A stretch of DNA of 64,000 nucleotides. It comes from Escherichia phage RB49. A program made the translations under genes and the position numbers. Location of the stretch: sequence record NC_005066.1, one strand, 5' to 3'. This document shows, piece after piece, positions 1-64,000 of the stretch. Under the pieces are notes generated by a model that was not told the DNA's origin, did no database searches, and saw only the letters and a list, made by a program, of their open reading frames with translations. Positions within the stretch are counted from its first letter, which is position 1; each line of letters begins with the position of its first letter.

Positions 1-846
1 ATTCGTTTCTATAGCGATTGTGCATCGGTAGAATACTTTGAAGATAAAAACACCGAAATTTCGTCTACCTCTATGCAGTTTGACAAGTGGCAAGTTAATG
101 TAGGTTCTCGTAAACTGAAAACCTCGTTCACGACCGAATTGATGCAGGATCTTGAGGCAAGCCAAATCAACTCTGAAAACTCTGTAATTGATCTTCTGGC
201 TACTGTTGCTTCCGAAGAGATCAACAAAGATATTATTCAGAAGTTGATCACTGTATCATCTCGCTATAAAATTAAAGGGATCACCCCTGATGGCGTACTT
301 TCTCTCGTTAGCGTTCAGGATGCACCAACACAAGCGCGTGAACTTTACCGCTATGCTTGCGAAATGAGCAATCAAATGTTGCGGACTTCCTCCTTTGCTG
401 GTACATACGTTTTGGCGTCTTCTCGCGTGGTTGGCCTCCTGCAATCTTCCGGTTGGATGGAAGAAACCGACAATGCTCTAAGCGAAGGTCGTCTACGTTG
501 CGGTCTGGAAGTGTACGCAGACACGACAACACCTTTCGATTATATGCTCGTTGGTTGTAAGCACATGATCGGTGATATGGAGAGTGTAGGTTCTCTGTTC
601 TACTCCCCATATACAGAAGCAGACGGCGCTGGCGCGTATAAGAGCGTAATTGACCCTAATAGCTTCCAGCATCATGTAGCTATTATGAATCGTTATTCAC
701 TCTCTGTCAACCCATACACATCAAAAGTTGATCAGGAAGAACACCAGGTCATCAAGGGTGACGATTGGGGTAAAATGGCTGGACGTTCAGAAATGTCCTA
801 CATTTTAGGAATCGAACTGCCACCGCTTGAGATTGACAACGCTTAA
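1..846 (+). CDS. 24: Capsid protein of the gp23/gp24 family, C-terminal part (5' end lies outside the window); position upstream of hoc suggests gp24 head vertex protein
   Basis: Frame is open from base 1 with no stop before the listed Met at 73; sits immediately upstream of the hoc/inh block as gene 24 does in T4. Confidence 0.55.
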   Translation: MRFYSDCASVEYFEDKNTEISSTSMQFDKWQVNVGSRKLKTSFTTELMQDLEASQINSENSVIDLLATVASEEINKDIIQKLITVSSRYKIKGITPDGVLSLVSVQDAPTQARELYRYACEMSNQMLRTSSFAGTYVLASSRVVGLLQSSGWMEETDNALSEGRLRCGLEVYADTTTPFDYMLVGCKHMIGDMESVGSLFYSPYTEADGAGAYKSVIDPNSFQHHVAIMNRYSLSVNPYTSKVDQEEHQVIKGDDWGKMAGRSEMSYILGIELPPLEIDNA

Positions 847-1434
847 CTAAATATCTAACCAAGACAAGTCAGATCCGCCCAAGATTTTTTCGACGGCGGA
901 TCTATTTTCTTGATGATATAAGTTAAAACATGGTATCCCATGTCTACGGGCAACATAAACAGCAATTCGAGTTCCTCCCGAAACAATCCCATTAACTTCT
1001 TTCGCCCAAAATATCACACAATCTACAGGGTCATCAAGTGTCTCACCTAAAACTTGAGCAACATTTCTGGAAAACAGATTTTGCATGTATAACGGTATCG
1101 AACGAGGATTATCATAAACGTGTTCTAATTCATCCATCGCCAGATTTTTTTGTTCTAAGGTTTGCCATGCAATCACATCATGACCGTTATGCTTGTGGTC
1201 ATAAAACTTCCAATTTGGAATGAAAATTTTTCTATAATCTGGATCGTAATACTTCATGAAAGCATTGTCCATACCATAAGCCCCTCCAGAATGCGCTACA
1301 ACGCGATTTTCTGACAATACCCTCCCAATGGTACTAGCCATTATCAAAATGTCGCTAGGCGCTTTTCTAGAGCCTATTAAAGCACATCTACGAAGTGGTT
1401 TTACTCCAAATAGATCTTGTAACTGGTCAAACAT
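847..1434 (-). CDS. SLOG/DprA-like Rossmann-fold protein
   Basis: 195 aa; motifs LIGSRKAP ... VVAHSGGAYGMD ... GGTRIAVYVARRHG resemble the DprA/Smf-SLOG nucleotide-binding fold; GGAGG RBS upstream. Confidence 0.45.
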   Translation of the reverse strand: MFDQLQDLFGVKPLRRCALIGSRKAPSDILIMASTIGRVLSENRVVAHSGGAYGMDNAFMKYYDPDYRKIFIPNWKFYDHKHNGHDVIAWQTLEQKNLAMDELEHVYDNPRSIPLYMQNLFSRNVAQVLGETLDDPVDCVIFWAKEVNGIVSGGTRIAVYVARRHGIPCFNLYHQENRSAVEKILGGSDLSWLDI

Positions 1435-1812
1435 AATATTTCCTCCATAGAAAGCAATATCATACTACAAGTTAATAACAAATACAAGTATCCGCGTAGC
1501 GGAAGCGAGCACAGCGAGCAATAAAACACTTCTAGTAATTGATTAATAAATGTTCGAAACAAATTTTTATTATTCTATAAGATAAGTCTTCGTTTTGATC
1601 ATAATTTAATCATACATGTAAAAACTACACAAAAGGATATCGCTTCGCGAACTCCTACGGAGTATAACATTTGTGTTACAATATGTAGTGATTAATAATT
1701 AACCAAAGATACATTTTCTATGTTCTAAAGATCTTTCTTCGTTTTGATCATAATTTAATCAAACAGTATTAATATTGTGCACATGTAAACTAAAATTATG
1801 TTAATAACAGAT

Positions 1813-1839
1813 ACAAAAAAGCCGTCCCGAAGGACGGCT
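1813..1839 (-). terminator. Rho-independent terminator
   Basis: Hairpin gccgtcc-cgaa-ggacggc followed by a T-run on the minus strand, directly after the stop of the 1848..2285 gene. Confidence 0.6.
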
Positions 1840-1847
1840 AATGTTAA

Positions 1848-2285
1848 TTATTTGTTGATAACGATCTGATTTCGGCGAATGGTAACATTACTCTTAGAGA
1901 TGATCAGATCATCCGGCACTACGTTAGTTTTGTATGGTTGGAAGCGAACAAGCATCTGATTGCGTTTAGACCCTTCCTTAATCTTGATTTCCATCTGGAT
2001 ATTGTTTCCTACGTGAGCAACCGCAATTTCACCTTTATTCTCATAGACCCACTTGCTGGTAACGTCTCCAGCAAAAGCCTTAATAACTTGCAATGCTTCG
2101 TCGTATGCGGTAGAGCTGTGAACTTTCAAAAGGCCAGCCGTAGCAAGACGGGAGCAGGTGATCGCCGGAGATTGCCAAACATCAACATTAATTTGCTCAA
2201 TCAGAGTAACACCGCCATGATCAACTGCTTTGAATGCTTCAAACATTGCCTTTTTCATTGCTACGTGGTTTTTACGGAATTTCAT
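1848..2285 (-). CDS. Hypothetical protein
   Basis: 145 aa ORF, terminator immediately downstream. Confidence 0.5.
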   Translation of the reverse strand: MKFRKNHVAMKKAMFEAFKAVDHGGVTLIEQINVDVWQSPAITCSRLATAGLLKVHSSTAYDEALQVIKAFAGDVTSKWVYENKGEIAVAHVGNNIQMEIKIKEGSKRNQMLVRFQPYKTNVVPDDLIISKSNVTIRRNQIVINK

Positions 2286-2331
2286 AATTAGTCACCTCTA
2301 TTGATTAGTTATTCAGAATATCAATTACAAA

Positions 2332-2715
2332 TCAGGACATTGCCCGTTTGAATGCGTCCATTATAACAGTGTTATTTGGCTTGTCAACACGTTTTTGAAC
2401 TTTATTTTTAAATTTTTTGTTGATGTGGTGTTTACGATAAACAACCTTTTCACGGTTGGCGTAAGCCTCTCGTGCGTCTTTTACCATCAACCATGCCTTA
2501 GCCGCATCTTGTCCGCTGATCCCGCCAATCTTCTTAGCAATATCAACAAAATTAAGACCGTGGTCTTCGCGTAGCATGTAAACCATTAACGCTGTTTTCT
2601 TGTCCATCACTTCGCCCCATTGACGATTAACAGGATAGTGATCAGCACCGGAAACTGGATCATGATAGTGCCAATAAACCGGATAAATGCATTTTCTGAC
2701 TTCCACACATGACAT
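2332..2715 (-). CDS. Hypothetical protein, possible HTH DNA-binding
   Basis: 127 aa ORF; segment LNFVDIAKKIGGISGQDAAKAW resembles a helix-turn-helix. Confidence 0.4.
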   Translation of the reverse strand: MSCVEVRKCIYPVYWHYHDPVSGADHYPVNRQWGEVMDKKTALMVYMLREDHGLNFVDIAKKIGGISGQDAAKAWLMVKDAREAYANREKVVYRKHHINKKFKNKVQKRVDKPNNTVIMDAFKRAMS

Positions 2716-2964
2716 GCGACTAGCTGATAGACCATTGTTGAAACCAGAACTAGGATATAAACCGAAAGCGGTGTAACTTCGATTAGTCGGGAAATCTCAT
2801 TCATACTTCACCTCATACATTCATAAACACAACAACGAATAATACAGTAACAGTTATCAACGCCATTTTCAACCCCATATTCATAATATTTTCTTCGCCT
2901 CACGATGGACAGTAGCATGTCGATTCGTGCCATTATAGTCATCTAAATCGCTCTGTCAAGAACA

Positions 2965-2996
2965 AAAAAACAAAAAAGCCACCCCGAAGGATGGCT
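2965..2996 (-). terminator. Rho-independent terminator after hoc
   Basis: Imperfect hairpin agccacccc-gaagg-atggct with a flanking A/T run, 12 bp below the hoc stop. Confidence 0.45.
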
Positions 2997-3007
2997 GATA
3001 GATTTCA

Positions 3008-4222
3008 TTAAGCAGGATGCGTTTCACGAATGCGTAGAACTCGCTCTAACGTCTCTCGGTCCAGTTTATGTAACTCTTTAGACTGATACATGAAACCATT
3101 GCGAGATTCCATGCATGTGCAATCACTATATTTTTCTTCCGCTGCTGCGATCGTCTCCAGATCTTTGGCGTACTTGCTGGTTGAATAAACTTCTCGATCA
3201 CGCCACTCTAACCCAGCCTCATTGAATTTAACAATCTCGTCAAATACCCACCATCCAATGTAGATAAATGAAGTTTTGCGCCACGGGATCGGGTGTACGT
3301 AACGAAACATTTTAACAACTTCCATTGAACATTTTCGGCTTGTACTTGCTGCAACTTCTACTGTTTCATCTTCGATCTGTTGATATAGTTTAGCAACACA
3401 CCAGAATTTGGCTGTGTCATCGTAAGTAGCACTCTCTTTGAACAGATGACCGTCTGGAGTGATAGAAAATCCTTCCAGTGCTTCGCCGACCTCACTACCG
3501 ATCAGAGTCGGTGACAGTTGCCCTTCGCGCTGCAAATACCAGTTATATTTGATCGTCAAATTAGGCATACCGCTAGAATCGCCTACAATGTCCTCTGACA
3601 CAACATAATTAAGTGAGATCTCATTACCTAGTGCCACGGTCTTTGATTCCACCACATCCTGATCTACGTTCATTGTTGCCAGCATGATTTTAGTCGATGC
3701 GCTAGCGGCTGAATCTTCCGACTCTCCCCACACTTTTACAGTATACACGCCGTTTTTATCTGCTGTAAATTCTTGGATCGTAATATCCTGTGTTGTGTCT
3801 ATAACGTCTTCGCCCTTACTCCAACTATAATGTAGTTCATAGTTGTCTGCTGGAGTCTTCCCACCAGAAAATTTTACTGTTGCATGTAATTCTACGTCTG
3901 TTTGTGATGATACGTAGAAATGCTGCGGTTCGGTGATATTTACGATTAACTCAGCTTCTTCCATGAGGAAAACTTCAGATTCTACTGATGTCATCGTATC
4001 GGTATCTTGTACCGTGACTTTATAGCTACCCGCATTTTCACTTGTTGCGTCTGCTACAGTTAGCGTAGCTGTGTTATTTTCATGTGGTTGGTCGTCTTTT
4101 GTCCATGTATATGTCAAATTGCTGGGTAATGGTTCGTCACCCGCTACAGTCGCTGTTAAGGTGAAACCATCTCCAGCAAGAAAACATCTTTTGTTAGATT
4201 GTATTGATACTGTGAAAGCCAT
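3008..4222 (-). CDS. hoc: Hoc, highly immunogenic outer capsid protein with Ig-like domains
   Basis: 404 aa; C-terminal YVHPIPW...GWWVFDEIVK...ESRNG matches the T4 Hoc capsid-binding region as recalled; tandem Ig-like repeats at the N-terminus. Confidence 0.8.
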   Translation of the reverse strand: MAFTVSIQSNKRCFLAGDGFTLTATVAGDEPLPSNLTYTWTKDDQPHENNTATLTVADATSENAGSYKVTVQDTDTMTSVESEVFLMEEAELIVNITEPQHFYVSSQTDVELHATVKFSGGKTPADNYELHYSWSKGEDVIDTTQDITIQEFTADKNGVYTVKVWGESEDSAASASTKIMLATMNVDQDVVESKTVALGNEISLNYVVSEDIVGDSSGMPNLTIKYNWYLQREGQLSPTLIGSEVGEALEGFSITPDGHLFKESATYDDTAKFWCVAKLYQQIEDETVEVAASTSRKCSMEVVKMFRYVHPIPWRKTSFIYIGWWVFDEIVKFNEAGLEWRDREVYSTSKYAKDLETIAAAEEKYSDCTCMESRNGFMYQSKELHKLDRETLERVLRIRETHPA

Positions 4223-4391
4223 ATAAAGCCACTCCCATCGAAAATCCGAATTTAATTAATTGAAATAGTTGATTGTCATCAACCAGATAACCATTGCGAG
4301 ATTCCAATACATGAGTATTAGAATAGTGATGCAACGAGGCCGAAATAGTATCGATCTCGTCTGGGTATTTGTTCTGTTTGATGTAATACAT
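4194..4391 (-). CDS. Small ORF with a Hoc-like ESRNGY motif
   Basis: 65 aa; contains ESRNGYLVDD resembling the Hoc C-terminus; overlaps the hoc start by 29 nt; weak RBS. Confidence 0.25.
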   Translation of the reverse strand: MYYIKQNKYPDEIDTISASLHHYSNTHVLESRNGYLVDDNQLFQLIKFGFSMGVALYGFHSINTI

Positions 4392-4486
4392 TGATTTTGT
4401 TAGACATGTAGTATCCTCTTTTTAATTGCATAACGGAACTACAATTAAAATTATAACAAATATTTCACAACTTTTATCACCCAAAA

Positions 4487-5215
4487 TTACTTGAGTGTGT
4501 GGAATTGGCTATGTTTAGTCTCTCGCACCTTGACAGACCCATCGCGTTTGATATAATAGATCAGTGACTTGAGGGTGTCGTGTACATACGCGTGCGGGAA
4601 ACGCTCTGGATACTTCTTCCAATCTGGAGTATTAACGATCCAGTCGAAAATCCACCACGGGCAGGAGTAGTAACCACGACCGCCACCGATCAAGCAAATG
4701 GTCGGACGGAAGCCAGTAAGATCGCAAAATGAATCAGTGTCATGTGCTGGGGAACGATGTTCTGCTTCGTCAGAGAAAATGTTGGCTACCGGAGATTCCA
4801 CTTTAACTTCCGGTACATCTACAACTTCAATTGTAACTGGTACTGTGTGTGGTTTGGCTTCTTCTACAACTTCAATTGTAATTGGTTCTTCTTTTTGTTC
4901 TGGTTCTTTCATTGCTTCAACCAGAGACGGATCAACTTCGTCGAATACCACTTTATCATCTACGGTGTCTGCTGCCAGAATAAGATCGTTAATACTGGTT
5001 CCTTCTGCCGGAGTTTCTTCTTCCATTTCGGAAGCCAGTTTAGTTAATTCGGTTTCTACGAACTCGATCATGTTCTCTAGTGATAAAGTCTTTTTGACCT
5101 TAATATCAAATTGTTTTGCGTAGTCAGCTAATTCTGTTTTAGCTGTTTTCTGTGCTTCTTTGTCGTCGGACGCCGCAATAGCGCGGAGTTCTTCGAAATA
5201 TTCTTTATCAAACAT
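4487..5215 (-). CDS. inh: Inh-like capsid-associated protein (prohead protease inhibitor homologue, tentative)
   Basis: 242 aa, located between hoc and uvsW as inh is in T4; acidic repetitive N-terminus and a C-terminal PWWIFDWIV motif similar to Hoc WWVFDEIV. Confidence 0.45.
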   Translation of the reverse strand: MFDKEYFEELRAIAASDDKEAQKTAKTELADYAKQFDIKVKKTLSLENMIEFVETELTKLASEMEEETPAEGTSINDLILAADTVDDKVVFDEVDPSLVEAMKEPEQKEEPITIEVVEEAKPHTVPVTIEVVDVPEVKVESPVANIFSDEAEHRSPAHDTDSFCDLTGFRPTICLIGGGRGYYSCPWWIFDWIVNTPDWKKYPERFPHAYVHDTLKSLIYYIKRDGSVKVRETKHSQFHTLK

Positions 5216-5241
5216 GTTATTCTCCTGAATGGGGGTGTTTG

Positions 5242-5249
5242 TATAAATA
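5242..5249 (+). promoter_or_regulatory. T4-type late promoter box TATAAATA
   Basis: Exact TATAAATA about 22 bp upstream of the uvsW start. Confidence 0.5.
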
Positions 5250-5270
5250 TTTGTATACTGTATTTATTGA

Positions 5271-6788
5271 GTGAGGCTATTCGCTATGCAAGATATTAAA
5301 ATTCACTTTCTGAACTACTCCCATGTTCAAATTGAATGTAGCGATTCAATTTTATTAGAAATGCGAGATTATTTTAGTTTTGAAGTCGAGGGAGCGCGGT
5401 TTCAAAAAAGATTTAAGTATGGTGGATGGGATGGGCGTATTCGTCTTTTAGATTACAACGGAAAGCTGCCAATCGGCCTAACTAAAACCGTGGGAATCTT
5501 CGCTAAAAATATGGGCTATAGCGTATGGGTAGATCCTCGCTTATTCGAAAAAGAACAAGTTACAGAAGAAGAAATTACAAAATGGTGTAATGACTTAGAA
5601 TTATATTCCGGTGCTAACAGGATCACCCCGCACTGGTATCAATCAAAGGCTGTCTTTGAAGGTATTCATCATAAACGCCGTATGTTAGTTTTGCCTACGT
5701 CCGCTGGTAAATCTGCGATTGCTTGTATGTTGTCTCGTTGGTACTTAGAGAACTACGAAGGGAAAGTGCTGATCATCGTTCCTACCACGTCGCTAGTGCT
5801 GCAAATGCGTGATGATTTTGTTGATTATCGCCAGTTTCCGTATGAAGCAATTCATACTATCATGAGCGGTACTAGTAAACACGTAGGTGATCGCCTGATC
5901 GTTGTTAGTACGTGGCAATCAGCATGTAAACAGCCGAGTGAATGGTTCCAGCAATTTGGGATGGTTATTGTTGATGAATGTCACAAGGCCACTGCTAAAA
6001 ACCTGCTAAACATCGTTACTGATATGGATCATTGCCAGTTTAAGATCGGTATGACTGGTTCCCCTCGTGACGGGAAAGCTAACATGATGCAGTATGTCGG
6101 TCTTTTCGGTGATATTTCTAAGATCGTGAGTATTGACCGCCTGATGGAAGAAGGTCAAGTGACGAAACTGAAAATCAACTGTCTTTTCCTTCGTTATACC
6201 GATGAGGAATGTAGCGCGGTTAAGGGTAGAGAATATGCGGAAGAGATCAAGTATATTACGTCTAACCCACGACGTAATAAGTTTGCTTGTAATTTGGCGC
6301 TAAAACTCGCTAAGAAGGGCGAAAACGTATTCCTGATGTTCCGCAATACTAAGCACGGAAAACTTATGTATGATGCGTTACAGAAGGTACACGACAAGGT
6401 TTATTATATTGACGGTGGAGTTAAGACAGAAGAACGTGATGAATTTAAGAAATTAGCGGAAGGGGAAACAGGGATCATTTGCGTTGCATCCTATGGTGTG
6501 TTCTCTACTGGTGTTTCAATTAAGAACTTGCACCATGTTATTTTCGGTCATCCAGTGAAGGAATCAACTATCGTTCGTCAGAGTATCGGTCGTGCATTGC
6601 GTAAACATGGTTCTAAGGATATTGCAACGGTCTGGGATCTTATAGATCATCTGGCGGTGAAGACAAAGAGCAAGAATGCTAAGAAACAGTTTAGCCACCT
6701 TAATTATGCTCTTAAACATGCCCTTGAAAGAATAAAAATTTACAACACCGATCGATTCGAATATGTCACGAAAACCATCGAGATTTAA
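5271..6788 (+). CDS. uvsW: UvsW DNA helicase (SF2, RNA-DNA and branched-DNA helicase)
   Basis: 505 aa; strongly resembles T4 UvsW as recalled (HWYQ, LPTSAGKS Walker A, VDECH DEAD-like box, VASYGVFSTG). Confidence 0.9.
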   Translation: MRLFAMQDIKIHFLNYSHVQIECSDSILLEMRDYFSFEVEGARFQKRFKYGGWDGRIRLLDYNGKLPIGLTKTVGIFAKNMGYSVWVDPRLFEKEQVTEEEITKWCNDLELYSGANRITPHWYQSKAVFEGIHHKRRMLVLPTSAGKSAIACMLSRWYLENYEGKVLIIVPTTSLVLQMRDDFVDYRQFPYEAIHTIMSGTSKHVGDRLIVVSTWQSACKQPSEWFQQFGMVIVDECHKATAKNLLNIVTDMDHCQFKIGMTGSPRDGKANMMQYVGLFGDISKIVSIDRLMEEGQVTKLKINCLFLRYTDEECSAVKGREYAEEIKYITSNPRRNKFACNLALKLAKKGENVFLMFRNTKHGKLMYDALQKVHDKVYYIDGGVKTEERDEFKKLAEGETGIICVASYGVFSTGVSIKNLHHVIFGHPVKESTIVRQSIGRALRKHGSKDIATVWDLIDHLAVKTKSKNAKKQFSHLNYALKHALERIKIYNTDRFEYVTKTIEI

Positions 6789-6793
6789 TAAAT

Positions 6794-6817
6794 AGGGGCT
6801 TTAATGCCCCTTTATTC
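6794..6817 (+). terminator. Rho-independent terminator or attenuator after uvsW
   Basis: Hairpin aggggc-tttaat-gcccct followed by tttatt. Confidence 0.5.
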
Positions 6818-6831
6818 TACGGAGATTAAAA

Positions 6832-7068
6832 ATGATTAGCTTTAAACGTTTTTTGGTTGAGGCCGCTATTGACGGTTTCATGAGTAAGATTTATTCTTGT
6901 AATACTATCGAGGGATTAAATGAACTTGAGGCATATTATGAGAAGCGCAAGAAAGAAACAGAATTGAAACCTGCTGATGATATTTCGATCCGTGATGCCA
7001 TCGCTGGACGCCGTAAGCAATTGGAAGCGGACAACGAGCCAGAAGAGGAGCCGGAAGAGGATTTTTAA
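6832..7068 (+). CDS. uvsW.1: UvsW.1-like small acidic protein
   Basis: 78 aa ORF directly downstream of uvsW with an AGGAG-like RBS; same position and size as T4 uvsW.1. Confidence 0.6.
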   Translation: MISFKRFLVEAAIDGFMSKIYSCNTIEGLNELEAYYEKRKKETELKPADDISIRDAIAGRRKQLEADNEPEEEPEEDF

Positions 7069-7072
7069 GATA

Positions 7073-7097
7073 TAAAAAAGCCCCATCATTGATGGGG
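7073..7097 (-). terminator. Rho-independent terminator (bidirectional position)
   Basis: Hairpin gccccatc-attg-atggggc with an A-run on plus / T-run on minus, between the convergent uvsW.1 and uvsY-region genes. Confidence 0.6.
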
Positions 7098-7131
7098 CAA
7101 AATAAACCAATTAAAATCGGTTATCAACAAA

Positions 7132-7308
7132 TTACATTAACAGCATTGTTTGCTCTACGAGTTGTTCTTGTTCTTCGCCGTTCGCATCTTCACTAATCGA
7201 ACGTTCTGTTACTAGCTGTAAGCAGTAGCCAGTATGAACAACGCCGTTTTCTGTCTGGACGGATAACGCATCCTCGACAGGTTGTTTACAACAAATACAG
7301 ATTTTCAT
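7132..7308 (-). CDS. Small Cys-rich protein, uvsY.-2-like by position
   Basis: 58 aa ORF (MKICICCKQP...) not in the ORF track because it is under 60 aa; hand-translated, sits between uvsW.1 and uvsY. Confidence 0.4.
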   Translation of the reverse strand: MKICICCKQPVEDALSVQTENGVVHTGYCLQLVTERSISEDANGEEQEQLVEQTMLLM

Positions 7309-7329
7309 AAAAATTCCTCCTGCATGTAT

Positions 7330-7737
7330 TTAGCGACCAGATTCCAGCATACGCAATTCTATAGCATTCTTGATCGCAAAGCCACGAGATTTAACGATAT
7401 CAAGTGCGCGACCAGCAAAATCCATTACCATCTGGTAATATGCAATTTTCGTATCAAGCGGTAAGATCTCGTCGTCTGCTGCCATGACAACTTTCAATTC
7501 TGATTTCTCATATTCAGCACGACACCAGTCATCACTACGGTTAGTGTAAAAGTCAAGACGATTTTTCATAGCCTTTTTCTTTTTAGCCTCAAGAGCAATC
7601 GTCTCTCTTTTCGCCTCGCTGTAAATCCTTAACCACTTTGAGTATACTACCGGATTATTCAGCGCCTCCCATTGCAACTTAGTCGCATCGATCTTCATGT
7701 CAGCTTCTAATTGTTCTTTCAAATCGTTTAGGTCCAT
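7330..7737 (-). CDS. uvsY: UvsY recombination mediator protein
   Basis: 135 aa; matches T4 UvsY as recalled (TKLQWEALNN, KSRGFAIKN). Confidence 0.85.
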   Translation of the reverse strand: MDLNDLKEQLEADMKIDATKLQWEALNNPVVYSKWLRIYSEAKRETIALEAKKKKAMKNRLDFYTNRSDDWCRAEYEKSELKVVMAADDEILPLDTKIAYYQMVMDFAGRALDIVKSRGFAIKNAIELRMLESGR

Positions 7738-7784
7738 AATATCCCCTTATTCACACTAAGACCTATATCATATCACACACAAAA

Positions 7785-8183
7785 TCACTTTGCAAGTCTT
7801 ATGCGTAGTTGTTCAAGATCATCTGGGTTGTCTATTACTGAAAAGTAGATTGATACTATGATTGAGTTATCGTCGTACTGCGGAGTTACTTCTACTGTCA
7901 GGTTTCGGACCCGTGGTTCATAGTTTCGGATCGCCTCATTGATGTTTTTTGATAAGGTATCCACCGTCAGTGGGTTCATGTTCTCAAACAAAGATTTATT
8001 GAGATCGCATCCAAACAGTGGATCAAATGGACGAGATCCCTTGCGAGTAGTCACGATCAGTAGAATAGAATCCTTAACCGCTTTAATCCCTATGTTCTTT
8101 TTAACGTCGTTATTCCACGATCTGGATATATTGAGATCCAAATCAGTATACATCTGATTAATAGTTGCCATGTTATACCTCAA
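7785..8183 (-). CDS. 25: gp25 baseplate wedge protein (lysozyme-like fold)
   Basis: 132 aa; TTRKGSRPFDP-FGCDL ... RNYEPR ... SVIDNPDD matches T4 gp25 as recalled. Confidence 0.85.
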   Translation of the reverse strand: MRYNMATINQMYTDLDLNISRSWNNDVKKNIGIKAVKDSILLIVTTRKGSRPFDPLFGCDLNKSLFENMNPLTVDTLSKNINEAIRNYEPRVRNLTVEVTPQYDDNSIIVSIYFSVIDNPDDLEQLRIRLAK

Positions 8184-8809
8184 AGAATTTTAAGGAAACT
8201 GGATAGACCTGATAATGAATATACACCAGATTCCCCGCATTCGCACTTGATCGGTACTGCCAGCGTGATTTGATTTCTTGTTAGCTCGTCGATCACTTCT
8301 TCCACTTTATCCGTGGTAAGCATATCCAGCACGCGGTCAAAGTCCTGTGCGTTCAGGTCGTCTATATTGAATTGCTGATCGCCGATCACGATATATTCGA
8401 TACATGCAATTACCATCTGCATAATATCAACATCTTCTGTAAACTTAGGTTGACGAAACTTGATTTTTACTTGTCCTAAGTCCAGAATATACGGTTCAAC
8501 TTCTGGTATCTGTGTGCGTGAAACATCAAGAGAGTATACTTTCTCTTTATTGCATACACCACACACCCAAGTAGCATCAAATTTCATCTTATTGAGGCTG
8601 TGACACCATAAGAGAAGAAAAATATATTCTGCTTCGCATTTCTCTAGCTCTAATGCATTGATCCCCGTACATTCATGTATGATCTCTATAACAACCTCTG
8701 ACAGCTTGCCAGTCTCTTTTGCTGCTACCAGTTTTTGAAATTCGCCGAAGGTGAAAGCACGGGCGTGTATCAACTTTTCGCCTAATTGGATCTTGAAAAA
8801 GTATTGCAT
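8180..8809 (-). CDS. 26: gp26 baseplate hub subunit
   Basis: 209 aa ORF in the syntenic position between gp25 and gp51, divergent from gp51; T4 gp26 is about the same size. Confidence 0.6.
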   Translation of the reverse strand: MQYFFKIQLGEKLIHARAFTFGEFQKLVAAKETGKLSEVVIEIIHECTGINALELEKCEAEYIFLLLWCHSLNKMKFDATWVCGVCNKEKVYSLDVSRTQIPEVEPYILDLGQVKIKFRQPKFTEDVDIMQMVIACIEYIVIGDQQFNIDDLNAQDFDRVLDMLTTDKVEEVIDELTRNQITLAVPIKCECGESGVYSLSGLSSFLKIL

Positions 8810-8851
8810 AATAAAACACCCTTTATAAACACATAGAATTATTTAGTATTT

Positions 8852-8859
8852 TATAAATA
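8852..8859 (+). promoter_or_regulatory. T4-type late promoter box TATAAATA
   Basis: Exact TATAAATA about 21 bp upstream of the gene 51 start, in the divergent 26/51 intergenic region. Confidence 0.5.
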
Positions 8860-8879
8860 CCCGAAAGGGGGATTATACC

Positions 8880-9650
8880 ATGAATATTATCCGAATAAAA
8901 CTACCGGAAGGTGTGCAGAGATTTAAACCGTTCACGGTAAAAGATTATAGAGATTTCCTTCTGGTGTCAACTGAAATTAAGATGAATCCAGAAGAAGAAC
9001 AAACGATTCTTGATGAGCTATTAGAAGAAATATATCCAGACGTAGACCCGGCATTTCGTGAATATATTTTCCTGAATGTCTTTACTAGTTCAATTGGTAA
9101 AACTAAGATACCGCTTTGTTTTACTTGCCCGACTTGCAACAAAGAAAGAAAAATGTTGCTTAACTTACAGGTTGAAGCACTAAAACCAATCGTTCTAGAG
9201 GCCGCAGGGCTTAAAATAACTTTCCGGTATGTTAAACCATCAACCGACTATGCAAAAACGTTTCTGGATGCGATAGAGCGTGTATCTGATGGTATTAATG
9301 ATTATCTATGGACTGAATTACCGGAAGAAGTTAGAGAACAGGTTATAGATTCAATCTCATTTGCTGAATTTGAAGAAGTTGTTAAGCAGATGCACACAAT
9401 CAAGATCGAACAAAAGATATCTTGTTGTGAAAGTCATGACCTGAAATACATAGGTCTTCTTCCATTGTTCAAATTGTTGTTGAATCCAGATGAGTTATTC
9501 ATCTTTTATCGAATAAACCATCTATTGGCAAAATCAAATTATTCTATCAGTGATCTTATGGATATGTTACCGATTGAGAGAAACATTGCACTGACACTGG
9601 TCGAGAAAGACGTAAAAGAGGCAAATAATGCAAAGAACGGGGTTTCCTAA
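8880..9650 (+). CDS. 51: gp51 baseplate hub assembly catalyst
   Basis: 256 aa; position and size as T4 gp51; CxxC pairs. Confidence 0.6.
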   Translation: MNIIRIKLPEGVQRFKPFTVKDYRDFLLVSTEIKMNPEEEQTILDELLEEIYPDVDPAFREYIFLNVFTSSIGKTKIPLCFTCPTCNKERKMLLNLQVEALKPIVLEAAGLKITFRYVKPSTDYAKTFLDAIERVSDGINDYLWTELPEEVREQVIDSISFAEFEEVVKQMHTIKIEQKISCCESHDLKYIGLLPLFKLLLNPDELFIFYRINHLLAKSNYSISDLMDMLPIERNIALTLVEKDVKEANNAKNGVS

Positions 9651-10737
9651 TGTCTCAATAAAACTTTATCAGGATTATGAGGCATTTCTAAATCATCGCT
9701 TTATAGAGTTGGGTGCTACCTTTGTTACAATGACTCTGCGTGATTCGATTCGTGGGGTGAACGAAGGATTGTTGCAATTCTATGATAATAAGGTGATGCA
9801 TACAAAATTAAACGGGAGAGAGATCATTCAGATTTCGCTATCCACTGCTAATACAGATGAAGTGTTTAACCGAATCTATGGGATCTCTCATAGTAATGTA
9901 ACAATTGACCAAAAATCCGACAATATTTTAACATTCCAGTTAAAGAGCTATCACGAAACATTAAACCTTAAATTTTCTCGCTCATTGACAAATAACGCGG
10001 TTAATAACGTAACTAGCATGATTGATGCCATCTATAAGGAAGTTCCTTTATGGAAACCTACTATAAAGGGTGATAACGTTGTTATTCCTCGTTGTCCGTG
10101 GGTTAGTACCATAAATGACTATATGGATTTTGTGAGGGCATACGGGCAAAGCGTAGAAACAGAGTCTTTCGTGTATTGCTGGGAAGATTTTGATGGTATA
10201 ACGATCGCTGGACACGATACAATATTAAAAAATGAGCCAATACCAGCTATAATCTGTGAGCCTAGACTCATGGGGCAGTTTATTGATATGTCGCCTAATC
10301 TGATGGTTTTTAATTTCGAGTGGCAGACTAAGAGTAATGCTAAAGTTAAAAATTCATTTAGCAATGTGACATACACAACTATTGATTTTGTTACTAAGCA
10401 GTATAATAAAATTGTTGTTGGTAATGGGGATAATATTGCACACTTTGCTCATGGTGGCGCTTATGGTAATTTAACTTATAAGAATGCGTTTTTGGAAGGT
10501 TCTAAACTTGCCACAATAGAACAATATGATTCATATGCTACCGCCGTGTGTCACGGTAATTTTTCGTTGCGCCCCGGTATGGTTATTCGATTCTTTGATG
10601 AGAAACAACAAGCACGCAATGATTTTATTGTTGACGAAGTTGTGCATGAAATTAGCCGAGAGCAATCATTAACTCACCTGTATATGATCGGTAACAGCGA
10701 AGAATTACAGGAAGTCAAATTTGAAGGTAAGATATAA
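9628..10737 (+). CDS. 27: gp27 baseplate hub subunit
   Basis: 369 aa; position and size in the 51-27-28-29-48-54 block. Confidence 0.65.
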   Translation: MQRTGFPNVSIKLYQDYEAFLNHRFIELGATFVTMTLRDSIRGVNEGLLQFYDNKVMHTKLNGREIIQISLSTANTDEVFNRIYGISHSNVTIDQKSDNILTFQLKSYHETLNLKFSRSLTNNAVNNVTSMIDAIYKEVPLWKPTIKGDNVVIPRCPWVSTINDYMDFVRAYGQSVETESFVYCWEDFDGITIAGHDTILKNEPIPAIICEPRLMGQFIDMSPNLMVFNFEWQTKSNAKVKNSFSNVTYTTIDFVTKQYNKIVVGNGDNIAHFAHGGAYGNLTYKNAFLEGSKLATIEQYDSYATAVCHGNFSLRPGMVIRFFDEKQQARNDFIVDEVVHEISREQSLTHLYMIGNSEELQEVKFEGKI

Positions 10738-11255
10738 TGACAGAAACTAAACCTATGTTAAAATTTGTTGTTCCTGTAAAAAAATTAGAGATAAACGGGA
10801 AACATATTAAGATCCCAAAAATGGGGATTAAGCAACATCGATTATTAAAAGATGTTCGTAGCTGTGATGAAACATTAAAGATTCTTCTTGATTCAATCTG
10901 TCCTGGGTTAAACGCTGCCGAGTCTGAATTGGTTATGCTTAACCTTTGTGCGTTTAATGGTAAGTGTCTGGAAGAAAAAGATGGTCTTAAGCTGTCTGAT
11001 GTGTATATTTGTACAGAGACCGAATTTACTTTAAATGGTAAAGTCTTTAAATTTAAAAATCCAATGTATACTTCTGACCCCATTATCGATGACGCTGATT
11101 TCTTGAGTCATCATTATCACGATCCTAGCGTAGACTTCCATGATTTCCCAGCTTTTATTATGGATTGGGCTACAGGATTAAGAAAAACTATTGCACTGGA
11201 TACACCGGAAGGTACTATCTATGGTGGAATTAACATATTGGATCGCCTATCATGA
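10737..11255 (+). CDS. 28: gp28 baseplate hub distal subunit
   Basis: 172 aa; position and size. Confidence 0.6.
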   Translation: MTETKPMLKFVVPVKKLEINGKHIKIPKMGIKQHRLLKDVRSCDETLKILLDSICPGLNAAESELVMLNLCAFNGKCLEEKDGLKLSDVYICTETEFTLNGKVFKFKNPMYTSDPIIDDADFLSHHYHDPSVDFHDFPAFIMDWATGLRKTIALDTPEGTIYGGINILDRLS

Positions 11256-12985
11256 ATGACGCATTAACATCATTTCGCGGGATGCGCAAGGAAGCGGAAG
11301 AAAACCCGATTGATAAACTTAACAAATTAGATAAACTTGATTCTATTGATAATTTGCAAGCCGCTACCGAATTGGTGGCAGAGACAGTAGAACAAAAATC
11401 TAATGAAGTTGTTGGTGCGGTAGAGGATAACACCGCAGCCAATGAATTGACGGCCGAGAATACCCAATCTACCGCTGGCAATACCCAAAAAACTTATGAA
11501 GAATTGCAAAAACTCAATAATTTCTCTTCTCAGATGAATGAGAAATTACGTGGTTTTGGTGTTATGATGGAACGTAGATTTGGTGTTGTCAGTAAAATGG
11601 CTAGCGGTATTGGTGCGATTGAAGAAGCACTGAAAAAACCGGAACAACCGCAAACAATGCCATCACCTCAGCCATTTTTGCCTACTGTACCGGAACAGCC
11701 TAATAATGACAACTATCAAGGTCTTCCAAAGAAAAAACCGGATGTTGATGACCGAAAGAAAAAGAACGCCACAGATAAGCGTAATGCTGATTCTATGGAA
11801 AATCTTCTTAAAGTTGTTCGTGGAGGATTTAAAGAAACCATAGGTATCTCTAATAAGGTCTTAGGGATGTTATTTAAGATCACTTTGACCGCTATGGCAG
11901 AAGCCGCAAAATGGGGTGCTATTTTGATGGGTATTGTTTTTGTCATTGATACCCTGATGGTTCATTTCAGATATTGGAGTGATTTATTCGAAACAAAATT
12001 CAAGGAATTTATGGATAAGGCCGGAGGATGGGCTGGTCCTATTAGCGATATTTTAACTACTGTTCGTCAGGTTCGAGATTATTGGTCTAAAGGAGAATAT
12101 AAAGAATTAATTAAATCTCTGGTTATGGGTATTGGTGATGCGTTCTATAAAACCTTTATCCAACTTGATCGAATTATCACTACTGGTATTGCTAAAATTC
12201 TTCGCATGATCCCTGGTATGGGTGATTATGCCGATAATTTAGAATACGGTGCTTTAAAGTCTGCTGTTGCTAAAGGCTATAAGCCAAATGAAAGAGAACT
12301 CGAATTAATGGATAAGGTCGAGTCTGAACACGAAGAAGACAAATATGGAGAGCGCACAGGATGGACAGGAAAAGCCCGTGATATTGGCGAGGCCATAGGC
12401 GAATCTATTAAAGATAAATTTAATGAAGGTCTTGTTAGTCTGGGCTGGAGAGATCAAAAGGATGTTGACGCAGAGAAACGACAAGAAGAATTAAAACGCG
12501 GGGAATACAAGTCTGTTTCTGCTGAACAACGATCTGCTAGTCGTAAACTTAAAATTAAAAGCGAGGGAGCGATCAATAATATTAATGAAGTTATGGAGAA
12601 TTTGAGCGGTGACTATGACAAAGAAAGAATGGAAGAGTTGAAAAAGGATATTGATGTTTACCGTGAACAAGTTCAAGATCCTACATTAGTTGAAAGTGAT
12701 CGTTCTCAGTTAGAGCGTCTTATTGAAAAATTTGATGAGATGTATGCTGATAAAACTAATGGTGTGGTTCCAACTAACCCTGTTCCTGCAACTGAAACGG
12801 AAACAGCAAAACAAGCGGAACGTACTGAACAAATGCAGAAACAAGCTGCAATCCAGCAACAAACGACAAATCAGACCTCAAACGTAAATAATACACAAAT
12901 TGTAACAAACAATAGAACTATTAAACAGGGTGCACCAACAACTAGAATTGATGCCCCTGGTACAATTAATATGGGGAACTTTTAA
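11252..12985 (+). CDS. 29: gp29 baseplate hub / tail tape-measure protein
   Basis: 577 aa; position and size; coiled-coil-rich. Confidence 0.65.
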   Translation: MNDALTSFRGMRKEAEENPIDKLNKLDKLDSIDNLQAATELVAETVEQKSNEVVGAVEDNTAANELTAENTQSTAGNTQKTYEELQKLNNFSSQMNEKLRGFGVMMERRFGVVSKMASGIGAIEEALKKPEQPQTMPSPQPFLPTVPEQPNNDNYQGLPKKKPDVDDRKKKNATDKRNADSMENLLKVVRGGFKETIGISNKVLGMLFKITLTAMAEAAKWGAILMGIVFVIDTLMVHFRYWSDLFETKFKEFMDKAGGWAGPISDILTTVRQVRDYWSKGEYKELIKSLVMGIGDAFYKTFIQLDRIITTGIAKILRMIPGMGDYADNLEYGALKSAVAKGYKPNERELELMDKVESEHEEDKYGERTGWTGKARDIGEAIGESIKDKFNEGLVSLGWRDQKDVDAEKRQEELKRGEYKSVSAEQRSASRKLKIKSEGAINNINEVMENLSGDYDKERMEELKKDIDVYREQVQDPTLVESDRSQLERLIEKFDEMYADKTNGVVPTNPVPATETETAKQAERTEQMQKQAAIQQQTTNQTSNVNNTQIVTNNRTIKQGAPTTRIDAPGTINMGNF

Positions 12986-14043
12986 TGAAAATTAGTGTTA
13001 TCAATGATGCCGTTGATAGCTTTAAAGCGGGGGTTAAAACCTCCGCTGGTTTTACCTCAAAAAATAAAGGGAAAACATTAACCGCTCAATTCCCCGCTGA
13101 ACGTGCTAGCGGTAATGATGCTAGCGGTTATTATATCAACGACTTATATAATAATGGTCTGTTATTCACTGCATACGATTATACATCTCGTACTACCGGA
13201 TCGTTGCGTGATTTCAGGAAAAAGAAAAATGTTGCTAGCGGTTTTGGTGGTAGCGTTAATATCGCTGGTTTTGATTTAAATTTGGGTGGGAGAAATGCTG
13301 CATTTGACCGAGAGGCAATTGCTAATATTCTTCTTCCTCGTAGTCAATCTGACGTTGACGCTGCCAGCCATAAGTTTAATGATGTTGGTGAATCTGTTAT
13401 TTCTCGCGGCGGTGGTACTTTAGGCGGTGCTCTTTCTAATATGGCATCTACTGCCGTTTTTGGTGGTATCGAAAGTATTACTGGTGGATACCTTGCCGAT
13501 CACGGTGAACAGATTTATAATACTGCGCGAAGCATGTATGCGGGTGCTGACGCACGAACGAAAAACTACGTATGGCATCTAACCCCACGTAGTATTGAAG
13601 ACCTTCGCAATATTCTGATCATATACGAAACGTTTTTAGAATTGTCTTATGGTTCTAGTGGTATTTCCAGCACCGCAAAAGAATTAAAAGCGGAAGTTGA
13701 TGCGTGGTATAAAAATACACTATTGAGAAAATCCACTCCAGAGGAAGCGAAGAGAAATGATACTCTGTTTGAAGGGATCACCGATTTTCTATCAAACGTA
13801 ATTACTGTATCTAACCCGACAATATGGATGATCTCTAACTTCGGCAAGCGTACATCGTTTGAAGGGCGTAGCGATGCATTTGGTCCCGCTCAGATCTCAA
13901 GTGTACGTCTGGACAAGTCGCCTGATGGTAAGTTTAATGGCCTTGCTATTTCTCCTAACTTGCCGAGTACCTTTGTTCTGGAAGTAACATTTAGAGAGAT
14001 CTTGACACTTTCCCGTGGTACTATATTTGGGAGTGCGGCATAA
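12985..14043 (+). CDS. 48: gp48 baseplate tail-tube cap
   Basis: 352 aa; position and size. Confidence 0.65.
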   Translation: MKISVINDAVDSFKAGVKTSAGFTSKNKGKTLTAQFPAERASGNDASGYYINDLYNNGLLFTAYDYTSRTTGSLRDFRKKKNVASGFGGSVNIAGFDLNLGGRNAAFDREAIANILLPRSQSDVDAASHKFNDVGESVISRGGGTLGGALSNMASTAVFGGIESITGGYLADHGEQIYNTARSMYAGADARTKNYVWHLTPRSIEDLRNILIIYETFLELSYGSSGISSTAKELKAEVDAWYKNTLLRKSTPEEAKRNDTLFEGITDFLSNVITVSNPTIWMISNFGKRTSFEGRSDAFGPAQISSVRLDKSPDGKFNGLAISPNLPSTFVLEVTFREILTLSRGTIFGSAA

Positions 14044-14975
14044 TGTTTGATTTAAATGACTTTAACGAACAAGCCGCTAACCTTGACTTTCAGCGATCGA
14101 ACTTATTCAGTGTGGCATTTGCCACCACTCCAAGTAATAAGACACAAGCGATCCTAGAAAGTATGGGTGGTGCGGTATATGATATTATACCAAATGCATT
14201 AAATGACTATTTCGGGATTACTCGTGGTGATTATACTGACGCATTAACAAATCTTGCTGTACAGGGTGTTAGGCGTGCTGTTGATTCATCTGGTGTCAAA
14301 AAGTATCTTTTAGGTGCAATGTCATCCCGCGTAGTTCAATCTCTTCTGGGGCAATTTGATGTTGGTACGTATGCGCTTGACTGGTTCAATATGGCATATA
14401 AGACAAGCGGTCTTCTGGTGTATGCTGTTAAGGTTCCAGAAAACAGATTGAATTATGAAATGGACCGTAACCACAATGCGCCAAACATTCGAATTACCGG
14501 ACGTGATTTTGATCCGCTTGTATTGAGCTTTAGAATGGACTCTAGCGCATCAAACTATAGAGCAATGCAGGATTGGGTTAACTCAGTAGAAGACCCCGTT
14601 ACAGGGCTTCGTGCGCTTCCTGTTGACGTTGAAGCAGATATTCAGGTCAACTTACATAACCGAATGGGAGTTCCTCACACGATCATGATGTTTAATGGTT
14701 GTGTTCCTGTTGGTGTGAGTGCACCGGAATTAAACTATGAAAACAACAACGAAATCACAACATTCGATGTTACTTTTGCGTATAGGACTATGCAAACTGG
14801 TGCTGTAGGAGAGCAAGCCGCGCGAGAATGGATTGAGGATAAGGCAATAAACGCAATAACAAACACTTTCGGTAATAATTTACTTGATAGTGGGTTATCT
14901 GCTGCTGGTAATGCTTTATCGCGTCTAAATGGCGTTGGTGGGCGTGTGGTGAATACTGTTACTAACTGGTTCTGA
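14043..14975 (+). CDS. 54: gp54 baseplate tail-tube initiator
   Basis: 310 aa; position and size; ATGA start/stop overlap with gp48. Confidence 0.65.
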   Translation: MFDLNDFNEQAANLDFQRSNLFSVAFATTPSNKTQAILESMGGAVYDIIPNALNDYFGITRGDYTDALTNLAVQGVRRAVDSSGVKKYLLGAMSSRVVQSLLGQFDVGTYALDWFNMAYKTSGLLVYAVKVPENRLNYEMDRNHNAPNIRITGRDFDPLVLSFRMDSSASNYRAMQDWVNSVEDPVTGLRALPVDVEADIQVNLHNRMGVPHTIMMFNGCVPVGVSAPELNYENNNEITTFDVTFAYRTMQTGAVGEQAAREWIEDKAINAITNTFGNNLLDSGLSAAGNALSRLNGVGGRVVNTVTNWF

Positions 14976-14981
14976 TAAGCG

Positions 14982-15014
14982 AAAGGCGGGGATAATCCCC
15001 GCCTTTTTATTTTG
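14982..15014. terminator. Bidirectional rho-independent terminator
   Basis: Hairpin aaaggcgggga-taa-tccccgccttt flanked by A- and T-runs between convergent genes 54 and the lipoprotein gene. Confidence 0.65.
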
Positions 15015-15492
15015 CTAAATCATTGCAATATTTTAGTGCCTTAGTTTGAAATTCTGCGCTGTTAAGTTCTTCATAACGGTCATAATCACCGTTTAATGCT
15101 GCCTTTCTTGCTTCTTGCTCTATCTGCATGTCAGACATGATAATACAGCGATCCCGCGCTTTCATCTTCTCAAGTTGTATAGACTCTTCTTTCTGCTTGC
15201 GCAATTCTTCTTGACGCTTCTTTTCTTCTTGTGCTTTCTCTTCCCGCGCTTCTTTGATTGCATCCTTGAACATCTGCGTTTGTGGTGCTAAACCAACTTT
15301 AACTCGATCTACGTCTCGACGTTCCATTTTAGAAATAAAGCATGATTCGATCTGATCATCACTTGCATATGCTGCTTTACATTCACGAAGCAAGAAAACC
15401 GGATCTGATTTAGCATTCATCATAGCTTCCATGTTGGCACAACCAGTAAGCATGAATACAGCCGCAAGACCAATCAGTTTAATCATTTTCAT
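15007..15492 (-). CDS. Putative lipoprotein with a charged coiled-coil region
   Basis: 161 aa; N-terminal signal with lipobox LTGC; start overlaps the stop of the upstream ADP-ribosyltransferase gene. Confidence 0.55.
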   Translation of the reverse strand: MKMIKLIGLAAVFMLTGCANMEAMMNAKSDPVFLLRECKAAYASDDQIESCFISKMERRDVDRVKVGLAPQTQMFKDAIKEAREEKAQEEKKRQEELRKQKEESIQLEKMKARDRCIIMSDMQIEQEARKAALNGDYDRYEELNSAEFQTKALKYCNDLAK

Positions 15493-16313
15493 TTAGTCAC
15501 CTCACCGAAAATTGTAAATTGTCTACGATTCTCATCGCCGAAAGATTCTACTACGTCGTTTACCTTGACGCAAGTCCCGCGCGGTAAAATTACTTCACAT
15601 TCGCAAGGGTTCCATGCAATGGACCCAACAACAAAACCTTTATGATCTTTTACGTCAATTACCCATGATACATTACAAGAATGTTGCATCTTTCCGGTCA
15701 TTGATTCATATCGATTCTCACAATAAAGGCTAGTGCTGTTTGATAGCCATCCTCCAAAGATGATCGGTGTCATGCTGGTTGACACAAAGTTTTTAAAGGT
15801 AAATTCCTTATCTTCAATAATACGCTCTATTGTCTGAATGTCAAGATGTTGACCGCGATAAAGAGTACCGTTTAACTTTTCGGTTTTATCCATGACGCAA
15901 TCCATCAAATCAACAATCTCTGATATCTCATCGGTCATGTCTTCTTCCCCTAAGAGAGCACCATTTACCCATTCGTATTGCTCAGACACATAATCACAGA
16001 TTGCATTATATTCTGCTGGTGTTATGTTGTTATGTTTGTAATGTTTGAATACATTATCTCCAAAGTCTTCGGAGTGTACTTCATACATCACATTAATGAT
16101 TTTCTTGACAAATCCATAATCTTGTGTCTCACGCTCAAGGAAGCGGATAACCTTCACATAATCATCAAAGTTAATCTGATCGCTGATCATCTCAGTGATC
16201 ATGTAACCATTAATCCCCTCAATGTCATATGTTTCAATATAATTGTCCATACGTTCCATCATTGATTCGCGTGATTCTTCCGAAAGACGAAAATCCTGTA
16301 ATTTCTTGAACAT
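15489..16313 (-). CDS. ADP-ribosyltransferase, Alt/Mod-like R-S-E class, short paralogue
   Basis: 274 aa; LYRG...FVSTS...ECEVILPRG motifs, parallel to the C-terminus of the adjacent Alt. Confidence 0.7.
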   Translation of the reverse strand: MFKKLQDFRLSEESRESMMERMDNYIETYDIEGINGYMITEMISDQINFDDYVKVIRFLERETQDYGFVKKIINVMYEVHSEDFGDNVFKHYKHNNITPAEYNAICDYVSEQYEWVNGALLGEEDMTDEISEIVDLMDCVMDKTEKLNGTLYRGQHLDIQTIERIIEDKEFTFKNFVSTSMTPIIFGGWLSNSTSLYCENRYESMTGKMQHSCNVSWVIDVKDHKGFVVGSIAWNPCECEVILPRGTCVKVNDVVESFGDENRRQFTIFGEVTK

Positions 16314-16336
16314 TTTAAACCTCCCATATAACAGAA

Positions 16337-16367
16337 AACGGGGCTAGTATAAAACTAGTCCCCGTTT
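16337..16367 (-). terminator. Rho-independent terminator between alt and the downstream ART gene
   Basis: Hairpin aaacggggctagt-ataaa-actagtccccgttt. Confidence 0.5.
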
Positions 16368-16390
16368 GAGTCAACCATTATTTCTTAAAA

Positions 16391-18442
16391 TTACATTTTA
16401 AATTTATCTGGCATTGCGTCTACAGATACCAGATCAGCGATAAGCTGACGTAGAGTTGCCTTATCTGCTTTCTTACGTTCGGTTTTAGCTTCGCTAATGA
16501 AGCTGGAGAAAGACAGGTCAGAAGCAGGTTTAACAACACCTTCACGGATGAATGCATCACCGTCCGCGATCATCTCGCCAGATTCTTGTAATGCTGCCAG
16601 TTCATTTTTGTTCATAATATGTGCCTCAATGTAATAAGTTTCTTGTGAATCCGTCGATGCCGTAGCACGAGTTACCGTATCAAAGGATAACACAACACCG
16701 CGAGGAAGTAAAATCTCGCATTCTTTGTAAGCAAATGCTTTGTTACCTACTGGCAAGACAGGGATGTTTTCCGCGCCAGCAATGGAGAAAGCAACATTGG
16801 CGCCACCTTCACCGCGAGAGCCAGCCATAGAATCAACACCAGCAACGGCACTAGCCACGTTTGCATTCCAGCCGCCAAAAATGTTAGGTGCAAGGGAAGT
16901 GCTCACATAGTTTTTAAAGTAAAACGCTTTTTGCTTACGTGCAGTTTCCCACATTTGCGACCGGAAGTCCATACCACGATACAGAATAGTACCCGGATCA
17001 AGTTTAACGCCATAGTTGGAGAAGGCATTATCCAGTGCATCGCACATCTTGACCAATTCTTCTGGATCTGATATGCCTTCAAACTCTTCCAGCTTGCGGT
17101 CGGTTAGGAAGTTGTTCATATTGATGTATGCTGCATCGGCATATTCGCTCAACACAAAACCTTCCGCGCCTGGCAGATCAAGATCAATATCTGCCATCAT
17201 TTCACCCATGTTGCTAGCAATTGCTTCAAACATACCGGAAGCAACATTACGTAGGGCATCGGTTTTAATCTGGGTGATATGACTACGCAGCATTTCAGCT
17301 TTTACATCTGCTGGCATAGACTGGTCTACTCGATCCATTGCCAGGGCGGTGATCTTGTTTTCGAATACTTCCTCGCTCATGATTTCTTTTAAGCGTTTGA
17401 CCGAGGCTGCGATAACTTCCGCAGACAACGGATCATATTGATCCTGAACTTTTACCAGTTCGCTTACTGCGTATTTTGCATCGGCTTCGCTTTCAAAAAT
17501 AGTACGCATGAAACCATAGCGAGTGATAATATCACTTGTCCAGTCATTCAGAGAACGGGCGGTTGAACGTTCTAAGGCTTGACGGTCAATCAGAGTATTA
17601 AACTGTTTCTTAGGTTCGGCTTCGGTGATATCTTCTTCCGGTTTAAGATTAATTTTTTCTGGATGATTCACATAGTCGCTGTTATAGGTCGCTTGAGTTT
17701 TCAGCATTTCTTCTTTAGTCAAACGAGATTTAGCCGCTACGCGTTGTTCTGCTTCCGCGTTTCGTTCTTCTTCTGACACAAGACTAGCCGCATACGCTTC
17801 ATCTTTAGTCAGAGATTCACCAGTAGCCTTAGATACCCAGCGATCACCTAAATCACTTTCTACTTTAGTGAACAAGGATTCATCAAGTTTAATCCCTTTA
17901 ATCTTATCAATCGCCATCCCGCGACGCTTGACAACAACTAAAGCGATCTTTTTGCTGGTCATTACTTCCTGCTGGAATACTTCAAACTTCGGTGTACGAC
18001 GCACCAAACGCTCTATAACGCGCTTAACCAGTTCGGTCTTACCTTTCATGCGGGATACGTTAAAACGGAACATAACAGCGTCTAATTGCGATTTACGGGC
18101 TGTTTCCATAACCACATCAAAAGCACTTGCCATGACTGCAATCGGGTTATCGCCTAGACCATTTTTAAGCTGTACAATACGACCGCTTTTGTTCATTTCG
18201 CACAGTACAACATGTGCGGTCTTGTCACCCATACGAATGATTTTAGGTGTTTTGTTGGTGAAGTTACAAAGACGGACAATCACATCTTTATCGCGTGTCT
18301 GTACTGCAAAAAGCTGTTTAGGATTCTGCTTAGGCTTTAAGCACTGTACCGGAGCAATACTGCCAAAGTTTTCTTCCTCTTCCGTCAACAGCCATTTCTC
18401 GAAAGATTCAATCATTAGATCGTCGATTTCTAAGTTAAACAT
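16391..18442 (-). CDS. alt: Alt ADP-ribosyltransferase (packaged, modifies host RNA polymerase)
   Basis: 683 aa (T4 Alt is about the same); C-terminal ART motifs LYRG, YVSTS, ECEILLPRG. Confidence 0.8.
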   Translation of the reverse strand: MFNLEIDDLMIESFEKWLLTEEEENFGSIAPVQCLKPKQNPKQLFAVQTRDKDVIVRLCNFTNKTPKIIRMGDKTAHVVLCEMNKSGRIVQLKNGLGDNPIAVMASAFDVVMETARKSQLDAVMFRFNVSRMKGKTELVKRVIERLVRRTPKFEVFQQEVMTSKKIALVVVKRRGMAIDKIKGIKLDESLFTKVESDLGDRWVSKATGESLTKDEAYAASLVSEEERNAEAEQRVAAKSRLTKEEMLKTQATYNSDYVNHPEKINLKPEEDITEAEPKKQFNTLIDRQALERSTARSLNDWTSDIITRYGFMRTIFESEADAKYAVSELVKVQDQYDPLSAEVIAASVKRLKEIMSEEVFENKITALAMDRVDQSMPADVKAEMLRSHITQIKTDALRNVASGMFEAIASNMGEMMADIDLDLPGAEGFVLSEYADAAYINMNNFLTDRKLEEFEGISDPEELVKMCDALDNAFSNYGVKLDPGTILYRGMDFRSQMWETARKQKAFYFKNYVSTSLAPNIFGGWNANVASAVAGVDSMAGSRGEGGANVAFSIAGAENIPVLPVGNKAFAYKECEILLPRGVVLSFDTVTRATASTDSQETYYIEAHIMNKNELAALQESGEMIADGDAFIREGVVKPASDLSFSSFISEAKTERKKADKATLRQLIADLVSVDAMPDKFKM

Positions 18443-18485
18443 TTTATATCCTCTAGTTGATAACCTATAAACCTATATTTATGAA

Positions 18486-18507
18486 AAGGGGGCTTAACGC
18501 CCCCTTT
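18486..18507 (-). terminator. Rho-independent terminator
   Basis: Hairpin gggggc-ttaa-cgccccc with a T-run on the minus strand after the 18509..18721 gene. Confidence 0.55.
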
Positions 18508-18508
18508 A

Positions 18509-18721
18509 TTATAATGCACCATCGAGCAATTGCTCTAAGGTGTATCCTGAATAGTCTTTTTCAATCAGGGTATATTTTCCTACTCGTTTAATCCAGCCAC
18601 GCATTTCAACGTATTCTGCGTAGTTGATGGTGCGAGTTGTTCCATCTTCTAGCAAAGCAGTACCGATTTCGTTAATGCGGTCATAAGTTACGTCGGTAAT
18701 GATGATTTCGATGTTAGCCAT
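18509..18721 (-). CDS. Hypothetical small early protein
   Basis: 70 aa ORF preceded by a promoter cassette and GGAG RBS. Confidence 0.55.
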   Translation of the reverse strand: MANIEIIITDVTYDRINEIGTALLEDGTTRTINYAEYVEMRGWIKRVGKYTLIEKDYSGYTLEQLLDGAL

Positions 18722-18786
18722 TTGATACTCCTTAGTAGTTCGTTTCGGTATGGGTGTATTATGATATACACCCTCTGTTATGTCAA
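18722..18786 (-). promoter_or_regulatory. Early promoter cassette (sigma70-like -35 TTGACA / -10 cATAAT plus conserved leader)
   Basis: Minus strand reads TTGACA-17 bp-CATAAT-ACACCCATACCGAAACGAA-GGAG-ATG; the same architecture recurs more than 20 times in the window. Confidence 0.6.
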
Positions 18787-18792
18787 CAACTT

Positions 18793-18972
18793 TTAGAACA
18801 TTTTTGAAATTAATTCTGCTTTGATTTCGCAGAGAACATCTAAAGATTTCTCGTCACCTGCTTTTGCGGCTTCTGTTTGCATTTTTGAAATGGCTTCAAT
18901 GTCAGTGCAATTATAAGCCGCTTGAACTTTAGCGATTGCGATGATTGCCGATTCGATGGTTAAGTGTTTCAT
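18793..18972 (-). CDS. Hypothetical small early protein
   Basis: 59 aa ORF (MKHLTIESAI...), hand-translated; promoter cassette and RBS upstream. Confidence 0.45.
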   Translation of the reverse strand: MKHLTIESAIIAIAKVQAAYNCTDIEAISKMQTEAAKAGDEKSLDVLCEIKAELISKMF

Positions 18973-19033
18973 GTTTGATTCTCCTTTCGTTTCGGTATGG
19001 GTGCATTATAGGGGATCGGTGACCCCCTGTCAA
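18973..19033 (-). promoter_or_regulatory. Early promoter cassette with palindromic spacer
   Basis: TTGACA, spacer containing GGGGTCACCGATCCCC, TATAAT-like box, conserved leader. Confidence 0.6.
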
Positions 19034-19040
19034 CAACTTT

Positions 19041-19595
19041 TTAGTTATTTTTTAATTGTTCATCTTGCAATAATGCAATCACATGCTGGCGATGTTCTTC
19101 CGATTGAGACACACCGAAAAAGTTTGTTTTGTAGAAATACTCTAATCGGTCTTCTCGTGTGCTCTCTTCCATCATGATCGCGGGTAGTCCGAGATTTCGG
19201 AAACGTCGCTTTTCTGCTGGCGTAAAATCACTGTAATACAACATAGAATCATCATTACAAGCAATGCTAAACTCATCCTTCATAAAGGAGAATATTGCGT
19301 TTAAACGCTGTTTACCGTCCACGATTTCGATCTCATAGCGAGAGCCATCATCAATCTTAGCCATTGCGATAGCACCAACCGGAAAATCATTAATCAGGTT
19401 TTCGATAAACATACGTTTGTTTTCGGTGTCCCATACTAAAGGACGCTGATAATCTGGGTTCATGTTGATATAGCCATCTTCTAACCATGCTTCATAAACA
19501 GAGATAACAAAGTTTTTAGTATTGGTATAGTAACGGCGTTTAGGCGTTAAACGGTTCATGTTATAGTCTCCTGAATGGATCATCACGTAAATCAA
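19041..19595 (-). CDS. DUF262 / ParB-like nuclease-NTPase domain protein
   Basis: 184 aa; DYQRPLVWD and VDGKQRL motifs match the DUF262 signatures (IPxFQRxYxW, DGQQR) known from GmrSD-type proteins. Confidence 0.6.
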   Translation of the reverse strand: MIYVMIHSGDYNMNRLTPKRRYYTNTKNFVISVYEAWLEDGYINMNPDYQRPLVWDTENKRMFIENLINDFPVGAIAMAKIDDGSRYEIEIVDGKQRLNAIFSFMKDEFSIACNDDSMLYYSDFTPAEKRRFRNLGLPAIMMEESTREDRLEYFYKTNFFGVSQSEEHRQHVIALLQDEQLKNN

Positions 19596-19890
19596 TATCT
19601 TTTAAGAACTCATCCCATGAATGGCGGATATTGTTCTTAATTCTCCAGATAAGAGCAGGGATTGAACGCTCTCCCATCTGGAAGTATGGATCATATGATC
19701 CGTATGCCCAATATGCTACTACAATTCCACAATCAGCGCAATAGTATTCTATTTCACTTGCTGGCGACCAAAGTCCATCAATATGATCGGTGATCTTGCT
19801 TTCGATGTTATGGCTATGACAATCAGGGCAACGGATGCAATGACCTTGTTTATCGTAATTTGACGTTAGCGAATACTTAAACAATCTCAT
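19561..19890 (-). CDS. Zinc-ribbon protein
   Basis: 109 aa; CIRCPDCHSH ... YCADCG cysteine pairs; overlaps both neighbours (operon). Confidence 0.5.
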   Translation of the reverse strand: MRLFKYSLTSNYDKQGHCIRCPDCHSHNIESKITDHIDGLWSPASEIEYYCADCGIVVAYWAYGSYDPYFQMGERSIPALIWRIKNNIRHSWDEFLKDIDLRDDPFRRL

Positions 19891-20606
19891 TATAGATCCT
19901 TATTTGCTTCAAATACTGCCTTTGCGAATCCTCGCGGGGTAAGTGACCTGATAGTCTTTGTTTTCGTTCCTTTCCCGCCTAGCTTAGAATGCTGTTTACT
20001 GTACCCTTTATTAATCTGCAAAGGTTTCTTTTCTGGCATTATAAAGCCTTGTCCGGTCCATAAGCAAGTCTTTTTCGGGTACATATCACGGGCGGCAATA
20101 TACTCAGGAAAAGTAGGATGTTTATCATCTTCCGGCAAATAACCGCCATATTCCCACGGATGGAACATATAATCAGGCTTACGCCACATGCTAGAGATAA
20201 CGCTTACAGGATTCTCTATCATGTAGGGAACTCCTATCCATTCACCCAAATAAGCGGTTATTTTAGCTGCCCTTACATCATGAACTTGAATCAATGGTCC
20301 TTGTTCTAGTTTCTTTCGTTCAAAGTGCGCAGCGCCACTAACAGCTAAATTGGTGCACGGTGGGAATGCAAAGATAATATCCGGTTTCCCCCATTCAAGG
20401 TCCATTGCTCTTTCCAGCCAGTTCAAATCAATCCAGGTGTTTACATAGGTAATGTTTGGATGTTCAAATCTGGTATTATATTTTTTGTATGTACCGTGGT
20501 CGCCATCGTCAGCATTAAAGCAGATCACCTTATGACCCGCTTTAGCCCATTCTAACCCCATTATCCCCGACCCGTCAAAGTTGCAGAATATTAATTTTTG
20601 TTTCAT
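19890..20606 (-). CDS. Compact C5-cytosine methyltransferase-like protein
   Basis: 238 aa; motif I-like FDGSGIMG, motif IV-like FPPCTNLAVSGA (Pro-Cys catalytic dipeptide), motif VI-like MIENPV at canonical spacings; only about 100 aa remain where a target-recognition domain would sit. Confidence 0.45.
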   Translation of the reverse strand: MKQKLIFCNFDGSGIMGLEWAKAGHKVICFNADDGDHGTYKKYNTRFEHPNITYVNTWIDLNWLERAMDLEWGKPDIIFAFPPCTNLAVSGAAHFERKKLEQGPLIQVHDVRAAKITAYLGEWIGVPYMIENPVSVISSMWRKPDYMFHPWEYGGYLPEDDKHPTFPEYIAARDMYPKKTCLWTGQGFIMPEKKPLQINKGYSKQHSKLGGKGTKTKTIRSLTPRGFAKAVFEANKDL

Positions 20607-20848
20607 ATACGCCCCTTTAATCCAACACAGATTTTAGAAGGTTCTTTGCCGTGCCACATTAAGTAAAGTCCGTTAATGCGGCCTTGTTTTGTATATGATT
20701 CTTTTCTGATCTTCTTATAGTGTCGTGTTTCCTCTACCGATTGTTTAGAATACCAATCATAAAGGAAGAGGAACAAAGGCCAACCATTAGCAACCTTAAT
20801 GCAGTTATTCAAAAATTCCTTATTTCGTTTAATTAATTTTCTTTTCAC
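20603..20848 (-). CDS. Hypothetical protein
   Basis: 81 aa ORF, overlaps neighbours by 4 nt on each side. Confidence 0.45.
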   Translation of the reverse strand: MKRKLIKRNKEFLNNCIKVANGWPLFLFLYDWYSKQSVEETRHYKKIRKESYTKQGRINGLYLMWHGKEPSKICVGLKGRI

Positions 20849-21096
20849 GCTGCCCCCATTGGTTTGATAGTAACAGAATCTAAAAGACCTTTGTTAGCCA
20901 GTTCGCGGCAAGTTTTCAGATCCGCAACTTCCCAGCCAGCCGCAATCAGGTTATCAATGAGGCTGTTAGCAACTTCTTCGCTCATGAAAGAGCACTGTTT
21001 GCCGATGGTGTAGCGTACACGCTGTAATTTCAGTTTACGGAAGCCTTTAACGTTCAGGTCTTTAGCGATTTTCTTTGCGGTTTCGATGTTAGCCAT
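20845..21096 (-). CDS. Hypothetical protein, first gene of the operon
   Basis: 83 aa ORF with promoter cassette and GGAGAATC RBS upstream. Confidence 0.5.
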   Translation of the reverse strand: MANIETAKKIAKDLNVKGFRKLKLQRVRYTIGKQCSFMSEEVANSLIDNLIAAGWEVADLKTCRELANKGLLDSVTIKPMGAA

Positions 21097-21165
21097 TGTT
21101 TGATTCTCCTAAGTGGTATCTCGTCTTGATGGTTGTATTGTAGGGGAGTTATCCTCCCCTGTCAA
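21097..21165 (-). promoter_or_regulatory. Early promoter cassette with palindromic spacer
   Basis: TTGACA then GGGGAGGATAACTCCCC palindrome; heads the 21096 down to 19041 operon. Confidence 0.55.
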
Positions 21166-21179
21166 CACTTTTTATAAAA

Positions 21180-21347
21180 TTATTTGTTAATTTCTGGTGC
21201 GTTGCTAGGATAGTAACCTTCTTTAACTCCGAGGTATTTCGCAACCATCCCTACAATCTTCTGTGCTACTACAATGTCAAATTTCAGATAATCTTCGCCG
21301 TGGGTTTCAACGATATATGCTTCACATGCTGCTTTAGTCTCGAACAT
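21180..21347 (-). CDS. Hypothetical small protein, duplicate of 25506..25673
   Basis: 55 aa (MFETKAACEAYIVETHGEDYLKFDIVVAQKIVGMVAKYLGVKEGYYPSNAPEINK), near-identical in DNA and protein to the ORF at 25506..25673. Confidence 0.55.
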   Translation of the reverse strand: MFETKAACEAYIVETHGEDYLKFDIVVAQKIVGMVAKYLGVKEGYYPSNAPEINK

Positions 21348-21350
21348 TTT

Positions 21351-21409
21351 GATTCTCCTATTTCGTTTCGGTATGTGTGTATTATAGGGGATCTCCCGAT
21401 CCCCGTCAA
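21351..21409 (-). promoter_or_regulatory. Early promoter cassette with palindromic spacer
   Basis: TTGACg-GGGATCGGGAGATCCCC-TATAAT-conserved leader. Confidence 0.6.
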
Positions 21410-21422
21410 CAACTTTTTTAGA

Positions 21423-21899
21423 TTATTTGCACCACACTGTAATTTTCTTATCATGTTGGTAGTGAATCCATCGAATATCATCTTTATCAATCATGACAGT
21501 AACATACCCATTTACTAGTGATTTGTCAAAACGGTTATGTAACAGTGCAATATATTGAAAGAATGGTTCTTTTGTATTTGAATATATTCCCTTACCATCA
21601 AACGTCATGACATTTTTGTGAACTTTAAATTCATTACGAAGAACAGCCGTCATTGTCCCGTCTTCATTAGTTTTGAGTTTTAATTCGGATTCTTTGTAAA
21701 AATATGCGTCACGGGCTTTACTTTCTTCCCCGTCTTGTACTCTTACTTCACTAGCATAATCACACTGATAGGTCTTATCTACATTTTCGATCTTTTCTTG
21801 TGTCATATCAAAAAGCGGTGCGACCTTTTTCTTGGCCGCGTGTGCTACGTTGGTCATGGACAGTGCTGCAACAACCGCAATAGCAATAATCTTCTTCAT
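21423..21899 (-). CDS. Secreted/periplasmic hypothetical protein
   Basis: 158 aa; N-terminal signal peptide MKKIIAIAVVAALSMTNVAHA. Confidence 0.55.
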   Translation of the reverse strand: MKKIIAIAVVAALSMTNVAHAAKKKVAPLFDMTQEKIENVDKTYQCDYASEVRVQDGEESKARDAYFYKESELKLKTNEDGTMTAVLRNEFKVHKNVMTFDGKGIYSNTKEPFFQYIALLHNRFDKSLVNGYVTVMIDKDDIRWIHYQHDKKITVWCK

Positions 21900-21962
21900 A
21901 GTATTCTCCTTTTGTTTTGTGTTGGGAGTATCTTAGCGACACTCCCGTTATTTTTCAAATCT
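21900..21962 (-). promoter_or_regulatory. Early promoter cassette, GGGAGT/ACTCCC-palindrome class
   Basis: TTGAAA-17 bp-TAAGAT with inverted repeat GGGAGTgtcgcTAAGATACTCCC spanning the -10. Confidence 0.45.
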
Positions 21963-21964
21963 TT

Positions 21965-22246
21965 TTATTCGTGATTAGTTTCGATGTTGTGCATTTTGCA
22001 CCAGTTCAACCAATCGCCCAGATCTTGATAGTTGATGCTTTTATCTGCTGCCATCGTTTTTGTCTTGATACCCATATGTGCGTTATGAGTAAGCATTTTT
22101 ACAGTGAACTCAATTTTATCACCTTTAGCTTTAACATCAACCAGTTTGGTCCACTGGCTACCAGCGCCGCGAATGTTCATACCAACGATGTTTCCGATGT
22201 ATGCTTCTTTGTTTTTCAGGATTTCGGTTGCTTTGATGAATTTCAT
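21965..22246 (-). CDS. Hypothetical protein
   Basis: 93 aa ORF with promoter cassette and RBS. Confidence 0.5.
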   Translation of the reverse strand: MKFIKATEILKNKEAYIGNIVGMNIRGAGSQWTKLVDVKAKGDKIEFTVKMLTHNAHMGIKTKTMAADKSINYQDLGDWLNWCKMHNIETNHE

Positions 22247-22308
22247 TTTTGATTCTCCAGTTCGTTTCGGTATGGGTGTATTATGCTATGTTCTTACTTT
22301 GGTGTCAA
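22247..22308 (-). promoter_or_regulatory. Early promoter cassette
   Basis: TTGACA ... CATAAT ... conserved ACACCCATACCGAAACGAA leader. Confidence 0.6.
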
Positions 22309-22315
22309 CAACTTT

Positions 22316-22585
22316 TTAGATATTTTCAGAAATAAATTTTAAAACTTGACGTAAATGTTTCTCATCTTTGATAGTCGCCGGAAGTTCTTCTTTTACTTCC
22401 TGTGCAAGATAGATATTTCCGTTCCAAGTGAAAGATCCGTCTTCGTTTACGCGATAGCTGAACATCCACTCGCAATCATTTTCGATTTCATATACACACA
22501 GAAGGGTGTAATCGTTAAAGCTAGTGATTTCAAGGTCGAAGCCGTGACGTTTTGCAAAGTTGGTAGTGGTTTTAGTCAGTGCCAT
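22316..22585 (-). CDS. Hypothetical protein
   Basis: 89 aa ORF with promoter cassette and RBS. Confidence 0.5.
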   Translation of the reverse strand: MALTKTTTNFAKRHGFDLEITSFNDYTLLCVYEIENDCEWMFSYRVNEDGSFTWNGNIYLAQEVKEELPATIKDEKHLRQVLKFISENI

Positions 22586-22654
22586 TGTTTGATTCTCCTA
22601 AGTGGTATCTCGTCTTGATGGGTGTATTATGCTATAGTCGTGATCTGGTGTCAA
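22586..22654 (-). promoter_or_regulatory. Early promoter cassette
   Basis: TTGACA ... CATAAT ... conserved leader; preceded on the minus strand by a terminator hairpin. Confidence 0.6.
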
Positions 22655-22684
22655 CAACTTTTTTAAATTTTTGGAAATAAAAAA

Positions 22685-22702
22685 GCCGACACTAAGGTCG
22701 GC
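22685..22702 (-). terminator. Stem-loop terminator (stem-loop half of the cassette)
   Basis: gccgac-actaag-gtcggc followed by a T-run on the minus strand; the same hairpin recurs at 23189..23206. Confidence 0.55.
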
Positions 22703-22707
22703 ACATT

Positions 22708-23019
22708 TTAAAAATTCTTGCTATATATGCAAGCCTCATAATCTAGAGGATGACCGCCAATCCTACCAGGCTTAATATTCCAACCGCATCGATATTTTCT
22801 GACCATGCTAACCGTTTCGGTTCTTAGAGCATTTCTTTGCAAATCATACCCCCTAAATTCTTGTCTATAAGGACAGTCCGCTTTGCAAGTTGGCGGTTCT
22901 ACGTCATTTAGCGGGTCGGAAGCAGTTGGCTTTATTATCAATTCTTTGTTTGCAATAATCATAAGCACATCCCATTGAAGACAATTTAACATCTTCGCAA
23001 TAAGTGTTGAATCCGTCAA
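22708..23019 (-). CDS. Hypothetical protein (start uncertain; overlaps 22904..23095 in another frame)
   Basis: 103 aa ORF; the upstream half overlaps the better-supported 22904..23095 gene, so the true start may be internal or non-ATG. Confidence 0.3.
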   Translation of the reverse strand: MTDSTLIAKMLNCLQWDVLMIIANKELIIKPTASDPLNDVEPPTCKADCPYRQEFRGYDLQRNALRTETVSMVRKYRCGWNIKPGRIGGHPLDYEACIYSKNF

Positions 23020-23095
23020 ATACGATCACTTCGTATTTGACTCCATCAGCGATAGCTTTTACTTTATACCATCCATGCTTGTATAAAATCTTCAT
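22904..23095 (-). CDS. Hypothetical small protein
   Basis: 63 aa with GAGGAAA RBS and promoter cassette upstream. Confidence 0.5.
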   Translation of the reverse strand: MKILYKHGWYKVKAIADGVKYEVIVFDGFNTYCEDVKLSSMGCAYDYCKQRIDNKANCFRPAK

Positions 23096-23157
23096 CTTTA
23101 TTTCCTCAATCTCGTTTCGATGGGTGTATTATGCTATAGGCTAGACCAGGTTGTCAA
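23096..23157 (-). promoter_or_regulatory. Early promoter cassette
   Basis: TTGACA-17/18 bp-CATAAT-ACACCCATCGAAACGA. Confidence 0.6.
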
Positions 23158-23188
23158 CAACTTTTTTAATTTTTTGGGAAATAAAAAA

Positions 23189-23206
23189 GCCGACGCTAAG
23201 GTCGGC
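23189..23206 (-). terminator. Stem-loop terminator
   Basis: gccgac-gctaag-gtcggc with T-run on the minus strand, after the 23215..23523 gene. Confidence 0.55.
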
Positions 23207-23214
23207 TAATAAAA

Positions 23215-23523
23215 TCATTTGGACAAATAATCATTCTGTGCAATCCGGTCGGCGTATGCTGGTGTTATGTCAATCGCCAGCACTTTAACGCGTGCTTTCT
23301 TGCGACCTGGGTTTTCTCGTAACCAGTGCTCATGACCGTGAACATTTTTATACTTTGATGCTTCTTCAAATGTACGGATCGGACCTGGGTAATCAGCGTA
23401 AAGGATCTCTAGGTCTTCGGTGATGTAAAAATATACATCGTAATTACTGTTCTCTAGTTTAAGCAGAGAGTTGCGAAATTGTGGTAAATTCTCGCGGGTA
23501 AATTCAACTACAAGATTTTTCAT
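23215..23523 (-). CDS. HxHW-family small protein, paralogue A
   Basis: 102 aa; shares YxYITEDL...HGHEHW...VKVLAIDI pattern with five other ORFs in this region. Confidence 0.55.
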   Translation of the reverse strand: MKNLVVEFTRENLPQFRNSLLKLENSNYDVYFYITEDLEILYADYPGPIRTFEEASKYKNVHGHEHWLRENPGRKKARVKVLAIDITPAYADRIAQNDYLSK

Positions 23524-23548
23524 AGTGATATCCTCATTCAGATAGATT

Positions 23549-23569
23549 AAAAGGGGCTTAACGCCCCCC
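23549..23569 (-). terminator. Rho-independent terminator
   Basis: Hairpin ggggc-ttaa-cgcccc with flanking T-run on the minus strand. Confidence 0.5.
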
Positions 23570-23574
23570 GTATA

Positions 23575-23862
23575 TTAAAACAGTCCTTCCTGTACACCGT
23601 AGTAGAGTTCGTCACTGATAATTTCATTAATGCGACGGTGTGCATATTCCTGATTTGCGAAGTTATCAGCAAGTTCTACTTTAGTTTCGCCGTCATGAGT
23701 CCATTTAGTGATAACTTTACCATCTGCAAATTTGAAGTTGAACTCTTTAGCTACTGCATCGCGTACCAGACGTGCGAACTTGTTGTTACGGATGGCATTA
23801 TCGGTTTCGTGTGCAGCGTGAGCGAATTTGTTAACTTTCAGAGTGATAGTAATGTATGCCAT
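23575..23862 (-). CDS. Hypothetical protein, paralogue of 26891..27220
   Basis: 95 aa; VRDAVAKEFNFKF resembles VRKALAKEFNTKI in the 26891..27220 product. Confidence 0.5.
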   Translation of the reverse strand: MAYITITLKVNKFAHAAHETDNAIRNNKFARLVRDAVAKEFNFKFADGKVITKWTHDGETKVELADNFANQEYAHRRINEIISDELYYGVQEGLF

Positions 23863-23937
23863 AATTTGATTCTCCTAGTTAGAAAGTGTATCTCGTTTCG
23901 ATGGGGATATTATGCTATATCCCCGATCCGGTGTCAA
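23863..23937 (-). promoter_or_regulatory. Early promoter cassette
   Basis: TTGACA ... GGGGATAT-AGCATAAT ... conserved leader. Confidence 0.55.
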
Positions 23938-23943
23938 CACTTT

Positions 23944-24237
23944 TTATAAAATAATTTTTTGATATTTTTCTATGATGTTTGTGTAGGTCACGTCAACCGC
24001 TAGCACCGTTGCTTCGAATCCACCGTTTAGCCAATGGCTATGATCATGATCGTGAAAGAAACCTAGACCAGTACGAAGACCTTCTTTATATTCTGCGCGT
24101 ACATTCAGTTTGTCGTCGATAAACAGATAAAACCATGAATTTTTACTAGGATTGATGATACAACCTTTCAGATTAGGAAGAATATCACGACTAAGAATAA
24201 ACTTATCACCTACTTTGAACATAATATTAGTCCTCAC
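23944..24237 (-). CDS. HxHW-family small protein, paralogue B
   Basis: 97 aa; FYLFIDDKL ... HDHSHW ... TVLAVDV. Confidence 0.55.
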   Translation of the reverse strand: MRTNIMFKVGDKFILSRDILPNLKGCIINPSKNSWFYLFIDDKLNVRAEYKEGLRTGLGFFHDHDHSHWLNGGFEATVLAVDVTYTNIIEKYQKIIL

Positions 24238-24628
24238 TTATAAGGTCAAACCAATTGTTTTTCGCATAATGCTTAATGCGTGCTTGATCTGCTTCCGCTG
24301 GTGATAGATTCCATGCAACCACTACAACTTCTGACGCATCGTCATCCGTTTCTGATACCCAATGATTGTGATTCATACAGTTATTTGCTATCGAGTGAGC
24401 AAATGATTTCATCACTGGAGACGTATAATCATAGTAACGGATTTTCAGATTTTCATCAACGTACAAGTAGATCGTATACGGCTTATATTCAGTAACCAGT
24501 AACAGACAGTTACGCAATTCTGGGAAAATCTTTTTAGTTAATTTCATTTTATAATCCTCGGTCTCGGCTATAGTACACGGTACGCCATACAATTTCATGT
24601 TTCGTGTCGCTCCAGCACACGATCTCAT
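24227..24628 (-). CDS. HxHW-family small protein, paralogue C (start probably internal Met)
   Basis: 133 aa ORF; LYVDENLKIRYYDY ... HNHW ... VVVVAW. Confidence 0.5.
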   Translation of the reverse strand: MRSCAGATRNMKLYGVPCTIAETEDYKMKLTKKIFPELRNCLLLVTEYKPYTIYLYVDENLKIRYYDYTSPVMKSFAHSIANNCMNHNHWVSETDDDASEVVVVAWNLSPAEADQARIKHYAKNNWFDLISED

Positions 24629-24788
24629 TTACTCTTAAATCTTTGTTATCAACAAAAGATGAACATTGTGACGCTTCTTTCATCATTTTATCTGCTGTTT
24701 TCTCATCAAATACAGCACAGATTTCTTTATACACTCGATAATCTTTGAATTGACTCTGAATACCCATAATTAACACCATTCCAACCAA
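24549..24788 (-). CDS. Hypothetical protein, paralogue of 24727..24990
   Basis: 79 aa ORF; SQFKDYRVYKEICAVFDEKTADKMMKEASQCSSF parallels the neighbouring gene. Confidence 0.45.
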   Translation of the reverse strand: MVGMVLIMGIQSQFKDYRVYKEICAVFDEKTADKMMKEASQCSSFVDNKDLRVNEIVCWSDTKHEIVWRTVYYSRDRGL

Positions 24789-24990
24789 TTGTTTTTGAGA
24801 AAACGTTTATCCACTGTTGAGTGTAGCATGTTTCTTTCCATGATACAATACGAGTGGAATAATGGTTTTTGTTTCCAGAAAAGGACGGGCATTTTGATGC
24901 ATCTTCCATCATCTTTTCGGCGAACTCTGGTGCGTATACTCGCAGGATCTGTTGATATGCTTTGTATTCTTTAAATTTGCTCATAATCAT
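24727..24990 (-). CDS. Hypothetical protein, paralogue of 24549..24788
   Basis: 87 aa ORF; SKFKEYKAYQQILRVYAPEFAEKMMEDASKCPSF. Confidence 0.45.
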   Translation of the reverse strand: MIMSKFKEYKAYQQILRVYAPEFAEKMMEDASKCPSFSGNKNHYSTRIVSWKETCYTQQWINVFSKTIGWNGVNYGYSESIQRLSSV

Positions 24991-25249
24991 TCACTACCTT
25001 ATCAGCTTCTTTTGTTGTTTTTACATCAACTGCGATAACTCGTAAAGGTTCGTCATGGTTCCACCAGTGGTCATGAATATCAGCTTGTGATTTATCACCA
25101 AAGGAATCACGAATATCATTTTTACATTTATAGCTAATGTGACCTTCATAGTCAACATAAAGGTAATTATCGAAAATCGGCGTTTTTAAGATCATACCGA
25201 AAAATCTTTCTTTGTGTGTCTTATCCAGCGTTGCAGTAATTCGCATCAT
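24971..25249 (-). CDS. HxHW-family small protein, paralogue D
   Basis: 92 aa; YLYVDYEGH ... HDHWW ... RVIAVDV. Confidence 0.55.
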   Translation of the reverse strand: MMRITATLDKTHKERFFGMILKTPIFDNYLYVDYEGHISYKCKNDIRDSFGDKSQADIHDHWWNHDEPLRVIAVDVKTTKEADKVVNDYEQI

Positions 25250-25261
25250 AATATATTCCTC

Positions 25262-25441
25262 TTAGAAAGGGATGGTCATTTCTTGAGCTTGTACATTCTC
25301 GTTAGGATTAAACTTCATCCAGCCGATATTGTCTACCAGCATATGCACATTTTTATCATATCCTACGTGAGTAGTCAACACTAAATGTGCTTTACCTTCA
25401 ATGATGAGTTCCATGTACTTCTGAACTTCGATAGCTTTCAT
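25262..25441 (-). CDS. Hypothetical small protein, first gene of a six-gene operon
   Basis: 59 aa ORF (MKAIEVQKYM...), hand-translated; promoter cassette and GGAGAATC RBS upstream. Confidence 0.4.
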   Translation of the reverse strand: MKAIEVQKYMELIIEGKAHLVLTTHVGYDKNVHMLVDNIGWMKFNPNENVQAQEMTIPF

Positions 25442-25443
25442 TT

Positions 25444-25502
25444 TGATTCTCCGTTTGTTGTCTTGATGGGAGTATCTTACTACTCCATTTAATCATTGTC
25501 AA
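25444..25502 (-). promoter_or_regulatory. Early promoter cassette, GGGAGTA/TACTCCC-palindrome class
   Basis: TTGACA-17 bp-TAAGAT with inverted repeat GGAGTAGTAAGATACTCCC. Confidence 0.5.
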
Positions 25503-25505
25503 CTA

Positions 25506-25673
25506 TTATTTGTTAATTTCTGGTGCGTTGCTCGGATAGTAACCTTCTTTAACACCTAGATATTTTGCAACCATTCCGGTGATCTTCTGTGCTACTACGA
25601 TATCGAATTTCAGGTAGTCTTCACCGTGGTTTGCTACAATGTATGCTTCGCATTCTGCTTTAGTCTGGAACAT
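25506..25673 (-). CDS. Hypothetical small protein, duplicate of 21180..21347
   Basis: 55 aa from the internal Met of the listed 25506..25709 ORF (the 5' extension covers the promoter). Confidence 0.55.
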   Translation of the reverse strand: MFQTKAECEAYIVANHGEDYLKFDIVVAQKITGMVAKYLGVKEGYYPSNAPEINK

Positions 25674-25736
25674 TTTTGATTCTCCTATATCTCGTTGGTA
25701 TGTGTGCATTATAGGGGATCACCGATCCCCTGTCAA
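25674..25736 (-). promoter_or_regulatory. Early promoter cassette with palindromic spacer
   Basis: TTGACA-GGGGATCGGTGATCCCC-TATAAT-conserved leader. Confidence 0.6.
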
Positions 25737-25741
25737 CAACT

Positions 25742-26092
25742 TTATAATGCTTTATATGCGTATTTCATAAATTTGTCTGCCACTTCATTGGCATGTTCAG
25801 ATTCTACGCCTGATTCGAGAACAATAGCTAGGTCGGTTTCGTCATTCCCGCCGTACCAATGATTTGATGTTCGATTTTTTTCAATTGGAAATTGGTCACT
25901 TTTATCTGTGCGACAAAATACATCTAAATGCTCGTCGATGTAAAAGATCCAATCTTCATAAAGAATAACGGTATTAGCAAGATTTTTATTGCCTTCAACG
26001 AAAGGTTCCGCGACAAATAGCTTAGTTTGTTCCATAGTAATTTCCTCAAAATTATACAGTTTCGTAAACTTCCCAATGTTCAGCGCCAACAC
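25742..26092 (-). CDS. HxHW-family small protein, paralogue E (likely starts at internal Met near 26035)
   Basis: 116 aa ORF; FYIDEHLDVF ... SNHWYGG ... LAIVLESG. Confidence 0.5.
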   Translation of the reverse strand: MLALNIGKFTKLYNFEEITMEQTKLFVAEPFVEGNKNLANTVILYEDWIFYIDEHLDVFCRTDKSDQFPIEKNRTSNHWYGGNDETDLAIVLESGVESEHANEVADKFMKYAYKAL

Positions 26093-26243
26093 GCTTAACG
26101 AAAAGGTTTTCTTTGATGTTATTCATAAACGTCTGGATGGATTTAATGCGGTTTGAAGGTTTCCATTCTTCGTTGGCATTGCGTCGATACATCATAACAT
26201 TACCAGTTCGCTTATATTCAGCAACCATTTTAAGACCACACAT
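26052..26243 (-). CDS. Hypothetical small protein
   Basis: 63 aa ORF; possible promoter (TTGACA at 26316..26321) upstream. Confidence 0.4.
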   Translation of the reverse strand: MCGLKMVAEYKRTGNVMMYRRNANEEWKPSNRIKSIQTFMNNIKENLFVKRVGAEHWEVYETV

Positions 26244-26300
26244 AATATTATCCTCAATTTGTGGGAGAGTATTACCCCTCCCAATGATTGTTATGTTATA

Positions 26301-26621
26301 TCACACAAAATGGCGTGTCAATGCTTCTTTTGCGGTTCCGCTAAGACTTTCAATCTCGCCTGGCATAACATCAACCGCCAGAACTTCTACAACATCCTCG
26401 GACCCTAACCAGTGAGTATGGCCTTTGTAGAACTTGATAACCAGACCACCTTCCTCGTCCCATTTAACGCTATCGCTAGCCCACCACACATCACCGTCGA
26501 TAAAGTTGATGTAAAGCACACTACGCCACATTGAATTAATTACTTTCAATACTGCGCCTTTCATCTCTTCCACGGTATGGTCTTCCATTTTGAAGACCTC
26601 ACCTACCTGAACTTTTGCCAT
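26301..26621 (-). CDS. HxHW-family small protein, paralogue F
   Basis: 106 aa; YINFIDGDVW ... GHTHW ... VEVLAVDV. Confidence 0.55.
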   Translation of the reverse strand: MAKVQVGEVFKMEDHTVEEMKGAVLKVINSMWRSVLYINFIDGDVWWASDSVKWDEEGGLVIKFYKGHTHWLGSEDVVEVLAVDVMPGEIESLSGTAKEALTRHFV

Positions 26622-26638
26622 TTAGTCACCTCTCTTTA

Positions 26639-26818
26639 TTACATAACAATCACGCCAGCCGTTGAAAGTTGATGTTTCAACTGAGCATTTTCTGCTACCG
26701 TCAAATCAATGATTTCTTGTGACGCTGCAATCATATAGCCATTGGTGATATTGTTTTGCATCAGTTCAATGGTTTCTTCGTTGTAGCGGATTTTAGCGAT
26801 GATTTCGTTGAAGTTCAT
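26639..26818 (-). CDS. Hypothetical small protein
   Basis: 59 aa from the internal Met (MNFNEIIAKI...) of the listed ORF; the 5' extension overlaps the promoter cassette. Confidence 0.5.
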   Translation of the reverse strand: MNFNEIIAKIRYNEETIELMQNNITNGYMIAASQEIIDLTVAENAQLKHQLSTAGVIVM

Positions 26819-26881
26819 AATTGATTCTCCTAGTTCGTTTCGGTATGTGTGTAGTATAGGGGATCGGTGATCCCCTGTCAA
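26819..26881 (-). promoter_or_regulatory. Early promoter cassette with palindromic spacer
   Basis: TTGACA-GGGGATCACCGATCCCC-TATACT-ACACACATACCGAAACGAA. Confidence 0.6.
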
Positions 26882-26890
26882 CAACTTTTT

Positions 26891-27220
26891 TTAAAGTTTT
26901 TCCATGATAACGGTCATAATTACATCTTCTGCGCGAGCTGTCAGATTATCAGCGTCAGCATGTGGGCGGTTGGTTGTTACAGAGATAACACCGTTGCGCA
27001 CTGGTTTGATATTGATATCAAGATGATCCGCGAAACGTTCGTGATCCGCGAAACGTTCGCCAGTTACAGAATGAATTTTGGTGTTAAATTCTTTTGCCAG
27101 TGCCTTGCGAACTTCACGAATCAGGATAGCGTTTTTCAGTTGGTTCTCCGCGCTCATGGTCTTCTGGGTGTTCATGGTTCCGTCGAAGTCAATCATTGGC
27201 AGCGTTACGATGTATTTCAT
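26891..27220 (-). CDS. Hypothetical protein, paralogue of 23575..23862, containing an in-frame 18-bp tandem duplication
   Basis: 109 aa; ERFADH-ERFADH encoded by a tandem 18-mer at 27025..27060. Confidence 0.5.
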   Translation of the reverse strand: MKYIVTLPMIDFDGTMNTQKTMSAENQLKNAILIREVRKALAKEFNTKIHSVTGERFADHERFADHLDINIKPVRNGVISVTTNRPHADADNLTARAEDVIMTVIMEKL

Positions 27221-27294
27221 TTTTGATTCTCCGTTTAAGAAAGTGTGTTTCGTTTTGATGTGTGTAGTATAGGGGATACGTGATCCCCTGTCAA
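27221..27294 (-). promoter_or_regulatory. Early promoter cassette
   Basis: TTGACA-GGGGATCACGTATCCCC-TATACT-leader. Confidence 0.55.
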
Positions 27295-27307
27295 CAACTT
27301 TTTTGAA

Positions 27308-27652
27308 TTATTTTTTCATGAGCTTAATGGCTTCTTCCATAGCCAGCACATTTCGATAGTTAGGGTATCGTGTTAGATCGTCATACATTCGCTTAAGGGT
27401 GGAAACTTCCTCAAACTCTGGGTTTTCTAGATACAGTTGAACAAATTGTTTCTCTACCATCTCTGCTTTTAGCTTGTCTGCTTGTTCCTGTTCATATGAT
27501 TTAGTTGGACCCAACACCAACAAAATGATAAAGGTGATCAACGGGCTAATGATCAACGATAGGAGAACATAACCGATAACGCTACGGTTTAAACGGCTTG
27601 CGTACATGCCTACTAGGAAAACAAAAAGGATATAGATAAACAGAAAGAACAT
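27308..27652 (-). CDS. Small membrane protein
   Basis: 114 aa; two hydrophobic helices at the N-terminus. Confidence 0.5.
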   Translation of the reverse strand: MFFLFIYILFVFLVGMYASRLNRSVIGYVLLSLIISPLITFIILLVLGPTKSYEQEQADKLKAEMVEKQFVQLYLENPEFEEVSTLKRMYDDLTRYPNYRNVLAMEEAIKLMKK

Positions 27653-27659
27653 ATAATGG

Positions 27660-28133
27660 TTACTCCTTATTTTCTCGCTCGTACTTTTCGAAATAAAATT
27701 CTACTGGCTGGTCATGAATTGACAGCAAGCCAAAGCGTTTAGCCGCTCGCAATCCCATATTGCGCTGAATGTACTTCTGGAAGTTCTCGCGTATACACTT
27801 ACGCCAGTATTCTAAGCCCATACAGCTTTTATAAAGATTGCATTGCACACACGCCGGATTCATGTTATCAAGTATATCATGTTCCGGTTTATGCATTCCT
27901 ACAACCTTATACTTCCACGATCCATCATCATTACGGGCAATTCGTCCATTTTCATCATAGACTACCTTTGAGCGTCGCAATACTGGTTTGATGTGGTCTG
28001 CGTGCCAGCGATCCCCTAGTTCCTCGCCACAATAGGCACAACGTCCACCATATTTCATTTTCAGGATCTGGCGTTGCTCTTTCTTTGACAATTTTTTAGG
28101 TTTAGGGGCTTTCGCCCCTTCATTATCACACAT
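27660..28133 (-). CDS. HNH endonuclease (free-standing, homing-endonuclease-like)
   Basis: 157 aa; CAYCGEEL ... HADHIKP ... CVQCN HNH zinc-finger motif; start overlaps the DNA ligase stop. Confidence 0.7.
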   Translation of the reverse strand: MCDNEGAKAPKPKKLSKKEQRQILKMKYGGRCAYCGEELGDRWHADHIKPVLRRSKVVYDENGRIARNDDGSWKYKVVGMHKPEHDILDNMNPACVQCNLYKSCMGLEYWRKCIRENFQKYIQRNMGLRAAKRFGLLSIHDQPVEFYFEKYERENKE

Positions 28134-29628
28134 CGAATACCTCTTTTACTGTATTTGCAGTGGTCTTGTCGTAGCGAATACGTTTGATGATTGGGAGAAA
28201 TAAAGAGAACTCCGGTTCATCTTCTTTACGTGATTTGCTGCGGATATACCCGTTGCATGTCATCTCAATGACTTTTCCAATCAGGTTATGACGGTCAGTC
28301 CATAACATTTCTCGGTCGAGTTCATTTCGACGATCGAACGGAATTACACGTTCAGTACCATCATCACCTTTTTCGGTTGTAGTGTCGGTTAATCCCGATC
28401 CGGTGTTAGTCATCATTCGTCCGCACGCACTACGGACAGTAAAACCGCCTACCTTATTGGGGTCTTTACTATGCGGATATACATCAACAATTTCCGCGTC
28501 GAAGTCAATCACTTCTTTAAATTTAACCTGATCTTTACTACGGCGATCTTCAAATACACCATGTAAATTTTTAAGGATAATACCTTCTAAGCCCATGTTT
28601 ACATAGCGATGATATACTTCGCGAGCTTCATCTATATTGTTAACTACAGTGTTTTCGATTATCTGAACACGAGGATCGTTAAGTTCTTCAACAATCTGTT
28701 TTAGTTCTTCGAATCGATCTTTATATTGCTTCGTTGCTTTCTCATTTCCGTAATACACATCACGGTCGATAACATCCCAGACAGTATAAACAATACATTG
28801 GGCTTCTTCTTTTGGAATAGTTCCTTTAAGTGATTTGTTGAGGATACCATTTCCAGTCTGACGGTCTGCAACAACGGATTCTTTCACTGCTTCCGCTACT
28901 GGCGTTAATGGCATTTCCTCTTCTTCAAATATCCATGACAGAGTACCATCATAAACGCTCTCAACGAAGTTCTGCGCTGGTGTTTGCGAAAGGGTAGGCA
29001 TATATACCAATTCGCCATCTAGAACAATTCCACGGCCTCGTAGACGCTCTAAAACCGCAAACAAATCATCAAGCCCTTGATAGGTATTACCTGAGCGGGT
29101 ATAGATTGCTAATGTTTCCCCGTCAATATCAGCCATACCACGAGCGCCATCGCTTTTAAGTTGTGCATACGCCGGATATTTGATATTGGCAATGGTCTTA
29201 TCAGAACATGACGATGCAAGGTGGCACGGCTGCTGGGGGATCAGTTTCTTCCATACCTTGTTTGCAGTGGTAGCGGAACAACCGCATTCCAGGTCACGAT
29301 TCAGGACCATCATTGCAACTTTAGCATCATCTTCTGACAAGCAAGTCAGAGTATCGGTAACTAGCTGTAATGCTGCATTACCAGTTACTTGACGTGTTGC
29401 AAGTTTATTTTTAAAGACCTGCAATGCACCGGATAAAGACAATACAGACGAATAGCGAGACGGTTTATCGTATTTCTTTACGCCAAACGTAACCTGTTTG
29501 CAATATGCCAGATAAAAGCATTCTTTCAGCGTTTCATTGCTCGCGGATTCTTTCAGAATCTTTTCTTTCAGCGATGTTTTGTCTGTTGCTGCAAGCTGAT
29601 TAATGATATTAAGAATTGACATTTTCAC
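28126..29628 (-). CDS. 30: ATP-dependent DNA ligase
   Basis: 500 aa; adenylation motif LKSDGAR (KxDGxR) and ligase motifs; T4 gp30 is a similar size. Confidence 0.8.
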   Translation of the reverse strand: MKMSILNIINQLAATDKTSLKEKILKESASNETLKECFYLAYCKQVTFGVKKYDKPSRYSSVLSLSGALQVFKNKLATRQVTGNAALQLVTDTLTCLSEDDAKVAMMVLNRDLECGCSATTANKVWKKLIPQQPCHLASSCSDKTIANIKYPAYAQLKSDGARGMADIDGETLAIYTRSGNTYQGLDDLFAVLERLRGRGIVLDGELVYMPTLSQTPAQNFVESVYDGTLSWIFEEEEMPLTPVAEAVKESVVADRQTGNGILNKSLKGTIPKEEAQCIVYTVWDVIDRDVYYGNEKATKQYKDRFEELKQIVEELNDPRVQIIENTVVNNIDEAREVYHRYVNMGLEGIILKNLHGVFEDRRSKDQVKFKEVIDFDAEIVDVYPHSKDPNKVGGFTVRSACGRMMTNTGSGLTDTTTEKGDDGTERVIPFDRRNELDREMLWTDRHNLIGKVIEMTCNGYIRSKSRKEDEPEFSLFLPIIKRIRYDKTTANTVKEVFDV

Positions 29629-30088
29629 CTCGTTTTGTTAAACGTTCACGAATATCATTGAGGATACTACAAAATTCCGATTCAGTCAATATAGTCTTTA
29701 ACGGATCAGTTCCACCTATGCTATGACGTAATTTCTTATTTCCGGTCGCGAGTAATGCTTTACAAAATTCTGGGTTATTCCGTGCCATCGTAACAAATGC
29801 CAGATGTACCAGTCTGTAATAATGCTCACTCATTCGATGAATCGGGCGACCCTGAAAATATAACATGTGATTCTCAATCTTTTCAGTTCTTCCGGTTCTT
29901 TTTGCTTTGCCGCCGTGCATCAAAAAGATTTCTCTTTGTCTCTGAGGGTTCTTAAATCTTAGCCCCTGTAAAAATCCTTCTGTGCTGTTAATATCGCAAC
30001 CAAATAGACGGAATGGTCTTTTATTGAAATTACTCAATTCACCCGATGGATAAGGTCCACCCGCATAGATATCAATTTCAGAAGTCAT
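29609..30088 (-). CDS. NADAR (YbiA-like) domain protein
   Basis: 159 aa; pattern IYAGGPYPSGELSNF ... STEGFLQGLRF ... GKAKRTGR ... ALLATGNKKL resembles the NADAR/DUF1768 family. Confidence 0.5.
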   Translation of the reverse strand: MTSEIDIYAGGPYPSGELSNFNKRPFRLFGCDINSTEGFLQGLRFKNPQRQREIFLMHGGKAKRTGRTEKIENHMLYFQGRPIHRMSEHYYRLVHLAFVTMARNNPEFCKALLATGNKKLRHSIGGTDPLKTILTESEFCSILNDIRERLTKRGENVNS

Positions 30089-30294
30089 TGAAACTAATCT
30101 CGCTAATCAGAGAGAACGGATCATAATCGTCATTAGGAATATCGATAGTAATCGAATGAGGATTTACCCATACACCAAACTGGTCTTCTTCGGTGAATAC
30201 TTCGGTATGGATTTCGTGGATGTTTACATTCATAGTTTTCATAATAAAATTCCTTAATAATCAATAACTTACAAAATCATATAGCCAAAATATA

Positions 30295-30312
30295 GGCGGG
30301 ATTATTTCCCGC
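30295..30312 (-). terminator. Rho-independent terminator after gene 31
   Basis: Hairpin ggcggga-ttattt-cccgcc with a T-rich tail on the minus strand. Confidence 0.5.
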
Positions 30313-30324
30313 CGTTTAAAATAA

Positions 30325-30648
30325 TTAACCGTAAACTACCACAATATTCTGTTTGTGCGTTACAGTCCATTTCAGGTCGATCTCTTCTTCCTTCTTAACG
30401 CCGTTAATAACGTCTGGATGAGGAACTTTATTCATCTTGCCATGTGGCAGTAAAACAGTTTTACCCAGCAATTCTTTATCTACCGTCTCGCCAATATCAA
30501 TAATCTTACCTACCAGCGGAATCTCACCCATAGTGCGCTTTTGCTCAATAATGATCCCCATAGAGCTTTTTACTTCGGTCCCTGCGCTTTCTGCTTTAGC
30601 TTCGATAATTACATAATCACCAAGTGCTTTAGGAGTTTTAACGGTCAT
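30325..30648 (-). CDS. 31: gp31 co-chaperonin (GroES analogue for capsid folding)
   Basis: 107 aa; GDYVIIEA and NKVPHP resemble T4 gp31 as recalled; syntenic position. Confidence 0.7.
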   Translation of the reverse strand: MTVKTPKALGDYVIIEAKAESAGTEVKSSMGIIIEQKRTMGEIPLVGKIIDIGETVDKELLGKTVLLPHGKMNKVPHPDVINGVKKEEEIDLKWTVTHKQNIVVVYG

Positions 30649-30689
30649 AATTTTATTACCTCTTCAAATCAATACAGTTTAATGATGAA

Positions 30690-31010
30690 TTATTTATAAA
30701 TTTCGACGATCTGCGCTGGAGTCAGCCCATCTACATTAATCAGACTATCAAGCCCAAAACTACGGAAACCTTCAACTGCAATTTCATATACTGGCAAAGA
30801 TGTTTCTGATTCTTTACGCGGTTTTTCAACATTCGGAACTAACCACTTTTCGTATGTTTCAAACGGCATCAGTGCCGGATCTCGCGTGGCGATCATCTCG
30901 CGGACAGTACCATCTTTCTTAGTAAACTGCAAAGAGTGAGTACCGACCGAGAACATTTTCTTTAGTGCTTCACGAAGTGCGATATTATCAATTTGTTCAG
31001 TCATTATCAA
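30690..31010 (-). CDS. Hypothetical protein
   Basis: 106 aa ORF. Confidence 0.45.
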   Translation of the reverse strand: MIMTEQIDNIALREALKKMFSVGTHSLQFTKKDGTVREMIATRDPALMPFETYEKWLVPNVEKPRKESETSLPVYEIAVEGFRSFGLDSLINVDGLTPAQIVEIYK

Positions 31011-31503
31011 TACCCTTCAAATCAGTCAATAATGCTTTTGGAATACGCGTAACCGTAATGTCGGCTTTATCCAAAATATCAGCCCAATCACGCCCACCGT
31101 TTCGGTCGTATGTATCGCAATAGTATAGATGTTTAATACCACTGTTTGCAATTGCTTTAGCGCAATCTGGACACGGTGAAGCAGTACACCACATACTAGC
31201 GCCTTCAATCGATACACCATTACGGGCAGCAAACAAAATAGCATTTAATTCAGCGTGGATCTCGTTTTTCTGTGACCATGCACTATGTTCTGGTCGTTTT
31301 TCTGGGATCATTTTACCGTCATCATCCAGCCAACCGCTTTTATGTGCATGACAGCTACAATTTACTTGCCCTGCTGGAGTGCCGTTAAATCCAGTAGAAA
31401 TGATTCGCCCGTCTTTTTCGATCAGTGCGCCTACCTTCCACGAAACACATTTAGAGTTCTTTGCGATCAGATAGGCGATCTGCATGTAAGTTTGTGACAA
31501 CAT
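30997..31503 (-). CDS. cd: dCMP deaminase
   Basis: 168 aa; zinc-binding HAELNAI and PCPDC motifs of the cytidine/dCMP deaminase family. Confidence 0.8.
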   Translation of the reverse strand: MLSQTYMQIAYLIAKNSKCVSWKVGALIEKDGRIISTGFNGTPAGQVNCSCHAHKSGWLDDDGKMIPEKRPEHSAWSQKNEIHAELNAILFAARNGVSIEGASMWCTASPCPDCAKAIANSGIKHLYYCDTYDRNGGRDWADILDKADITVTRIPKALLTDLKGIDND

Positions 31504-31524
31504 AATATAATCCTCACATAGTAA

Positions 31525-31728
31525 TTAACCGTATACGCGAAAGTATTCTACTGATCCGTCGCTATACTGTTTTACATTGAATGTATTCACACCATGATTA
31601 TTTCTCATGATGACATATACACTGCGACGTTCATCGCTAAACGGCATAACTGGCGCTGGTTCAATATCAACACTAAAACCACGTTTAGCAAGTGCTTCGC
31701 CTAATTGCTTGAGTTTATCGGTAAACAT
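31525..31728 (-). CDS. Hypothetical small protein
   Basis: 67 aa ORF. Confidence 0.4.
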   Translation of the reverse strand: MFTDKLKQLGEALAKRGFSVDIEPAPVMPFSDERRSVYVIMRNNHGVNTFNVKQYSDGSVEYFRVYG

Positions 31729-32627
31729 TAAAATTCTCCGTAGTTAACCTGAAAACATTCTACACCAATTGAGCGGTACATGTCAACCACTTGATCACGG
31801 TCATCTACCGCCAAAACAACATGATAACGCGGTGCAATTTCAGAGAAGAAGATCTCTTTCTTCACTTCATGATCAGGACGACGATCATTAGTTTCACGTT
31901 GAAAGTGATCACTAGGTTCAATACCCTGTTCACGCAACCATTGCAGAGTATCTTCTTCGCAAACATCCTCACGCCCTGAGCATGTGATGATACGATAGCC
32001 ATTATCACGATACAGTTTAAGCATTTCGACCACTTGCGGACGAGGTTTATCTTCTTTGACCTTTGTCCAGTCAAACGGATGACGACCGCCCTTATCCGCT
32101 AATGTTCCATCAATATCAAAGATCACTGCCTTTGGCAGCATAGTATTCGGTTTGTATACTTCTTGACCCATATATTCCTGCATCAGATAAAATTGGTTAC
32201 GCAAATGAGAAAGTGGAATTGCTTTCTCGCCGCGATAGAAATTACGTTTCTTTAGTGTCTCAAACGGTTCATTGAACACTTGTTCAGTATACACCGCGTT
32301 AAATTCTTTTGCAAGTTCTTTGTAGAATACACGATGTTTTTCTTTCAGATTAGTATCAGAGATAATGATACTTAATCCGCGTGATAGAGTCTCACGAGCA
32401 ATCATTCTCTGAATAGACTCTACCAGCTTTTCTTTTTCCTTAGTATACTTGTATTTCAAATGTGAGTCAACACCAAACAACATAAGACGAAGATCATCGC
32501 GATTCACATTACGATAATTACTAAACCGTTTACATGTTTCCATCGCCCATGTAGTTTTACCGGACCCAGAACAACCAACGGTTAAAATCACTTCACATTT
32601 CGGCATTATTTCTCCTTCGGTTTGCAC
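31728..32627 (-). CDS. pseT: Polynucleotide kinase / 3'-phosphatase
   Basis: 299 aa; P-loop GCSGSGKT and HAD-type phosphatase motif VIFDIDGTLAD, as in T4 Pnk. Confidence 0.85.
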   Translation of the reverse strand: MQTEGEIMPKCEVILTVGCSGSGKTTWAMETCKRFSNYRNVNRDDLRLMLFGVDSHLKYKYTKEKEKLVESIQRMIARETLSRGLSIIISDTNLKEKHRVFYKELAKEFNAVYTEQVFNEPFETLKKRNFYRGEKAIPLSHLRNQFYLMQEYMGQEVYKPNTMLPKAVIFDIDGTLADKGGRHPFDWTKVKEDKPRPQVVEMLKLYRDNGYRIITCSGREDVCEEDTLQWLREQGIEPSDHFQRETNDRRPDHEVKKEIFFSEIAPRYHVVLAVDDRDQVVDMYRSIGVECFQVNYGEF

Positions 32628-33058
32628 CGTTCCTCATTAAGTTCTTTTCGATAATAACACATGATCAACTTACTTTCAAGTGTATATCTCTTAATATCCG
32701 CAAGCCAGACTCTGAATTTTTGGGAGTCCTCCCACGACATAGAAACTCTAGGTTTACCGTCTATTGTATCCACTTTCAGGTTAATGTCAACTTTTTCTAT
32801 TGGTGCTGGTAGTGGAGGATGTAATTTCGGTTCCTGTGAATAATGGTCCATTGTACACGAAGAAAGAGCAAATACAATAGGCACAGCGAAGACATGGATT
32901 ATGGCGGTCTGAAAATTCTTATGTGCTTTCTTAAACATCCAGTGTATCACGAAAATTGAAAACACCATCAGGATAATAATGCTTGCACCTATCCCCAGAT
33001 AATCAACCAGATTAAAATTGCTTATCTGCTCTTGTGTAGGCAATATTTCTATGCTCAT
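32606..33058 (-). CDS. Putative outer-membrane spanin (Rz1-like lipoprotein; true start may be the internal Met)
   Basis: Signal-like MFKKAHKNFQTAIIHVFAVPIVFALSSC with lipobox LSSC, then Pro-rich PPLPAP; follows the putative i-spanin in the pseT.3/pseT.2 position. Confidence 0.45.
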   Translation of the reverse strand: MSIEILPTQEQISNFNLVDYLGIGASIIILMVFSIFVIHWMFKKAHKNFQTAIIHVFAVPIVFALSSCTMDHYSQEPKLHPPLPAPIEKVDINLKVDTIDGKPRVSMSWEDSQKFRVWLADIKRYTLESKLIMCYYRKELNEERCKPKEK

Positions 33059-33429
33059 TTAGTAGCCTCCTTTAATTCTTCGGTAAACTCCTTAAATGAA
33101 TCATTAAGCTGTTTCTCTACCAACTTGGGTTTTTGTGCTACTACATAGCCTCGTGTAGCGTCTTTCATTGCTTTGTTTTGTTCTTCTGCAAACTTAGTTC
33201 TTATTCCGTACATCTCCTTTTGTAGCGAGTCTACAATCTTCATCTTATCATCTGTCTTTTTCTTATACTCTGTAAATTCCTGATTCAGTCGATCTACCTC
33301 CTTTTTATTTTCCCACCACATATTGCCACCCACCCCCAGCAATACAGATATGATAACAATGTATATCAGCTTTGACATATTACCCCCAACGACAAAAGGC
33401 GGGGAACTAGCCCCGCTTATTATTACCAA
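33055..33429 (-). CDS. Putative inner-membrane spanin (Rz-like: N-terminal TM plus coiled coil)
   Basis: 124 aa; TM helix LIYIVIISVLLGVGG then charged coiled-coil periplasmic domain. Confidence 0.45.
   Translation of the reverse strand: MVIISGASSPPFVVGGNMSKLIYIVIISVLLGVGGNMWWENKKEVDRLNQEFTEYKKKTDDKMKIVDSLQKEMYGIRTKFAEEQNKAMKDATRGYVVAQKPKLVEKQLNDSFKEFTEELKEATK
33398..33416 (-). terminator. Stem-loop (attenuator/terminator candidate)
   Basis: ggcgggg-aactag-ccccgc hairpin at the rnlA/spanin junction. Confidence 0.35.
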
Positions 33430-34592
33430 TCAATCTTATCAGCCGGAATAAGTTTCTTATAATTCCGTAGATAGTAAGTTTTCATTGAATCCATAATACG
33501 GTCATAATCAAGACCATCAAATGCAATCATCAGACACATGAAAATATATGCGTGTGCATCACCGTGTTTACGTGATTCGATAGTCGCATTTGATGCATAT
33601 GTCTTTCTGTCTTCTCCCGCGTGTGCGTTATAAAATTCTGTTGCTGTCGTGAAGGCATTGCGAAGAATAGACCTGAATGCTTCCTCGAATAGCTCGATTC
33701 GTTCCAGTGCTTCCGGTTCGCCTTCATATGCAGCACGCAAATCATCGGTTTCGCTTTCTACGACATAGTAGATCAGGTTATTAGGAAACATCGATGTGTT
33801 TTTAATGTTATGCACACCAATATACCATTCACTCTTCACCTTGAACATTTGACCGTCTTTAGTGCGTGCAACAATTCCTTCGATACCTTCTGCGATCCGA
33901 ACTTCATCAAGAATATTGCTAAAACGCGCTGAATCAACCTGTAACGCATTTACCAGATGAGGACGTAGGATTGCGTCAGCAAATAGCATTTGATGCGGTA
34001 CGTACTCTCCTGTGACGTTATGGCGTACATTCAGAAGTGTTAGCGACGGTTCAGAATATTCTACAACAATTCGGTTGCTGGGTGCTGTATATTCAAAGTT
34101 GAAAGTATAATCAGACCCAATATCAGCAATCTTAGCGCGTAGATCCGCATACTTCTCTGAATACAGAAGACCGTTTGCTCTCTCTGCCTGGCTTGAGTAC
34201 AAGGCCGCTTTAGACTTCAACTGAACATAGCCATTATCAATGTATGTGCTTACTAGACTACCGTCCATTTTGTCCATGACCATTTCCACATCTTCCGGCT
34301 TAAAGCGAGCGCGATCATTCTCACCCAAATTAAAAAACTTCTCCATAGGACGAGATGCAATGCGGACCGGACGACCTTTATCGTCAATTTCAAACATGAT
34401 CCCGCGACACTCTAACGCATCTGGTTTATTCCACATTTCCGGTTTGCTCAAGTACAGATAGCTAAAAATGCGCATACGGGTTTGCATCGCCGTAATTTCA
34501 TCTTTGTAATAGAACGTATCAGATCCGTCACATAGTGCCATCAGATTTTTGAACAATGCTAAAACTTTTTTGTTGTTTTCTTTTGTTGACAT
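33423..34592 (-). CDS. rnlA: RNA ligase 1
   Basis: 389 aa; RIFSY ... PDALECRGIMFE ... VRIASRPMEKFFNL and the KMDGSLVSTY adenylation-lysine motif match T4 Rnl1 as recalled. Confidence 0.85.
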   Translation of the reverse strand: MSTKENNKKVLALFKNLMALCDGSDTFYYKDEITAMQTRMRIFSYLYLSKPEMWNKPDALECRGIMFEIDDKGRPVRIASRPMEKFFNLGENDRARFKPEDVEMVMDKMDGSLVSTYIDNGYVQLKSKAALYSSQAERANGLLYSEKYADLRAKIADIGSDYTFNFEYTAPSNRIVVEYSEPSLTLLNVRHNVTGEYVPHQMLFADAILRPHLVNALQVDSARFSNILDEVRIAEGIEGIVARTKDGQMFKVKSEWYIGVHNIKNTSMFPNNLIYYVVESETDDLRAAYEGEPEALERIELFEEAFRSILRNAFTTATEFYNAHAGEDRKTYASNATIESRKHGDAHAYIFMCLMIAFDGLDYDRIMDSMKTYYLRNYKKLIPADKIDW

Positions 34593-34989
34593 AATTTGTG
34601 TTCCATTCTGGTTTAAATTTGGTGATCAAAACAGGTTCTTCGATATCGGCAGTGCTTATAATATCCTTACCCGTTGGATTCTCGATGTACAACTCAAAGC
34701 ACTGTCGGTAATAGAATGTTACTGTCTTACCTTCCTCTAGCGCCTTATGAATATTCTTACTCTTGCGAGTATCCGCTGTTGGTGTTTGTCTGTTAATGCT
34801 AGTCCGGTAATAATTGATCCGCTTTCTGAGATTGACAGTCTGACCAATATATACCAGTTCATCATCAACAACAATAGCGTAAAGAACATTTAAACGGTTC
34901 TTCTGAGGCGGTAGAATCACATCACCATCTTTACACTCTAAACATGAATATTTAACGAATCCATAGTTTTCTATTAGCTCATTAATCAT
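34528..34989 (-). CDS. denA: Endonuclease II (GIY-YIG)
   Basis: 153 aa; NVLYAIVVDDELVYIGQTVNLRKRINYYRT GIY-YIG motif, close to T4 DenA as recalled. Confidence 0.8.
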   Translation of the reverse strand: MINELIENYGFVKYSCLECKDGDVILPPQKNRLNVLYAIVVDDELVYIGQTVNLRKRINYYRTSINRQTPTADTRKSKNIHKALEEGKTVTFYYRQCFELYIENPTGKDIISTADIEEPVLITKFKPEWNTNYVNKRKQQKSFSIVQKSDGTM

Positions 34990-35014
34990 TATCCTTTCCT
35001 CACGTCACAACAAA

Positions 35015-35033
35015 GGCGGGATTTCTCCCGCCC
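35015..35033 (-). terminator. Rho-independent terminator
   Basis: ggcggga-tttc-tcccgcc hairpin downstream of the 35040..35438 gene. Confidence 0.5.
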
Positions 35034-35039
35034 ACCTTA

Positions 35040-35438
35040 TTAACTTTCCAGAATATCGCGAGCTTCGTTACGCTCCTTGATGATTTTCAGGACAAATTCC
35101 AGTTTTTCTTTGTTCAGCGTTCCATTTTCCATTGCTTCTTTGACGGTAAACACTCCGCCACCTTGCCCGTATACAGTGACAGTGATTTCACCTAACATCG
35201 TGGTATGAAAACCGCCAATTTTCGGTGATTCGAAAGAAACAATTACCTCGCGGACAGTATTACCGTCGTTGATTTCTGAGAGGGTAATGTCGTTTTTGTA
35301 GGCGGTTGCTTTAACCATACGGATCAGCATAGTCTGATCTGGGGAGATGGTCATTTTGTCCATTGCATGTTGCAATGCAGCGTAACCGAAAACTTTAACG
35401 AAGTCCAGAACGTCTTTGCGAGTTTGAAATTTAATCAT
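35040..35438 (-). CDS. Hypothetical protein
   Basis: 132 aa ORF with promoter cassette upstream. Confidence 0.5.
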   Translation of the reverse strand: MIKFQTRKDVLDFVKVFGYAALQHAMDKMTISPDQTMLIRMVKATAYKNDITLSEINDGNTVREVIVSFESPKIGGFHTTMLGEITVTVYGQGGGVFTVKEAMENGTLNKEKLEFVLKIIKERNEARDILES

Positions 35439-35500
35439 CTTGATACTCCTTAGTTGTTTTGGTATGGGAGTATCTTACTACTCCCGTGATATGCTGTCAA
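35439..35500 (-). promoter_or_regulatory. Early promoter cassette, GGGAGTA/TACTCCC class
   Basis: TTGACA-17 bp-TAAGAT with GGGAGTAGTAAGATACTCCC inverted repeat. Confidence 0.5.
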
Positions 35501-35508
35501 CTGCTTTT

Positions 35509-35658
35509 TTATGCAACCGCAAACATCAACATTTGAACATTCTTGGCTGTCTGGCTTTCAAAGTTCTGACATTCTTTGATAATGTCCTCTACTTTCTCGC
35601 CGGAGATCTCCGCGTAAGTTTCGATTGCCATTTTCAGTACCGCGTCAAAGTTGTTCAT
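35509..35658 (-). CDS. Hypothetical small protein
   Basis: 49 aa (MNNFDAVLKMAIETYAEISG...), hand-translated; cassette and GGAGAATC RBS upstream. Confidence 0.4.
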   Translation of the reverse strand: MNNFDAVLKMAIETYAEISGEKVEDIIKECQNFESQTAKNVQMLMFAVA

Positions 35659-35662
35659 TTGA

Positions 35663-35725
35663 TTCTCCTTAAAGTGTATTTCGTTTCGATGGGGGTATAT
35701 TACTACCCCCGTTTCATGCTGTCAA
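35663..35725 (-). promoter_or_regulatory. Early promoter cassette
   Basis: TTGACA-17 bp-TAATAT-ACCCCCATCGAAACGAAA. Confidence 0.55.
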
Positions 35726-35944
35726 CTACTTTTTAATGACAAGTTCGAATTTTGCTACCTTGCGTCCTCGTTTATTGAAAGCAACCCACGGACGGTTTTC
35801 AATGTAGAACAATTCTTCACCAATAATGAATACTGGCTGATTGTAAAGGCGACCCATCAGGTCACGCTGGCGAATGGTAGTAGATTCGTATACTTCGCCT
35901 ACTACAAAGTGTTTGCTGATAGAGTCGGTGCAAGTAAATTTCAT
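35726..35944 (-). CDS. Hypothetical small protein
   Basis: 72 aa ORF. Confidence 0.5.
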   Translation of the reverse strand: MKFTCTDSISKHFVVGEVYESTTIRQRDLMGRLYNQPVFIIGEELFYIENRPWVAFNKRGRKVAKFELVIKK

Positions 35945-36006
35945 TTTGATTCTCCTTTGTTTCGTTTCGATGGGAGTATCTTACTACCCCCGTTATTCAG
36001 TGTCAA
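35945..36006 (-). promoter_or_regulatory. Early promoter cassette, GGGAGTA class
   Basis: TTGACA-17 bp-TAAGAT-ACTCCCATCGAAACGAAAC. Confidence 0.5.
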
Positions 36007-36013
36007 CTACTTT

Positions 36014-36232
36014 TTACTTGTTGTATTCATTCCACCATTGGGTGAGCTTATCAATTATTTTTGTGTTTCTATCCAACTTCTCCCACCGTTTTCTAGGGTT
36101 TATCAACCGGAATAGGTAAGGTGTACTTGTTAAGTGGACTCGGTCAATGTAGTGATTGATGTACTGCTTTTCAATTCTAAGTTTCATCTTTTTACGATGA
36201 AAATATGCAATGACTTGTTCTTCTGTTTCCAT
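36014..36232 (-). CDS. Hypothetical small protein
   Basis: 72 aa ORF. Confidence 0.5.
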   Translation of the reverse strand: METEEQVIAYFHRKKMKLRIEKQYINHYIDRVHLTSTPYLFRLINPRKRWEKLDRNTKIIDKLTQWWNEYNK

Positions 36233-36285
36233 ATGTTCCTCCGTTTCGATGTGCGTATTATGCTATGGCAAGATCAGATTGTCAA
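36233..36285 (-). promoter_or_regulatory. Early promoter cassette
   Basis: TTGACA-17 bp-CATAAT-ACGCACATCGAAACGGAGG. Confidence 0.55.
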
Positions 36286-36300
36286 CACCCAATAACAAAA

Positions 36301-36322
36301 AAGTCGCCACTATGGGCGACTT
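36301..36322 (-). terminator. Stem-loop terminator immediately upstream of the promoter cassette
   Basis: aagtcgcc-actatg-ggcgactt followed by TTTTTT on the minus strand, then TTGACA. Confidence 0.55.
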
Positions 36323-36332
36323 TGAACAAACA

Positions 36333-36809
36333 TTAATCATGACCGTGATTTGCAATATCCGCTCGCGTCTTATCTTTGTGATTTCCTACGTCAAAGACAC
36401 GATAACCATTTTCACGCAAAACTTTAATCACTTCTGGGTTATCCTCAAAGACTCCGACAACTTCATCTTTATCAAAGGATTTAATTACCTCTAATTTGAT
36501 GTGATAGTCTTTACGGGAATCGGTACGGCCTCTCATAAAGATTTTATCAAAACACACCCCGTTAGAAATTAACCAATCAATTGTTTCCATGTAAGCATGT
36601 GAACTTCGTCCGGTGAGGATGTAAATCAAATGCCCGTTGTCGGAAAGAGCATTAATAACACGAATTACATCGTAAATGGGGGAATCTCCCCCACATGCCT
36701 TGTTATATTCGATCCATGACTCAACTTTATCAAGATTTTCGGTTGGCATCTTTGCTAGTCGATGTGTTGGATCTGTGATCGTAAAATCTAAATCGACAAA
36801 ATATATCAT
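36333..36809 (-). CDS. HAD-superfamily phosphatase-like protein (possible deoxynucleotidase)
   Basis: 158 aa; N-terminal FVDLDFTIT (DxDxT) motif; overlaps the nrdB stop. Confidence 0.5.
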   Translation of the reverse strand: MIYFVDLDFTITDPTHRLAKMPTENLDKVESWIEYNKACGGDSPIYDVIRVINALSDNGHLIYILTGRSSHAYMETIDWLISNGVCFDKIFMRGRTDSRKDYHIKLEVIKSFDKDEVVGVFEDNPEVIKVLRENGYRVFDVGNHKDKTRADIANHGHD

Positions 36810-37966
36810 AGATATTTCCCGAATCGGTTGTAGTCTTCGTCTGTTAAATCGGTATTAACCTGAGATACCAGATACATAATCTCTACTTCCTGCGCTGCAT
36901 TCTGTACTTCGTCAGAGTTCAACCATTTACGCATCCACGGTAACGGATGACGACGAACACTAAACGGGCTTTTCAGTCCGGCAGCGCGCATACGGGAATC
37001 TGCCAGGTATTCTACATAGGTTTTCAGAATTTCCGGTGACAGGTTAGGAATTGCCCCCATTGCGAATAAGTGGTCTACCCATTCTTTTTCTTGCTCGACA
37101 ACATCCAGAAAGATTTTCGTTGCTTCGCCTTCAAGTTCTTCCGCAATCTGTTTCCACTCATCACCATCAACCCCCGTTTGCCATTGACGAATAATGTATT
37201 GTGTGCCTTTTAAGTGAAGTTGTTCATCACGCGCAATAAATTTCATGATCTTCGCGTTACCTTCCAGTAAACCACGTTCGGCAAAGCTGAAAGTACATGC
37301 AAAGGACACATAAAAACGGATTGCTTCCAGTGCATTTACGCAGTGTGCACACAGATAAATCGAAGCCATCAGATCTCGTTTTGTGTCTTCAAAAAATCTT
37401 CGCGCATCATCTAATGCTGTCTGGTCGTCTCGTTCTTCCCAATAGCGGAGATCTTCTTTTGCATTCTCATACTTACGAATCCAATAAAGAACATCATCAT
37501 AATATTTCCCGATAGATTCCGCTCGCTTCATGATAGCAGGGTTATCGATGATCTGGTCGAACTCACTAGCCGGATCAATGAAACAGTTACGCATAATGTG
37601 TGTATAGCTTCGGCTATGAATCGTTTCGCTGAATGTCCATGTTTGCAACCATGTATCGAGAGTTGGATCAGATACAATTGGACCAAATGCTGCGGACGGT
37701 GCGCGACCTTGAATAGAATCAAGTAATGTCTGATACTTCAAGTTTTCAGTAAAGAAACGCTTTTCAACGTCACCCATATTAAGATATTGAATACGGTCGG
37801 TTGCAAGTGAAATTTCTTCTGGACGCCAGAAAAATGACAATTGCTTTTCGATCAGTTCTTCAAATACTTGATGACGCTGAATATCATAGCGAGCGATACC
37901 CAACCCACTACCCAGAAACATTGGTTCGTTCATAATATCAACATGTTCGCGGTTAAATACGCTCAT
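36806..37966 (-). CDS. nrdB: Ribonucleotide reductase small (beta) subunit; no intron
   Basis: 386 aa; diiron-tyrosyl radical family features; continuous ORF. Confidence 0.85.
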   Translation of the reverse strand: MSVFNREHVDIMNEPMFLGSGLGIARYDIQRHQVFEELIEKQLSFFWRPEEISLATDRIQYLNMGDVEKRFFTENLKYQTLLDSIQGRAPSAAFGPIVSDPTLDTWLQTWTFSETIHSRSYTHIMRNCFIDPASEFDQIIDNPAIMKRAESIGKYYDDVLYWIRKYENAKEDLRYWEERDDQTALDDARRFFEDTKRDLMASIYLCAHCVNALEAIRFYVSFACTFSFAERGLLEGNAKIMKFIARDEQLHLKGTQYIIRQWQTGVDGDEWKQIAEELEGEATKIFLDVVEQEKEWVDHLFAMGAIPNLSPEILKTYVEYLADSRMRAAGLKSPFSVRRHPLPWMRKWLNSDEVQNAAQEVEIMYLVSQVNTDLTDEDYNRFGKYL

Positions 37967-37981
37967 TAATTCACCTCACTA

Positions 37982-38149
37982 TCACTTTTTAACACAAAAG
38001 AACTTAGTATTTCTGTTTATTTCGCTATCCTGCTGCAATTCCTGCACAGCTTCAAAACAATTTTGATATGATGAAAACTCTACGCTGGTAACAGTTCCTT
38101 TATTATATACGCCGACGCTAACGGAAAGCAATAACCATAATGTAGCCAT
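37982..38149 (-). CDS. Small protein with hydrophobic N-terminus, paralogue 1
   Basis: 55 aa (MATLWLLLSVSVGVYNKG...), hand-translated; TAATG overlap with the upstream paralogue. Confidence 0.4.
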   Translation of the reverse strand: MATLWLLLSVSVGVYNKGTVTSVEFSSYQNCFEAVQELQQDSEINRNTKFFCVKK

Positions 38150-38322
38150 TAGTTCACCTTTTGTTTTTCAACGCAATATAGATTCATAAAGCGTTTATTG
38201 TCTTCGCGGATAATCTCGCGAGCTTTAACGCAATCCTGCTTTGTTGCAAACTCAATGCTTGACATATTTCCGTAATTATACATTGAATTGCTTATTGCAA
38301 TCAATAACCATACAGTAGCCAT
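38149..38322 (-). CDS. Small protein with hydrophobic N-terminus, paralogue 2
   Basis: 57 aa (MATVWLLIAISNSMYNYG...), hand-translated; tandem duplicate of the preceding gene. Confidence 0.4.
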   Translation of the reverse strand: MATVWLLIAISNSMYNYGNMSSIEFATKQDCVKAREIIREDNKRFMNLYCVEKQKVN

Positions 38323-38489
38323 TATCCGACAACCTCAAAACATTTATCATCAGGAAGAATCGCCCATTCTACACCGTATTCATCCTCGACGTAGTAGCAA
38401 GTCCCATCATGTCGAGCATCATATTCATCACCAACAACAAAGCTATCAGCTAGTTCAAAATCTACAGCAACACATTTTAATTTGGTCAT
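38322..38489 (-). CDS. Hypothetical small protein
   Basis: 55 aa from the internal Met (MTKLKCVAVDFE...) of the listed 76 aa ORF; promoter cassette upstream. Confidence 0.45.
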   Translation of the reverse strand: MTKLKCVAVDFELADSFVVGDEYDARHDGTCYYVEDEYGVEWAILPDDKCFEVVG

Positions 38490-38549
38490 AATAAAATCCT
38501 CACTTGTTTTTGATGGTTGTATTATAGCGGGGATTTCTCCCCGCGTCAA
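38490..38549 (-). promoter_or_regulatory. Early promoter cassette with palindromic spacer
   Basis: TTGACg-CGGGGAGAAATCCCCGC-TATAAT. Confidence 0.6.
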
Positions 38550-38557
38550 CACTTATT

Positions 38558-40801
38558 TTACAGCTTGCAAGATGAGCACTCGCTAGCGTCTTCCGTACCA
38601 TCAGCACCATCACGCACGTTAGCGTAATACAGGGTTTTCAGACCGTAATATTGAGCAAACAGCATATCATCTAACACATCAGCAATATCGACTTTACCAG
38701 TCTTATAAGTGCTTGGATCGTATGATGTATTGGAACTAATCGCCTGATCCACAAACTTCTGCATGATCGCTGCCAGTGTCAGATAAGGCTTGTTACCTTT
38801 CTTGATCAGTGTCCAAAGCAGGTCAATAACATCAGCATTATTCTCTACGTTCGGAATAACCTGATTAAATTGCCCTTCTTTCGATCCTTTAACCGATACA
38901 ATCCCGCGAGGCGGTTCAATACCATTTGTGCTGTTAGACACCTGAGAGGACGACTCACAAGGCATCAGCGCCGACAGTGTACTGTTACGAATGCCATATT
39001 TTTTCAGGTCTTTGCGCAGTTCTTCCCAATCCATCTCATACACCGGATCAACCAGTTCATCTACTGTCTTTTTGTACCAGTCGATAGGCAGTTCACCGCG
39101 TCCATAACGTGTTTCGTGCATCAGTTCGCAAGCACCCTTCTCTTTAGCCAGTTGCACACTAGCCTTAATCAGAGCATATTGCAAGCGTTCAAACGTTTTA
39201 TGCGTAAACTCGTTAGCGTCTTCATATGTGAAGAAATTATCCGCTAGATATGACGCAAAGTTAGTCACACCAACACCCAGAGAGCGACGTTTTTTGGCTG
39301 TTAGAGCTTGTTCTACAGGATAATCCTGATAATCTAACAGGTTGTCCAGTGCACGCACCATAACCATAGCAATGCGTTCTACTTCTTCCATATTTTCGAT
39401 ATCGAAATTACCTAAAACATATGCTGCCAAAGTACATAGGCTAATTTCTGAATCATCACGACCCATCGGTTTAGTAGGCAGTGCAATTTCACAACACAGG
39501 TTAGATTGTTTAATCGGTGCTACATTACGAATAAACGCCCCGTGATTGTTCATGTTGTCTGTGAACGTTGGGTAGATTCGACCAGTGTTAAAACGTTCAA
39601 TTGCCACCGCTAAAAACAGGTCTTCGGCTTTAACACGAGTTTTACGAACACTCGGATCTTTTTCCAGTTTTTCGTAAAGCTGGCGGAAACCTTCCTCATC
39701 TCGGAAGTATAGATCCCACAACAAGCCACCCGCAACATCTGGACTAAACAGAGTAATGTAATCCCGTTTAAGGAATCGCTCTACCATCAGGTTATTAATC
39801 TGTACGCCGTAATCAAGATGACGAATGCGGTTATCTTCCACCCCCTTATTGTTCTTTAACACAATCAGACTTTCAAACTCTAAATGCCACATTGGGTAAT
39901 AGAGAGTCGCCGCCCCGCCACGAATACCGCCTTGTGAGCATGACTTAACGGCAGTCTGAAAATGTTTCCAGAATGGGATAACGCCAGTATGACGAACTTC
40001 ACCATGCCCGATCTTAGATCCTTCCGCGCGAATCATACCAGCGTTGATACCGATGCCAGCACGCTTGCTAATATACTTGATGATTGCATTTGCTGTTTCG
40101 TTGATGCCCTGCAATGAGTCATCACTTTCAATCACCACGCACGAACTAAATTGTCGTGTTGGAGTACGCACACCCGCCATAATCGGAGTAGGCAGAGAGA
40201 TTTGCTTATTCGCAACAGCATTATAAAAATCAATCACATGTTCAAGTCTATTTTCTGTCTCTTCTTGATGTAAGCACATACCGATCAGCATATACGCAAA
40301 TTGCGGTGTTTCGATGATTTTCTTAGTGCTGCGATCCTGAACAAGATATTTCTCTTTTAACTGCATCGCACCAGCATAGGTCATTTTAAAATCAAGTTTA
40401 TGGTCGATGAATTTCTCCAGATATTCCACTTCTTCACGGGAATACTTTTGCAGAATTTCGCGATCATATTTTCCGGTTGCAATATTACGCTCAATATGGC
40501 TGTAAAAATCAATCGGTTGGAATTGACCGTATACTGATTTGCGAAGCGCGAACATTGCAAGGTTACTTGCTACATATTGATAATCGGGCGTTTCTACCGT
40601 GATGTTATCTGCGGCGACCTTAATCAATACTTTCTGGATATCATTGGTAGACATACCTTCTGTCAGAAGTGGTTCAACCATATCAAACAATTCATATGGA
40701 TCAACGTTATGACCTTCGGCTGCCGCTTCCAGAATTTTCATTACTTTTTCTTTTTCAAACGGAACAGTCAGACCGGAAGACTTAACAACATTTTTAATCA
40801 T
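38558..40801 (-). CDS. nrdA: Ribonucleotide reductase large (alpha) subunit
   Basis: 747 aa; ATP-cone N-terminus and class I RNR catalytic region; C-terminal CSSCKL-like tail. Confidence 0.85.
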   Translation of the reverse strand: MIKNVVKSSGLTVPFEKEKVMKILEAAAEGHNVDPYELFDMVEPLLTEGMSTNDIQKVLIKVAADNITVETPDYQYVASNLAMFALRKSVYGQFQPIDFYSHIERNIATGKYDREILQKYSREEVEYLEKFIDHKLDFKMTYAGAMQLKEKYLVQDRSTKKIIETPQFAYMLIGMCLHQEETENRLEHVIDFYNAVANKQISLPTPIMAGVRTPTRQFSSCVVIESDDSLQGINETANAIIKYISKRAGIGINAGMIRAEGSKIGHGEVRHTGVIPFWKHFQTAVKSCSQGGIRGGAATLYYPMWHLEFESLIVLKNNKGVEDNRIRHLDYGVQINNLMVERFLKRDYITLFSPDVAGGLLWDLYFRDEEGFRQLYEKLEKDPSVRKTRVKAEDLFLAVAIERFNTGRIYPTFTDNMNNHGAFIRNVAPIKQSNLCCEIALPTKPMGRDDSEISLCTLAAYVLGNFDIENMEEVERIAMVMVRALDNLLDYQDYPVEQALTAKKRRSLGVGVTNFASYLADNFFTYEDANEFTHKTFERLQYALIKASVQLAKEKGACELMHETRYGRGELPIDWYKKTVDELVDPVYEMDWEELRKDLKKYGIRNSTLSALMPCESSSQVSNSTNGIEPPRGIVSVKGSKEGQFNQVIPNVENNADVIDLLWTLIKKGNKPYLTLAAIMQKFVDQAISSNTSYDPSTYKTGKVDIADVLDDMLFAQYYGLKTLYYANVRDGADGTEDASECSSCKL

Positions 40802-40847
40802 ATTACCTCACTTCATATTTTAGCAGGAACAAGTTTATCCTCCATAT

Positions 40848-40865
40848 TGGGGGCTTTCGCCCCCT
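40848..40865 (-). terminator. Rho-independent terminator downstream of td
   Basis: gggggc-tttc-gccccc hairpin with flanking T-run. Confidence 0.5.
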
Positions 40866-40869
40866 TTGT

Positions 40870-42102
40870 TTATACTGCCATTTGAGCGGTGATTGCTGGA
40901 TGGCTTTGATAGTTGTGAATTTTAAAATCTTTCGGAGTCTTTGTCAATACCTCATCTAAAGATTTAAATTCCGGCAACTCAATTGTTGGTTTATCAAACG
41001 GAACACGGCTTAACTGTTCCATAACTTGATCAAAATGGTTTTTGTAAATGTGAGTATCTCCACCAGAGAAAATCAGTTCTCCTACCTCAAGATCACACAT
41101 TTTCGCTATGATGTGAGTTAACAGCGCATAGCTGGCGACGTTAAAGGGCAAGCCCAAAAAGCTGTCTACGCTTCGCTGAAACCACATACAAGACAGTTTA
41201 CCTTCATTGACGTAGAATTGTACGAACGGATGACATACACCCAACACAGCATTATGTGTTCCTTGTACGTTCCATGAGTCAATAATGATCCGGCGATCCG
41301 TTGGATTGTTTTTAATTTGTTCAATCACGTTTTGTAACTGGTCTTCCCAAATCTTCGGGCGATAGACATATTCTTCATCGTCTTTAGTGCTCGATGTGTC
41401 TACGTCCATACTAGCAAAGATCGTGGTATCTGGTGCTAAAATATCCCCACCCAGATAATCACTATCAAGCAGATAACCGAAATAACCATCATCTACCCAT
41501 TCCTGGAATCCCCACAAGCAATATGCATCATTAACAAAATTAGATTGAGTCTTCCAGTGGTCTGCTACTAAGAATAGATTATACTCAGAATCAAACTCTT
41601 CATAACGCATACCACGCCAGATAGCACATAAACGGTCTTCTGTTTCATTGGTTGGCGTAAAGTCTTCTACCCACGGGTGTTTAAATGTATGTGTATATTT
41701 GCTCTTAACGCGCTTAATTTTGATTTCACCGTGTGGATGAATCGGTTTGCGTCGCCATGCCATACCATACATATTACCGACATTATAACCATTGAATCGC
41801 AAAGGATTCTTTTCTTTCATATCAAGACAGTTGCCGCGCCAAATATCAAAGGCTTCCTCGTCAAACTTACCGCGTGTAATTTCCTGTAAGCGACGGCGGT
41901 CAAGTGATCCCTCCATAAACCATAGCAACTCGCCAATTACAGAGGCTGTAGCCATCTTTTTAGTGGTCAGTAAGGGGAAACCCTTGCTTAAATCAATTCG
42001 CATCTCTGCGCCGAATTTAGAGAGCGTACCTACCCCCGTGCGGTCTTCACGAGGCCAACCATTATCAAGAACATCACGCAATAGTTTCAAATATTCTTTC
42101 AT
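40870..42102 (-). CDS. td: Thymidylate synthase with a ~130 aa internal insertion
   Basis: 410 aa; ThyA motifs DRTGVGT, YGMAWRR, DRRIIIDSWN, CHPFVQFYV, LGLPFNVASYALL; extra segment between the YGxxWR motif and the DxRRII motif. Confidence 0.8.
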   Translation of the reverse strand: MKEYLKLLRDVLDNGWPREDRTGVGTLSKFGAEMRIDLSKGFPLLTTKKMATASVIGELLWFMEGSLDRRRLQEITRGKFDEEAFDIWRGNCLDMKEKNPLRFNGYNVGNMYGMAWRRKPIHPHGEIKIKRVKSKYTHTFKHPWVEDFTPTNETEDRLCAIWRGMRYEEFDSEYNLFLVADHWKTQSNFVNDAYCLWGFQEWVDDGYFGYLLDSDYLGGDILAPDTTIFASMDVDTSSTKDDEEYVYRPKIWEDQLQNVIEQIKNNPTDRRIIIDSWNVQGTHNAVLGVCHPFVQFYVNEGKLSCMWFQRSVDSFLGLPFNVASYALLTHIIAKMCDLEVGELIFSGGDTHIYKNHFDQVMEQLSRVPFDKPTIELPEFKSLDEVLTKTPKDFKIHNYQSHPAITAQMAV

Positions 42103-42370
42103 CCCACATCACCTTTTTCTTGTTGATTGCTTTCTTACGCAGTTTTGCTACTGTCTCGTCAATATCGATAAAGACAACGCCACGGTCGAATACAGTAGCA
42201 GGTCTTGAAATGTCGCTATTTTCCTGTACTGGAAGCCATGATGCGCTCGCTTCATCATAGAGATATTGTAAACCATAATAATCTACGGCTACTGCGTAGT
42301 TTTCACTGGTAGCCGTCCATAATTGAATAATACCGACTTTCATTATTGTTCCCGTCCGCAATGTAAGCAC
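42074..42370 (-). CDS. Hypothetical protein (start possibly internal Met)
   Basis: 98 aa ORF between td and frd. Confidence 0.4.
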   Translation of the reverse strand: MLTLRTGTIMKVGIIQLWTATSENYAVAVDYYGLQYLYDEASASWLPVQENSDISRPATVFDRGVVFIDIDETVAKLRKKAINKKKVMWDERIFETIA

Positions 42371-42436
42371 CGACTACCAGCAAACATCAAAGATTCACCA
42401 CAATGTTTGCACTCATAATCTGTAAGAATTTTCATG

Positions 42437-43006
42437 TTACGCCTTCTTACGTTCTAAGATTTGTTCGCTGATCAGGTAATCATCAAGGAAGTAATTATGT
42501 TCTTCTTTTGTTGCAAAGTCAAAATATAATTCCTGAATCATTTCCTTAGAAATACCAACATCATATTCAAATGGATCGTTGATTCCTGAACGTTGAACAT
42601 ACGTTAACACAATACGGTCCGCAAAGTCAACTGCTTTTTCAATCAGGGAAGGTCCACCAATAACACTTACCAAACCTTGCGTTTTCTCCAGGACTTTTAA
42701 CAGATCCTTTAATTCAATTCCAGTATACACATTAGGCTGGTCGCCGTTTTTGGCTTTCGGTGTCGGCTTGCTGGCATCGGTACTAATAACCACATTAAGA
42801 CGACCTTCCAGTGCTTTAGGCAGACTTTCAAAGGTATTACGTCCCATTACAACCGCCGCAAGTTCAACATCTCCCATAGTGCGCATTTTAAAGTTTTCCA
42901 TGTCCTTTTTGATTGGACGACCCCACGGTAAACCGCCTTTAAAACCAAAAGCCCAATTTTCATCTGACATTTTAGTGTCACCAATCGCAAATACACATTG
43001 AATCAT
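42437..43006 (-). CDS. frd: Dihydrofolate reductase
   Basis: 189 aa; N-terminal IGDTKMSDENWAFGFKGGLPW DHFR signature; position adjacent to td. Confidence 0.8.
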   Translation of the reverse strand: MIQCVFAIGDTKMSDENWAFGFKGGLPWGRPIKKDMENFKMRTMGDVELAAVVMGRNTFESLPKALEGRLNVVISTDASKPTPKAKNGDQPNVYTGIELKDLLKVLEKTQGLVSVIGGPSLIEKAVDFADRIVLTYVQRSGINDPFEYDVGISKEMIQELYFDFATKEEHNYFLDDYLISEQILERKKA

Positions 43007-43021
43007 AATATAAATCTCCCA

Positions 43022-43351
43022 TCAAATCAGTTTGAAATAGTTTTCGTTTACATTTTCTTCTGTGATTGCGGTCTTAAATTCTTGACCGTTATCCGGTGTG
43101 ATGAAATAACGGTCAGAATAATCACGAAAACGTTTTAAGTGAGATACCCCAACATTAACACCATTTTCCCAGAAACGAAAGGTAATCATTTTTGGTTCAT
43201 ATCGATAGTCGCTGGTTAACACAGTACCATCACCGCGACGGGCTTCATAAACCGTAATACATTCACGATTAGCGGCTTTTAGGCATTCTTCAATAGTGCC
43301 ACATGAGATAATACTTACTTTTTCATCTACGATTTGTTCTACAGTCCACAT
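43022..43351 (-). CDS. Hypothetical protein
   Basis: 109 aa ORF with promoter cassette upstream. Confidence 0.5.
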   Translation of the reverse strand: MWTVEQIVDEKVSIISCGTIEECLKAANRECITVYEARRGDGTVLTSDYRYEPKMITFRFWENGVNVGVSHLKRFRDYSDRYFITPDNGQEFKTAITEENVNENYFKLI

Positions 43352-43410
43352 AATATAGTCCTCACTTTGATTCGATGTTTGTATTATACACTGTTGCGTT
43401 ACGCTGTCAA
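43352..43410 (-). promoter_or_regulatory. Early promoter cassette
   Basis: TTGACA-16 bp-TATAAT on the minus strand. Confidence 0.5.
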
Positions 43411-44856
43411 CTCTTTTTCAAAAGATTTTACGATATACATGATAGTGCTCAATTCAGACGGCGCTACTGTCTCTGTCCAACCATCCGGCATATCTTCTTT
43501 CGAGATATAGGAAGTTTTACCTTTCATCGCTTCCTTGATCTTGTTCTCTAAGTCTAAGATCTTTTGACCGTCTTGTAAAGTCAGTTCATAAAAGATCTCG
43601 TGGTCGAATTTAGAAACGTTAGATTGCTGTTTCATTCTTTCTTGTGTTGTTTTATTTGTTATACCAAATTTAATTCCCACCAAGAAAGAATCTTTAATTA
43701 TTTTCTGTATATACAATACGCCTTTTTTGGATGGTCTAAATCCATAATGTGCACAATTCGGACATCCTTTACCAGATAAAAAATTTTGTGCGGATGTTGT
43801 ATATTCTCCACAATTAGAACACAACAATTTTAGATTTTTTACTTTTCCTCCTTTATAACCAGAATCAAAGCATACAAATGTTATATTATCACGGTCTTTA
43901 GATTCTTTAATAATATCGAGCATGGCTTCTTCTTCGGTTTTTAATCCAACCCCAGCACATTTAGCACACCCGTTTCTTCCATTTTTAATAGAATTTAATG
44001 ATGTTGTATACTCACCGTGTCGGTGACAACTAACTACCAAATTTTTTGTGTTTATATTTTTATAGCCATCAATAAAACCAACAACAGTTAAACCGAGTTG
44101 ATCTGCACACTCTTTTGCAAAATTAATAGCGTCTTCTTCTGAAAATGTTCTCTTAGACACTGCTTTATTTTTACTACATATAGGACAGCCACGACCCAAC
44201 CTACAGAAATTGTAATAACTGGTTTTAAATTCACCATGAATAAAACATTCAACAATTAAATTTCTCTCATTGTTTTTTACATACCCACCTTCAAATCCGA
44301 CAACTACACAATTTCCTAGTATATTTGCACGTTCGACCGCTTCTAGTGTAACAATGTTTATGTCATATTTTGGTGTTCCTTTGCATTTAGGACAACCACG
44401 CCCTTGCATATATTTGTTATGCGAAGTTTTATATTCTCCATGATGTTTACAGTTCACTATAAGATTTCTGTATGCGCTTGTTTTATATCCACCGTCGAAT
44501 CCTATAATATCTTCGGTTTCTCTTTTCTGAGACTCCATCAAAACATCGGCAAGTGCTTTATTAGTTGAGTTTCTTCTGATTTCAGCAACTCTATTGGTTG
44601 CACATTTTTTACAGCCATAGTTTTTTTCGTAATTTCCGATATTTGACGTGAAGATGTTTTTACATTTGCATAATATACATGCTTTTGTTTTAACAGAATT
44701 CCATTCACCAATAAAGCCAAGATATATATGTTTTTTGGATAATGATATTTTAATAAATCTTTTCTCATATTCCATAGGAGAAATAGCACTAGATGTTTTT
44801 CCAGTCCATTGAATGTCTTTAGCATATCTAAGAATTGTCATTGATTTAATTTTCAT
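43399..44856 (-). CDS. Multi-zinc-ribbon repeat protein with C-terminal T5orf172/GIY-YIG-like domain (putative homing-endonuclease-like)
   Basis: 485 aa; five repeats of about 40 aa of form GF.GGYK...NL.V.C..HGEY.TS.......G.GCP.C, then GVLYIQKI...FLVGIKFGITNKTTQERMKQ. Confidence 0.5.
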   Translation of the reverse strand: MKIKSMTILRYAKDIQWTGKTSSAISPMEYEKRFIKISLSKKHIYLGFIGEWNSVKTKACILCKCKNIFTSNIGNYEKNYGCKKCATNRVAEIRRNSTNKALADVLMESQKRETEDIIGFDGGYKTSAYRNLIVNCKHHGEYKTSHNKYMQGRGCPKCKGTPKYDINIVTLEAVERANILGNCVVVGFEGGYVKNNERNLIVECFIHGEFKTSYYNFCRLGRGCPICSKNKAVSKRTFSEEDAINFAKECADQLGLTVVGFIDGYKNINTKNLVVSCHRHGEYTTSLNSIKNGRNGCAKCAGVGLKTEEEAMLDIIKESKDRDNITFVCFDSGYKGGKVKNLKLLCSNCGEYTTSAQNFLSGKGCPNCAHYGFRPSKKGVLYIQKIIKDSFLVGIKFGITNKTTQERMKQQSNVSKFDHEIFYELTLQDGQKILDLENKIKEAMKGKTSYISKEDMPDGWTETVAPSELSTIMYIVKSFEKELTA

Positions 44857-44913
44857 ATTTTATCCTCCGTTGTTTCGATGTTTGTATTATACATTACCAC
44901 ATAGTCATGTCAA
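44857..44913 (-). promoter_or_regulatory. Early promoter cassette
   Basis: TTGACA ... TATAAT-like box upstream of the zinc-ribbon repeat gene. Confidence 0.45.
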
Positions 44914-44945
44914 CACCTTTTTCATAAATTTTTAGGCAATAAAAA

Positions 44946-44965
44946 AGCCTCCCCGAAGGGAGGCT
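44946..44965 (-). terminator. Rho-independent terminator after gene 32
   Basis: agcctccc-cgaa-gggaggct followed by TTTTTT on the minus strand. Confidence 0.65.
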
Positions 44966-44975
44966 GTAAAATTCA

Positions 44976-45950
44976 TTACATCGCTAACAGAGAGTCCAGG
45001 TCATCCAGATCAGAAGCGGAGGAAGTACCGCCACCCAGATCCAGTGATGCCATCAGGTCATCAGCAGAAGAATCTGCCGCCGTGCTAGCTGCGTTAATAC
45101 CAACTACAGTGCTAGCTGCGGCAATACCAGAATCGAATGCATTTAAAGCAGCGTCAAAATCGTCAAGCTGGCTGTTAATCGCTGCCGCAGCACTGGAAGC
45201 CGCAGCACCAGCTACCATAGAAACGCCCATAGTTTTCTTAAATTTGGTTTCCAGTTCATCGAACGGTTTAAACTGGCTAGGCGCTACAATCTCACTCAGA
45301 TCAACCATGTTTTCCATCAGATATTTCTGATATGCTTCGTCTTCAATTTTCGGAAGCTGTGATTGCTGCATGAAACGAGAATCATCATAGTTCTGGTGTT
45401 TATCAACCTTCTTAGCTTTCAGGAGGAAGTTAGCACCGGAGAACACACAAGTTACATCTACCGGAACTTCGCCCATGTCGGTATTCACGTTCACCATTGC
45501 AACGATCTTATCATAAATTTTCTGACCGAAGCGGAATTTGAATACCTTACCTTCATTTTCTGGTGCTTGAGGATCTTTCAGTACCAGAATATTTGCGTAG
45601 TAAGAGGCTTTACGCTTAATCAGTTGCCATTCTGTTTTATCGGTATTGTACAGATCTTTTTCGTTAATATATTTGCACACAGGGCAAGAATCAAAATCAC
45701 CGTGGGTGCTGGAGCAGTTTTCCCAATACCATTTACCATTAACTTTGAAGGAATGGTTTACCAGTTTCACAATCGGCAGACCGTCTTCTGTCTTAGACGG
45801 CAGGAAGCGAATCAGGGCTTCACCGTTACCTGCTGCATCAGTCTTAATCTTCCACTCTTTCGGATCTTCTTTGGAGAAACCGTTGCCACCTTTCAGTGCG
45901 GCCAGTTGAGCTTGCAGTTTGGAAGAATCTTGGCGTTTAAACATATTCAC
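44976..45950 (-). CDS. 32: gp32 single-stranded DNA-binding protein
   Basis: 324 aa; ALIRFLPSK ... KWYWEN ... [12 protein letters not shown] matches T4 gp32 as recalled; acidic Ala/Ser-rich C-terminal tail. Confidence 0.85.
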
Positions 45951-46004
45951 TATTCCTTCTTTTGATTAATTTACTAGACTATTATACAGATTTAAATTTA
46001 CTTG

Positions 46005-46685
46005 TCAACTATTTGTTTCGACTTTTAATTGAGATATTTCTTTACACTCTTTAACTACTTTAACAAATAATGCTCTTGCTTTTGCGGCGTCAATAACAAG
46101 TAGTTTCTTATACGCCTTCATTTTAACACTATAAGTTTGCCAAATCAAGTCTTTGGCTACCTTGTCGTGTTCGTCGATTATATTTAGAAAGCTATCTAAC
46201 AACATAAACGACTCAAACGATATAATCCGATTTTGCAGTAGTTTAAAGATACCGCTAGTTTCGGTTGCGGGATTGTATGTAATTAGCTCTTTAAGAGTAA
46301 CCCCGCGTTTCTCGGAGAAGTATACCAGACTTTTAATGTCATCGTCAAATCGTGTTGCCGCATCAGTGATTTTACCGATGTACTCCATGTAAAACCCGTA
46401 TGCGTCAACATCGGTGATTTCACCTACCCATGCATCGGTATTAGCTACCAGATTGCTTAGGAATAGGAAGTATAATTCTCTTAGATTGTACTTTTCCGCT
46501 AATTTTGCGAAATAATACTTATCTCTGCGTTTATTGAATGCGGCATCAGACAACCGCATCCTCCAATTGTATTTTACGCAATCATAACGCCCGTTCATAT
46601 GAGCTTTCATCATGCAATATAACATATACACAGATTTAGCATTAATTCGCATATCTGGATCTGGAGGAAGACGGTTTCTGATCAT
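46005..46685 (-). CDS. 59: gp59 helicase loader
   Basis: 226 aa; KSVYMLYCMMKAHMNGRYD ... KYNWRMRLSDAAFNKRRDKYYF close to T4 gp59 as recalled. Confidence 0.85.
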   Translation of the reverse strand: MIRNRLPPDPDMRINAKSVYMLYCMMKAHMNGRYDCVKYNWRMRLSDAAFNKRRDKYYFAKLAEKYNLRELYFLFLSNLVANTDAWVGEITDVDAYGFYMEYIGKITDAATRFDDDIKSLVYFSEKRGVTLKELITYNPATETSGIFKLLQNRIISFESFMLLDSFLNIIDEHDKVAKDLIWQTYSVKMKAYKKLLVIDAAKARALFVKVVKECKEISQLKVETNS

Positions 46686-46694
46686 ACATACCCC

Positions 46695-46964
46695 TTAAAT
46701 ATCGAGAGTGTTGGTCGGTTCGTCGATCACTCCCTTCCTGAGCGTTCTATTTACTATACATTCTTGTGTGATCTTGTCAATAATGGACACCGGAATATAC
46801 TTCTGATAGTGACCATATTCTATAGAGTTTTCCTCTACAAACTGAGTGGTCGCTTCAAGATAAGTCAATCCCTCTTCAACAACCAGTTTTTCGATTGCAA
46901 GACCGTTTGCTGTTTTGTTCGCGGCTTTTACCGCATGTTCATTAAGCATTGAACACCCGATCAT
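46695..46964 (-). CDS. 33: gp33 late transcription accessory protein
   Basis: 89 aa; C-terminal IDEPTNTLD-like motif and position between 59 and dsbA. Confidence 0.6.
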   Translation of the reverse strand: MIGCSMLNEHAVKAANKTANGLAIEKLVVEEGLTYLEATTQFVEENSIEYGHYQKYIPVSIIDKITQECIVNRTLRKGVIDEPTNTLDI

Positions 46965-47217
46965 AGAGTTCTACCGCTTCATCGCGTTCTGCTTCGAAGG
47001 TTTCGCGCTGTTGCTGGTGATACAGTTTAAACAGAATGCCCCACATTTTACCATCTACGCCTAATTCTTCTTTAGCACGCTGTTTGATCTCTTTGATCTT
47101 ATCGCCATATGCTTCTTGAATGGTTTTCTGATCGCTGGCTTCTTTAATCAGTTGTGCCAGGGTATTTCCGTGCACTGCTTCGTCAAATACTACTTTTTCT
47201 TTTTTCTGTTCAGTCAT
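46942..47217 (-). CDS. dsbA: DsbA double-stranded DNA-binding protein
   Basis: 91 aa; KEIKQRAKEELGVDGK ... QRETFEAE resembles T4 DsbA as recalled. Confidence 0.7.
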   Translation of the reverse strand: MTEQKKEKVVFDEAVHGNTLAQLIKEASDQKTIQEAYGDKIKEIKQRAKEELGVDGKMWGILFKLYHQQQRETFEAERDEAVELYDRVFNA

Positions 47218-47221
47218 AATA

Positions 47222-47818
47222 TTAACCCTCTTTAGTCATTAATTGAAAACCACGTTCAGCTTTTGAGATTTCGCTAGGACTTAAATCGTCACCCACATAT
47301 TCTAGCATCATTTCTCGGATAATGTCAAGTGCTTTTTCATCACCTGATTTTAACTCGAACTCAAGTTCATAGTGAGCATCTCCCATTACTTCGCCGACTT
47401 TGCAATAATAGAAAGTGTCTTTGCACATTTCCACTATAGCACCCTCAAGGTCAATTGTCAATGACTTGCGGTATGTCATTACTTGAAGTAAAGGAACGAT
47501 AAGGTCGGAGTTTACGCCTAGACTATCAACATAATGATAGAAATCATCCATTGTTGAAAAAGTAATTTCTTCTCGGTTGAAGAGTCCAGATTCACTATCA
47601 CCTATTTTGACCATGATCAATGATCTATTAACGTCAAGTCGAGCATAAATTCCTTTTCGACGCAGTGCATGATCTTCGGTATCATAATAAAATTCGTGTT
47701 TTAGAGTGTTAGCACGATCTACTAGATTGTACCCGTCATACATTGCTACCCACAAATCACAGATTGTTTCGACGCCAATTTGTGAGTGTGCATAGTATTT
47801 TAATTCAAGTTCTTTCAT
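47222..47818 (-). CDS. CYTH-domain (triphosphate tunnel metalloenzyme) protein
   Basis: 198 aa; N-terminal ELELKY (ExExK), EFYYDTEDHALRRKG, TYRK and C-terminal ELEFELK match CYTH signature positions. Confidence 0.6.
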   Translation of the reverse strand: MKELELKYYAHSQIGVETICDLWVAMYDGYNLVDRANTLKHEFYYDTEDHALRRKGIYARLDVNRSLIMVKIGDSESGLFNREEITFSTMDDFYHYVDSLGVNSDLIVPLLQVMTYRKSLTIDLEGAIVEMCKDTFYYCKVGEVMGDAHYELEFELKSGDEKALDIIREMMLEYVGDDLSPSEISKAERGFQLMTKEG

Positions 47819-47828
47819 ATGTCAACCC

Positions 47829-48776
47829 TTAGAACTCACCAATTTTCTGCAACATTTTAACTAACGCATTTGTTACAAAATAGTTATAAATTTTACCGCG
47901 TGGTGCTGGTTTAGATTTTTCCCATGACTCCAGAATCTGATTCTGAATATCATCTGGGATGTAATCGAAATCAATAAGTTCGCGGTTTTCGTCAAATCGT
48001 CGTGCTTCTTCCTCTGTCATCAAAGACTTTGGGTCTTCGGCATCGAAAATTTGCTCTAACCATTTGGTTGCAACTGGTTTAGCTCGTTCCCCTTCCAGTC
48101 GAGAGATAATGAAATCACTACGACACTTGACAGAAGCCACACCGTCTTTTGCGTCACCCTTAACACATTTTACCATAAGGTCTTTGTAAGGGCTACCATA
48201 TTTGCATTTCTTCCATGCTTTCTGTACTGGCGCCCACTGTTTCACGTTTTTGTATTTGTGCAACTGTGTGTAGTCTCCATCACCGGAGTTGATCAGCACC
48301 TGGCGACCTTCTACAGAAAACTTTTTAGTTAACACAGCGATTATATCATCCGCTTCAACTTTGTCAACCTTAATAACGTGATAGGGCATATTCTCTTTAA
48401 ACTCTTCGGTGATCTTATTGATCGCAGCAAAGATCATCTCCCAATCACGCGGATCTGCGTCTCGCTTTTCCTTACGGTTGCGTTTATAGTAAGGTGCGAT
48501 ATCACGTCGCCAGTAACCTTTGCTTGAATCAAAAGCAAGTACCGTAATAGGGTATTGCTCTTTGAATTTTGTCATATTATAACGCATGGTGTCAAGAATA
48601 AGATGACGGATCATGCCTTCATTAATAGGATCTTCCGGTTTAAAGGTATGCGAGATAGTAGCAATCATAAGCTGCGACATATCAATCAAATGCACACCTT
48701 CCGGCAGTTTATCTTCTGGATCATCAAAGAAATCATTAAGTGTAGCGGTAGTTTTTGTAAACGGGTTATACGTCAT
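47829..48776 (-). CDS. rnh: RNase H / 5'-3' flap exonuclease (FEN family)
   Basis: 315 aa; acidic metal-binding clusters (VEADDIIAVL, INSGDGDYTQL) typical of T4 RNase H. Confidence 0.8.
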   Translation of the reverse strand: MTYNPFTKTTATLNDFFDDPEDKLPEGVHLIDMSQLMIATISHTFKPEDPINEGMIRHLILDTMRYNMTKFKEQYPITVLAFDSSKGYWRRDIAPYYKRNRKEKRDADPRDWEMIFAAINKITEEFKENMPYHVIKVDKVEADDIIAVLTKKFSVEGRQVLINSGDGDYTQLHKYKNVKQWAPVQKAWKKCKYGSPYKDLMVKCVKGDAKDGVASVKCRSDFIISRLEGERAKPVATKWLEQIFDAEDPKSLMTEEEARRFDENRELIDFDYIPDDIQNQILESWEKSKPAPRGKIYNYFVTNALVKMLQKIGEF

Positions 48777-48778
48777 AA

Positions 48779-48964
48779 TTAAGTTCTCTCCACTCTCACA
48801 ACAACATATTCGCCAAACGAGTTAGATACTTCACGATCATACCCATATTTCTCCATAACTCGCAGAATTGCATTGTTTAATTCGGCGCGGAAATAATTGT
48901 AATCCTTATCAGGGATTCTGTCAACTACCCATTTTGCACCTTCTGACAAATCAACTTTAACCAT
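48779..48964 (-). CDS. Hypothetical small protein
   Basis: 61 aa ORF upstream of rnh. Confidence 0.4.
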   Translation of the reverse strand: MVKVDLSEGAKWVVDRIPDKDYNYFRAELNNAILRVMEKYGYDREVSNSFGEYVVVRVERT

Positions 48965-49002
48965 AATATATCATCCTCTTTTGTTTCTATCAAGCCTTAT
49001 TT

Positions 49003-49010
49003 TATAAATA
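49003..49010 (+). promoter_or_regulatory. T4-type late promoter box TATAAATA
   Basis: Exact TATAAATA about 29 bp upstream of the gene 34 start. Confidence 0.55.
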
Positions 49011-49038
49011 TGAACATACTATAAAAGGAGACCCAATA

Positions 49039-52000
49039 ATGGCAGATTTTTCTCAACATTTCAAGGCCACATTTGGCTTTGACGCTGGTAATGAAAAGGT
49101 CGTCAATGTAGCATTGGCTGATAAGAATGTCAACACCGATGCGGTCAACGTTGAATTTTTCAATTACCATAATGGCATTACTCAGTATGACACAACTCGC
49201 GGTTATGATCAATACGGAACTACAATTTATCAAAACCGTCCATATTATGCAAAAGAAGATATCACAAAGCCAGCAGGTGATTTTGACCCGACTAAATGGC
49301 AAGCACTGCGCACGGACCCACGTTGGGATTATATTGCAGCAACTTCCGGTGATACTCCTTTAAAGTCTGGTGATTATATCGCAGCAGATGGTCAATTTGC
49401 AAACTTGACTTTCTCTATGCCAACTAAACCAGCAGAGGGAGACACTATAACAGTAAAAGATATCGGTGGCAAGTGTGGTGTTAACGAATTATCGTTCTTG
49501 AGTTCAGGACATGAGTTTTACCATAACGGTAATGTGTATAACCGAAAATGGTATTGCACTACCCCGTATGCAATGAACTATTTCATCTTTGTTCGGAATC
49601 GTTGGCATGTTTATCAGACGGGAACAGAGCCGCGCGGTGTGTACGCACAGCCAGCGATTGATGCTATTCAAATGCAGAATGGTGATCAGGTATTTCGTCG
49701 TAGTTCGTTGGGTAATATTACCTTAGTGCTTCCTAAGTTTGCCAACAATGGCGACATGATCCAGACTACAGACCTTGACGGATTAACCGCAACCAACCAC
49801 GTTACGGTTAAAGTTCATGAGCACGCAGAAGAACAATCAATTGGCACGTCCGGTCTAAAAGAGATTATCGGTAAGCGTAGCGGTCATGGTGTATTCATCT
49901 TTGACAAACCGGAAAACTTATGGCGTTTGTGGGATGGTGATCAGTCTGTTCGTCTTAAACCGATCATCGATGACACTCGCTTGCAACCTAATAGCTATGT
50001 TGCTGTATTTGGTGATCGTGATGTTACTCTGACTCTACCGACCAATGTTGAGCCGGGTGATCGTATTCAAGTTTCTATGCAGTATATGCACGGAAACCAG
50101 AATTGCCGTATTATCACCGCCACAGAGGATACAAAAATCCTTATGTCGAAAAACATGGTTCAGTTTCCGAAGCGTAGCGAGTACCCATTCAACGGGACCG
50201 ACACATGGAAGGAAGTGTCTGAATTGTCGTTCAATGCGGCTAGTGATTATGTACCTTATCTGGAGTTCTCTTATTCAGAAGGTGATGATGGTAAGAAACA
50301 TTGGCTGGTAGCACACTCTCATCCGATCGTCGAACGAGTAGACCCTACTCGTAAAGATCGTGTTGGTGTAATTGCACTGGCTACCCAGACTGAAACGAAT
50401 AAAAACCATGAAGAGAATCCTAGCGACGAAGTTGCGGTAACACCAAAAATGCTGGCTAATAAAACCGCCAACGAAACTCGACGCGGTATTGCTCGCATTG
50501 CGACTCAAGCGGAAACGCATCAAGATACTGGTTCCAACTTCCTGGATGATGTTATCGTTACGCCTAAAAAGTTAAATGATTGTGTTGCTACCGAAGCCCG
50601 TCGTGGCGTGATGGAAATTGCAACCCAGCACGAAACCAATGAAGGTTTAGACGATACCCGCGCTATTACACCTAAGAAATTAGAAGAACGTCGCGCTTCC
50701 GAAGATCTCGCTGGTATTGCTGAAATTGTTCAGGCTGGCGGTAGTGCTGCCGCTCGACGTGGCGAAGCTGGTACAGGGATCTATAACATCAACGACCATG
50801 TTAAAATTGTTACGCCACAAAACATCAACGAAGTCAAGGCGACCGAAACTTCCCGTGGTGTTGGCTATCTGGCAACTGACGCGGAAGTGCAAGGGGCTAC
50901 AGAATCAACCCCGCAAGATGCTTTACTAATCACGACTCGCACGCTAACGAAACGTACTGCTACCGAATCGCGCACTGGTATCGCTGAAATTGCAACTCAG
51001 GAAGAAACAAACTTAGGTCAAAGTGATAACCATATCATCACGCCTAAAAAGCTGCATACTCGCCGCGCAACGGAAACTTTACACGGTTTAGCAGAAATTG
51101 CAACTCAGCCGGAATTTGACGCAGGTCTTGACGATGCTCGCATTTCTACCCCATTGAAGATTAAAACCTTCTTTGAGAATGCACAGCGTTTGAAAGTAGA
51201 TCCGACTCAGGGGCTTAACCTTACTGGTGATTTGTGGCAAGGTATCATGATCAGCGGTCTGGATGCAACCGAAGACACAAAGGGTGTCGCTAAAGTTGCT
51301 ACTACTCAGCTTACGGATGCTGGTCAAGATGATACTACAATCATCACGCCTAAAAAGCTGCAAGGCAAAAAAGCCACCGAAGGTAAAGAAGGTATTATCC
51401 GCGTTGGTACTCAAGCCGAAACCGTGGCTGGTACACTGGCTAATGTAGCAATTTCTCCGAAGAACTTCAAATATGTTGTTCAGACAGAGGATACATGGAA
51501 AGCAACCGAAGCGCGTCGTGGATTCTTGAAAGTTGCTACTCAGGAAAACTGTTTTGTTGGTGATAATCTGCAAGGTTCTACTCAAGAACTAGGAAACTAC
51601 CAGCATGACGGAATTGCTGTTACTCCGAAAGGATTAAACTACGCACTTGCTAATTTCTTACCTAAGATGGCAACCGCTCAGAATAGTTTGAAATTGGGTA
51701 ACGTAGAGGCCGCTAAATGGGCGCGTAGAGACATTGACCAGACCATAGAGAGCAATTACACGTTTAATAAAAACGTTAACGTGAAGGGCGATTTAGAGTG
51801 CTTAAAATCTGGTTCCTTTGAAACTCTGTCTGTGACTAAGAACTCAACCGATGATCCGAGTAATGGTCATCTGGTGTTGGGTGAGCGTGGAGTTGACGGT
51901 CACACCGGAATTACTCTGCATGGCACAACCGCATCGGAAGGCATGAAAAACTCGTGGTCTATTATCGTTGGTGGTACTGGAACAGCGCAAGTTGTTGATA

Positions 52001-52779
52001 GTGATGCTATCGCTTTCGGTAAAATCAATGATGGTGGAGTCGTCGAGCATTACGCCTTTGCTATGAAACACAATGGCGACGCGACAGCATATAGAGACTT
52101 TATTGCAGGTCGCAACCTGTATGCGAAACAAGGCGGTTTATACATTGTTGACCAGTCTAATCCGGCAATGACTCGTTCCCCAGATGGTATGCTGAATATC
52201 GGTCACGGTGGAAGTGTTAACATCAAGGCAGGTCATCAAACGTTAACTACAGAGATCGCCGGACAGAAATATCAGATCGTACACGCAGGAAACGCTGACG
52301 AAGTTCTTAACCGTCAGTTTGTTAAGAATGCTGGCGATACAATGGTCGGTAAGCTGACTATGGATAATGCGCCTATTGTTTCTGTTAAGCATGAAGCTAG
52401 CGCGGCAACCGCTCCAGCAATCGGTAACATCGGTTTCTGGAATATGCGAGTTACTACCCAGAACATCAAAGAAACTTATCCAGAGAAGAAAAACGGTACT
52501 CTGATGCAATGGGGTACTGACGCGGACGGGCTTACCCAGCTTTGGTCCCCTGATGGTACTCATAAACATTATATCCGTTCCGGTACTGGTGGTCAATGGA
52601 CCGCATGGGGTGAAATTTACACCAAACAGAACAAACCTACCGCCCAGGAAATCGGGGCAGTGGTTGCAGAAGGTGGTTTAATGAACTCTATGACGGTTCG
52701 TGATTGGATCAAAGTTGGTAATGTTAAAATCATCGCCAATAATCTGACTCGTACCGTAGACTTTATCTGGGAAGACTAA
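49039..52779 (+). CDS. 34: gp34 long tail fibre proximal subunit
   Basis: 1246 aa; position ahead of 35-36-37; internal repeats GIAEIATQ.ET...D..ITPKKL. Confidence 0.8.
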   Translation: MADFSQHFKATFGFDAGNEKVVNVALADKNVNTDAVNVEFFNYHNGITQYDTTRGYDQYGTTIYQNRPYYAKEDITKPAGDFDPTKWQALRTDPRWDYIAATSGDTPLKSGDYIAADGQFANLTFSMPTKPAEGDTITVKDIGGKCGVNELSFLSSGHEFYHNGNVYNRKWYCTTPYAMNYFIFVRNRWHVYQTGTEPRGVYAQPAIDAIQMQNGDQVFRRSSLGNITLVLPKFANNGDMIQTTDLDGLTATNHVTVKVHEHAEEQSIGTSGLKEIIGKRSGHGVFIFDKPENLWRLWDGDQSVRLKPIIDDTRLQPNSYVAVFGDRDVTLTLPTNVEPGDRIQVSMQYMHGNQNCRIITATEDTKILMSKNMVQFPKRSEYPFNGTDTWKEVSELSFNAASDYVPYLEFSYSEGDDGKKHWLVAHSHPIVERVDPTRKDRVGVIALATQTETNKNHEENPSDEVAVTPKMLANKTANETRRGIARIATQAETHQDTGSNFLDDVIVTPKKLNDCVATEARRGVMEIATQHETNEGLDDTRAITPKKLEERRASEDLAGIAEIVQAGGSAAARRGEAGTGIYNINDHVKIVTPQNINEVKATETSRGVGYLATDAEVQGATESTPQDALLITTRTLTKRTATESRTGIAEIATQEETNLGQSDNHIITPKKLHTRRATETLHGLAEIATQPEFDAGLDDARISTPLKIKTFFENAQRLKVDPTQGLNLTGDLWQGIMISGLDATEDTKGVAKVATTQLTDAGQDDTTIITPKKLQGKKATEGKEGIIRVGTQAETVAGTLANVAISPKNFKYVVQTEDTWKATEARRGFLKVATQENCFVGDNLQGSTQELGNYQHDGIAVTPKGLNYALANFLPKMATAQNSLKLGNVEAAKWARRDIDQTIESNYTFNKNVNVKGDLECLKSGSFETLSVTKNSTDDPSNGHLVLGERGVDGHTGITLHGTTASEGMKNSWSIIVGGTGTAQVVDSDAIAFGKINDGGVVEHYAFAMKHNGDATAYRDFIAGRNLYAKQGGLYIVDQSNPAMTRSPDGMLNIGHGGSVNIKAGHQTLTTEIAGQKYQIVHAGNADEVLNRQFVKNAGDTMVGKLTMDNAPIVSVKHEASAATAPAIGNIGFWNMRVTTQNIKETYPEKKNGTLMQWGTDADGLTQLWSPDGTHKHYIRSGTGGQWTAWGEIYTKQNKPTAQEIGAVVAEGGLMNSMTVRDWIKVGNVKIIANNLTRTVDFIWED

Positions 52780-52784
52780 TTAAA

Positions 52785-52800
52785 GGGGGCGAAAGCCCCC
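52785..52800 (+). terminator. Stem-loop between genes 34 and 35 (attenuator candidate)
   Basis: gggggc-gaaa-gccccc hairpin; no clear T-run. Confidence 0.3.
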
Positions 52801-52812
52801 TATGGGGTTATT

Positions 52813-53952
52813 ATGACACAAGATATAGAATTACGCAACACTGGAATTAGGTTTGCGCATTTCGACGAAGACTCTGCGACATTTACCAGCATTTCAGAAA
52901 ATAACTCTGTGATGTATAAGCTGGAAGTGCGCGGATCTAATGCGGATTCTACCAAACCAGCAAGAATTCGATTTAATGGAGTGGAGATCGTTGGCACTGG
53001 CTATGAAAATGGCCTAAATTTTAAAGTTCTTACTCCAACTGGACAACTACACGAAGAAAAGGTATTCTATGGTCGCGGTGCTGTTTTGGCAATGCGTGAT
53101 TATCTTTCTTTGCTGAAAGGTGATTATATCATTGCGATGGCAACTCATGGAGAATTGTTTGCAGATCCGATAAGTGATGTTGTATTTTCTAAGATGGGAT
53201 CTGTATCATTCCCGAATCACATTTTGTTACAGCAAATGCCTCGTGTATCATATGCAGCAATTTATTCTACTAAAATGGGTAAAATTGTGTGCGAAGGGAT
53301 GCAAGCAACTCACGGGGAAGGACAAGATTCATCTATACAAATTGAGAAAGTCTATGATACTATAGATGATCTTGCTATAACAGGAACACCACAACGATTT
53401 TTAGATTATCCGGTTGAGTATGTTAGCGAAGATGCCGAACATTTCGAGCTAATACAATGGCCTCATGATGAGATCAGCGCACCACTTGAATATTTTAACA
53501 TAAAGGCAGGTGACAAACTATCATTATCATTTGAATTGTTCCGTGATAGTGCCGCAGCCGCAGCCAACGTAACAGCGCGTTTCTATCACAACTATTTTAC
53601 TGATGGACAATACAAAACTGGCGTTCGATACAATGCCAGCAAAAAAGATCAATGGGAAAAGTTTGAAGCCGTCTATACCGTGCCGGAAGGTGTCGATAGT
53701 GTAGTAACTGGTTGTATCAGATATCCAACCAACTCAAATGAAGGTATTGTTAAAATTAGAAACATACTAATAACGCCGATCAGTGGAGTCGTCAAAACTA
53801 CTGGTCCTACTTCATTTGGTGTTAATGGTGTTAGAACAACTCATATTCAGGATAACGGTGATTTTACTAACCCTGTAATGAGTCTTCTTAAACTTCCTAG
53901 AGATAATAAACACATCACATCCAACAACTTTAAAGAGTTCGATGTTGATTAA
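52813..53952 (+). CDS. 35: gp35 long tail fibre hinge
   Basis: 379 aa; position and size. Confidence 0.65.
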   Translation: MTQDIELRNTGIRFAHFDEDSATFTSISENNSVMYKLEVRGSNADSTKPARIRFNGVEIVGTGYENGLNFKVLTPTGQLHEEKVFYGRGAVLAMRDYLSLLKGDYIIAMATHGELFADPISDVVFSKMGSVSFPNHILLQQMPRVSYAAIYSTKMGKIVCEGMQATHGEGQDSSIQIEKVYDTIDDLAITGTPQRFLDYPVEYVSEDAEHFELIQWPHDEISAPLEYFNIKAGDKLSLSFELFRDSAAAAANVTARFYHNYFTDGQYKTGVRYNASKKDQWEKFEAVYTVPEGVDSVVTGCIRYPTNSNEGIVKIRNILITPISGVVKTTGPTSFGVNGVRTTHIQDNGDFTNPVMSLLKLPRDNKHITSNNFKEFDVD

Positions 53953-54114
53953 CATTTTTAACAAGCCGATCCATGTGGTCGGCTTTATTTTTTATACAGT
54001 TGGTTAAAATGTAACCAAAACGAAGAAAGATCTTTAGAATAATAGAAAATTTGTTTCGGTTAAAAATTAGTCAGTGCCTACGGCACGTCGCGAAGCGATA
54101 TTTTGTTAACATTC

Positions 54115-54122
54115 TATAAATA
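54115..54122 (+). promoter_or_regulatory. T4-type late promoter box TATAAATA
   Basis: Exact TATAAATA about 34 bp upstream of the gene 36 start. Confidence 0.55.
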
Positions 54123-54155
54123 CTCGGAACTATAACTAATTTTTGAGGTTACTTT

Positions 54156-55646
54156 ATGGCAGATTTGAAACATGGATCTACTGTAGGCGGATCTCCCATT
54201 TGGACGCAAGGAAACTTGACGATCCAGCCAGCGGGGGATCAGCTTTTCTACAAAGGTCATAAAATCTATACCGCTTTTGATAGACCTTCGGCTACCGATT
54301 TTGATGCTGTTAGTGCATCCGAAGGTGGAACATTTCAAAAGCAAGTTCATTTCGAGGAAGGTTTAAGCGTAGGTAGCGCATCGGCTGGAGAAACCAAAAA
54401 GAATGGTATCTTTAAAGGCCAGAGTGATGCTGCTAATTTTGACGGCGTAAGCTGGGGTTTGCATTCATGGAAGTCAATCGGCTTTGTTAATGCCCGTGAT
54501 GGCGTTATTATGGCTTATATTGACACCACAACGGGCGAATTTAAGTCTAAAGGGACTATCGAAGGGACAACCATTAAAGATACAGGTCAACGCGTCTATA
54601 GCCCTGTTAATAAACCAACGAATAATGATTTAGATTTGGTGTCTCGTCGCGGTGATACCCTAACAGGAACATATAATTTAAACACTGTCACAGTTAAACT
54701 ATCGGTTGATTCGAAATTAATTGCAAGGGAACGTGATTTAATTAATTTTGATGCGACTAAGATCTATTATGGTAACGTTCTTGATACGTTGGTATTCCGA
54801 AGTAAAGATGAGCCTACCATTTTTGTTAATGGCAAAGAAGGTCGTTTTTATCACACCAACAATAAACCGACTAAAGCCGATGTTGGACTAGGCAATGTCA
54901 CCAATGATGCACAGGTTAAACGTGCTGGTGATATTATGGAAGGTAACTTGCAAGCGCCTAGAATGTTGGCGACAAACGATCCTGCTGGTCCTAATGAATT
55001 GGTTCGTTTGAGCTACTTTGAGAGAAAATCAATGGTAGCAAATCCAACCATCATTGGAAACGTTGATTGGAACACTCTTATTAATCGCGGTATCTATCGT
55101 GTGGAAAATGCTGGGTCGGGCACTAATAAACCGTCTGATAGCTATTATAATGGCGTTTTGATGGTATATCGCCCAGAAGATGCGGTCGGTACTCGTCGAA
55201 TTGTTCAGGTGTATTATCCTGAATCTATTGACCATCCGATGTGCTGGCGTTCGTGTTCTAATGAATCATGGACTGCATGGAACTATGTAGATCACCGTAA
55301 ATTAGCCGATATTCGCTATGTTAACGTAACTGGCGATACCATGACAGGACCGTTAACTGTTCCGGCTGCAAACGGTGTTAGAACAGCTAAAACTAACTAT
55401 AACGGGGATAACTGTTATGCGGCGTTAAGCGGTGCTGATGGTACTGCTATGATTCACCGCATTAGTGATATTAAAGGGACCGAAAAGCTGGGGATCACCC
55501 ACGACTCAAAGGTCGTGTTTTTCCGTTCTAGAAACAATACTCAAACCGTGGACCGCTATCAGCTTTATCATGAAGGTAATAAACCTACTCCGGCTGATGT
55601 TGGAGCGGTTCCACTTAATGCGGTGATTGATTTTGGTACTTTCTAA
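54156..55646 (+). CDS. 36: gp36 long tail fibre distal connector (enlarged)
   Basis: 496 aa; N-terminus MADLKHGSTVGGSPIWTQGNL matches the T4 gp36 N-terminus as recalled; longer than T4 gp36. Confidence 0.7.
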   Translation: MADLKHGSTVGGSPIWTQGNLTIQPAGDQLFYKGHKIYTAFDRPSATDFDAVSASEGGTFQKQVHFEEGLSVGSASAGETKKNGIFKGQSDAANFDGVSWGLHSWKSIGFVNARDGVIMAYIDTTTGEFKSKGTIEGTTIKDTGQRVYSPVNKPTNNDLDLVSRRGDTLTGTYNLNTVTVKLSVDSKLIARERDLINFDATKIYYGNVLDTLVFRSKDEPTIFVNGKEGRFYHTNNKPTKADVGLGNVTNDAQVKRAGDIMEGNLQAPRMLATNDPAGPNELVRLSYFERKSMVANPTIIGNVDWNTLINRGIYRVENAGSGTNKPSDSYYNGVLMVYRPEDAVGTRRIVQVYYPESIDHPMCWRSCSNESWTAWNYVDHRKLADIRYVNVTGDTMTGPLTVPAANGVRTAKTNYNGDNCYAALSGADGTAMIHRISDIKGTEKLGITHDSKVVFFRSRNNTQTVDRYQLYHEGNKPTPADVGAVPLNAVIDFGTF

Positions 55647-55651
55647 TTTTA

Positions 55652-55674
55652 GCGGGGATTATCTCCCCGCTTTT
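55652..55674 (+). terminator. Rho-independent terminator after gene 36
   Basis: gcggggat-tat-ctccccgc followed by TTTT. Confidence 0.55.
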
Positions 55675-55716
55675 CTAAATAATATTATTCTAATAACCGT
55701 TTAAGGATTTTATAAA

Positions 55717-58656
55717 ATGGCAGATTTAAGCAGAATCCAATTTAAACGCACTAGCACTAAAGGTCGTCGACCTGATGCTGGTACGATGAATCCGGGGGAA
55801 TTGGCAATCAACCTTGCGGATCAATATCTTCTTACTAAAAATGATTTCGGTGCTATTATCAATTTAAGTTGTCCTCCGGTTTATGACCGCGATGTTACAA
55901 TGGCAGGTAAGGTTAAAGGTAATAATTATATCTTAAGTAAAACCGCTAACTATCTGGAAGATCAGACAGCGCGAGATCTTAATTACTTTGGTGCTTTCCG
56001 TACCAATGGTCTTGATGGTCTTCTCGAACTCACGCTAAACGTTCCTCATTCTTCTGGTGTTCAGCATGGTCGAGGATTTACTTTCCAGTATGGACATACT
56101 GGATCACGAGTAGAAACCTATGGCTATAATAGAGAAGGTCAAAAAGCATTTAGTTATAAAATGTATCACGAAGGCGATAAACCTACACCATCGGAATTGA
56201 ACGTTTACAGCAAACAAGAAATTGACCGTATGTTTGTTAAGAACGTTAAAATGGTTGTTCCTTCTGGTGGTGCAACCCGTGGTTATTTTAAAATTGCATC
56301 CGCAATGATCCCGCAGAGTGGTCGGATGGTGTTTCTGCGAATCTATGATGGTAATGGATATAATGTAAACTCATATGATCAAGTTGATTTTCTTGAAATT
56401 GTTATTCGTAGTGGTAATAATAACCCTAAAGGTGTTAGTATTGCTGCTTATCGTCGAAATGCTCTGAACGTTCATCAAGTATTTGCGGTTAATACTTCCG
56501 GTGATAACTACGATATCTACGTTAACTACGGTCGTTACACCGATAACGTTATTGTCGAATACGGTAAAACTAATGATGTTACTCTGACAGTACATGATGT
56601 TCCTGAATTAACTCTCGTTAAACCTTCTGTTGGTGTTACCGATGCTCGTGTTATTACAATGTTCAACACCGAAAACAAAGCCGGAACGTTGATGTTTGAT
56701 AATAACCCGCAAGGGACTTACGATATTATCAGTTTGAGTAATGCTGCTGATAATAATAGAAATTATCTGCGTAAATTCCGAAGCAAAGCTAGTGAAATGG
56801 TTTGGCATGAAACCGTTCAGGGTGCTGTATATCGTCTTGCTACTGGTGCTACAGATTCTACAGAAGTTATTAGAATTGATTCTAATAGTGCAATACCGGG
56901 TAATTATAAAGGATATGTAATTACTGGTAAAATGGAATTGCACGGTAGTGGTAATGCGATGACTTTACATCGACAGACTGGTCAAGCTGCATATATGGCG
57001 TGGTGGGATCGTCGTGATGGTAAAAACCAACGTAGTGGTTATATCGGTCATGCGGATGGTACTAGTGATGGTTTTGTGTGGCGTAATGATGTTGGTGCTA
57101 ACTCATTTGATTTGGAAGGTAGTGGACAAGTAAATTTGACTACAGGAAAAACAAAAATTGTATATACCAATGGTCAATATTATTCCGCTAACGCCGATGC
57201 ATACCGTATGATCTTTGGTAATTACGGTGCATTCTGGCGTAATGACGGCACTAAAGTTTATCTTCTGTCTACTGCTGAAAATGATAAGTATGGTGGATGG
57301 AATGCCTATCGTCCATTCATTTATGATTTAACTTCCGGTAACGTTCAATTAGGCGGTGATGGTAACGAAGAAGCATTAACGTTAGAACGTGCTTCTCGTG
57401 CCGCTCGCTTTAGTAATGACGTTTACATTAAGAAAGGGCATTTGACTTTCGACGCTGGGCGATTAAATTCCCGCGATTACTTCCGGTTTAACCATTGGGG
57501 TGATAGTAATAATGCTCGTGATAACATCTTACAGCTTGACGATAGCAAGGGTGCTCATTTTACCACTGAACGTACTTTAGCAACTGGTGCAATTAAAACT
57601 AAATTCTTCGGTGATTTGGAATCTGCTGGTCAAATTAAATGGGGTAAAGGGACCGCCACATCTACGTTTACTCTACGTGTATGGGGTAACGATAGTCGTA
57701 AACAAATATTTGAATGCGGCGATGAAAGCGGGTGGCATTGGTATACCCAACGAGCGGGGGGTCCTGGTACAAATGAGATTATATTCAATGTTAACGGGAA
57801 ATTTCAATCTCGGGATTTTGAGACTTCCGGTAATATTAAGATAACTGGTCCAGACATTGAGTTTCGTCGCACTGGTAATAAGCACATCTGGTTTAGAGAT
57901 CCGAACGGTTTAGAATTAGGTTTGATGTACTGCGATGATGCTGGTGCTATTCGCTTCCGTGGTCAGAAACAAGCCCAGACGTGGAAACTTGCGGATAAGA
58001 TGATTCATCTTGAGGCGGGGACTGTCGGCGGATCTGATAAAGGTTTGATTCGTGGTAGTGTTGCTGGTGGTAGCTGGGCTAGCTGGCGTGATCGTTCTGC
58101 CGGAATCCTCGTAGACTGTCCTCAATCAACCGATTCCGCTCATAACATCTGGAAAGCGACTCATTGGGGAAAATATCATATTGCGGCAATGGGTGTACAC
58201 GTTCCTGGCGGCACTATAGGTAATGCTATAGCACGCCTAAACGTTAATGACGCAAACTTTGAATTTAGCGCCTCCGGTGACATGTCGGCAGGACGTAACG
58301 GTAGCTTTAACGATGTGTATATTCGTTCTGATGCTCGACTTAAAATCAATAAGGAAGAGTATAAAGAGAATGCCACCGATAAAGTTAATCGCTTGACTGT
58401 ATACACCTATGATAAGGTTAAATCTTTAACCGACCGTACTGTCATTGCCCACGAAGTTGGTATTATTGCACAGGATCTTGAGAAAGAATTGCCGGAAGCA
58501 GTAACAACTTCTAAGGTTGGCGATCCTGATAAGCCAGAAGAAATCTTAACAATTTCTAACTCTGCTGTCAACGCTCTTTTAATTAAGGCGTTCCAGGAAA
58601 TGAGCGAAGAACTTAAAGCCGTTAAAGCTGAACTAGAGGAACTTAAAAAGAATTAA
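55717..58656 (+). CDS. 37: gp37 long tail fibre distal subunit with C-terminal intramolecular chaperone (peptidase S74-like) domain
   Basis: 979 aa; N-terminus IQFKRTSTKGRRPDAGTMNPGELAINL parallels T4 gp37; C-terminal YIRSDARLKINKEEY ... coiled-coil tail matches the SDxRLK auto-cleaving chaperone motif. Confidence 0.75.
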   Translation: MADLSRIQFKRTSTKGRRPDAGTMNPGELAINLADQYLLTKNDFGAIINLSCPPVYDRDVTMAGKVKGNNYILSKTANYLEDQTARDLNYFGAFRTNGLDGLLELTLNVPHSSGVQHGRGFTFQYGHTGSRVETYGYNREGQKAFSYKMYHEGDKPTPSELNVYSKQEIDRMFVKNVKMVVPSGGATRGYFKIASAMIPQSGRMVFLRIYDGNGYNVNSYDQVDFLEIVIRSGNNNPKGVSIAAYRRNALNVHQVFAVNTSGDNYDIYVNYGRYTDNVIVEYGKTNDVTLTVHDVPELTLVKPSVGVTDARVITMFNTENKAGTLMFDNNPQGTYDIISLSNAADNNRNYLRKFRSKASEMVWHETVQGAVYRLATGATDSTEVIRIDSNSAIPGNYKGYVITGKMELHGSGNAMTLHRQTGQAAYMAWWDRRDGKNQRSGYIGHADGTSDGFVWRNDVGANSFDLEGSGQVNLTTGKTKIVYTNGQYYSANADAYRMIFGNYGAFWRNDGTKVYLLSTAENDKYGGWNAYRPFIYDLTSGNVQLGGDGNEEALTLERASRAARFSNDVYIKKGHLTFDAGRLNSRDYFRFNHWGDSNNARDNILQLDDSKGAHFTTERTLATGAIKTKFFGDLESAGQIKWGKGTATSTFTLRVWGNDSRKQIFECGDESGWHWYTQRAGGPGTNEIIFNVNGKFQSRDFETSGNIKITGPDIEFRRTGNKHIWFRDPNGLELGLMYCDDAGAIRFRGQKQAQTWKLADKMIHLEAGTVGGSDKGLIRGSVAGGSWASWRDRSAGILVDCPQSTDSAHNIWKATHWGKYHIAAMGVHVPGGTIGNAIARLNVNDANFEFSASGDMSAGRNGSFNDVYIRSDARLKINKEEYKENATDKVNRLTVYTYDKVKSLTDRTVIAHEVGIIAQDLEKELPEAVTTSKVGDPDKPEEILTISNSAVNALLIKAFQEMSEELKAVKAELEELKKN

Positions 58657-58698
58657 GGAAAATTCCCAGGGAAGGGAAACTACTAAGGAGAAACGGCT

Positions 58699-58938
58699 GT
58701 GGTCTATAATATCATCATTGGTGCTTTGTCTAATTTCGGAATGAAATTATTGTCAAAGTTAATTAGTGAAAAGATGCTCACTAAAATTTTCTTCTATTGC
58801 GCTCGTCGTCTTGCGGCTTATACCAATACGCCAATTGATGATCGTTTTGTGGAAGAACTTTATAAGGAGTTTAATAAAGATCAGTCAGAAGATAGTAACG
58901 AGCAAGATAAACCTAGTGATAGTCAACTACCTAAATAA
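58699..58938 (+). CDS. Small membrane protein in the gp38 position (GTG start)
   Basis: 79 aa; strong AAGGAG RBS 8 nt upstream of the GTG; hydrophobic N-terminus; sits between gene 37 and holin t. Confidence 0.45.
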   Translation: MVYNIIIGALSNFGMKLLSKLISEKMLTKIFFYCARRLAAYTNTPIDDRFVEELYKEFNKDQSEDSNEQDKPSDSQLPK

Positions 58939-58971
58939 GAGTACACTGTCATAGTTATCTTAGGGCATTAT

Positions 58972-59628
58972 ATGCAAGTTTCTGAAAAAGGGAAAGACTT
59001 TGCTATCTCAAATGTCCTGCGCGCTATTTTCACAACTAAAAGCACGGAGTTGCTCGTACTTCGTGTTTTTGCTGCCGTCGTGTTGTCCATATTAGCATTT
59101 GTCGTTTATAGTAAAAACGAGTTATTTGCGCTTTATAAAGAGACTCGTTATGAGACTTATGCTCACATTCTCCAGGTAGAGAAAGACCGCAATTTTGATA
59201 ATGCAGCACAGGAGCAGTTACAGATAGTTCATGTGTCGGCTGATGCCGATTTTTCTGCTGTTTTTAGTTTTCGTCCGAAAAACCTAAACTATTTTGTTGA
59301 TTTGGTGGCATATGAAGGAAAGCTACCGCACACAATCGATGAAAAAAATTTAGGCGGATTCCCTATCAATAAAACGAGTGAAGAATATCGTAGGCATCTT
59401 TTAGGTAAATCCTATTTTACCGATAAAGATTTCCAGTATATTCCATCAAGAGAAAAGAAATTAGAGAATATCGATATAGGTTTCATGTATTCTTGTCCTA
59501 TATTCAATCTCGATAATGTCTATTCTGGTAGTATCGCCATTTCATGGAAGAATAAACCGGATATTGACATTGAGAATTTAGATACTCTTTGCAATCAATC
59601 TGCCAGAATCCTCGGAAGGATTAGATAA
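58972..59628 (+). CDS. t: Holin T
   Basis: 218 aa; QLQIVHVSADADFSAVFSFRPKNLNYFVDLVAYEGKLP ... MYSCPIFNLDNVY ... ARILGR matches T4 holin as recalled. Confidence 0.85.
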   Translation: MQVSEKGKDFAISNVLRAIFTTKSTELLVLRVFAAVVLSILAFVVYSKNELFALYKETRYETYAHILQVEKDRNFDNAAQEQLQIVHVSADADFSAVFSFRPKNLNYFVDLVAYEGKLPHTIDEKNLGGFPINKTSEEYRRHLLGKSYFTDKDFQYIPSREKKLENIDIGFMYSCPIFNLDNVYSGSIAISWKNKPDIDIENLDTLCNQSARILGRIR

Positions 59629-59633
59629 CTTAA

Positions 59634-59657
59634 AGGGGAAGCCTTTCGGCCTCCCCT
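59634..59657. terminator. Bidirectional rho-independent terminator
   Basis: aggggaagcc-tttc-ggcctcccct followed by TCTTTTTATT; between the convergent t and 59663..59911 genes. Confidence 0.6.
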
Positions 59658-59662
59658 TCTTT

Positions 59663-59911
59663 TTATTGGCGCATAGAAGCCCCTGAATCGCATTTTGACG
59701 CTGTATGATGAAAACAGGTAGCGTACCAGTCATCGGCTTGTTTGTCTTCGTCAGAAAACGCGTAATTTCGTTGTATGCCGTTTTCTACTTTGACAAGTGC
59801 AATAGCTGTTTCTGGAAGATCAATCAATCGGACAAAATCACCATCTTCCCACTCTACACGAGCAATATCATAGCCCATCTCAAAGTATACAATCGCTTGT
59901 TCTAATTTCAT
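59663..59911 (-). CDS. Hypothetical protein
   Basis: 82 aa ORF. Confidence 0.45.
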   Translation of the reverse strand: MKLEQAIVYFEMGYDIARVEWEDGDFVRLIDLPETAIALVKVENGIQRNYAFSDEDKQADDWYATCFHHTASKCDSGASMRQ

Positions 59912-60237
59912 TCTGGAAACTTCCCGTAAACATTCTCTGCCAGCTTACGTGCATCTTTTACAATATCTTTCATATAATGACTATAATTTTTAGCTAGATC
60001 AATGATGCAATCAACAAAGAAGTAATAGCGTCGCAGTGCTACCAGCTCAACATCTTCAAGATGACCATTTTCTCCAATCGCTGAAATATGTTTAAATTCC
60101 TTTCGGATCGCGTCCATCGCTACATTAACTTCTTTTATAATATCTTTCGTATTATATGCACCTCGACTAATCAAAATTTTGGTTAGGTCTTCTGCTTTTT
60201 CATGAAAGTTGTCAATTTCAAACTCGATCATAATCAC
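59908..60237 (-). CDS. Hypothetical protein, paralogue of 60346..60678
   Basis: 109 aa; C-terminal ENVYGKF parallels ENIFGKF in the next gene. Confidence 0.45.
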   Translation of the reverse strand: MIMIEFEIDNFHEKAEDLTKILISRGAYNTKDIIKEVNVAMDAIRKEFKHISAIGENGHLEDVELVALRRYYFFVDCIIDLAKNYSHYMKDIVKDARKLAENVYGKFPE

Positions 60238-60345
60238 CTCTCATAGTTTCACGCTGTTGTGTCAACATTTTTTCGTGGTTTACTAATTCTATACATTGTA
60301 ATAGCATAACCAGTGAAATTTTCAATGATTCATCATCTTTCATAA

Positions 60346-60678
60346 TCAAAATTTACCGAAAATATTCTCTGTCATAATTCTTGCTTCGTCGATTATTTTC
60401 GTCATGTTCATGGTGTAGTTATGACCATTTAGTGCCTTAATAACAACGAGCAAGGAATCTAAAAACACTCGATACCGGGTATATTCTACGCTATTTGTGA
60501 ATACCGATGTTTTCTCTACTTTATCGATCAGATAGCCTAAAGCCGATAGCGCCTCGTTTACTTCCCTTGTTACTTTATCGGCGCTAAACAACACCGGATA
60601 AAGACGCGGTGTGATTAACCGCGCTGCCTCTTTCAATTCGGTCGCTTTCCATGATTCATATTTGTCATAGTTAAACAT
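60346..60678 (-). CDS. Hypothetical protein, paralogue of 59908..60237
   Basis: 110 aa ORF. Confidence 0.45.
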   Translation of the reverse strand: MFNYDKYESWKATELKEAARLITPRLYPVLFSADKVTREVNEALSALGYLIDKVEKTSVFTNSVEYTRYRVFLDSLLVVIKALNGHNYTMNMTKIIDEARIMTENIFGKF

Positions 60679-60690
60679 TGTATAGTCCCC

Positions 60691-61023
60691 TTACAGATGA
60701 AAACCTGTTACGATCACCGCATCGATCATACCGCTAGGAATAAACGGTTCACCCTCTTTTATTTCAACTTTGAATTGATGCCATTTCGCTAATACTTCTT
60801 CCGGTACACCCAGCGATTCGGCGTCTGCTTTAGTTTCATCCATAATCCAACTAGGCTGCATGAGAGCATAGTTTACATAGTCCATTTCTGGGGTCATGTC
60901 ATCAATGTTAATATATTTGCAGTTGACGCGTTTCAGAATTTCAAATTCTTTATTGTCAACCTGTACCATGTATAATTCAGTAGTTTCTGGAATCAGTTCC
61001 CACACAATCAGTACATTTTTCAT
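60691..61023 (-). CDS. Hypothetical protein
   Basis: 110 aa ORF. Confidence 0.45.
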   Translation of the reverse strand: MKNVLIVWELIPETTELYMVQVDNKEFEILKRVNCKYINIDDMTPEMDYVNYALMQPSWIMDETKADAESLGVPEEVLAKWHQFKVEIKEGEPFIPSGMIDAVIVTGFHL

Positions 61024-61031
61024 AGTTCACC

Positions 61032-61400
61032 TCACTTAACAAAGATTTTCTTTAATGCTTTCAGGATCGTTGCTTCCGGCGCTTCTTCCGGTGGAGGAAG
61101 CAATTCTACCACTTCCTCTTCCAACTCGATATAGTCTACCAGATATTCTACATAGAATGCAAGTGCTTCCATGAAATTAGATGCTACATCCGATTCACCA
61201 CAAGCGCCTACATGCATTGTATAAACATCACTGCGATCAAGTTTGTGGATGCTTCCCAGATAGTTTCGGTTATACCAGACTTCCCACACTTTCAACTTTC
61301 CGGTTTTTGTTGATGTTTTATAATCGGTTTCGTAATGATGCAATTGACGTTGCAGATCATTGATAATAACACATTTTTCGTAATTGTTTTGAATTTCCAT
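61032..61400 (-). CDS. Hypothetical protein
   Basis: 122 aa ORF. Confidence 0.45.
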   Translation of the reverse strand: MEIQNNYEKCVIINDLQRQLHHYETDYKTSTKTGKLKVWEVWYNRNYLGSIHKLDRSDVYTMHVGACGESDVASNFMEALAFYVEYLVDYIELEEEVVELLPPPEEAPEATILKALKKIFVK

Positions 61401-61410
61401 GATGCAATCC

Positions 61411-61602
61411 TCACTTATCGTTCAGAAGTTCTAAAACTTTCTGTCGTACTTTGTCAATATTAGTTGATTCAAAAACTGTACGGTATCCCCAGCTTTGACC
61501 GTATGATCGCGAGCAATCCCCATATCCCCATTGTTCAATCTGATAGTATTCAAGGAATGGGTGCTGCCGAACTATGATACCATCGCGATTAAAAATTACC
61601 AT
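61411..61602 (-). CDS. Hypothetical small protein
   Basis: 63 aa ORF. Confidence 0.4.
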   Translation of the reverse strand: MVIFNRDGIIVRQHPFLEYYQIEQWGYGDCSRSYGQSWGYRTVFESTNIDKVRQKVLELLNDK

Positions 61603-61625
61603 AATATAATCCTCACGTCAACAAC

Positions 61626-61913
61626 TTATTTTCGGTTGTGGTCACGATATGTTTTAAAATATCCCTCGTACCACGGTAAAATATCTGGATTTTTACCACT
61701 ATACAGACCTTTAACCATCATGTCAATAAGGCCATCTGGTGTTTGATAGTTTCCAGCTTTTATAAGCTCTCTGATTAAAATCTCTCTGTATATGTCTTTC
61801 GGATCTTCGTAATCAACTTGTATTGTGGTTGTGGTCTCATTCAATTTGGTTTCTGGAGTATCTCGCATCGCATCCCACCAATCTTTTGTGATCTTCATGT
61901 TATTGAATTGCAT
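61626..61913 (-). CDS. Hypothetical protein
   Basis: 95 aa ORF. Confidence 0.45.
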   Translation of the reverse strand: MQFNNMKITKDWWDAMRDTPETKLNETTTTIQVDYEDPKDIYREILIRELIKAGNYQTPDGLIDMMVKGLYSGKNPDILPWYEGYFKTYRDHNRK

Positions 61914-61924
61914 AATTTAACCTC

Positions 61925-62683
61925 TTACTTGCAAACGTATTGATCTACATCAATTGCGCCACCGAATGTAGGATGACGTTTTTCGAATCGAATAGTTCCG
62001 TCGTTTGGTTCGAAAACGGAGTATTCATATAGATCTTTCTTGCCAACATTCTTATAAAACCCGCCTTTAGTCATAACGGTTTCTTGTACGTTTGCTTTGT
62101 GTACGTTGTATTCATCAATGTATACAAAATCAACCATCTTCCCATTTTTAATGGTTACTTTAAGATCTCCTGGTTGGTTTCCATATTTTGCATACAGTGG
62201 AGCTTCTTTAATTTTGGTGGAAATTCCATCTTTCATACTCCACTCATAACGAACGGTGCATTGATAGGTAAAAGTTTCGACCTTCGGTTCTTCCACCACT
62301 TTTTCTTCCTGTTTCGGTTGTTCTTCTTCAACCTTCGCAGAAGTCTCTGAATCGCTTTCTGACGCGGTTTCTTCTTTAGGTAATACATTCATCAAGTTTT
62401 GGATTTGAGCGTTGTATACAGCCTCCAGTGGCTGAATCTGCCCGATATTGATCATTGTATCACGAACAGTTTTATTCCAGTTGCGTTGCTCTTGTTTAAG
62501 CGACGGGTCAATCTTAACAGCCTTAACATATACTTCATGAAGTTTAGAATCAAGTGCGGAGATAGACTCATTAGCACAAATAAACTTCTCTGATTTGGTA
62601 GTAGCTTTAGCGCAATCAAAGGACGCAGCGTTAGCACCGAAAGCAGTAGCAGAAAGAACGATAGCAGCGATAATGTTTTTCAT
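61925..62683 (-). CDS. Secreted LprI-like (DUF1311) protein with Cys-containing C-terminal beta domain
   Basis: 252 aa; signal peptide MKNIIAAIVLSATAFGANA; FDCAKATTKSEKFICANESISALDSKLHEVY ... QRNWNKTVRD matches the DUF1311 pattern. Confidence 0.5.
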   Translation of the reverse strand: MKNIIAAIVLSATAFGANAASFDCAKATTKSEKFICANESISALDSKLHEVYVKAVKIDPSLKQEQRNWNKTVRDTMINIGQIQPLEAVYNAQIQNLMNVLPKEETASESDSETSAKVEEEQPKQEEKVVEEPKVETFTYQCTVRYEWSMKDGISTKIKEAPLYAKYGNQPGDLKVTIKNGKMVDFVYIDEYNVHKANVQETVMTKGGFYKNVGKKDLYEYSVFEPNDGTIRFEKRHPTFGGAIDVDQYVCK

Positions 62684-62746
62684 AATATATTCCTCATTGT
62701 TTTGTCTTGATGGGAGTATCTTACTACTCCCTTAATCCGGTGTCAA
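62684..62746 (-). promoter_or_regulatory. Early promoter cassette, GGGAGTA class
   Basis: TTGACA-17 bp-TAAGAT with GGGAGTAGTAAGATACTCCC inverted repeat. Confidence 0.5.
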
Positions 62747-62753
62747 CTACTTT

Positions 62754-62909
62754 TTAAATTTCTTCTACAGTAAAGTCTTCAATGTTGTTGTGCTCGGCGA
62801 ACGTTGCCAGACCAGCATTCCATGCATCATCCTCAGAGAAGAATACACCGTAACGTTCATATCCTTTAGCGCCTTCAAATTTAACCATTAATTTGTGAGT
62901 ATGTTTCAT
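62754..62909 (-). CDS. Hypothetical small protein
   Basis: 51 aa from the internal Met (MKHTHKLMVKFEG...) of the listed ORF; GGAGAATC RBS. Confidence 0.45.
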   Translation of the reverse strand: MKHTHKLMVKFEGAKGYERYGVFFSEDDAWNAGLATFAEHNNIEDFTVEEI

Positions 62910-62969
62910 TTTGATTCTCCTTCGTTGTCTTGATGAGTTTAGTATAGGGGATCGCCGATCCCCTGTCAA
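62910..62969 (-). promoter_or_regulatory. Early promoter cassette with palindromic spacer
   Basis: TTGACA-GGGGATCGGCGATCCCC-TATACT. Confidence 0.6.
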
Positions 62970-62979
62970 CAACTATTTT

Positions 62980-63192
62980 TTAATTTTTACCCGCTCGTGC
63001 ATTAATACGCATTTTCTGCATAGCCATGATCTGGTTTACTGCTTCTTCTTTACGTTCTTGCGTGATAACGTGACCAGATTCCGCAAACTCTCCCGCAACT
63101 TCTTCTACGATCTCGCGAACTTGAGAACGTCCAAAGATGCGGTTTCCTTCGTAGCTCATAAATTCAGTCACTACTTGCTCGATAGATTTCAT
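62980..63192 (-). CDS. Hypothetical small protein
   Basis: 70 aa from the internal Met (MKSIEQVVTEF...) of the listed ORF. Confidence 0.45.
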   Translation of the reverse strand: MKSIEQVVTEFMSYEGNRIFGRSQVREIVEEVAGEFAESGHVITQERKEEAVNQIMAMQKMRINARAGKN

Positions 63193-63253
63193 GTGATTCT
63201 CCTTCTTTCGTTTGGTATGGGAGTATAATACTACTCCCATTTCTTTACGTCAA
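63193..63253 (-). promoter_or_regulatory. Early promoter cassette, GGGAGTA class
   Basis: TTGACg ... GGGAGTAGTATTATACTCCC ... leader. Confidence 0.5.
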
Positions 63254-63256
63254 CAA

Positions 63257-63487
63257 CTATTTTAAATTATTTTCGACCTTCACCCATTCCGCGTATTCTT
63301 GCGCGGCTACTTTCGGATTTAGTCCGTCTTCGTACATTGCATCAAGTAATTCTTTGTCGGTGGGCTTATACCCTAGATAAGCCTCCACCTGATTTTTCCA
63401 AATTTTATACCAGTTCATATTATCACCAGTCAAGAGCGCGTGTCTCTGCGTCTTCCCATGCTTGATCCATAACAGCCTTGAAAACAT
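63257..63487 (-). CDS. Hypothetical small protein (start may be the internal Met at 63418)
   Basis: 76 aa ORF; upstream part overlaps the 63423..63695 gene. Confidence 0.4.
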   Translation of the reverse strand: MFSRLLWIKHGKTQRHALLTGDNMNWYKIWKNQVEAYLGYKPTDKELLDAMYEDGLNPKVAAQEYAEWVKVENNLK

Positions 63488-63695
63488 ATTCTAAAGTATC
63501 ATCTTTAGAGAATCCGAAGACCTTAGACGGAATATCTTCAATTGCTACTCCCGCAACTTCTGCATTACGCGCTTGGCAATAATGCAACTCTAAGTTATCG
63601 AGATAGCGACCGCCTAATTTCTCCATATCATCCCAGCATTTCCAGTAGCCTACTTTATCTGCAATTGCTAACACTTTGCTGTTTTTGTTGCTCAT
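63423..63695 (-). CDS. Hypothetical protein
   Basis: 90 aa from the internal Met (MSNKNSKVLAIADKV...) with GGAGAATC RBS and promoter cassette upstream. Confidence 0.5.
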   Translation of the reverse strand: MSNKNSKVLAIADKVGYWKCWDDMEKLGGRYLDNLELHYCQARNAEVAGVAIEDIPSKVFGFSKDDTLEYVFKAVMDQAWEDAETRALDW

Positions 63696-63755
63696 CTTTG
63701 ATTCTCCTTTTGTCTGGTATGGGTGTATTATGTAGTGTTGGATTCTGTAAGTCAA
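63696..63755 (-). promoter_or_regulatory. Early promoter cassette
   Basis: TTGACt ... CATAAT ... ACACCCATACCAGACAAAAGGAG leader. Confidence 0.5.
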
Positions 63756-63793
63756 CAACTTTTTAAAATAAAAAGCCGACCACAAGGATCGGC

Positions 63794-63814
63794 TTAATAA
63801 TCAGTTACTTACTA
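63794..63814 (-). terminator. Stem-loop terminator upstream of the promoter cassette
   Basis: gccgacc-acaag-gatcggc imperfect hairpin with T-run on the minus strand, just below the stop of the partial gene. Confidence 0.45.
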
Positions 63815-63824
63815 AATTTCTTTT

Positions 63825-64000
63825 TGGCTTCGTCTACCGCATGAGATGCCAGTACCGCAGCCGCATGTGCACTTTTATCTGTGTTGCAGAGAACGCCCAG
63901 ATAAACATCACGCCAAAGTTTAATCATCTCGTAGATCATATCAATATCATTTTCTTGTTTGTTGGCGATGCTATTCGTCGTTATCTGGTAAGGTAACGGC
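63825..64000 (-). CDS. Hypothetical protein, 3' part only (start outside window)
   Basis: Open minus-strand frame from the window edge to a TAA at 63825..63827, hand-translated (...IKLWRDVYLGVLCNTDKSAHAAAVLASHAVDEAKKKFSK). Confidence 0.4.

Follow-up and report, generated by a model that had tools for sequence, protein, structure and literature searches.

A predicted kinase-less Pnkp-type phosphatase gene behind nrdB in Escherichia phage RB49

Our analysis of a 64,000-nucleotide stretch of the Escherichia phage RB49 genome (NC_005066.1; hereafter, the window) assigns the product of the 158-aa ORF that ends the nrdB transcription unit to the HAD superfamily of DxDxT acylphosphatases, and this assignment is solid. 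As judged from profile and fold comparisons, the protein also belongs to the 3′-phosphatase family of phage polynucleotide kinase-phosphatases (Pnkp). On balance, we think that it probably works as a kinase-less Pnkp-type 3′-phosphomonoesterase in DNA or deoxynucleotide metabolism and not in tRNA repair, with the substrate specificity extrapolated from the T4 enzyme. Neither the fold nor the family or its chemistry is new, and the ORF is annotated by homology in public records. The useful results are a corrected gene order, a corrected name and the association of a kinase-less lineage with enzymes of deoxynucleotide and DNA metabolism.

A first-pass annotation of this DNA had described the ORF as a phosphatase-like gene lying upstream of nrdB and overlapping the nrdB start region, within a block that also holds nrdA, td and frd. 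The ORF list of the window has a 158-aa ORF at exactly that place, on the minus strand and with its stop codon included (Table 1), and frd, td, nrdA and nrdB are all on the same strand. The orientation, however, was reversed. Read along the minus strand, the order is frd, td, nrdA, three small ORFs, nrdB and, as the closing cistron, the 158-aa ORF. The two genes do have 4 nt in common, but at the nrdB stop codon (ATGA) and not at the nrdB start, which is position 37966, at the far end from the ORF. Within the ATGA, positions 36809-36807 form the ATG of the ORF and positions 36808-36806 the TGA stop codon of nrdB. Since the start codon of the ORF overlaps the stop codon of nrdB, any translational coupling would go from nrdB to the ORF. 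A weak Shine-Dalgarno-like element is present 8 nt ahead of the ATG, and the ORF is probably translated by ribosomes that terminate on nrdB. On its other side, a 9-bp terminator hairpin begins at most 10 nt past the ORF stop codon, and a terminator is annotated at the corresponding place in the record of phage Ec_Makalu_003. Because this terminator is followed by a new promoter, we place the ORF at the end of the nrdB unit. Two plus-strand ORFs in this region (36210-36494 and 36676-36858) were dismissed as artefacts that lie antisense to the conserved gene on the minus strand.

Table 1. Positions of the ORF, its signals, its motifs and related genes in the window
Feature	Position	Strand	Evidence or remark
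Stand-alone Pnkp-type HAD phosphatase (predicted), 158 aa (= Phi1 ORF229)	36333..36809	-	ORF list; HAD_PNKP, PHROG 415, AF2, Foldseek
nrdB, adjoining the ORF on the upstream side of transcription	36806..37966	-	ORF list, annotation
ATGA overlap, 4 nt (ORF start codon/nrdB stop codon)	36806..36809	-	Read from sequence
Weak Shine-Dalgarno-like GGGAAA within the nrdB 3′ end	36815..36820	-	Junction sequence ...TTCGGGAAATATCTATGA; putative function
Terminator (hairpin and T-run) directly 3′ of the ORF stop, closing the nrdB unit	36300..36323	-	AAAGTCGCC-CATAGT-GGCGACTTT, then TTTGTTATTG
σ70-type promoter of the next unit (TTGACA, 17-nt spacer, CATAAT)	36257..36285	-	11/12 consensus matches; first of four PeSL-like cassettes
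HAD motif I, D6-L-D8-F-T10 (nucleophile Asp, general acid/base Asp)	36780..36794	-	Aligned with T4 D165/D167/T169
HAD motif II, L-T66-G-R68	36606..36617	-	Aligned with T4 S211/R213
R93-K105 segment (RGRTDSRKDYHIK), with the HAD motif III Lys inside	36495..36533	-	Aligned with T4 R246/D254/K258
HAD motif IV, E122-D123 (Mg2+ ligands)	36441..36446	-	Aligned with T4 D277/D278
pseT, full length, 292 aa (P-loop kinase and HAD phosphatase); canonical Pnkp, distant paralogue of the ORF	31728..32606	-	
rnlA, T4 RNA ligase 1 family; partner of PseT in RNA repair	33423..34592	-	Pfam RNA_lig_T4_1, T4_Rnl1_C

The window is ~98% identical to the genomes of Krischvirus phages (RB49, Phi1, GEC-3S and others; RB49/Phi1-like T4-type phages), and copies of the ORF that are identical or at least 95% identical were found in 57 phage records. 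Compared with a metagenomic copy that is 96% identical, the ORF shows 15 synonymous and six non-synonymous codon differences (pN/pS ~0.09), a pattern which indicates that purifying selection is acting on it. A word-indexed protein search returned near-identical copies only, and an exhaustive HMMER search was used instead; 4,539 cluster representatives matched the ORF at E ≤ 1e-3. The 57 near-identical records, the low pN/pS and the large number of matching representatives argue together that this is not a chance ORF. Its GC and GC3 are unremarkable and lend no support to a recent foreign origin, so any transfer of the gene would not be recent.

The HAD-type phosphatase of the first-pass annotation was borne out. 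Its FVDLDFTIT stretch is found at residues 4-12, with the DxDxT motif at D6-L-D8-F-T10, and the best matches of a confident AF2 model (pLDDT 94.4 and pTM 0.89, with an 80-sequence alignment as input) are HAD phosphatases. Foldseek comparison of this model with the PDB gave 52 matches at E ≤ 0.001, and a HAD fold is present in all of the best 50 of these 52. The best was Pnkp1 (4XRP; E 5.9e-08), and the T4 Pnkp phosphatase (5UJ0, TM ~0.77; also 1LTQ) was likewise among the top matches. In the viral structure library BFVD, the best matches were proteins of T1-like phages (TM 0.92-0.94). Profile searches also pointed to Pnkp. The ORF matched Pfam HAD_PNKP (PF25109, polynucleotide kinase phosphatase domain) with 50.6 bits against a gathering threshold of 27.6 (E 2.9e-13), PHROG 415 from end to end (E 2.9e-51) and PHROG 505, the full-length Pnkp, over its phosphatase half only (profile positions 165-292; E 7e-20). 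Single-sequence comparisons were weak: a phmmer search of the PDB with the ORF sequence had Pnkp1 (4XRP) as its sole significant match, at E 0.011, and pairwise BLASTP against T4 Pnkp was not significant. Profiles, an alignment and fold comparison were therefore needed to bring out the relationship. When a profile was searched against the PDB, T4 Pnkp was matched at ~1e-29, a value that is partly circular since the profile alignment includes a T4 fragment; the family assignment is based on Pfam, PHROG, Pnkp1 and Foldseek instead.

An HMM search for 5′-deoxynucleotidase families, proposed in the first-pass annotation, pointed elsewhere. No 5′-nucleotidase, 5′(3′)-deoxynucleotidase or NT5C family was matched in Pfam or NCBIfam at E ≤ 10, and the family that does match is the Pnkp 3′-phosphatase domain. 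The Pfam family PNK3P gave no match at E ≤ 10, and there were weak Pfam matches to NIF/CTD-type and other HAD families. The second tier of fold matches was made up of the class B/C acid phosphatases AphA and e(P4), which are mononucleotidases. Assignment of the ORF as a class B acid phosphatase was rejected, with a score of 26.4 bits for Acid_phosphat_B (PF03767) that falls below the cut-off of 27, and with no signal peptide at an N-terminus (MIYFVDLD) that is motif I itself. The class B/C enzymes (AphA, e(P4); PF03767) hydrolyse both 5′- and 3′-mononucleotides, but these ~210-260-aa proteins carry a helical cap and are secreted or periplasmic, and the ORF scores lower against them than against Pnkp.

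Residue conservation was read from an 80-sequence alignment that includes T4 Pnkp (its sequence verified against 1LTQ), the ORF product and 77 relatives. Twelve of the 13 T4 Pnkp phosphatase residues considered are kept in the ORF (Table 2). The catalytic Asp pair, the absence of which the first-pass annotation had named as grounds for giving up its HAD call, is invariant or nearly so. Residues of Pnkp that go beyond the generic HAD motifs (R17, D42, R68, R93 and D101 in the ORF) are all present as well.

Table 2. T4 Pnkp phosphatase residues and their counterparts in the ORF product
T4 Pnkp	ORF	Alignment column (80 sequences)
D165	D6	D 80/80
D167	D8	D 79/80
T169	T10	T 77/80
R176	R17	R 79/80
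D187	D42	D 79/80
S211	T66	67 T, 13 S
R213	R68	R 79/80
R246	R93	R 80/80
D254	D101	D 66/80
K258	K105	K 80/80
D277	E122	41 D, 39 E
D278	D123	D 80/80
R279	N124	Variable; sole non-conserved residue of the 13

T4 Pnkp carrying D277E or S211T reportedly keeps its activity, and R279 is said to contact the penultimate phosphodiester (both attributed to Zhu et al. 2007). Tolerance of D277E and S211T would fit the presence of E122 and T66 in the ORF. R246 of the T4 enzyme has been implicated in polynucleotide binding. In T4 Pnkp, the nucleophile that becomes the aspartyl-phosphate is D165 and the general acid/base is D167, while the phosphate is contacted by S211 and K258 and Mg2+ is bound by D165 and D278 (PMC3592404). 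Given the conservation of the catalytic residues, the ORF product is very likely an active enzyme that uses the chemistry of T4 Pnkp. By homology, D6 would attack the phosphomonoester to form an aspartyl-phosphate, D8 would act as the general acid/base, T66 and K105 would hold the phosphate, and D123 together with E122 would hold Mg2+. The predicted outcome is removal of 3′-phosphates from DNA ends or from 3′-(deoxy)nucleotides, which would support replication, repair or precursor supply.

The same phage also encodes a complete Pnkp. Both pseT and rnlA lie ~2-4 kb downstream of the ORF on the same strand, with rnlA 1.7 kb off, and the phosphatase motifs of RB49 PseT are intact. The ORF product shares 28% identity over 102 aa with the PseT of its own phage, and it is closest to proteins of T1-like siphophages that likewise stand alone (~45% identity). 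As a full PseT and RnlA are encoded nearby, the ORF would provide an extra phosphatase and not the RNA-repair phosphatase of the phage. RB49/Phi1-type phages thus have two Pnkp-type phosphatases of different lineages, one fused within PseT (RNA repair) and one free-standing behind nrdB. The ORF product has no kinase domain or P-loop, being 158 aa long with motif I at residue 6, and the label "polynucleotide kinase" is therefore wrong for it. Near-identical genomes name it variously "polynucleotide kinase", "polynucleotide 5′-kinase and 3′-phosphatase", "3′-phosphatase", "Phosphatase" and "hypothetical protein"; in the Phi1 RefSeq record (NC_009821, phi1p229) it is labelled polynucleotide kinase. 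Judged by homology, the "3′-phosphatase" of some records is the better name.

Comparison with known systems helps to define what is shared and what is not. The C-terminal 3′-phosphatase of T4 Pnkp (PseT; 1LTQ, 2IA5, 5UJ0) has the HAD/DxDxT fold and catalytic set in common with the ORF, at ~21% identity in the Foldseek alignment. The ORF differs from it in lacking the N-terminal P-loop kinase, in having Asn in place of R279 and in being encoded beside a genuine PseT, and the stand-alone group as a whole has an insertion of ~14 residues past motif I with a nearly invariant Trp (W32). The Pnkp1 of Capnocytophaga gingivalis (4XRP), the best Foldseek match, is a 312-aa kinase-phosphatase that works with a ligase and Hen1 in the Pnkp1-Rnl-Hen1 RNA repair complex, whereas the ORF corresponds to the phosphatase domain alone. 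Much closer in architecture are the other stand-alone members of PHROG 415, which include the T1 "putative polynucleotide kinase/phosphatase", Webervirus Sin4 gp63, Drulisvirus AltoGao gp30 and P1/P7 Pap. These proteins are ~145-235 aa long, consist of the phosphatase only and show 31-47% identity. The setting differs, with the ORF placed after nrdB in a T4-type myovirus and other PHROG 415 genes placed beside genes for a dNMP kinase, endonuclease VII, an exonuclease or a DNA ligase. Yeast Tpp1 and plant ZDP are HAD DNA 3′-phosphatases that are related to the PNKP domain, have no fused kinase and clean DNA 3′-phosphate ends. These eukaryotic enzymes fall in Pfam PNK3P and can be regarded as functional analogues of the ORF product.

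Stand-alone proteins of 140-170 aa make up most of the best 150 of the 4,539 representatives, and Pnkps of ~300 aa account for ~15 of these 150. We surveyed the genomic context (±6 kb) of 80 IMG/VR viral loci, in which the HAD proteins were clustered at 80% identity to give 41 clusters. As raw counts without a background control, which rest on crude ORF calling and phylogenetically related loci, stand-alone HAD genes had PHROG 139 "dNMP kinase" nearby in 11 of the 41 clusters (immediately downstream in seven), PHROG 704 "DNA repair exonuclease" in nine, a PF18909 dATP/dGTP diphosphohydrolase-like gene in six, an ATP-dependent DNA ligase in five and an RNA ligase in two, one of the latter being the present phage. 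In Webervirus Sin4, a dNMP kinase gene overlaps the stand-alone HAD gene on its downstream side; in a Xanthomonas phage the HAD gene abuts a DNA ligase gene, downstream of nrdA/nrdB; and in Drulisvirus AltoGao it comes after a DNA endonuclease gene. No RNA ligase was seen in the inspected loci of the T1-like and Drulisvirus relatives. The gene for a full-length Pnkp in a Streptomyces phage has an RNA ligase gene and tRNAs as neighbors. An AF2 model of the kinase encoded next to the stand-alone HAD (pLDDT 87) had the T4 gp1 dNMP kinase (1DEK) as its best structural match, and a profile search of the PDB matched its P-loop only. The notion that this neighbor is a diverged polynucleotide kinase, and thus half of a split Pnkp, was rejected: it belongs to PHROG 139 and not 505, and there was no Pnkp in its top 50 matches.

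Since the stand-alone relatives are habitually found beside genes for a dNMP kinase, a dNTP diphosphohydrolase, an exonuclease, a DNA ligase or ribonucleotide reductase (RNR), a role in DNA or precursor metabolism, and not in tRNA repair, seems the most likely. The wider link to deoxynucleotide metabolism that the first-pass annotation drew from the nrdB block has, in these neighbors from unrelated phages, some independent support. Points against a 3′-phosphatase role are the replacement of R279 by Asn, the acid phosphatases in the second tier of fold matches, the near-threshold Acid_phosphat_B score, the limits of the context counts given above, the HAD genes of split Pnkps (loci L084 and L092, below) and the location of rnlA only 1.7 kb away. 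Literature searches found no experimental study of any member of the stand-alone clade.

The same neighbors could be read differently. The ORF might encode a 5′-(deoxy)nucleotidase or a general mononucleotidase that is co-expressed with ribonucleotide reductase and cuts back the dNMP pools, a reading which we consider rather unlikely. It would suit the location of the ORF at the end of the frd-td-nrdA-nrdB block, the proximity of relatives to 1DEK-like dNMP kinase, PF18909 and RNR genes, the apparent fusion of a HAD domain to a MazG-like module in PHROG 4889 and the appearance of the nucleotidases AphA and e(P4) as second-tier fold matches. T4 Pnkp itself hydrolyses the mononucleotide 3′-dTMP (PMC3592404), so some nucleotidase activity in vitro would be expected under any reading. 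Against a mononucleotidase, the best sequence and fold matches are to polynucleotide 3′-phosphatase domains, the 5′-nucleotidase and NT5C families are missing from the matches at E ≤ 10 and R93, the counterpart of T4 R246, is invariant. Moreover, a 5′-dNMP phosphatase encoded beside a dNMP kinase would presumably set up a futile cycle. A related and similarly doubtful proposal concerns the kinase-less PHROG 415 clade as a whole, which would form one module together with RNR, dNMP kinase and dNTP diphosphohydrolase and would be directed at deoxynucleotides and not at end healing. Its members could, for example, be specific 3′- or 5′-dNMP phosphatases that shape nucleotide pools, or could destroy nucleotide-derived immune signals. 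If true, this would explain why phages with a complete PseT keep a stand-alone copy.

A kinase-less 3′-phosphomonoesterase for DNA or deoxynucleotides also has to be weighed against a part in RNA repair. The ORF product shares homology with the T4 Pnkp domain that heals RNA, rnlA and pseT are less than 5 kb away on the same strand, and split Pnkp cassettes with stand-alone HAD genes do occur (L084 and L092). A redundant or specialized enzyme could accordingly heal RNA 3′ ends together with RnlA and the PseT kinase on tRNAs cut by host anticodon nucleases. We regard this as improbable, however, as the phage already has a complete PseT with intact phosphatase motifs, and RNA ligases are as rare near the stand-alone genes as the survey and the inspected T1-like and Drulisvirus loci indicate. 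It is very improbable that the ORF acts on some other substrate (such as a sugar phosphate, a phosphoprotein or a phosphorylated host immune signal derived from nucleotides) as an accessory gene for host takeover or counter-defense at the edge of the hyperplastic region, for which its border with a PeSL-rich region of accessory ORFans, its nature as a small early gene that is widespread across many unrelated phages and its weak NIF/CTD-type and other HAD matches might speak, since there is no positive evidence for it and the strong similarities are all to nucleic-acid or nucleotide phosphatases.

The main value of these results lies in the correction of annotation, with dozens of GenBank/RefSeq records giving the name "polynucleotide kinase". 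Phages carry the free-standing lineage very commonly, with thousands of cluster representatives, and its genes tend to lie near those for enzymes of deoxynucleotides and DNA ends. A function established for the ORF would extend to this large and widespread phage gene family; a 3′-phosphatase would not surprise specialists.

Several gene arrangements seen in the survey deserve mention in their own right. In one locus (L084, 5995-6966), a Pnkp is split in reversed order, with a stand-alone HAD gene (148 aa) and, directly behind it, an ORF of 174 aa whose match is to the kinase half of PHROG 505. In another (L092, 3528-6327; IMG/VR 3300013121_000012, 206 kb), a Pnkp gene has apparently been split by an HNH endonuclease gene: an RNA ligase gene comes first, then a 195-aa Pnk kinase ORF, the HNH endonuclease gene (220 aa) and a HAD phosphatase ORF of 126 aa. 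Stand-alone HAD_PNKP genes often precede a PF18909 MazG-like gene (L074, 6773-7129; L040, 6459-6842). PHROG 4889 ("polynucleotide kinase/phosphorylase", 339 positions) looks like a fused form of HAD and MazG-like parts, in which the ORF matches positions 9-145 and the neighbor in L074 matches positions 240-327. Three loci (L057, L068 and L069) have a run of PHROG 704 exonuclease (with metallophosphoesterase-like motifs), HAD, dNMP-kinase-like and ATP-dependent DNA ligase genes, which looks like a module for DNA-end processing and precursors.

The surroundings of the ORF in the window also yielded minor observations. Between positions 35432 and 36285 there are four intergenic cassettes, 225-281 nt apart, each with a GGGG...CCCC-type stem-loop and a TTGACA-17-TAxxAT promoter. 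Each precedes a small ORFan, and the 158-aa ORF is at the edge of this hyperplastic region. Shuffling cassettes called PeSL ("promoter early stem-loop") have been described for phi1/RB49 (PMC2839356), and the four cassettes match this type. Between nrdA and nrdB (37982-38322, minus strand), two small ORFs that lie in tandem (55 and 57 aa) are clear paralogues; both start with MATxWLLxxxS, end with ...CV-K and have no Pfam match. With its start as called, rnlA shares ~65 nt (34528-34592) with the 3′ end of denA (endonuclease II homologue, GIY-YIG); this overlap is unusually long, and rnlA may use a later start codon. Finally, the td ORF (40870-42102, minus strand) encodes 410 aa, which is ~125-145 aa above the usual length of a thymidylate synthase. 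Pfam Thymidylat_synt matches it in two stretches, the second of which aligns residues 254-410 with profile positions 110-266. Such a split match points to an in-frame insertion of ~140 aa near td residues 110-253, and not to an intron.

What the first reader, a model, noticed from the sequence alone, without database searches (positions are those of the whole stretch)
40870..42102. Thymidylate synthase with a ~130 aa in-frame insertion and no intron
All ThyA core motifs are present, but about 130 residues (KPIHPHGEIKIK ... YVYRPKIWE) lie between the YGxxWR motif and the DxRRII motif, where E. coli ThyA has about 10 residues. The segment has no intein boundary signatures. The gene is continuous here, whereas T4 td is interrupted by a group I intron. 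The insert may be an added domain of unknown function.
Basis: partly seen in the sequence, partly recalled or inferred. Interest (0 to 1): 0.5.

Follow-up and report, generated by a model that had tools for sequence, protein, structure and literature searches.

The report
Endonuclease relic inside phage thymidylate synthase
The thymidylate synthase gene of this RB49-like coliphage carries, in one surface loop, a 135-residue self-folding domain that is a decayed remnant of a phage homing-endonuclease gene, which suggests that such selfish genes can settle inside an essential enzyme without an intron or an intein.

Summary
ORF 40870..42102 (-) is a complete 410-aa thymidylate synthase (Td) of a Krischvirus (RB49-like) phage. 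One contiguous block of about 135 aa (residues 119-253, window 41344..41748) sits where E. coli ThyA has 8 residues. It is not an intron, an intein or a frameshift, and all 57 related phage genomes found carry it.

The block is not an orphan. It is the minimal form of an insert found at the same loop in about 35 phage TS proteins (125-282 aa). The long forms are homologous to the N-terminal beta-module plus atypical HNH domain of free-standing IPA-HNH homing endonuclease genes (ICP1 gp59 family).

AlphaFold predicts an autonomous, confident domain (pLDDT 94). In RB49-type phages the domain has lost the family's invariant LDKD motif, the flanking modules and its positive charge (net -13). It still evolves under purifying selection (dN/dS about 0.2).

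Elsewhere, syntenic phage contigs with and without the insert, and mismatched insert and core similarities, point to cassette mobility.

Best reading: a fixed, decayed, structurally tolerated relic of an in-frame endonuclease insertion, with TS activity intact. A newly acquired function is not excluded.

The parts
40870..42102 (-). td (thyA) coding sequence, 410 codons plus stop. It lies between frd/DHFR (42437..43006) and nrdA (38558..40801), as in T4-type phages.
   Evidence: ORF list and sequence. PF00303 1e-84, TIGR03284 283 bits against a cut-off of 108. Annotated as thymidylate synthase in relatives.
41749..42102 (-). N-terminal TS core, residues 1-118. It includes DRTG (20-23), the clade-specific RFNGYNVGNMYG (102-113) and YGMAWRR (112-118).
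   Evidence: Aligns to E. coli ThyA residues 1-82 and onward to residue 101.
41344..41748 (-). The insert, residues 119-253 (KPIHPHGEIK...YVYRPKIWE). It is an autonomous folded domain: net charge -13, pI 4.6, GC 0.40 (same as the genome).
   Evidence: Single-block insertion in the alignment. AF2 on the insert alone gives pLDDT 94.3, pTM 0.87; in context, pLDDT 88-98. Charge. GC. dN/dS 0.13-0.28.
41713..41751 (-). Ascending stalk strand, residues 118-130 (predicted beta strand leaving the TS core). Motif PxxPHGxxxIxR is shared by TS inserts.
   Evidence: DSSP on the AF2 model shows strand E118-130. Motif conservation.
41410..41652 (-). Degenerate IPA-HNH-like module, residues 151-231. It contains WRGM (ancestral WxxM-xxRxY), VADHW (ancestral VCxxW), LDSDY (ancestral LDKDY) and LAPDTTIF (ancestral YSPDTCIF).
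   Evidence: phmmer of the insert hits long TS inserts at E 2e-9. hhalign of short inserts against free-standing family members gives prob 95.5%, E 1.4e-8. Long inserts match PHROG 2081/953/374 at 1e-33 to 1e-20 and ICP1 gp59 at 1e-17. Motif table.
41482..41529 (-). DAYCLWGFQEWVDDGY, residues 192-207. This is the most conserved stretch of the insert. It is specific to TS inserts and is missing from the closest free-standing homologs. It is a candidate interface with the TS core.
   Evidence: Invariant columns D73, Y75-G79, Q81, E82, V84, D85 of alignment A3. Six of the nine free-standing proteins in alignment A2 have a gap here; P0133, P0137 and P0139 have unrelated residues in these columns. 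The interface role is inferred, not shown.
41455..41469 (-). LDSDY, residues 212-216. This is the decayed counterpart of the (L/I)DKD motif that is present in 22/22 free-standing family members sampled.
   Evidence: Motif table.
41578..41589 (-). SEYN, residues 172-175. A 4-codon in-frame indel that is polymorphic among Krischvirus phages (absent in GEC-3S, G2494, W115). It lies in the lowest-confidence part of the model.
   Evidence: Alignment of 7 Krischvirus Td proteins. pLDDT dips to 75 at residues 171-180.
41341..41370 (-). Descending stalk strand, residues 245-254 (YVYRPKIWED), returning to the TS core at DQLQ.
   Evidence: DSSP strand E245-254. Motif (Y/H)xxRPxIxx is conserved in TS inserts.
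40870..41343 (-). C-terminal TS core, residues 254-410 plus stop. It includes DRRIII (269-274), the catalytic loop NAVLGVCH (284-291, Cys290), RSVD (310-313), FLGLPFN (315-321) and DTHIY (349-353).
   Evidence: Aligns to E. coli ThyA 110-264. Invariant residues. Coordinates.

Best explanation
The gene encodes a working thymidylate synthase. One surface beta-hairpin (E. coli residues 101-109) has been opened, and a 135-residue domain of mobile-element origin sits in it.

Proposed history (inferred). The N-terminal part of an IPA-HNH-type homing endonuclease gene (beta-module plus atypical HNH domain) became inserted in frame into td in an ancestor of a diverse group of phage TS genes. It was inserted in frame and is translated as part of the enzyme, not spliced out. 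Long versions (190-282 aa) keep the endonuclease family's invariant motif and basic charge. They show signs of moving or being exchanged between td alleles.

In the RB49/Krischvirus lineage the cassette is fixed and has decayed to a minimal core. The N-terminal beta-module and the C-terminal module are gone. LDKD has become LDSD. The basic loop is deleted. The net charge is -13.

Proposed present state (inferred). The remnant no longer binds or cuts DNA. It persists as a compact, well-folded appendage carried on a two-stranded stalk. Only an exact deletion would restore the enzyme, and a misfolding insert would damage an essential protein. That constraint would account for the moderate purifying selection. 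TS catalysis proceeds as in canonical ThyA.

What is shown: the position, continuity and conservation of the insert, its homology and predicted fold, the loss of the ancestral motif and charge, and the dN/dS values. What is inferred: retained TS activity, loss of DNA binding, and the reason for retention.
For: Position and continuity. There is a single 134-aa block at one loop and all TS catalytic residues are intact. The ORF is present in 57/57 Krischvirus genomes.

Homology.
- The insert hits only other TS inserts by exhaustive phmmer, at E down to 2e-9 apart from the 85%-identical close relative P0002 (2.1e-73); two low-complexity repeat proteins also scored and were set aside as spurious.
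- Long inserts match PHROG 'HNH endonuclease' families 2081/953/374 at 1e-33 to 1e-20.
- A long insert matches ICP1 gp59, a founding IPA-HNH homing endonuclease (PMC10448857), at BLASTP 1e-17.
- A profile of the short inserts matches a profile of free-standing homologs at prob 95.5%, E 1.4e-8.
- Foldseek against BFVD matches the insert model to other long TS proteins and to free-standing phage proteins named HNH or HTH homing endonuclease or DNA-binding protein.

Fold. AF2 gives pLDDT 94.3 and pTM 0.87 for the insert alone, and pLDDT 94.5 and pTM 0.92 for the full protein.

Decay.
- (L/I)DKD is present in 22/22 free-standing proteins, in 20/22 inserts of 192 aa or more, and in 0/10 inserts of 174 aa or less, including this one.
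- This insert has pI 4.6, against 8-9.5 for most long inserts and free-standing proteins.
- At least 4 independent reductions are implied by the core tree.

Constraint. dN/dS in the insert is 0.13-0.28, with an excess of synonymous changes (p = 2e-4 to 8e-3). The core among close relatives has dN/dS 0.01-0.03. When the core is 65-67% identical, the insert is 49-55% identical.

Mobile origin.
- Syntenic phage contigs L010 (282-aa insert) and L011 (loop RGV) have td cores 83% identical.
- Insert and core identities correlate only weakly (r = 0.47). Some pairs have inserts more alike than their cores (65% against 45-50%). Others have close cores (61-73%) with unlike inserts (27-28%).
Against: - Purifying selection and a highly conserved TS-insert-specific motif (DAYCLWGFQEWVD) could equally reflect a new function rather than mere foldability.
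- No member of the main insert-bearing TS clade without an insert was seen among the top database hits. Complete loss therefore looks rare or disfavoured, which fits an integrated or useful domain as well as it fits a relic.
- Loss of DNA binding is inferred from charge and motifs only.
- TS activity of this protein was not tested.
- The trees are neighbour-joining without support values.
- AF2 coordinates and PAE were not available, so the packing of the insert against the core is not known.
- The nuclease activity of IPA-HNH proteins is itself only predicted in the literature I could read.
Confidence: 0.6

Rival explanations
1. Neofunctionalised accessory domain. The endonuclease-derived fold has been recruited in RB49-type phages for a new job. 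One possibility is an acidic protein-protein interaction surface that docks Td to partners of the dNTP-synthesis or replication complex. Another is modulation of the neighbouring catalytic loop.
For: - dN/dS is about 0.2 and the insert is fixed in 57/57 genomes.
- There are invariant surface-candidate motifs specific to TS inserts.
- The charge has been remodelled from basic to strongly acidic rather than drifting randomly.
- The insert co-occurs with clade-specific changes in the catalytic loop (NAVLGxCH instead of MALPPCH) and in the RFNGxNxGNMY segment.
- No insert-free member of the clade was seen.
- pTM 0.92 for the whole protein suggests a fixed orientation on the core.
Against: - No partner, motif or known interaction domain was detected in Pfam, NCBIfam or PADLOC.
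- The insert evolves roughly ten times less constrained than the core and tolerates a 4-codon indel.
- Other lineages reduced the insert independently to the same minimal core with different sequences and charges. That fits structural tolerance better than a shared new function.
Confidence: 0.27
2. Still an active mobile element in this phage. The insert, as part of Td, binds or cuts insert-free td alleles of co-infecting phages and drives its own spread, like an intein-less, intron-less homing endonuclease.
For: - It is homologous to a predicted homing-endonuclease nuclease domain.
- There is filled/empty polymorphism, and insert and core histories are incongruent among the long forms.
- There is a recombinant patch in td immediately 3' of the insert in KFS-EC and GEC-3S.
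Against: - In this window the family's invariant LDKD is LDSD, the basic segments and both flanking modules are deleted, and the net charge is -13.
- The insert is fixed in all 57 relatives, so no empty target remains in the group.
Confidence: 0.05
3. A spliced element or an artefact: an intein, an in-frame intron, or two ORFs merged by a sequencing error.
For: Other phage td and nrd genes do carry introns and inteins (PMC2988022, PMC10448857).
Against: - No Rfam family matches at E up to 10 apart from three chance-level small-RNA matches outside the insert.
- No Hint or intein Pfam domain was found.
- The insert begins K-P and is followed by D, so there is no Cys/Ser/Thr at either junction and no His-Asn before the downstream junction.
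- The same frame continues on both sides, and the same ORF is found in 57 independent genomes.
Confidence: 0.02
4. An ordinary lineage-specific loop elaboration of TS, like the 50-aa L. casei small-domain insert or the eukaryotic inserts, with no mobile-element ancestry.
For: - This loop varies in length across TS: 3 to 32 residues in insert-free proteins.
- Human TS has its 'insert 1' at the same place.
Against: - There is significant sequence and profile homology to free-standing phage endonuclease-family proteins.
- There are fold matches to them.
- The L. casei insert lies at a different site, before YGxxWR.
Confidence: 0.03

Closest known systems
IPA-HNH homing endonuclease genes (ICP1 gp59, gp115-116, gp209; Barth et al. 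2023, PMC10448857), also described as the HNH-AP2 class
   Same: The insert family is homologous to the N-terminal beta-module and the atypical HNH domain of these proteins. Both are phage-borne and associated with essential nucleotide and replication genes. Both are variably present among related genomes.
   Different: IPA-HNH genes are free-standing ORFs of about 250 aa with a C-terminal AP2 domain. Here the module lies in frame inside an enzyme, has no AP2 domain, and in this window has lost the invariant LDKD motif and its basic charge.
Inteins and mini-inteins in phage nucleotide-metabolism genes
   Same: A selfish-element-derived protein segment sits in frame at a conserved site of an essential enzyme. 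It occurs in full-size forms and in reduced forms that lack the endonuclease function. Precise removal is needed to restore the host gene.
   Different: There is no Hint splicing domain and there are no splice-junction residues. The segment stays in the mature protein as an inserted domain.
T4 td group I intron with I-TevI
   Same: The host gene (td) is the same, and so is the logic of a homing endonuclease gene lodged inside it.
   Different: The T4 element is an RNA-spliced intron at the codons for FLG|LPF (window residues 317/318). Here there is no intron. The insertion is at protein level, about 64 codons further upstream at its 3' boundary, and involves a different endonuclease family (the T4 intron position is from my own knowledge).
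Known TS length variants: the L. casei 50-residue small-domain insert and eukaryotic insert 1 (human residues about 117-128)
   Same: They are surface insertions in or next to the small domain that leave catalysis intact. Human insert 1 is at the very same loop.
   Different: They are 12-50 residues without an independent fold or mobile-element homology. The L. casei insert lies before YGxxWR, not after it.
PacI and other minimal HNH (beta-beta-alpha-metal) nucleases
   Same: PacI is the best structural match in the PDB, as expected if the module descends from an HNH fold.

Membership tests
Thymidylate synthase ThyA (PF00303 / TIGR03284) | Family profile match above the curated cut-off over the whole fold | tested here: met
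   PF00303 scores 284 bits (cut-off 24.3) and TIGR03284 scores 283 bits (cut-off 108), each in two stretches flanking the insert.
Thymidylate synthase ThyA (PF00303 / TIGR03284) | Catalytic Cys-His, the dUMP phosphate-binding arginines, the Asn that specifies uracil, and the Tyr/Glu/His of the active site | tested here: met
   C290-H291, R21, R270-R271, R310, S311, D313, N321, E58, Y112, H351 and Y353 align to E. coli C146-H147, R21, R126-R127, R166, S167, D169, N177, E58, Y94, H207 and Y209. The loop before the Cys reads NAVLGV instead of MALPP.
Thymidylate synthase ThyA (PF00303 / TIGR03284) | dUMP to dTMP activity | not testable with these tools
   Needs an enzyme assay or thyA complementation.
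IPA-HNH homing endonucleases (PMC10448857) | Homology to the N-terminal atypical HNH region of ICP1 gp59, gp115 and gp209 | tested here: met
   A long TS insert matches gp59 at BLASTP 1e-17. The RB49-type insert profile matches a free-standing family profile at prob 95.5%, E 1.4e-8. The RB49-type profile against gp59 alone is weak (E 0.039).
IPA-HNH homing endonucleases (PMC10448857) | C-terminal AP2 DNA-binding domain | tested here: not met
   No AP2 hit in the window protein or in any TS insert. AP2 was found in some of the free-standing relatives scanned.
IPA-HNH homing endonucleases (PMC10448857) | Free-standing gene beside essential genes | tested here: not met
   The module is an internal, in-frame segment of td.
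IPA-HNH homing endonucleases (PMC10448857) | Invariant (L/I)DKD and YSPxTC motifs of the family (as derived here from 22 free-standing members) | tested here: not met
   The window has LDSDY and LAPDTTIF. Long TS inserts keep LDKDY in 20/22.
IPA-HNH homing endonucleases (PMC10448857) | Variable presence among related genomes | tested here: inconclusive
   Fixed in 57/57 Krischvirus genomes. A filled/empty pair exists in another phage lineage (L010 and L011).
IPA-HNH homing endonucleases (PMC10448857) | Site-specific DNA cleavage and homing | not testable with these tools
   Needs nuclease assays and phage crosses.
Intein | Hint domain, Cys/Ser/Thr at the first intein residue and the first C-extein residue, and a terminal His-Asn | tested here: not met
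   No Pfam hit on the insert at E up to 10. The junctions read R-R|K-P and W-E|D-Q.
Group I / group II intron | Covariance-model match and interruption of the reading frame | tested here: not met
   Rfam in evalue mode over 40300..42700 finds no intron family. The ORF is continuous.
Canonical HNH nuclease (PF01844 / PF13392) | HNH profile match with a catalytic His and Asn/His metal ligands | tested here: not met

The most novel reading that the evidence does not exclude
The TS inserts may represent a third way for a homing endonuclease gene to live inside an essential gene. It is neither intron-borne nor intein-borne. It is an unspliced, in-frame domain displayed on a surface hairpin of the host enzyme. 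The long forms (for example in Klebsiella jumbo phages KP13-7 and phiKp_21, and in contig L010) would still be active: the TS-endonuclease chimera would recognise and cut insert-free td alleles and so copy the cassette. The RB49-type insert would be the decayed end-stage of that life cycle, possibly re-used as an acidic interaction or DNA-mimic surface.
Probability: 0.3. Interest if true: 0.8.

Novelty: new variant of a known kind. Interest (0 to 1): 0.62.

Why it matters
Homing endonuclease genes are thought to survive inside essential genes only if something removes them from the product (intron or intein splicing), or if they sit between genes. Here an endonuclease-derived module is simply translated as an extra domain of thymidylate synthase, one of the most conserved enzymes known. 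It appears as a graded series, from full-size, basic, motif-intact versions to minimal, acidic, motif-dead ones.

If the long forms are active, this defines a new lifestyle for selfish nucleases. It would also give a natural example of an enzyme-nuclease chimera with programmable targeting modules.

Even if all forms are inert, three things follow:
- It shows a permissive insertion site in TS that is useful for protein engineering.
- It explains a length anomaly in the td gene of a widely used phage group (RB49-like phages, candidates for therapy).
- It warns annotators that 'thymidylate synthase' entries of 400-600 aa hide a mobile-element domain that Pfam and NCBIfam do not model.

Tried and rejected
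- Pfam, NCBIfam and PADLOC scans of the insert, the long inserts and the free-standing homologs found nothing for the module. Only PHROGs models it.
- An exhaustive phmmer search with the RB49 insert alone returned only TS inserts and two low-complexity eukaryote-like repeat proteins (P0121, P0122), which I judged spurious.
- A profile search of PDB sequences gave one chance-level hit (CalpT10, E 0.64).
- An A2-profile scan of all six frames of the window found no free-standing paralog of the module in these 64 kb.
- Intron, intein and frameshift readings were rejected.
- Foreign base composition: the insert's GC equals the genome's in this window (0.40), so there is no compositional trace of recent arrival. 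In L010 the insert is slightly AT-richer than the core, 0.35 against 0.40.
- Literature searches for a prior description of the RB49 td insert, or of endonuclease domains in frame in TS, found none among the papers held. The original RB49 genome paper (PMC135041) could not be read.
- A zinc-site hypothesis for the module was dropped. Only one Cys is invariant in the free-standing family.
Full report
**What the window is.** The region is from an RB49-like T4-type coliphage (genus Krischvirus). The 1233-nt ORF matches 57 phage records at 90-99% identity, the best being Krischvirus RB49 at 98.5%. The ORF 40870..42102 on the minus strand encodes 410 aa. It lies between frd (DHFR, 42437..43006) and nrdA (38558..40801), the usual T4-type nucleotide-metabolism cluster.

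**Checking the observation.** Pfam PF00303 matches at 1e-84, but in two pieces. E. coli ThyA aligns to residues 1-82 and 254-410. In an alignment with E. coli, T4, L. casei and human TS, the extra residues form one block of 134 aa. The block lies between YGMAWRR (112-118) and DQLQ (254-257), where E. coli has 8 residues, T4 has 3 and human has 16. In window coordinates the insert is 41344..41748.

The L. casei 50-residue insert lies at a different place, before YGxxWR. All catalytic and substrate-binding residues are present.

Rfam finds no intron. Pfam finds no intein or any other domain in the insert. The junction residues (RR|KP and WE|DQ) are not intein-like. The ORF is intact in seven independently sequenced Krischvirus genomes that I aligned.

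**The insert is one member of a family.** A search with the whole protein found about 25 TS proteins of 401-613 aa ranking above all normal-length ThyAs. An exhaustive phmmer search with the insert alone found further ones. All carry 125-282 extra residues at the same loop.

The family is modular:
- a stalk (PxxPHGxxxIxR ... (Y/H)xxRPxIxx|DQL);
- an optional N-terminal beta-rich module ending in GVGYLG;
- a core module present in every member (WxxM..R.Y ... VCxRW.NF.NF ... LWGFQEWVDSGY ... LDKDYYGxxxYSPxTCIF);
- an optional C-terminal module.

The window's insert consists of the stalk and a degenerate core module only. Short-insert relatives sit in T4-like genomes with the same gp32-frd-td-nrdA synteny, for example P0006 on a 169-kb contig. 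Long forms occur in, among others, the Klebsiella jumbo phages KP13-7 and phiKp_21.

**What the insert is derived from.**
- The long inserts match three PHROG families labelled HNH endonuclease (2081, 953, 374) at 1e-33 to 1e-20. They have no Pfam or NCBIfam match.
- tblastn with a long insert hits 1435 phage records. Most hits are free-standing genes of about 250 aa, annotated as HNH endonuclease, DNA-binding protein or hypothetical.
- These proteins have the same N-terminal module and core module. Some of those scanned also have a C-terminal AP2 domain.
- One hit lies in ICP1 gp59. Barth et al. 2023 (PMC10448857) named gp59, gp115-116 and gp209 the IPA-HNH class: an atypical N-terminal HNH domain, too divergent for Pfam, plus a C-terminal AP2 domain.
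- A long TS insert aligns to gp59 at BLASTP 1e-17, 36% identity over 150 residues.
- The RB49-type inserts, taken as a profile, match a profile of free-standing members at 95.5% probability, E 1.4e-8, over insert residues 30-111.

That paper does not mention thymidylate synthase. I found no other description of the insert.

**Structure.**
- AlphaFold2 predicts the whole protein at mean pLDDT 94.5 and pTM 0.92.
- It predicts the insert alone at pLDDT 94.3 and pTM 0.87, with the same secondary structure in both models.
- A strand (118-130) leaves the core. A helical and small-sheet domain follows (helices 153-169, 181-193 and 199-204; strands 210-213 and 228-231). A strand (245-254) returns to the core.
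- The lowest confidence (75) is at residues 171-180, where a 4-codon indel (SEYN) is polymorphic among Krischvirus phages.
- Foldseek against viral models matches the insert to other long TS proteins and to free-standing phage proteins named HNH or HTH homing endonuclease or DNA-binding protein, at probabilities near 1.

I could not obtain coordinates or PAE. How the insert packs on the core is inferred only from the high pTM.

**Decay in the RB49 lineage.**
- Across 22 free-standing members, (L/I)DKD is present in all. It is kept in 20 of 22 TS inserts of 192 aa or more, and in none of the 10 inserts of 174 aa or less. The window has LDSDY.
- The short forms have also lost the R.YNPxxNH loop and changed YSP to LAP, IAP or HSP.
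- Most free-standing proteins and long inserts are basic (pI about 8-9.5). The window's insert has net charge -13 and pI 4.6, and its core module alone has pI 4.05.
- On the TS core tree, the short forms fall in at least four separate places. These are the RB49 group, P0009/P0013 inside a clade of 243-aa forms, P0125, and P0127. Reduction therefore happened repeatedly and stopped each time at about the same minimal unit.

**Selection.** Among Krischvirus td genes the insert has dN/dS of 0.13-0.28. The core among close relatives has 0.01-0.03. The excess of synonymous changes in the insert is significant (binomial p from 2e-4 to 8e-3). At greater distance the insert is 49-55% identical when the core is 65-67% identical. 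The insert is therefore constrained, but far less than the enzyme.

**Evidence for mobility of the cassette elsewhere.**
- P0024 and P0025 carry 279-282-aa inserts in a TS core of the canonical type (GDLGRVYG, MALPPCH), whose close relatives have none.
- Contigs L010 (P0025) and L011 (P0029) are syntenic phage genomes (AAA, DUF2201, DHFR, td, epimerase, methyltransferase, and a terminase gene seen at the 3' end of L010). Their td cores are 83% identical. One has the insert; the other has the three-residue loop RGV.
- Over 496 pairs, insert identity and core identity correlate only weakly (r = 0.47).
- Some pairs have inserts more alike than their TS cores (P0016/P0017: 65% against 45-50%). P0021 has a core 61-73% identical to P0010-12 but an insert only 27-28% identical.
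- All TS inserts nevertheless group together against the free-standing proteins. They share stalk motifs and the LWGFQEWVD segment, which is absent from the closest free-standing proteins.

This suggests one capture into td followed by exchange between td alleles. The trees are neighbour-joining without support values. The shared stalk columns favour that grouping, so this step is provisional.

**Interpretation.** The best-supported reading is as follows. An IPA-HNH-type homing endonuclease lost its AP2 domain and became lodged in frame in a surface hairpin of td. It is carried as an unspliced domain. In the RB49 lineage it is a fixed, decayed remnant. TS catalysis should be unaffected. The remnant is kept folded by selection because it sits inside an essential protein and can only be removed by an exact deletion.

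The main rival is that the remnant has acquired a new role. Supporting this are its fixation, its conserved TS-insert-specific motif, its charge reversal, and the co-occurring changes in the catalytic loop (NAVLGVCH for MALPPCH). From my memory of human TS structures, the equivalent loop (residues 107-128) neighbours the catalytic loop (181-197). A regulatory contact is therefore conceivable, but this was not tested.

An active homing role in this phage is unlikely. Intron, intein and artefact readings are excluded.

**Novelty.** Insertions in TS, decayed endonuclease genes, and endonuclease genes inside phage nucleotide-metabolism genes are all known. An endonuclease-family module carried as an unspliced in-frame domain of TS, in a series from full-size to minimal and with a filled/empty pair, is not described in anything I could search. 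I rate it a new variant of a known kind.

The more novel possibility is that the long forms are active in-frame homing endonucleases. This is open and directly testable.

Noticed in passing
window 41053..41331 (td codons 258-350), compared with L001 (KFS-EC) and L002 (GEC-3S): This 277-nt patch of td differs at 92 positions (about 33%) between this phage and KFS-EC/GEC-3S, while the rest of the gene is 97-100% identical. That pattern indicates a gene-conversion or mosaic tract. The patch begins 4-5 codons after the insert. It is centred on the FLG|LPF codons (window 41149..41154), which correspond to the T4 td intron / I-TevI site (T4 position from my own knowledge). The replaced segment resembles P0003-type td alleles.
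   Followed up: partly
window 43399..44856 (-), 485-aa ORF: This ORF has three CapR-homology domains plus DUF723 and treble-clef zinc-finger matches. That is the DNA-binding architecture Barth et al. 2023 (PMC10448857) associate with T5orf172/GIY-YIG-type homing endonucleases. Its C-terminus (GVLYIQKI...GIKFGITNK) looks GIY-YIG-like by eye. The whole ORF is absent from KFS-EC, where a segment of about 320 nt with a small ORF takes its place. It is probably a free-standing homing endonuclease gene upstream of frd.
   Followed up: partly
window 41230..41253 and 41764..41799; proteins P0001-P0022: Nearly all insert-bearing TS proteins share core changes next to the active site. These are NAVLG(V/I/M)CH instead of the near-universal MALPPCH before the catalytic Cys, and RFNGxNxGNMY instead of GDLGPVYG. 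The recently filled P0024 and P0025 keep the canonical motifs. This may reflect co-adaptation of core and insert.
   Followed up: partly
proteins P0123, P0127, P0128, P0130 (not in the window): A sub-clade of insert-bearing TS homologs has TRSG instead of DRTG at the first phosphate-binding Arg motif, and xRY instead of RR at the second. It also ends in (L/K)(S/L)VG. These proteins may have a different substrate or reaction, for example a pyrimidine hydroxymethylase.
   Followed up: no
proteins P0027, P0034, P0044, P0069, P0112, P0119 (not in the window): Several insert-free ThyAs closest to the P0024/P0025 core have unrelated 26-32-residue sequences at the same loop. The loop is therefore a general hot spot for length variation in phage and bacterial TS.
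   Followed up: no
window 42074..42370 (-): A 98-aa ORF (GTG start) overlaps the start of td by 29 nt. The corresponding ORF is annotated as a hypothetical protein (270 nt) in relatives. It has no Pfam match.
   Followed up: no
phage record OP617745.1 (Klebsiella phage KP13-7), hit H71: This jumbo phage carries the 243-aa td insert and also has a second place in its genome that matches the insert query. It presumably holds a free-standing IPA-HNH-type gene alongside the in-frame copy.
   Followed up: no

Follow-up and report, generated by a model that had tools for sequence, protein, structure and literature searches.

The question raised by this locus is how the long tail fibre of a T4-type phage is finished at its receptor-binding end when gene 38 is missing from its usual place behind gene 37. 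The window (the whole 64 kb stretch of DNA that was analysed) is classed as Krischvirus, the group of RB49, Phi1 and JSE. Gene 37 (55717–58656, + strand) starts with ATG and encodes the precursor of the distal subunit of the long tail fibre (979 aa, 108.8 kDa), which hits PHROG 1699 ('long tail fiber protein distal subunit', E=6.9e-191) and has 78% identity with Phi1 gp37 along its full length. It is preceded by gene 36 (54156–55646, + strand; PHROG 16472/1425), and is followed by a small ORF of 79 aa (ORF79; 58699–58938, + strand) and by the gene for holin t (58972–59628, + strand; 218 aa), the latter matching both Pfam Phage_holin_T (E=4.5e-61) and the PHROG 860 holin family (E=5.2e-88). The locus is syntenic with Phi1 genes 34-35-36-37-ORF-t. 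The late-promoter motif TATAAATA occurs 5' of gene 36 (54115–54122), with a second site at 49003, while none was found before gene 37, ORF79 or t. Genes 36-37-ORF79-t probably form a late transcription unit that starts at the motif at 54115–54122. An identical gp37 is not on record, no deposited phage exceeded about 91% nucleotide identity over the whole of gene 37 or most of the locus, and NCBIfam gave no match for gp37, ORF79 or gp38.

The first point to settle is the nature of the gene in the vacant place. ORF79 occupies the T4 gene 38 slot, since the next gene is holin t and the T4 order is 37-38-t. It has a GTG start with a Shine-Dalgarno sequence, AAGGAG, 7 nt upstream. The original prediction of a GTG-started ORF of 79 aa in this slot stands. 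Its description as membrane-like is weak: over 19 residues the Kyte-Doolittle mean peaks at 1.33, compared with 2.86 for the holin. The affinities of ORF79 lie with a protein of phage PM2: ORF79 matches phrog_402 with E=4.6e-20 and PM2 gp l matches the same family with E=8.2e-14, while an hhalign comparison of the ORF79 family profile with PM2 gp l gave a probability of 90% (E=1.7e-6). In precomputed annotation, homologues of ORF79 are assigned to Pfam PF26925 (Phage_PM2_Gpl); a text search for this accession returned no match. We read PM2 gp l as the lysis factor P18, from gene order and from PMC1950889, where both RB49 and Felix O1 are said to have homologues of P18. The function of P18, in lysis and disruption of the outer membrane, is established in PM2 alone (PMC9502842, PMC6356626). 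Among the Krischvirus relatives (RB49/Phi1/JSE) ORF79 is 96–99% identical, and the difference from Phi1 amounts to 3 nt, too few for any statement on selection.

ORF79 is grouped with holin t because it is a homologue of PM2 P18. The family is found in similar company elsewhere: in Vibrio-phage-like contigs the homologue comes after an endolysin, and in the Mooglevirus Mordin it lies downstream of a tail-fibre gene and overlaps a putative holin. Judged by gene context, ORF79 would be a putative lysis accessory gene and not a fibre component. The phage carrying ORF79 also encodes a canonical Rz-like spanin pair. A wider role for P18-like proteins, as a widespread holin partner (a regulator or a cofactor in making the membrane lesion) and not a substitute for spanins, with the junction as the boundary of a mobile cassette, is a speculative idea to which we give a rather low probability. 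The junction of tail fibre, P18-like gene and holin is seen in unrelated Ounavirinae as well.

A connection of ORF79 with the fibre was considered in the form of a degenerate remnant, or miniature, of the T4-type gp38/Tfa chaperone that still assists fibre assembly. ORF79 sits exactly in the gp38 slot, its homologue in Mordin likewise follows a tail-fibre gene, and BLASTP aligned ORF79 aa 40–59 with T4 gp38 aa 105–124 (20 residues, 50% identity, including EELYKEF) at a pairwise E of 0.001. Evaluated over the window, however, this match is insignificant (E=1.2), and the Caudo_TAP signal was not found in ORF79. EELYKEF lacks conservation across the family, where DTLEKAF, EEIKKAY or EKLEDNY can stand in its place. 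Elsewhere in the family the gene adjoins an endolysin or a holin. ORF79 belongs with PM2 gp l/P18, and PM2 is a tailless phage without fibres. The remnant, a very improbable reading, was rejected because the matching stretch is unconserved in the family and because the family is that of PM2 gp l.

The end of gp37 is formed by an intramolecular chaperone (IMC), the Peptidase_S74 domain, at aa 871–979 (58327–58653, + strand; 12.2 kDa). Pfam PF13884 matches aa 871–930 with E=1.4e-11 and 45.0 bits, and given the gathering score of 22 the match is far beyond chance, so that the alignment to S74 chaperone domains asked of the original prediction came out in its favour. The motif YIRSDARLKINKEEY (aa 868–882) includes Ser871 and Lys876, a dyad with the Lys at +5 (SDARLK) that sits at the N-terminal edge of the domain; SDARLK aligns with SDRRIK of S16 gp37. 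Across 15 homologues both dyad residues and the block NDVYIRSD.RLK are invariant or nearly so. A search of the PDB with the whole of gp37 did not reach the IMC structures, which were reached with the C-terminal fragment and a profile: the S16 gp37 chain 6F45_A was matched with E=3e-5 from the single sequence and 8e-13 from the profile, and the ICA domain of MyRF (7DC3) with E=1.2e-3 from the profile. The AF2 monomer model of the C-terminal segment has a pLDDT of 80, falling below 50 in the cleavage loop (segment residues 29–35). In a Foldseek search the top matches of this model were exclusively IMC/ICA structures (7DC3, 3GW6 and 3GUD, each with probability 1.00), the best being 7DC3 with E=2.5e-5 and a TM of 0.61. 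The model ends in a long helix at aa 948–978 (segment residues 112–142), in agreement with the coiled-coil tail proposed earlier.

These results support the assignment of the gp37 C-terminus as a putative auto-cleaving intramolecular chaperone, the cleavage being predicted from work on S16, T2, T5 and RB49. A self-cleaving chaperone on the fibre has been described for RB49 (PMC9569957), and in T5 pb1, with the dyad Ser1264/Lys1269, it is the Thr1263-Ser1264 bond that is cut (PMC4690869). By analogy, the cut in gp37 is expected between Arg870 and Ser871, ahead of the catalytic Ser and not after the Ser of SDARLK as first suggested, with computed products of 96.6 kDa and 12.2 kDa. The chaperone had been placed in the last ~130 aa; the domain itself is borne out by the S74 match, the dyad and the fold, while its length is corrected to the 109 aa (871–979) that follow the predicted cut.

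Immediately before the cut lies DVYIR (aa 866–870; 58312–58326, + strand), read directly from the sequence, which is predicted to end the mature gp37 and to serve as docking strand for the N-terminal domain of gp38. In T2-like gp37 the sequence DVYIR^SD.RLK is the predicted site of cleavage and gp38 docking (PMC7917993), and the DVYIR|SD of this gp37 is identical to that motif, which was described in phages with an adjacent gp38. The region around it is strongly conserved, with 96–97% identity to Phi1 over aa 851–979. The codon changes there relative to Phi1 comprise 19 synonymous and 5 non-synonymous ones, which indicates purifying selection on the end of gp37. The shaft diverges: aa 300–500 form a mosaic with 34–58% identity to Phi1. 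A 50-mer from the divergent shaft matched one IMG/VR contig of 35 kb, which does not extend to the gene 38 locus. Within the shaft, aa 425–536 make up a Gp34_trimer-like domain (56989–57324, + strand; Pfam PF21446, E=2e-42) that matched the T4 gp34 structures 4UXE and 5NXF in a PDB search with E of about 1e-14. A conserved end with a variable shaft is the pattern expected of a docking and chaperone unit, not of a receptor binder.

The original prediction had taken gp38 to be without a homologue. Within the window this is correct. T2-type gp38 was undetected across the 64 kb by tblastn with Phi1 gp38 as query (E<=10), T4 gp38 as query produced tblastn hits at chance level only (E>=0.56), both in the window and in those parts of Phi1 that were searched, and no gp38 was found in the window by Pfam scans of ten mid-sized ORFs and inspection of two unannotated ones. 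For the genus it is not correct: at that level there is a gp38-like adhesin encoded elsewhere, an outcome that the original prediction had named as refuting it. Phi1 has gene 38 at 44989–45765 (Pfam GP38, 1.8e-70; Gp38_N, 3.9e-18), about 52 kb beyond the span covered by the window; upstream of it TATAAATA was not found, a stem-loop and a Shine-Dalgarno sequence alone being present. Full-length gp38 is encoded at distant positions in all of the closest relatives listed (ELT3, Whisky, Sf20, PHB13, AV108, RB49 and JSE). This is in line with the literature on RB49, where gene 38 is displaced and a small ORF is found in its former place (PMC3157838), and where gp38 is the receptor-binding protein to which the host-range mutations E230K/Y231S map (PMC9569957). 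From the relatives, we infer that the phage of this window would have gp38 too, encoded outside the window.

The presence of an IMC is no argument against gp38, because in fibres of the S16/T2 type it is the removal of the IMC (the last 113 residues in S16) that exposes the docking surface for gp38 (PMC7917993). A fibre that dispenses with gp38, its matured gp37 tip binding the receptor directly as in the L-shaped fibre of T5 pb1, would fit the failure to find either type of gp38 in the 64 kb window, and there are fibres with an IMC that contact the receptor themselves, pb1 being an example (PMC4690869). Yet a gp38-like adhesin is encoded elsewhere in the genus, by a distant gene 38 in every Krischvirus relative examined, the RB49 host-range mutations map to it (PMC9569957), and conservation within gp37 is highest at the end, where the DVYIR docking motif lies, while a receptor-binding tip would be expected to vary. 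A fibre without gp38 is hence scarcely plausible, and its narrower form, with gp38 lost in this particular phage and a bare DVYIR tip in use, is far less likely than the speculative role of P18-like proteins as holin partners. No better placed is the suggestion that the S74 match reflects a decayed domain that no longer cleaves, so that gp37 retains its C-terminus in the virion: cleavage is extrapolated from the fibres of other phages and AF2 confidence is low at the scissile loop, but the nearly invariant dyad and NDVYIRSD.RLK block, the 19 synonymous against 5 non-synonymous changes, the intact predicted fold and the blocking of the gp38 docking site by an uncleaved IMC (PMC7917993) make it hardly credible.

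The preferred explanation is that the locus is very probably the module for the distal long tail fibre in a T4-type coliphage of the RB49-like (Krischvirus) group, following the plan of T2, T6 and S16 and not that of T4, with a cleaved chaperone, a tip capped by gp38, a displaced gene 38 and the P18-like ORF79. It is based on the S74 domain with its dyad and fold, the conserved tip, a gene 38 absent from the window and present in the relatives, and the homology of ORF79 to P18. Cleavage, docking of gp38 and receptor binding by gp38 would apply here by analogy with S16, T2, T5 and RB49. On this plan gp37 would be synthesised as a 979-aa precursor in which the last 109 residues act as a trimeric intramolecular chaperone and nucleate folding at the end of the fibre. 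After correct folding of the trimer, Ser871, activated by Lys876, would cut the Arg870-Ser871 bond and the chaperone would depart. A single gp38 adhesin, with receptor specificity residing in its glycine-rich C-terminal domain, would then cap the flat tip so exposed, which is made of three DVYIR strands. In the genus, gene 38 has been relocated to a position about 52 kb outside the window, and its former slot, before holin t, is taken up by ORF79, which may belong functionally with the holin.

The fibre differs from that of T4 and yet is of the majority T-even design. Its plan, the displaced gp38 and the P18-like gene are covered by earlier publications (Trojet 2011; Efimov 2022; Krupovic & Bamford 2007), and the current view of T-even fibre assembly is unchanged by these results. 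Some practical consequences follow. The search for the determinant of host range should turn to the distant gene 38 and not to the C-terminal end of gp37. The annotation of the small ORF that follows gene 37 should place it among the lysis genes. More generally, concluding from a partial genome window that a gene is missing can mislead if the gene is displaced. The P18-like gene is the one part without an existing explanation, kept as it is at 96–99% identity between the fibre gene and holin t in a phage that also has an Rz-like spanin pair.

Among known systems, RB49, Phi1 and JSE are closest, with the same gene order (34-35-36-37-small ORF-t) and a gp37 that is 78% identical overall and 96–97% identical over tip and IMC, diverging in the mid-shaft (aa 300–500). 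PM2 P18 (gp l; PF26925; phrog_402) shares its family core with ORF79. ORF79 also adjoins a holin, just as PM2 gp l adjoins gp k where the late operon ends. PM2 gp l, however, has 51 aa and is without the 20-aa acidic C-terminal tail of ORF79. T4 has the same operon position before holin t, and its gp37 shows 45% identity over the first 69 aa, which form the junction with gp36; beyond aa 1–69 the T4 protein aligns only weakly, in the shaft. In contrast to the gp37 described here, T4 gp37 is without an S74 domain, needs the Tfa-like chaperone gp38 and binds the receptor via its own needle tip, which has no equivalent here. A tip architecture unlike that of T4, as proposed at the outset, is supported. 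T5 pb1, the K1F endosialidase and the GA-1 appendage (4UW8, 3GW6, 3GUD), together with the MyRF ICA (7DC3), have the same fold, Ser-(x4)-Lys dyad and C-terminal trimeric helix. In T5 pb1, K1F and GA-1 the matured tip or enzyme acts on the receptor directly, while here the tip is a predicted platform for a separate adhesin. S16 (PDB 6F45), T2 and T6 have the same C-terminal IMC with the autoproteolysis motif x|SDxRxK (autoproteolysis being predicted here), the IMC of S16 having 113 aa and that of this phage 109 aa. Once exposed, the trimeric tip of their fibres is the docking site for gp38, a monomeric, glycine-rich adhesin that attaches by its N-terminal domain, and Krischvirus gp38 has both GP38 and Gp38_N. 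In those phages gene 38 is directly downstream of gene 37, whereas in Krischvirus it is about 55 kb away on the circular map; this displacement, a known Krischvirus rearrangement (PMC3157838), is a matter of gene order and not of mechanism.

The tail-fibre genes of the window lie on the plus strand and, as assigned by PHROG and Pfam, comprise gene 34 (proximal fibre subunit, 49039-52779), the connector genes 35 (52813-53952) and 36 (54156-55646), and gene 37 (55717-58656), which encodes the 979-aa distal subunit gp37. They are followed on the same strand by ORF79 (58699-58938), a 79-aa reading frame of phrog_402 (a family of unknown function in PHROG) that starts at a GTG with an AAGGAG Shine-Dalgarno sequence ahead of it, and by holin t (58972-59628, 218 aa; holin T at E=4.5e-61). 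The T4-type late-promoter motif TATAAATA is found upstream of gene 34 (at 49003) and gene 36 (at 54115) but not before gene 37, ORF79 or t, and a GC-rich stem-loop with a T-run lies downstream of t, so genes 36-37-ORF79-t are probably a single late transcript. The fibre locus matches RB49-like phages of the genus Krischvirus (Phi1, RB49, JSE, Sf20, ELT3, Whisky and others), and so does a control segment of 24 kb. Phi1 has the same gene order, 34-35-36-37-ORF252-t, with ORF252 likewise of 79 aa; on its map the window extends from within gene 24 (~97.3 kb) to ~160.3 kb. Elsewhere in the window, a 274-aa ORF (15489-16313, minus strand) adjoining baseplate genes matches the Pfam family of ADP-ribosyltransferase exoenzymes (E=4e-16) and is probably an Alt-like RNA polymerase ADP-ribosylase.

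The C-terminus of gp37 is an intramolecular chaperone (IMC) domain. The motif quoted in the original prediction is present at aa 868-882, with Ser871 and Lys876 within it, and Pfam Peptidase_S74 ('chaperone of endosialidase') covers aa 871-930 with 45 bits, where the gathering score is 22; the domain is real, but its size is 109 aa rather than ~130. Among solved chains the last 200 aa match a single one, 6F45_A (S16 distal fibre subunit, from a Salmonella phage; E=3e-5), from ~25 residues ahead of the Ser on through the terminal helix. With a profile of 15 homologues this match improves to 8e-13, and the ICA domain of MyRF (7DC3, E=1.2e-3) and tail fibre 8JOV, which bears an SDERLK motif, are also picked up. 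Across the homologues the NDVYIRSD.RLK block is nearly invariant and its Lys invariant. When aa 837-979 are modelled with AlphaFold2 (pLDDT 80), the chain closes with a helix of 31 residues, and a Foldseek search of the PDB with this model gives significant hits to IMC/ICA structures only: MyRF 7DC3 (E=2.5e-5, TM 0.61), 3GW6 (K1F endosialidase chaperone) and 3GUD (GA-1 appendage chaperone). The module is spread over 1,222 phage records, among them T-even relatives, RB43, Aeh1, T5-like phages and streptococcal PblB proteins.

Cleavage had been placed after the Ser. In T5 pb1 it is the Thr1263-Ser1264 bond that is cut, the Ser being activated by Lys1269 and departing with the chaperone (PMC4690869), and S16 gp37 is likewise cut at DLNVS^SDRRIKK (PMC7917993). 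By analogy, the predicted cut in gp37 would therefore fall ahead of the Ser, at Arg870|Ser871, giving mature gp37 of 96.6 kDa and a chaperone of 12.2 kDa. In S16, autocleavage of the last 113 residues exposes the docking surface for gp38, and in T2-like Tequatroviruses the DVYIR strand directly before the cut is predicted as that surface (PMC7917993). The gp37 of the window reads exactly DVYIR|SDARLK. Because removal of the IMC in S16 exposes a gp38 docking surface, the presence of an IMC does not imply a tip that lacks gp38.

Identity to Phi1 gp37 is 94-98% at the N-terminus, 34-58% over aa 300-500 and 96-97% over aa 851-979, where 19 codon differences are synonymous and 5 non-synonymous. A variable shaft with a conserved end is the pattern expected where the tip is a platform on which a separate adhesin docks, and is the opposite of that expected of a receptor-binding tip. 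The part most diverged from Phi1 (aa 300-500) lies just upstream of a strong Gp34_trimer domain (aa 425-536, window 56989-57324; Pfam E=2e-42). gp37 matches the T4 gp34 crystal structures 4UXE and 5NXF, and a weaker gp34-like stretch occurs at ~aa 649-712; these gp34-like domains within gp37 indicate shaft modules common to the proximal and distal half-fibres. Within the divergent shaft, 50 nt (56930-56979) are matched exactly in a 35 kb IMG/VR contig (IMGVR_UViG_3300029516_000235), which places this gp37 mosaic in a metagenome; among deposited phage genomes there is no whole-gene match.

The original prediction held that no gp38 homologue is present and that the fibre tip differs from that of T4. 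Within the window the first part stands, as tblastn with T2-type and T4 gp38 returns nothing above chance, but it does not hold for the genome. Gene 38 of Phi1 is annotated at 44989-45765 on the opposite strand, and in its product of 258 aa Pfam recognises GP38 (E=1.8e-70) and Gp38_N (E=3.9e-18). With this protein as the tblastn query, full-length gp38 is found in RB49, JSE, ELT3, Whisky, Cognac, Sf20, PHB13, AV108, SSG23 and others, in every case distant from gene 37. The displacement of gene 38 in RB49, where a small ORF takes its place, is already in the literature (Trojet et al., PMC3157838). So are the self-cleaving chaperone and the gp38 adhesin of RB49 (Efimov et al., PMC9569957), and RB49 host-range mutants carry E230K/Y231S in gp38 (Efimov et al., PMC9569957). 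Both the displaced gene 38 across the genus and the published genetics contradict a fibre architecture without gp38. A search of the window and of parts of Phi1 turned up no T4-type (Tfa-like) gp38; the general fibre chaperone 57A is annotated in Phi1.

Upstream of the displaced Phi1 gene 38 (45766-45830) come a stem-loop resembling a terminator (GCCCCTTAATTGGGGC and then a T-run) and a Shine-Dalgarno sequence, with no TATAAATA late promoter; the gene has small early-region ORFs around it, on the opposite strand. Phi1 gp38 shares 85-89% identity with the gp38 of some phages whose genomes are ~170 kb (e.g. Escherichia phage PaulHMueller), in which it is annotated as a distal long tail fibre adhesin tip, but is only 82-84% identical to that of several Krischviruses (Sf20, PHB13), which suggests adhesin exchange across genera.

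Judged by its sequence relationships, ORF79, in the gene-38 slot, is a known homologue of the PM2 lysis protein P18. Its identity across Krischviruses is 96-99%, it is modestly hydrophobic (highest mean over 19 residues, 1.33), and homologues at 32-47% identity occur in Ounavirinae, Vibrio phages and phage 7-11. Homologues from a large protein collection bear PF26925 'Phage_PM2_Gpl' as their precomputed Pfam label. PM2 gp l (51 aa) falls in the same phrog_402 (E=8.2e-14) and matches the ORF79 family profile with a probability of 90% (E=1.7e-6). Homologues of P18 have been listed in "PaP3, Felix 01, and RB49" (Krupovic and Bamford, PMC1950889); from the overlap of this list with the gp l family, and from gene order, gp l is taken to be P18. 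PM2 needs P18 to disrupt the outer membrane (PMC9502842; PMC6356626). A lysis role agrees with the genomic context: ORF79 is immediately ahead of holin t, in Citrobacter phage Mordin a putative holin gene begins within the P18-like gene, and the homologue in Vibrio-phage-like contigs comes after a Phage_lysozyme gene. A 20-residue similarity of ORF79 to T4 gp38 (pairwise E=0.001) was taken as chance, since the matching stretch is not conserved in the family.

On the minus strand, a pair of Rz-like spanin genes is found upstream of pseT (33055-33429, phrog_739, E=4e-26; 32606-33058, phrog_812, E=1e-32), so the phage has canonical spanins besides the P18-like gene. The lipoprotein signal of the second ORF (…VFALSS|C) is internal, and its true start is therefore probably an internal Met.

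Ounavirinae (Mordin 1545-4560; a second locus, L012, 5001-5548) show the same sandwich of tail-fibre gene, P18-like gene and putative holin with overlapping start; that holin (phrog_4038) is of a family other than holin T, and the junction is common to two unrelated myovirus lineages. For the fibre itself, the original observation is confirmed and its interpretation holds in part: gp37 does have an IMC and is not built on the T4 plan, but the inference of a fibre without gp38 fails. The arrangement is a variant, already described for the RB49 type, of the fibre design of T2 and S16, which is the majority design.
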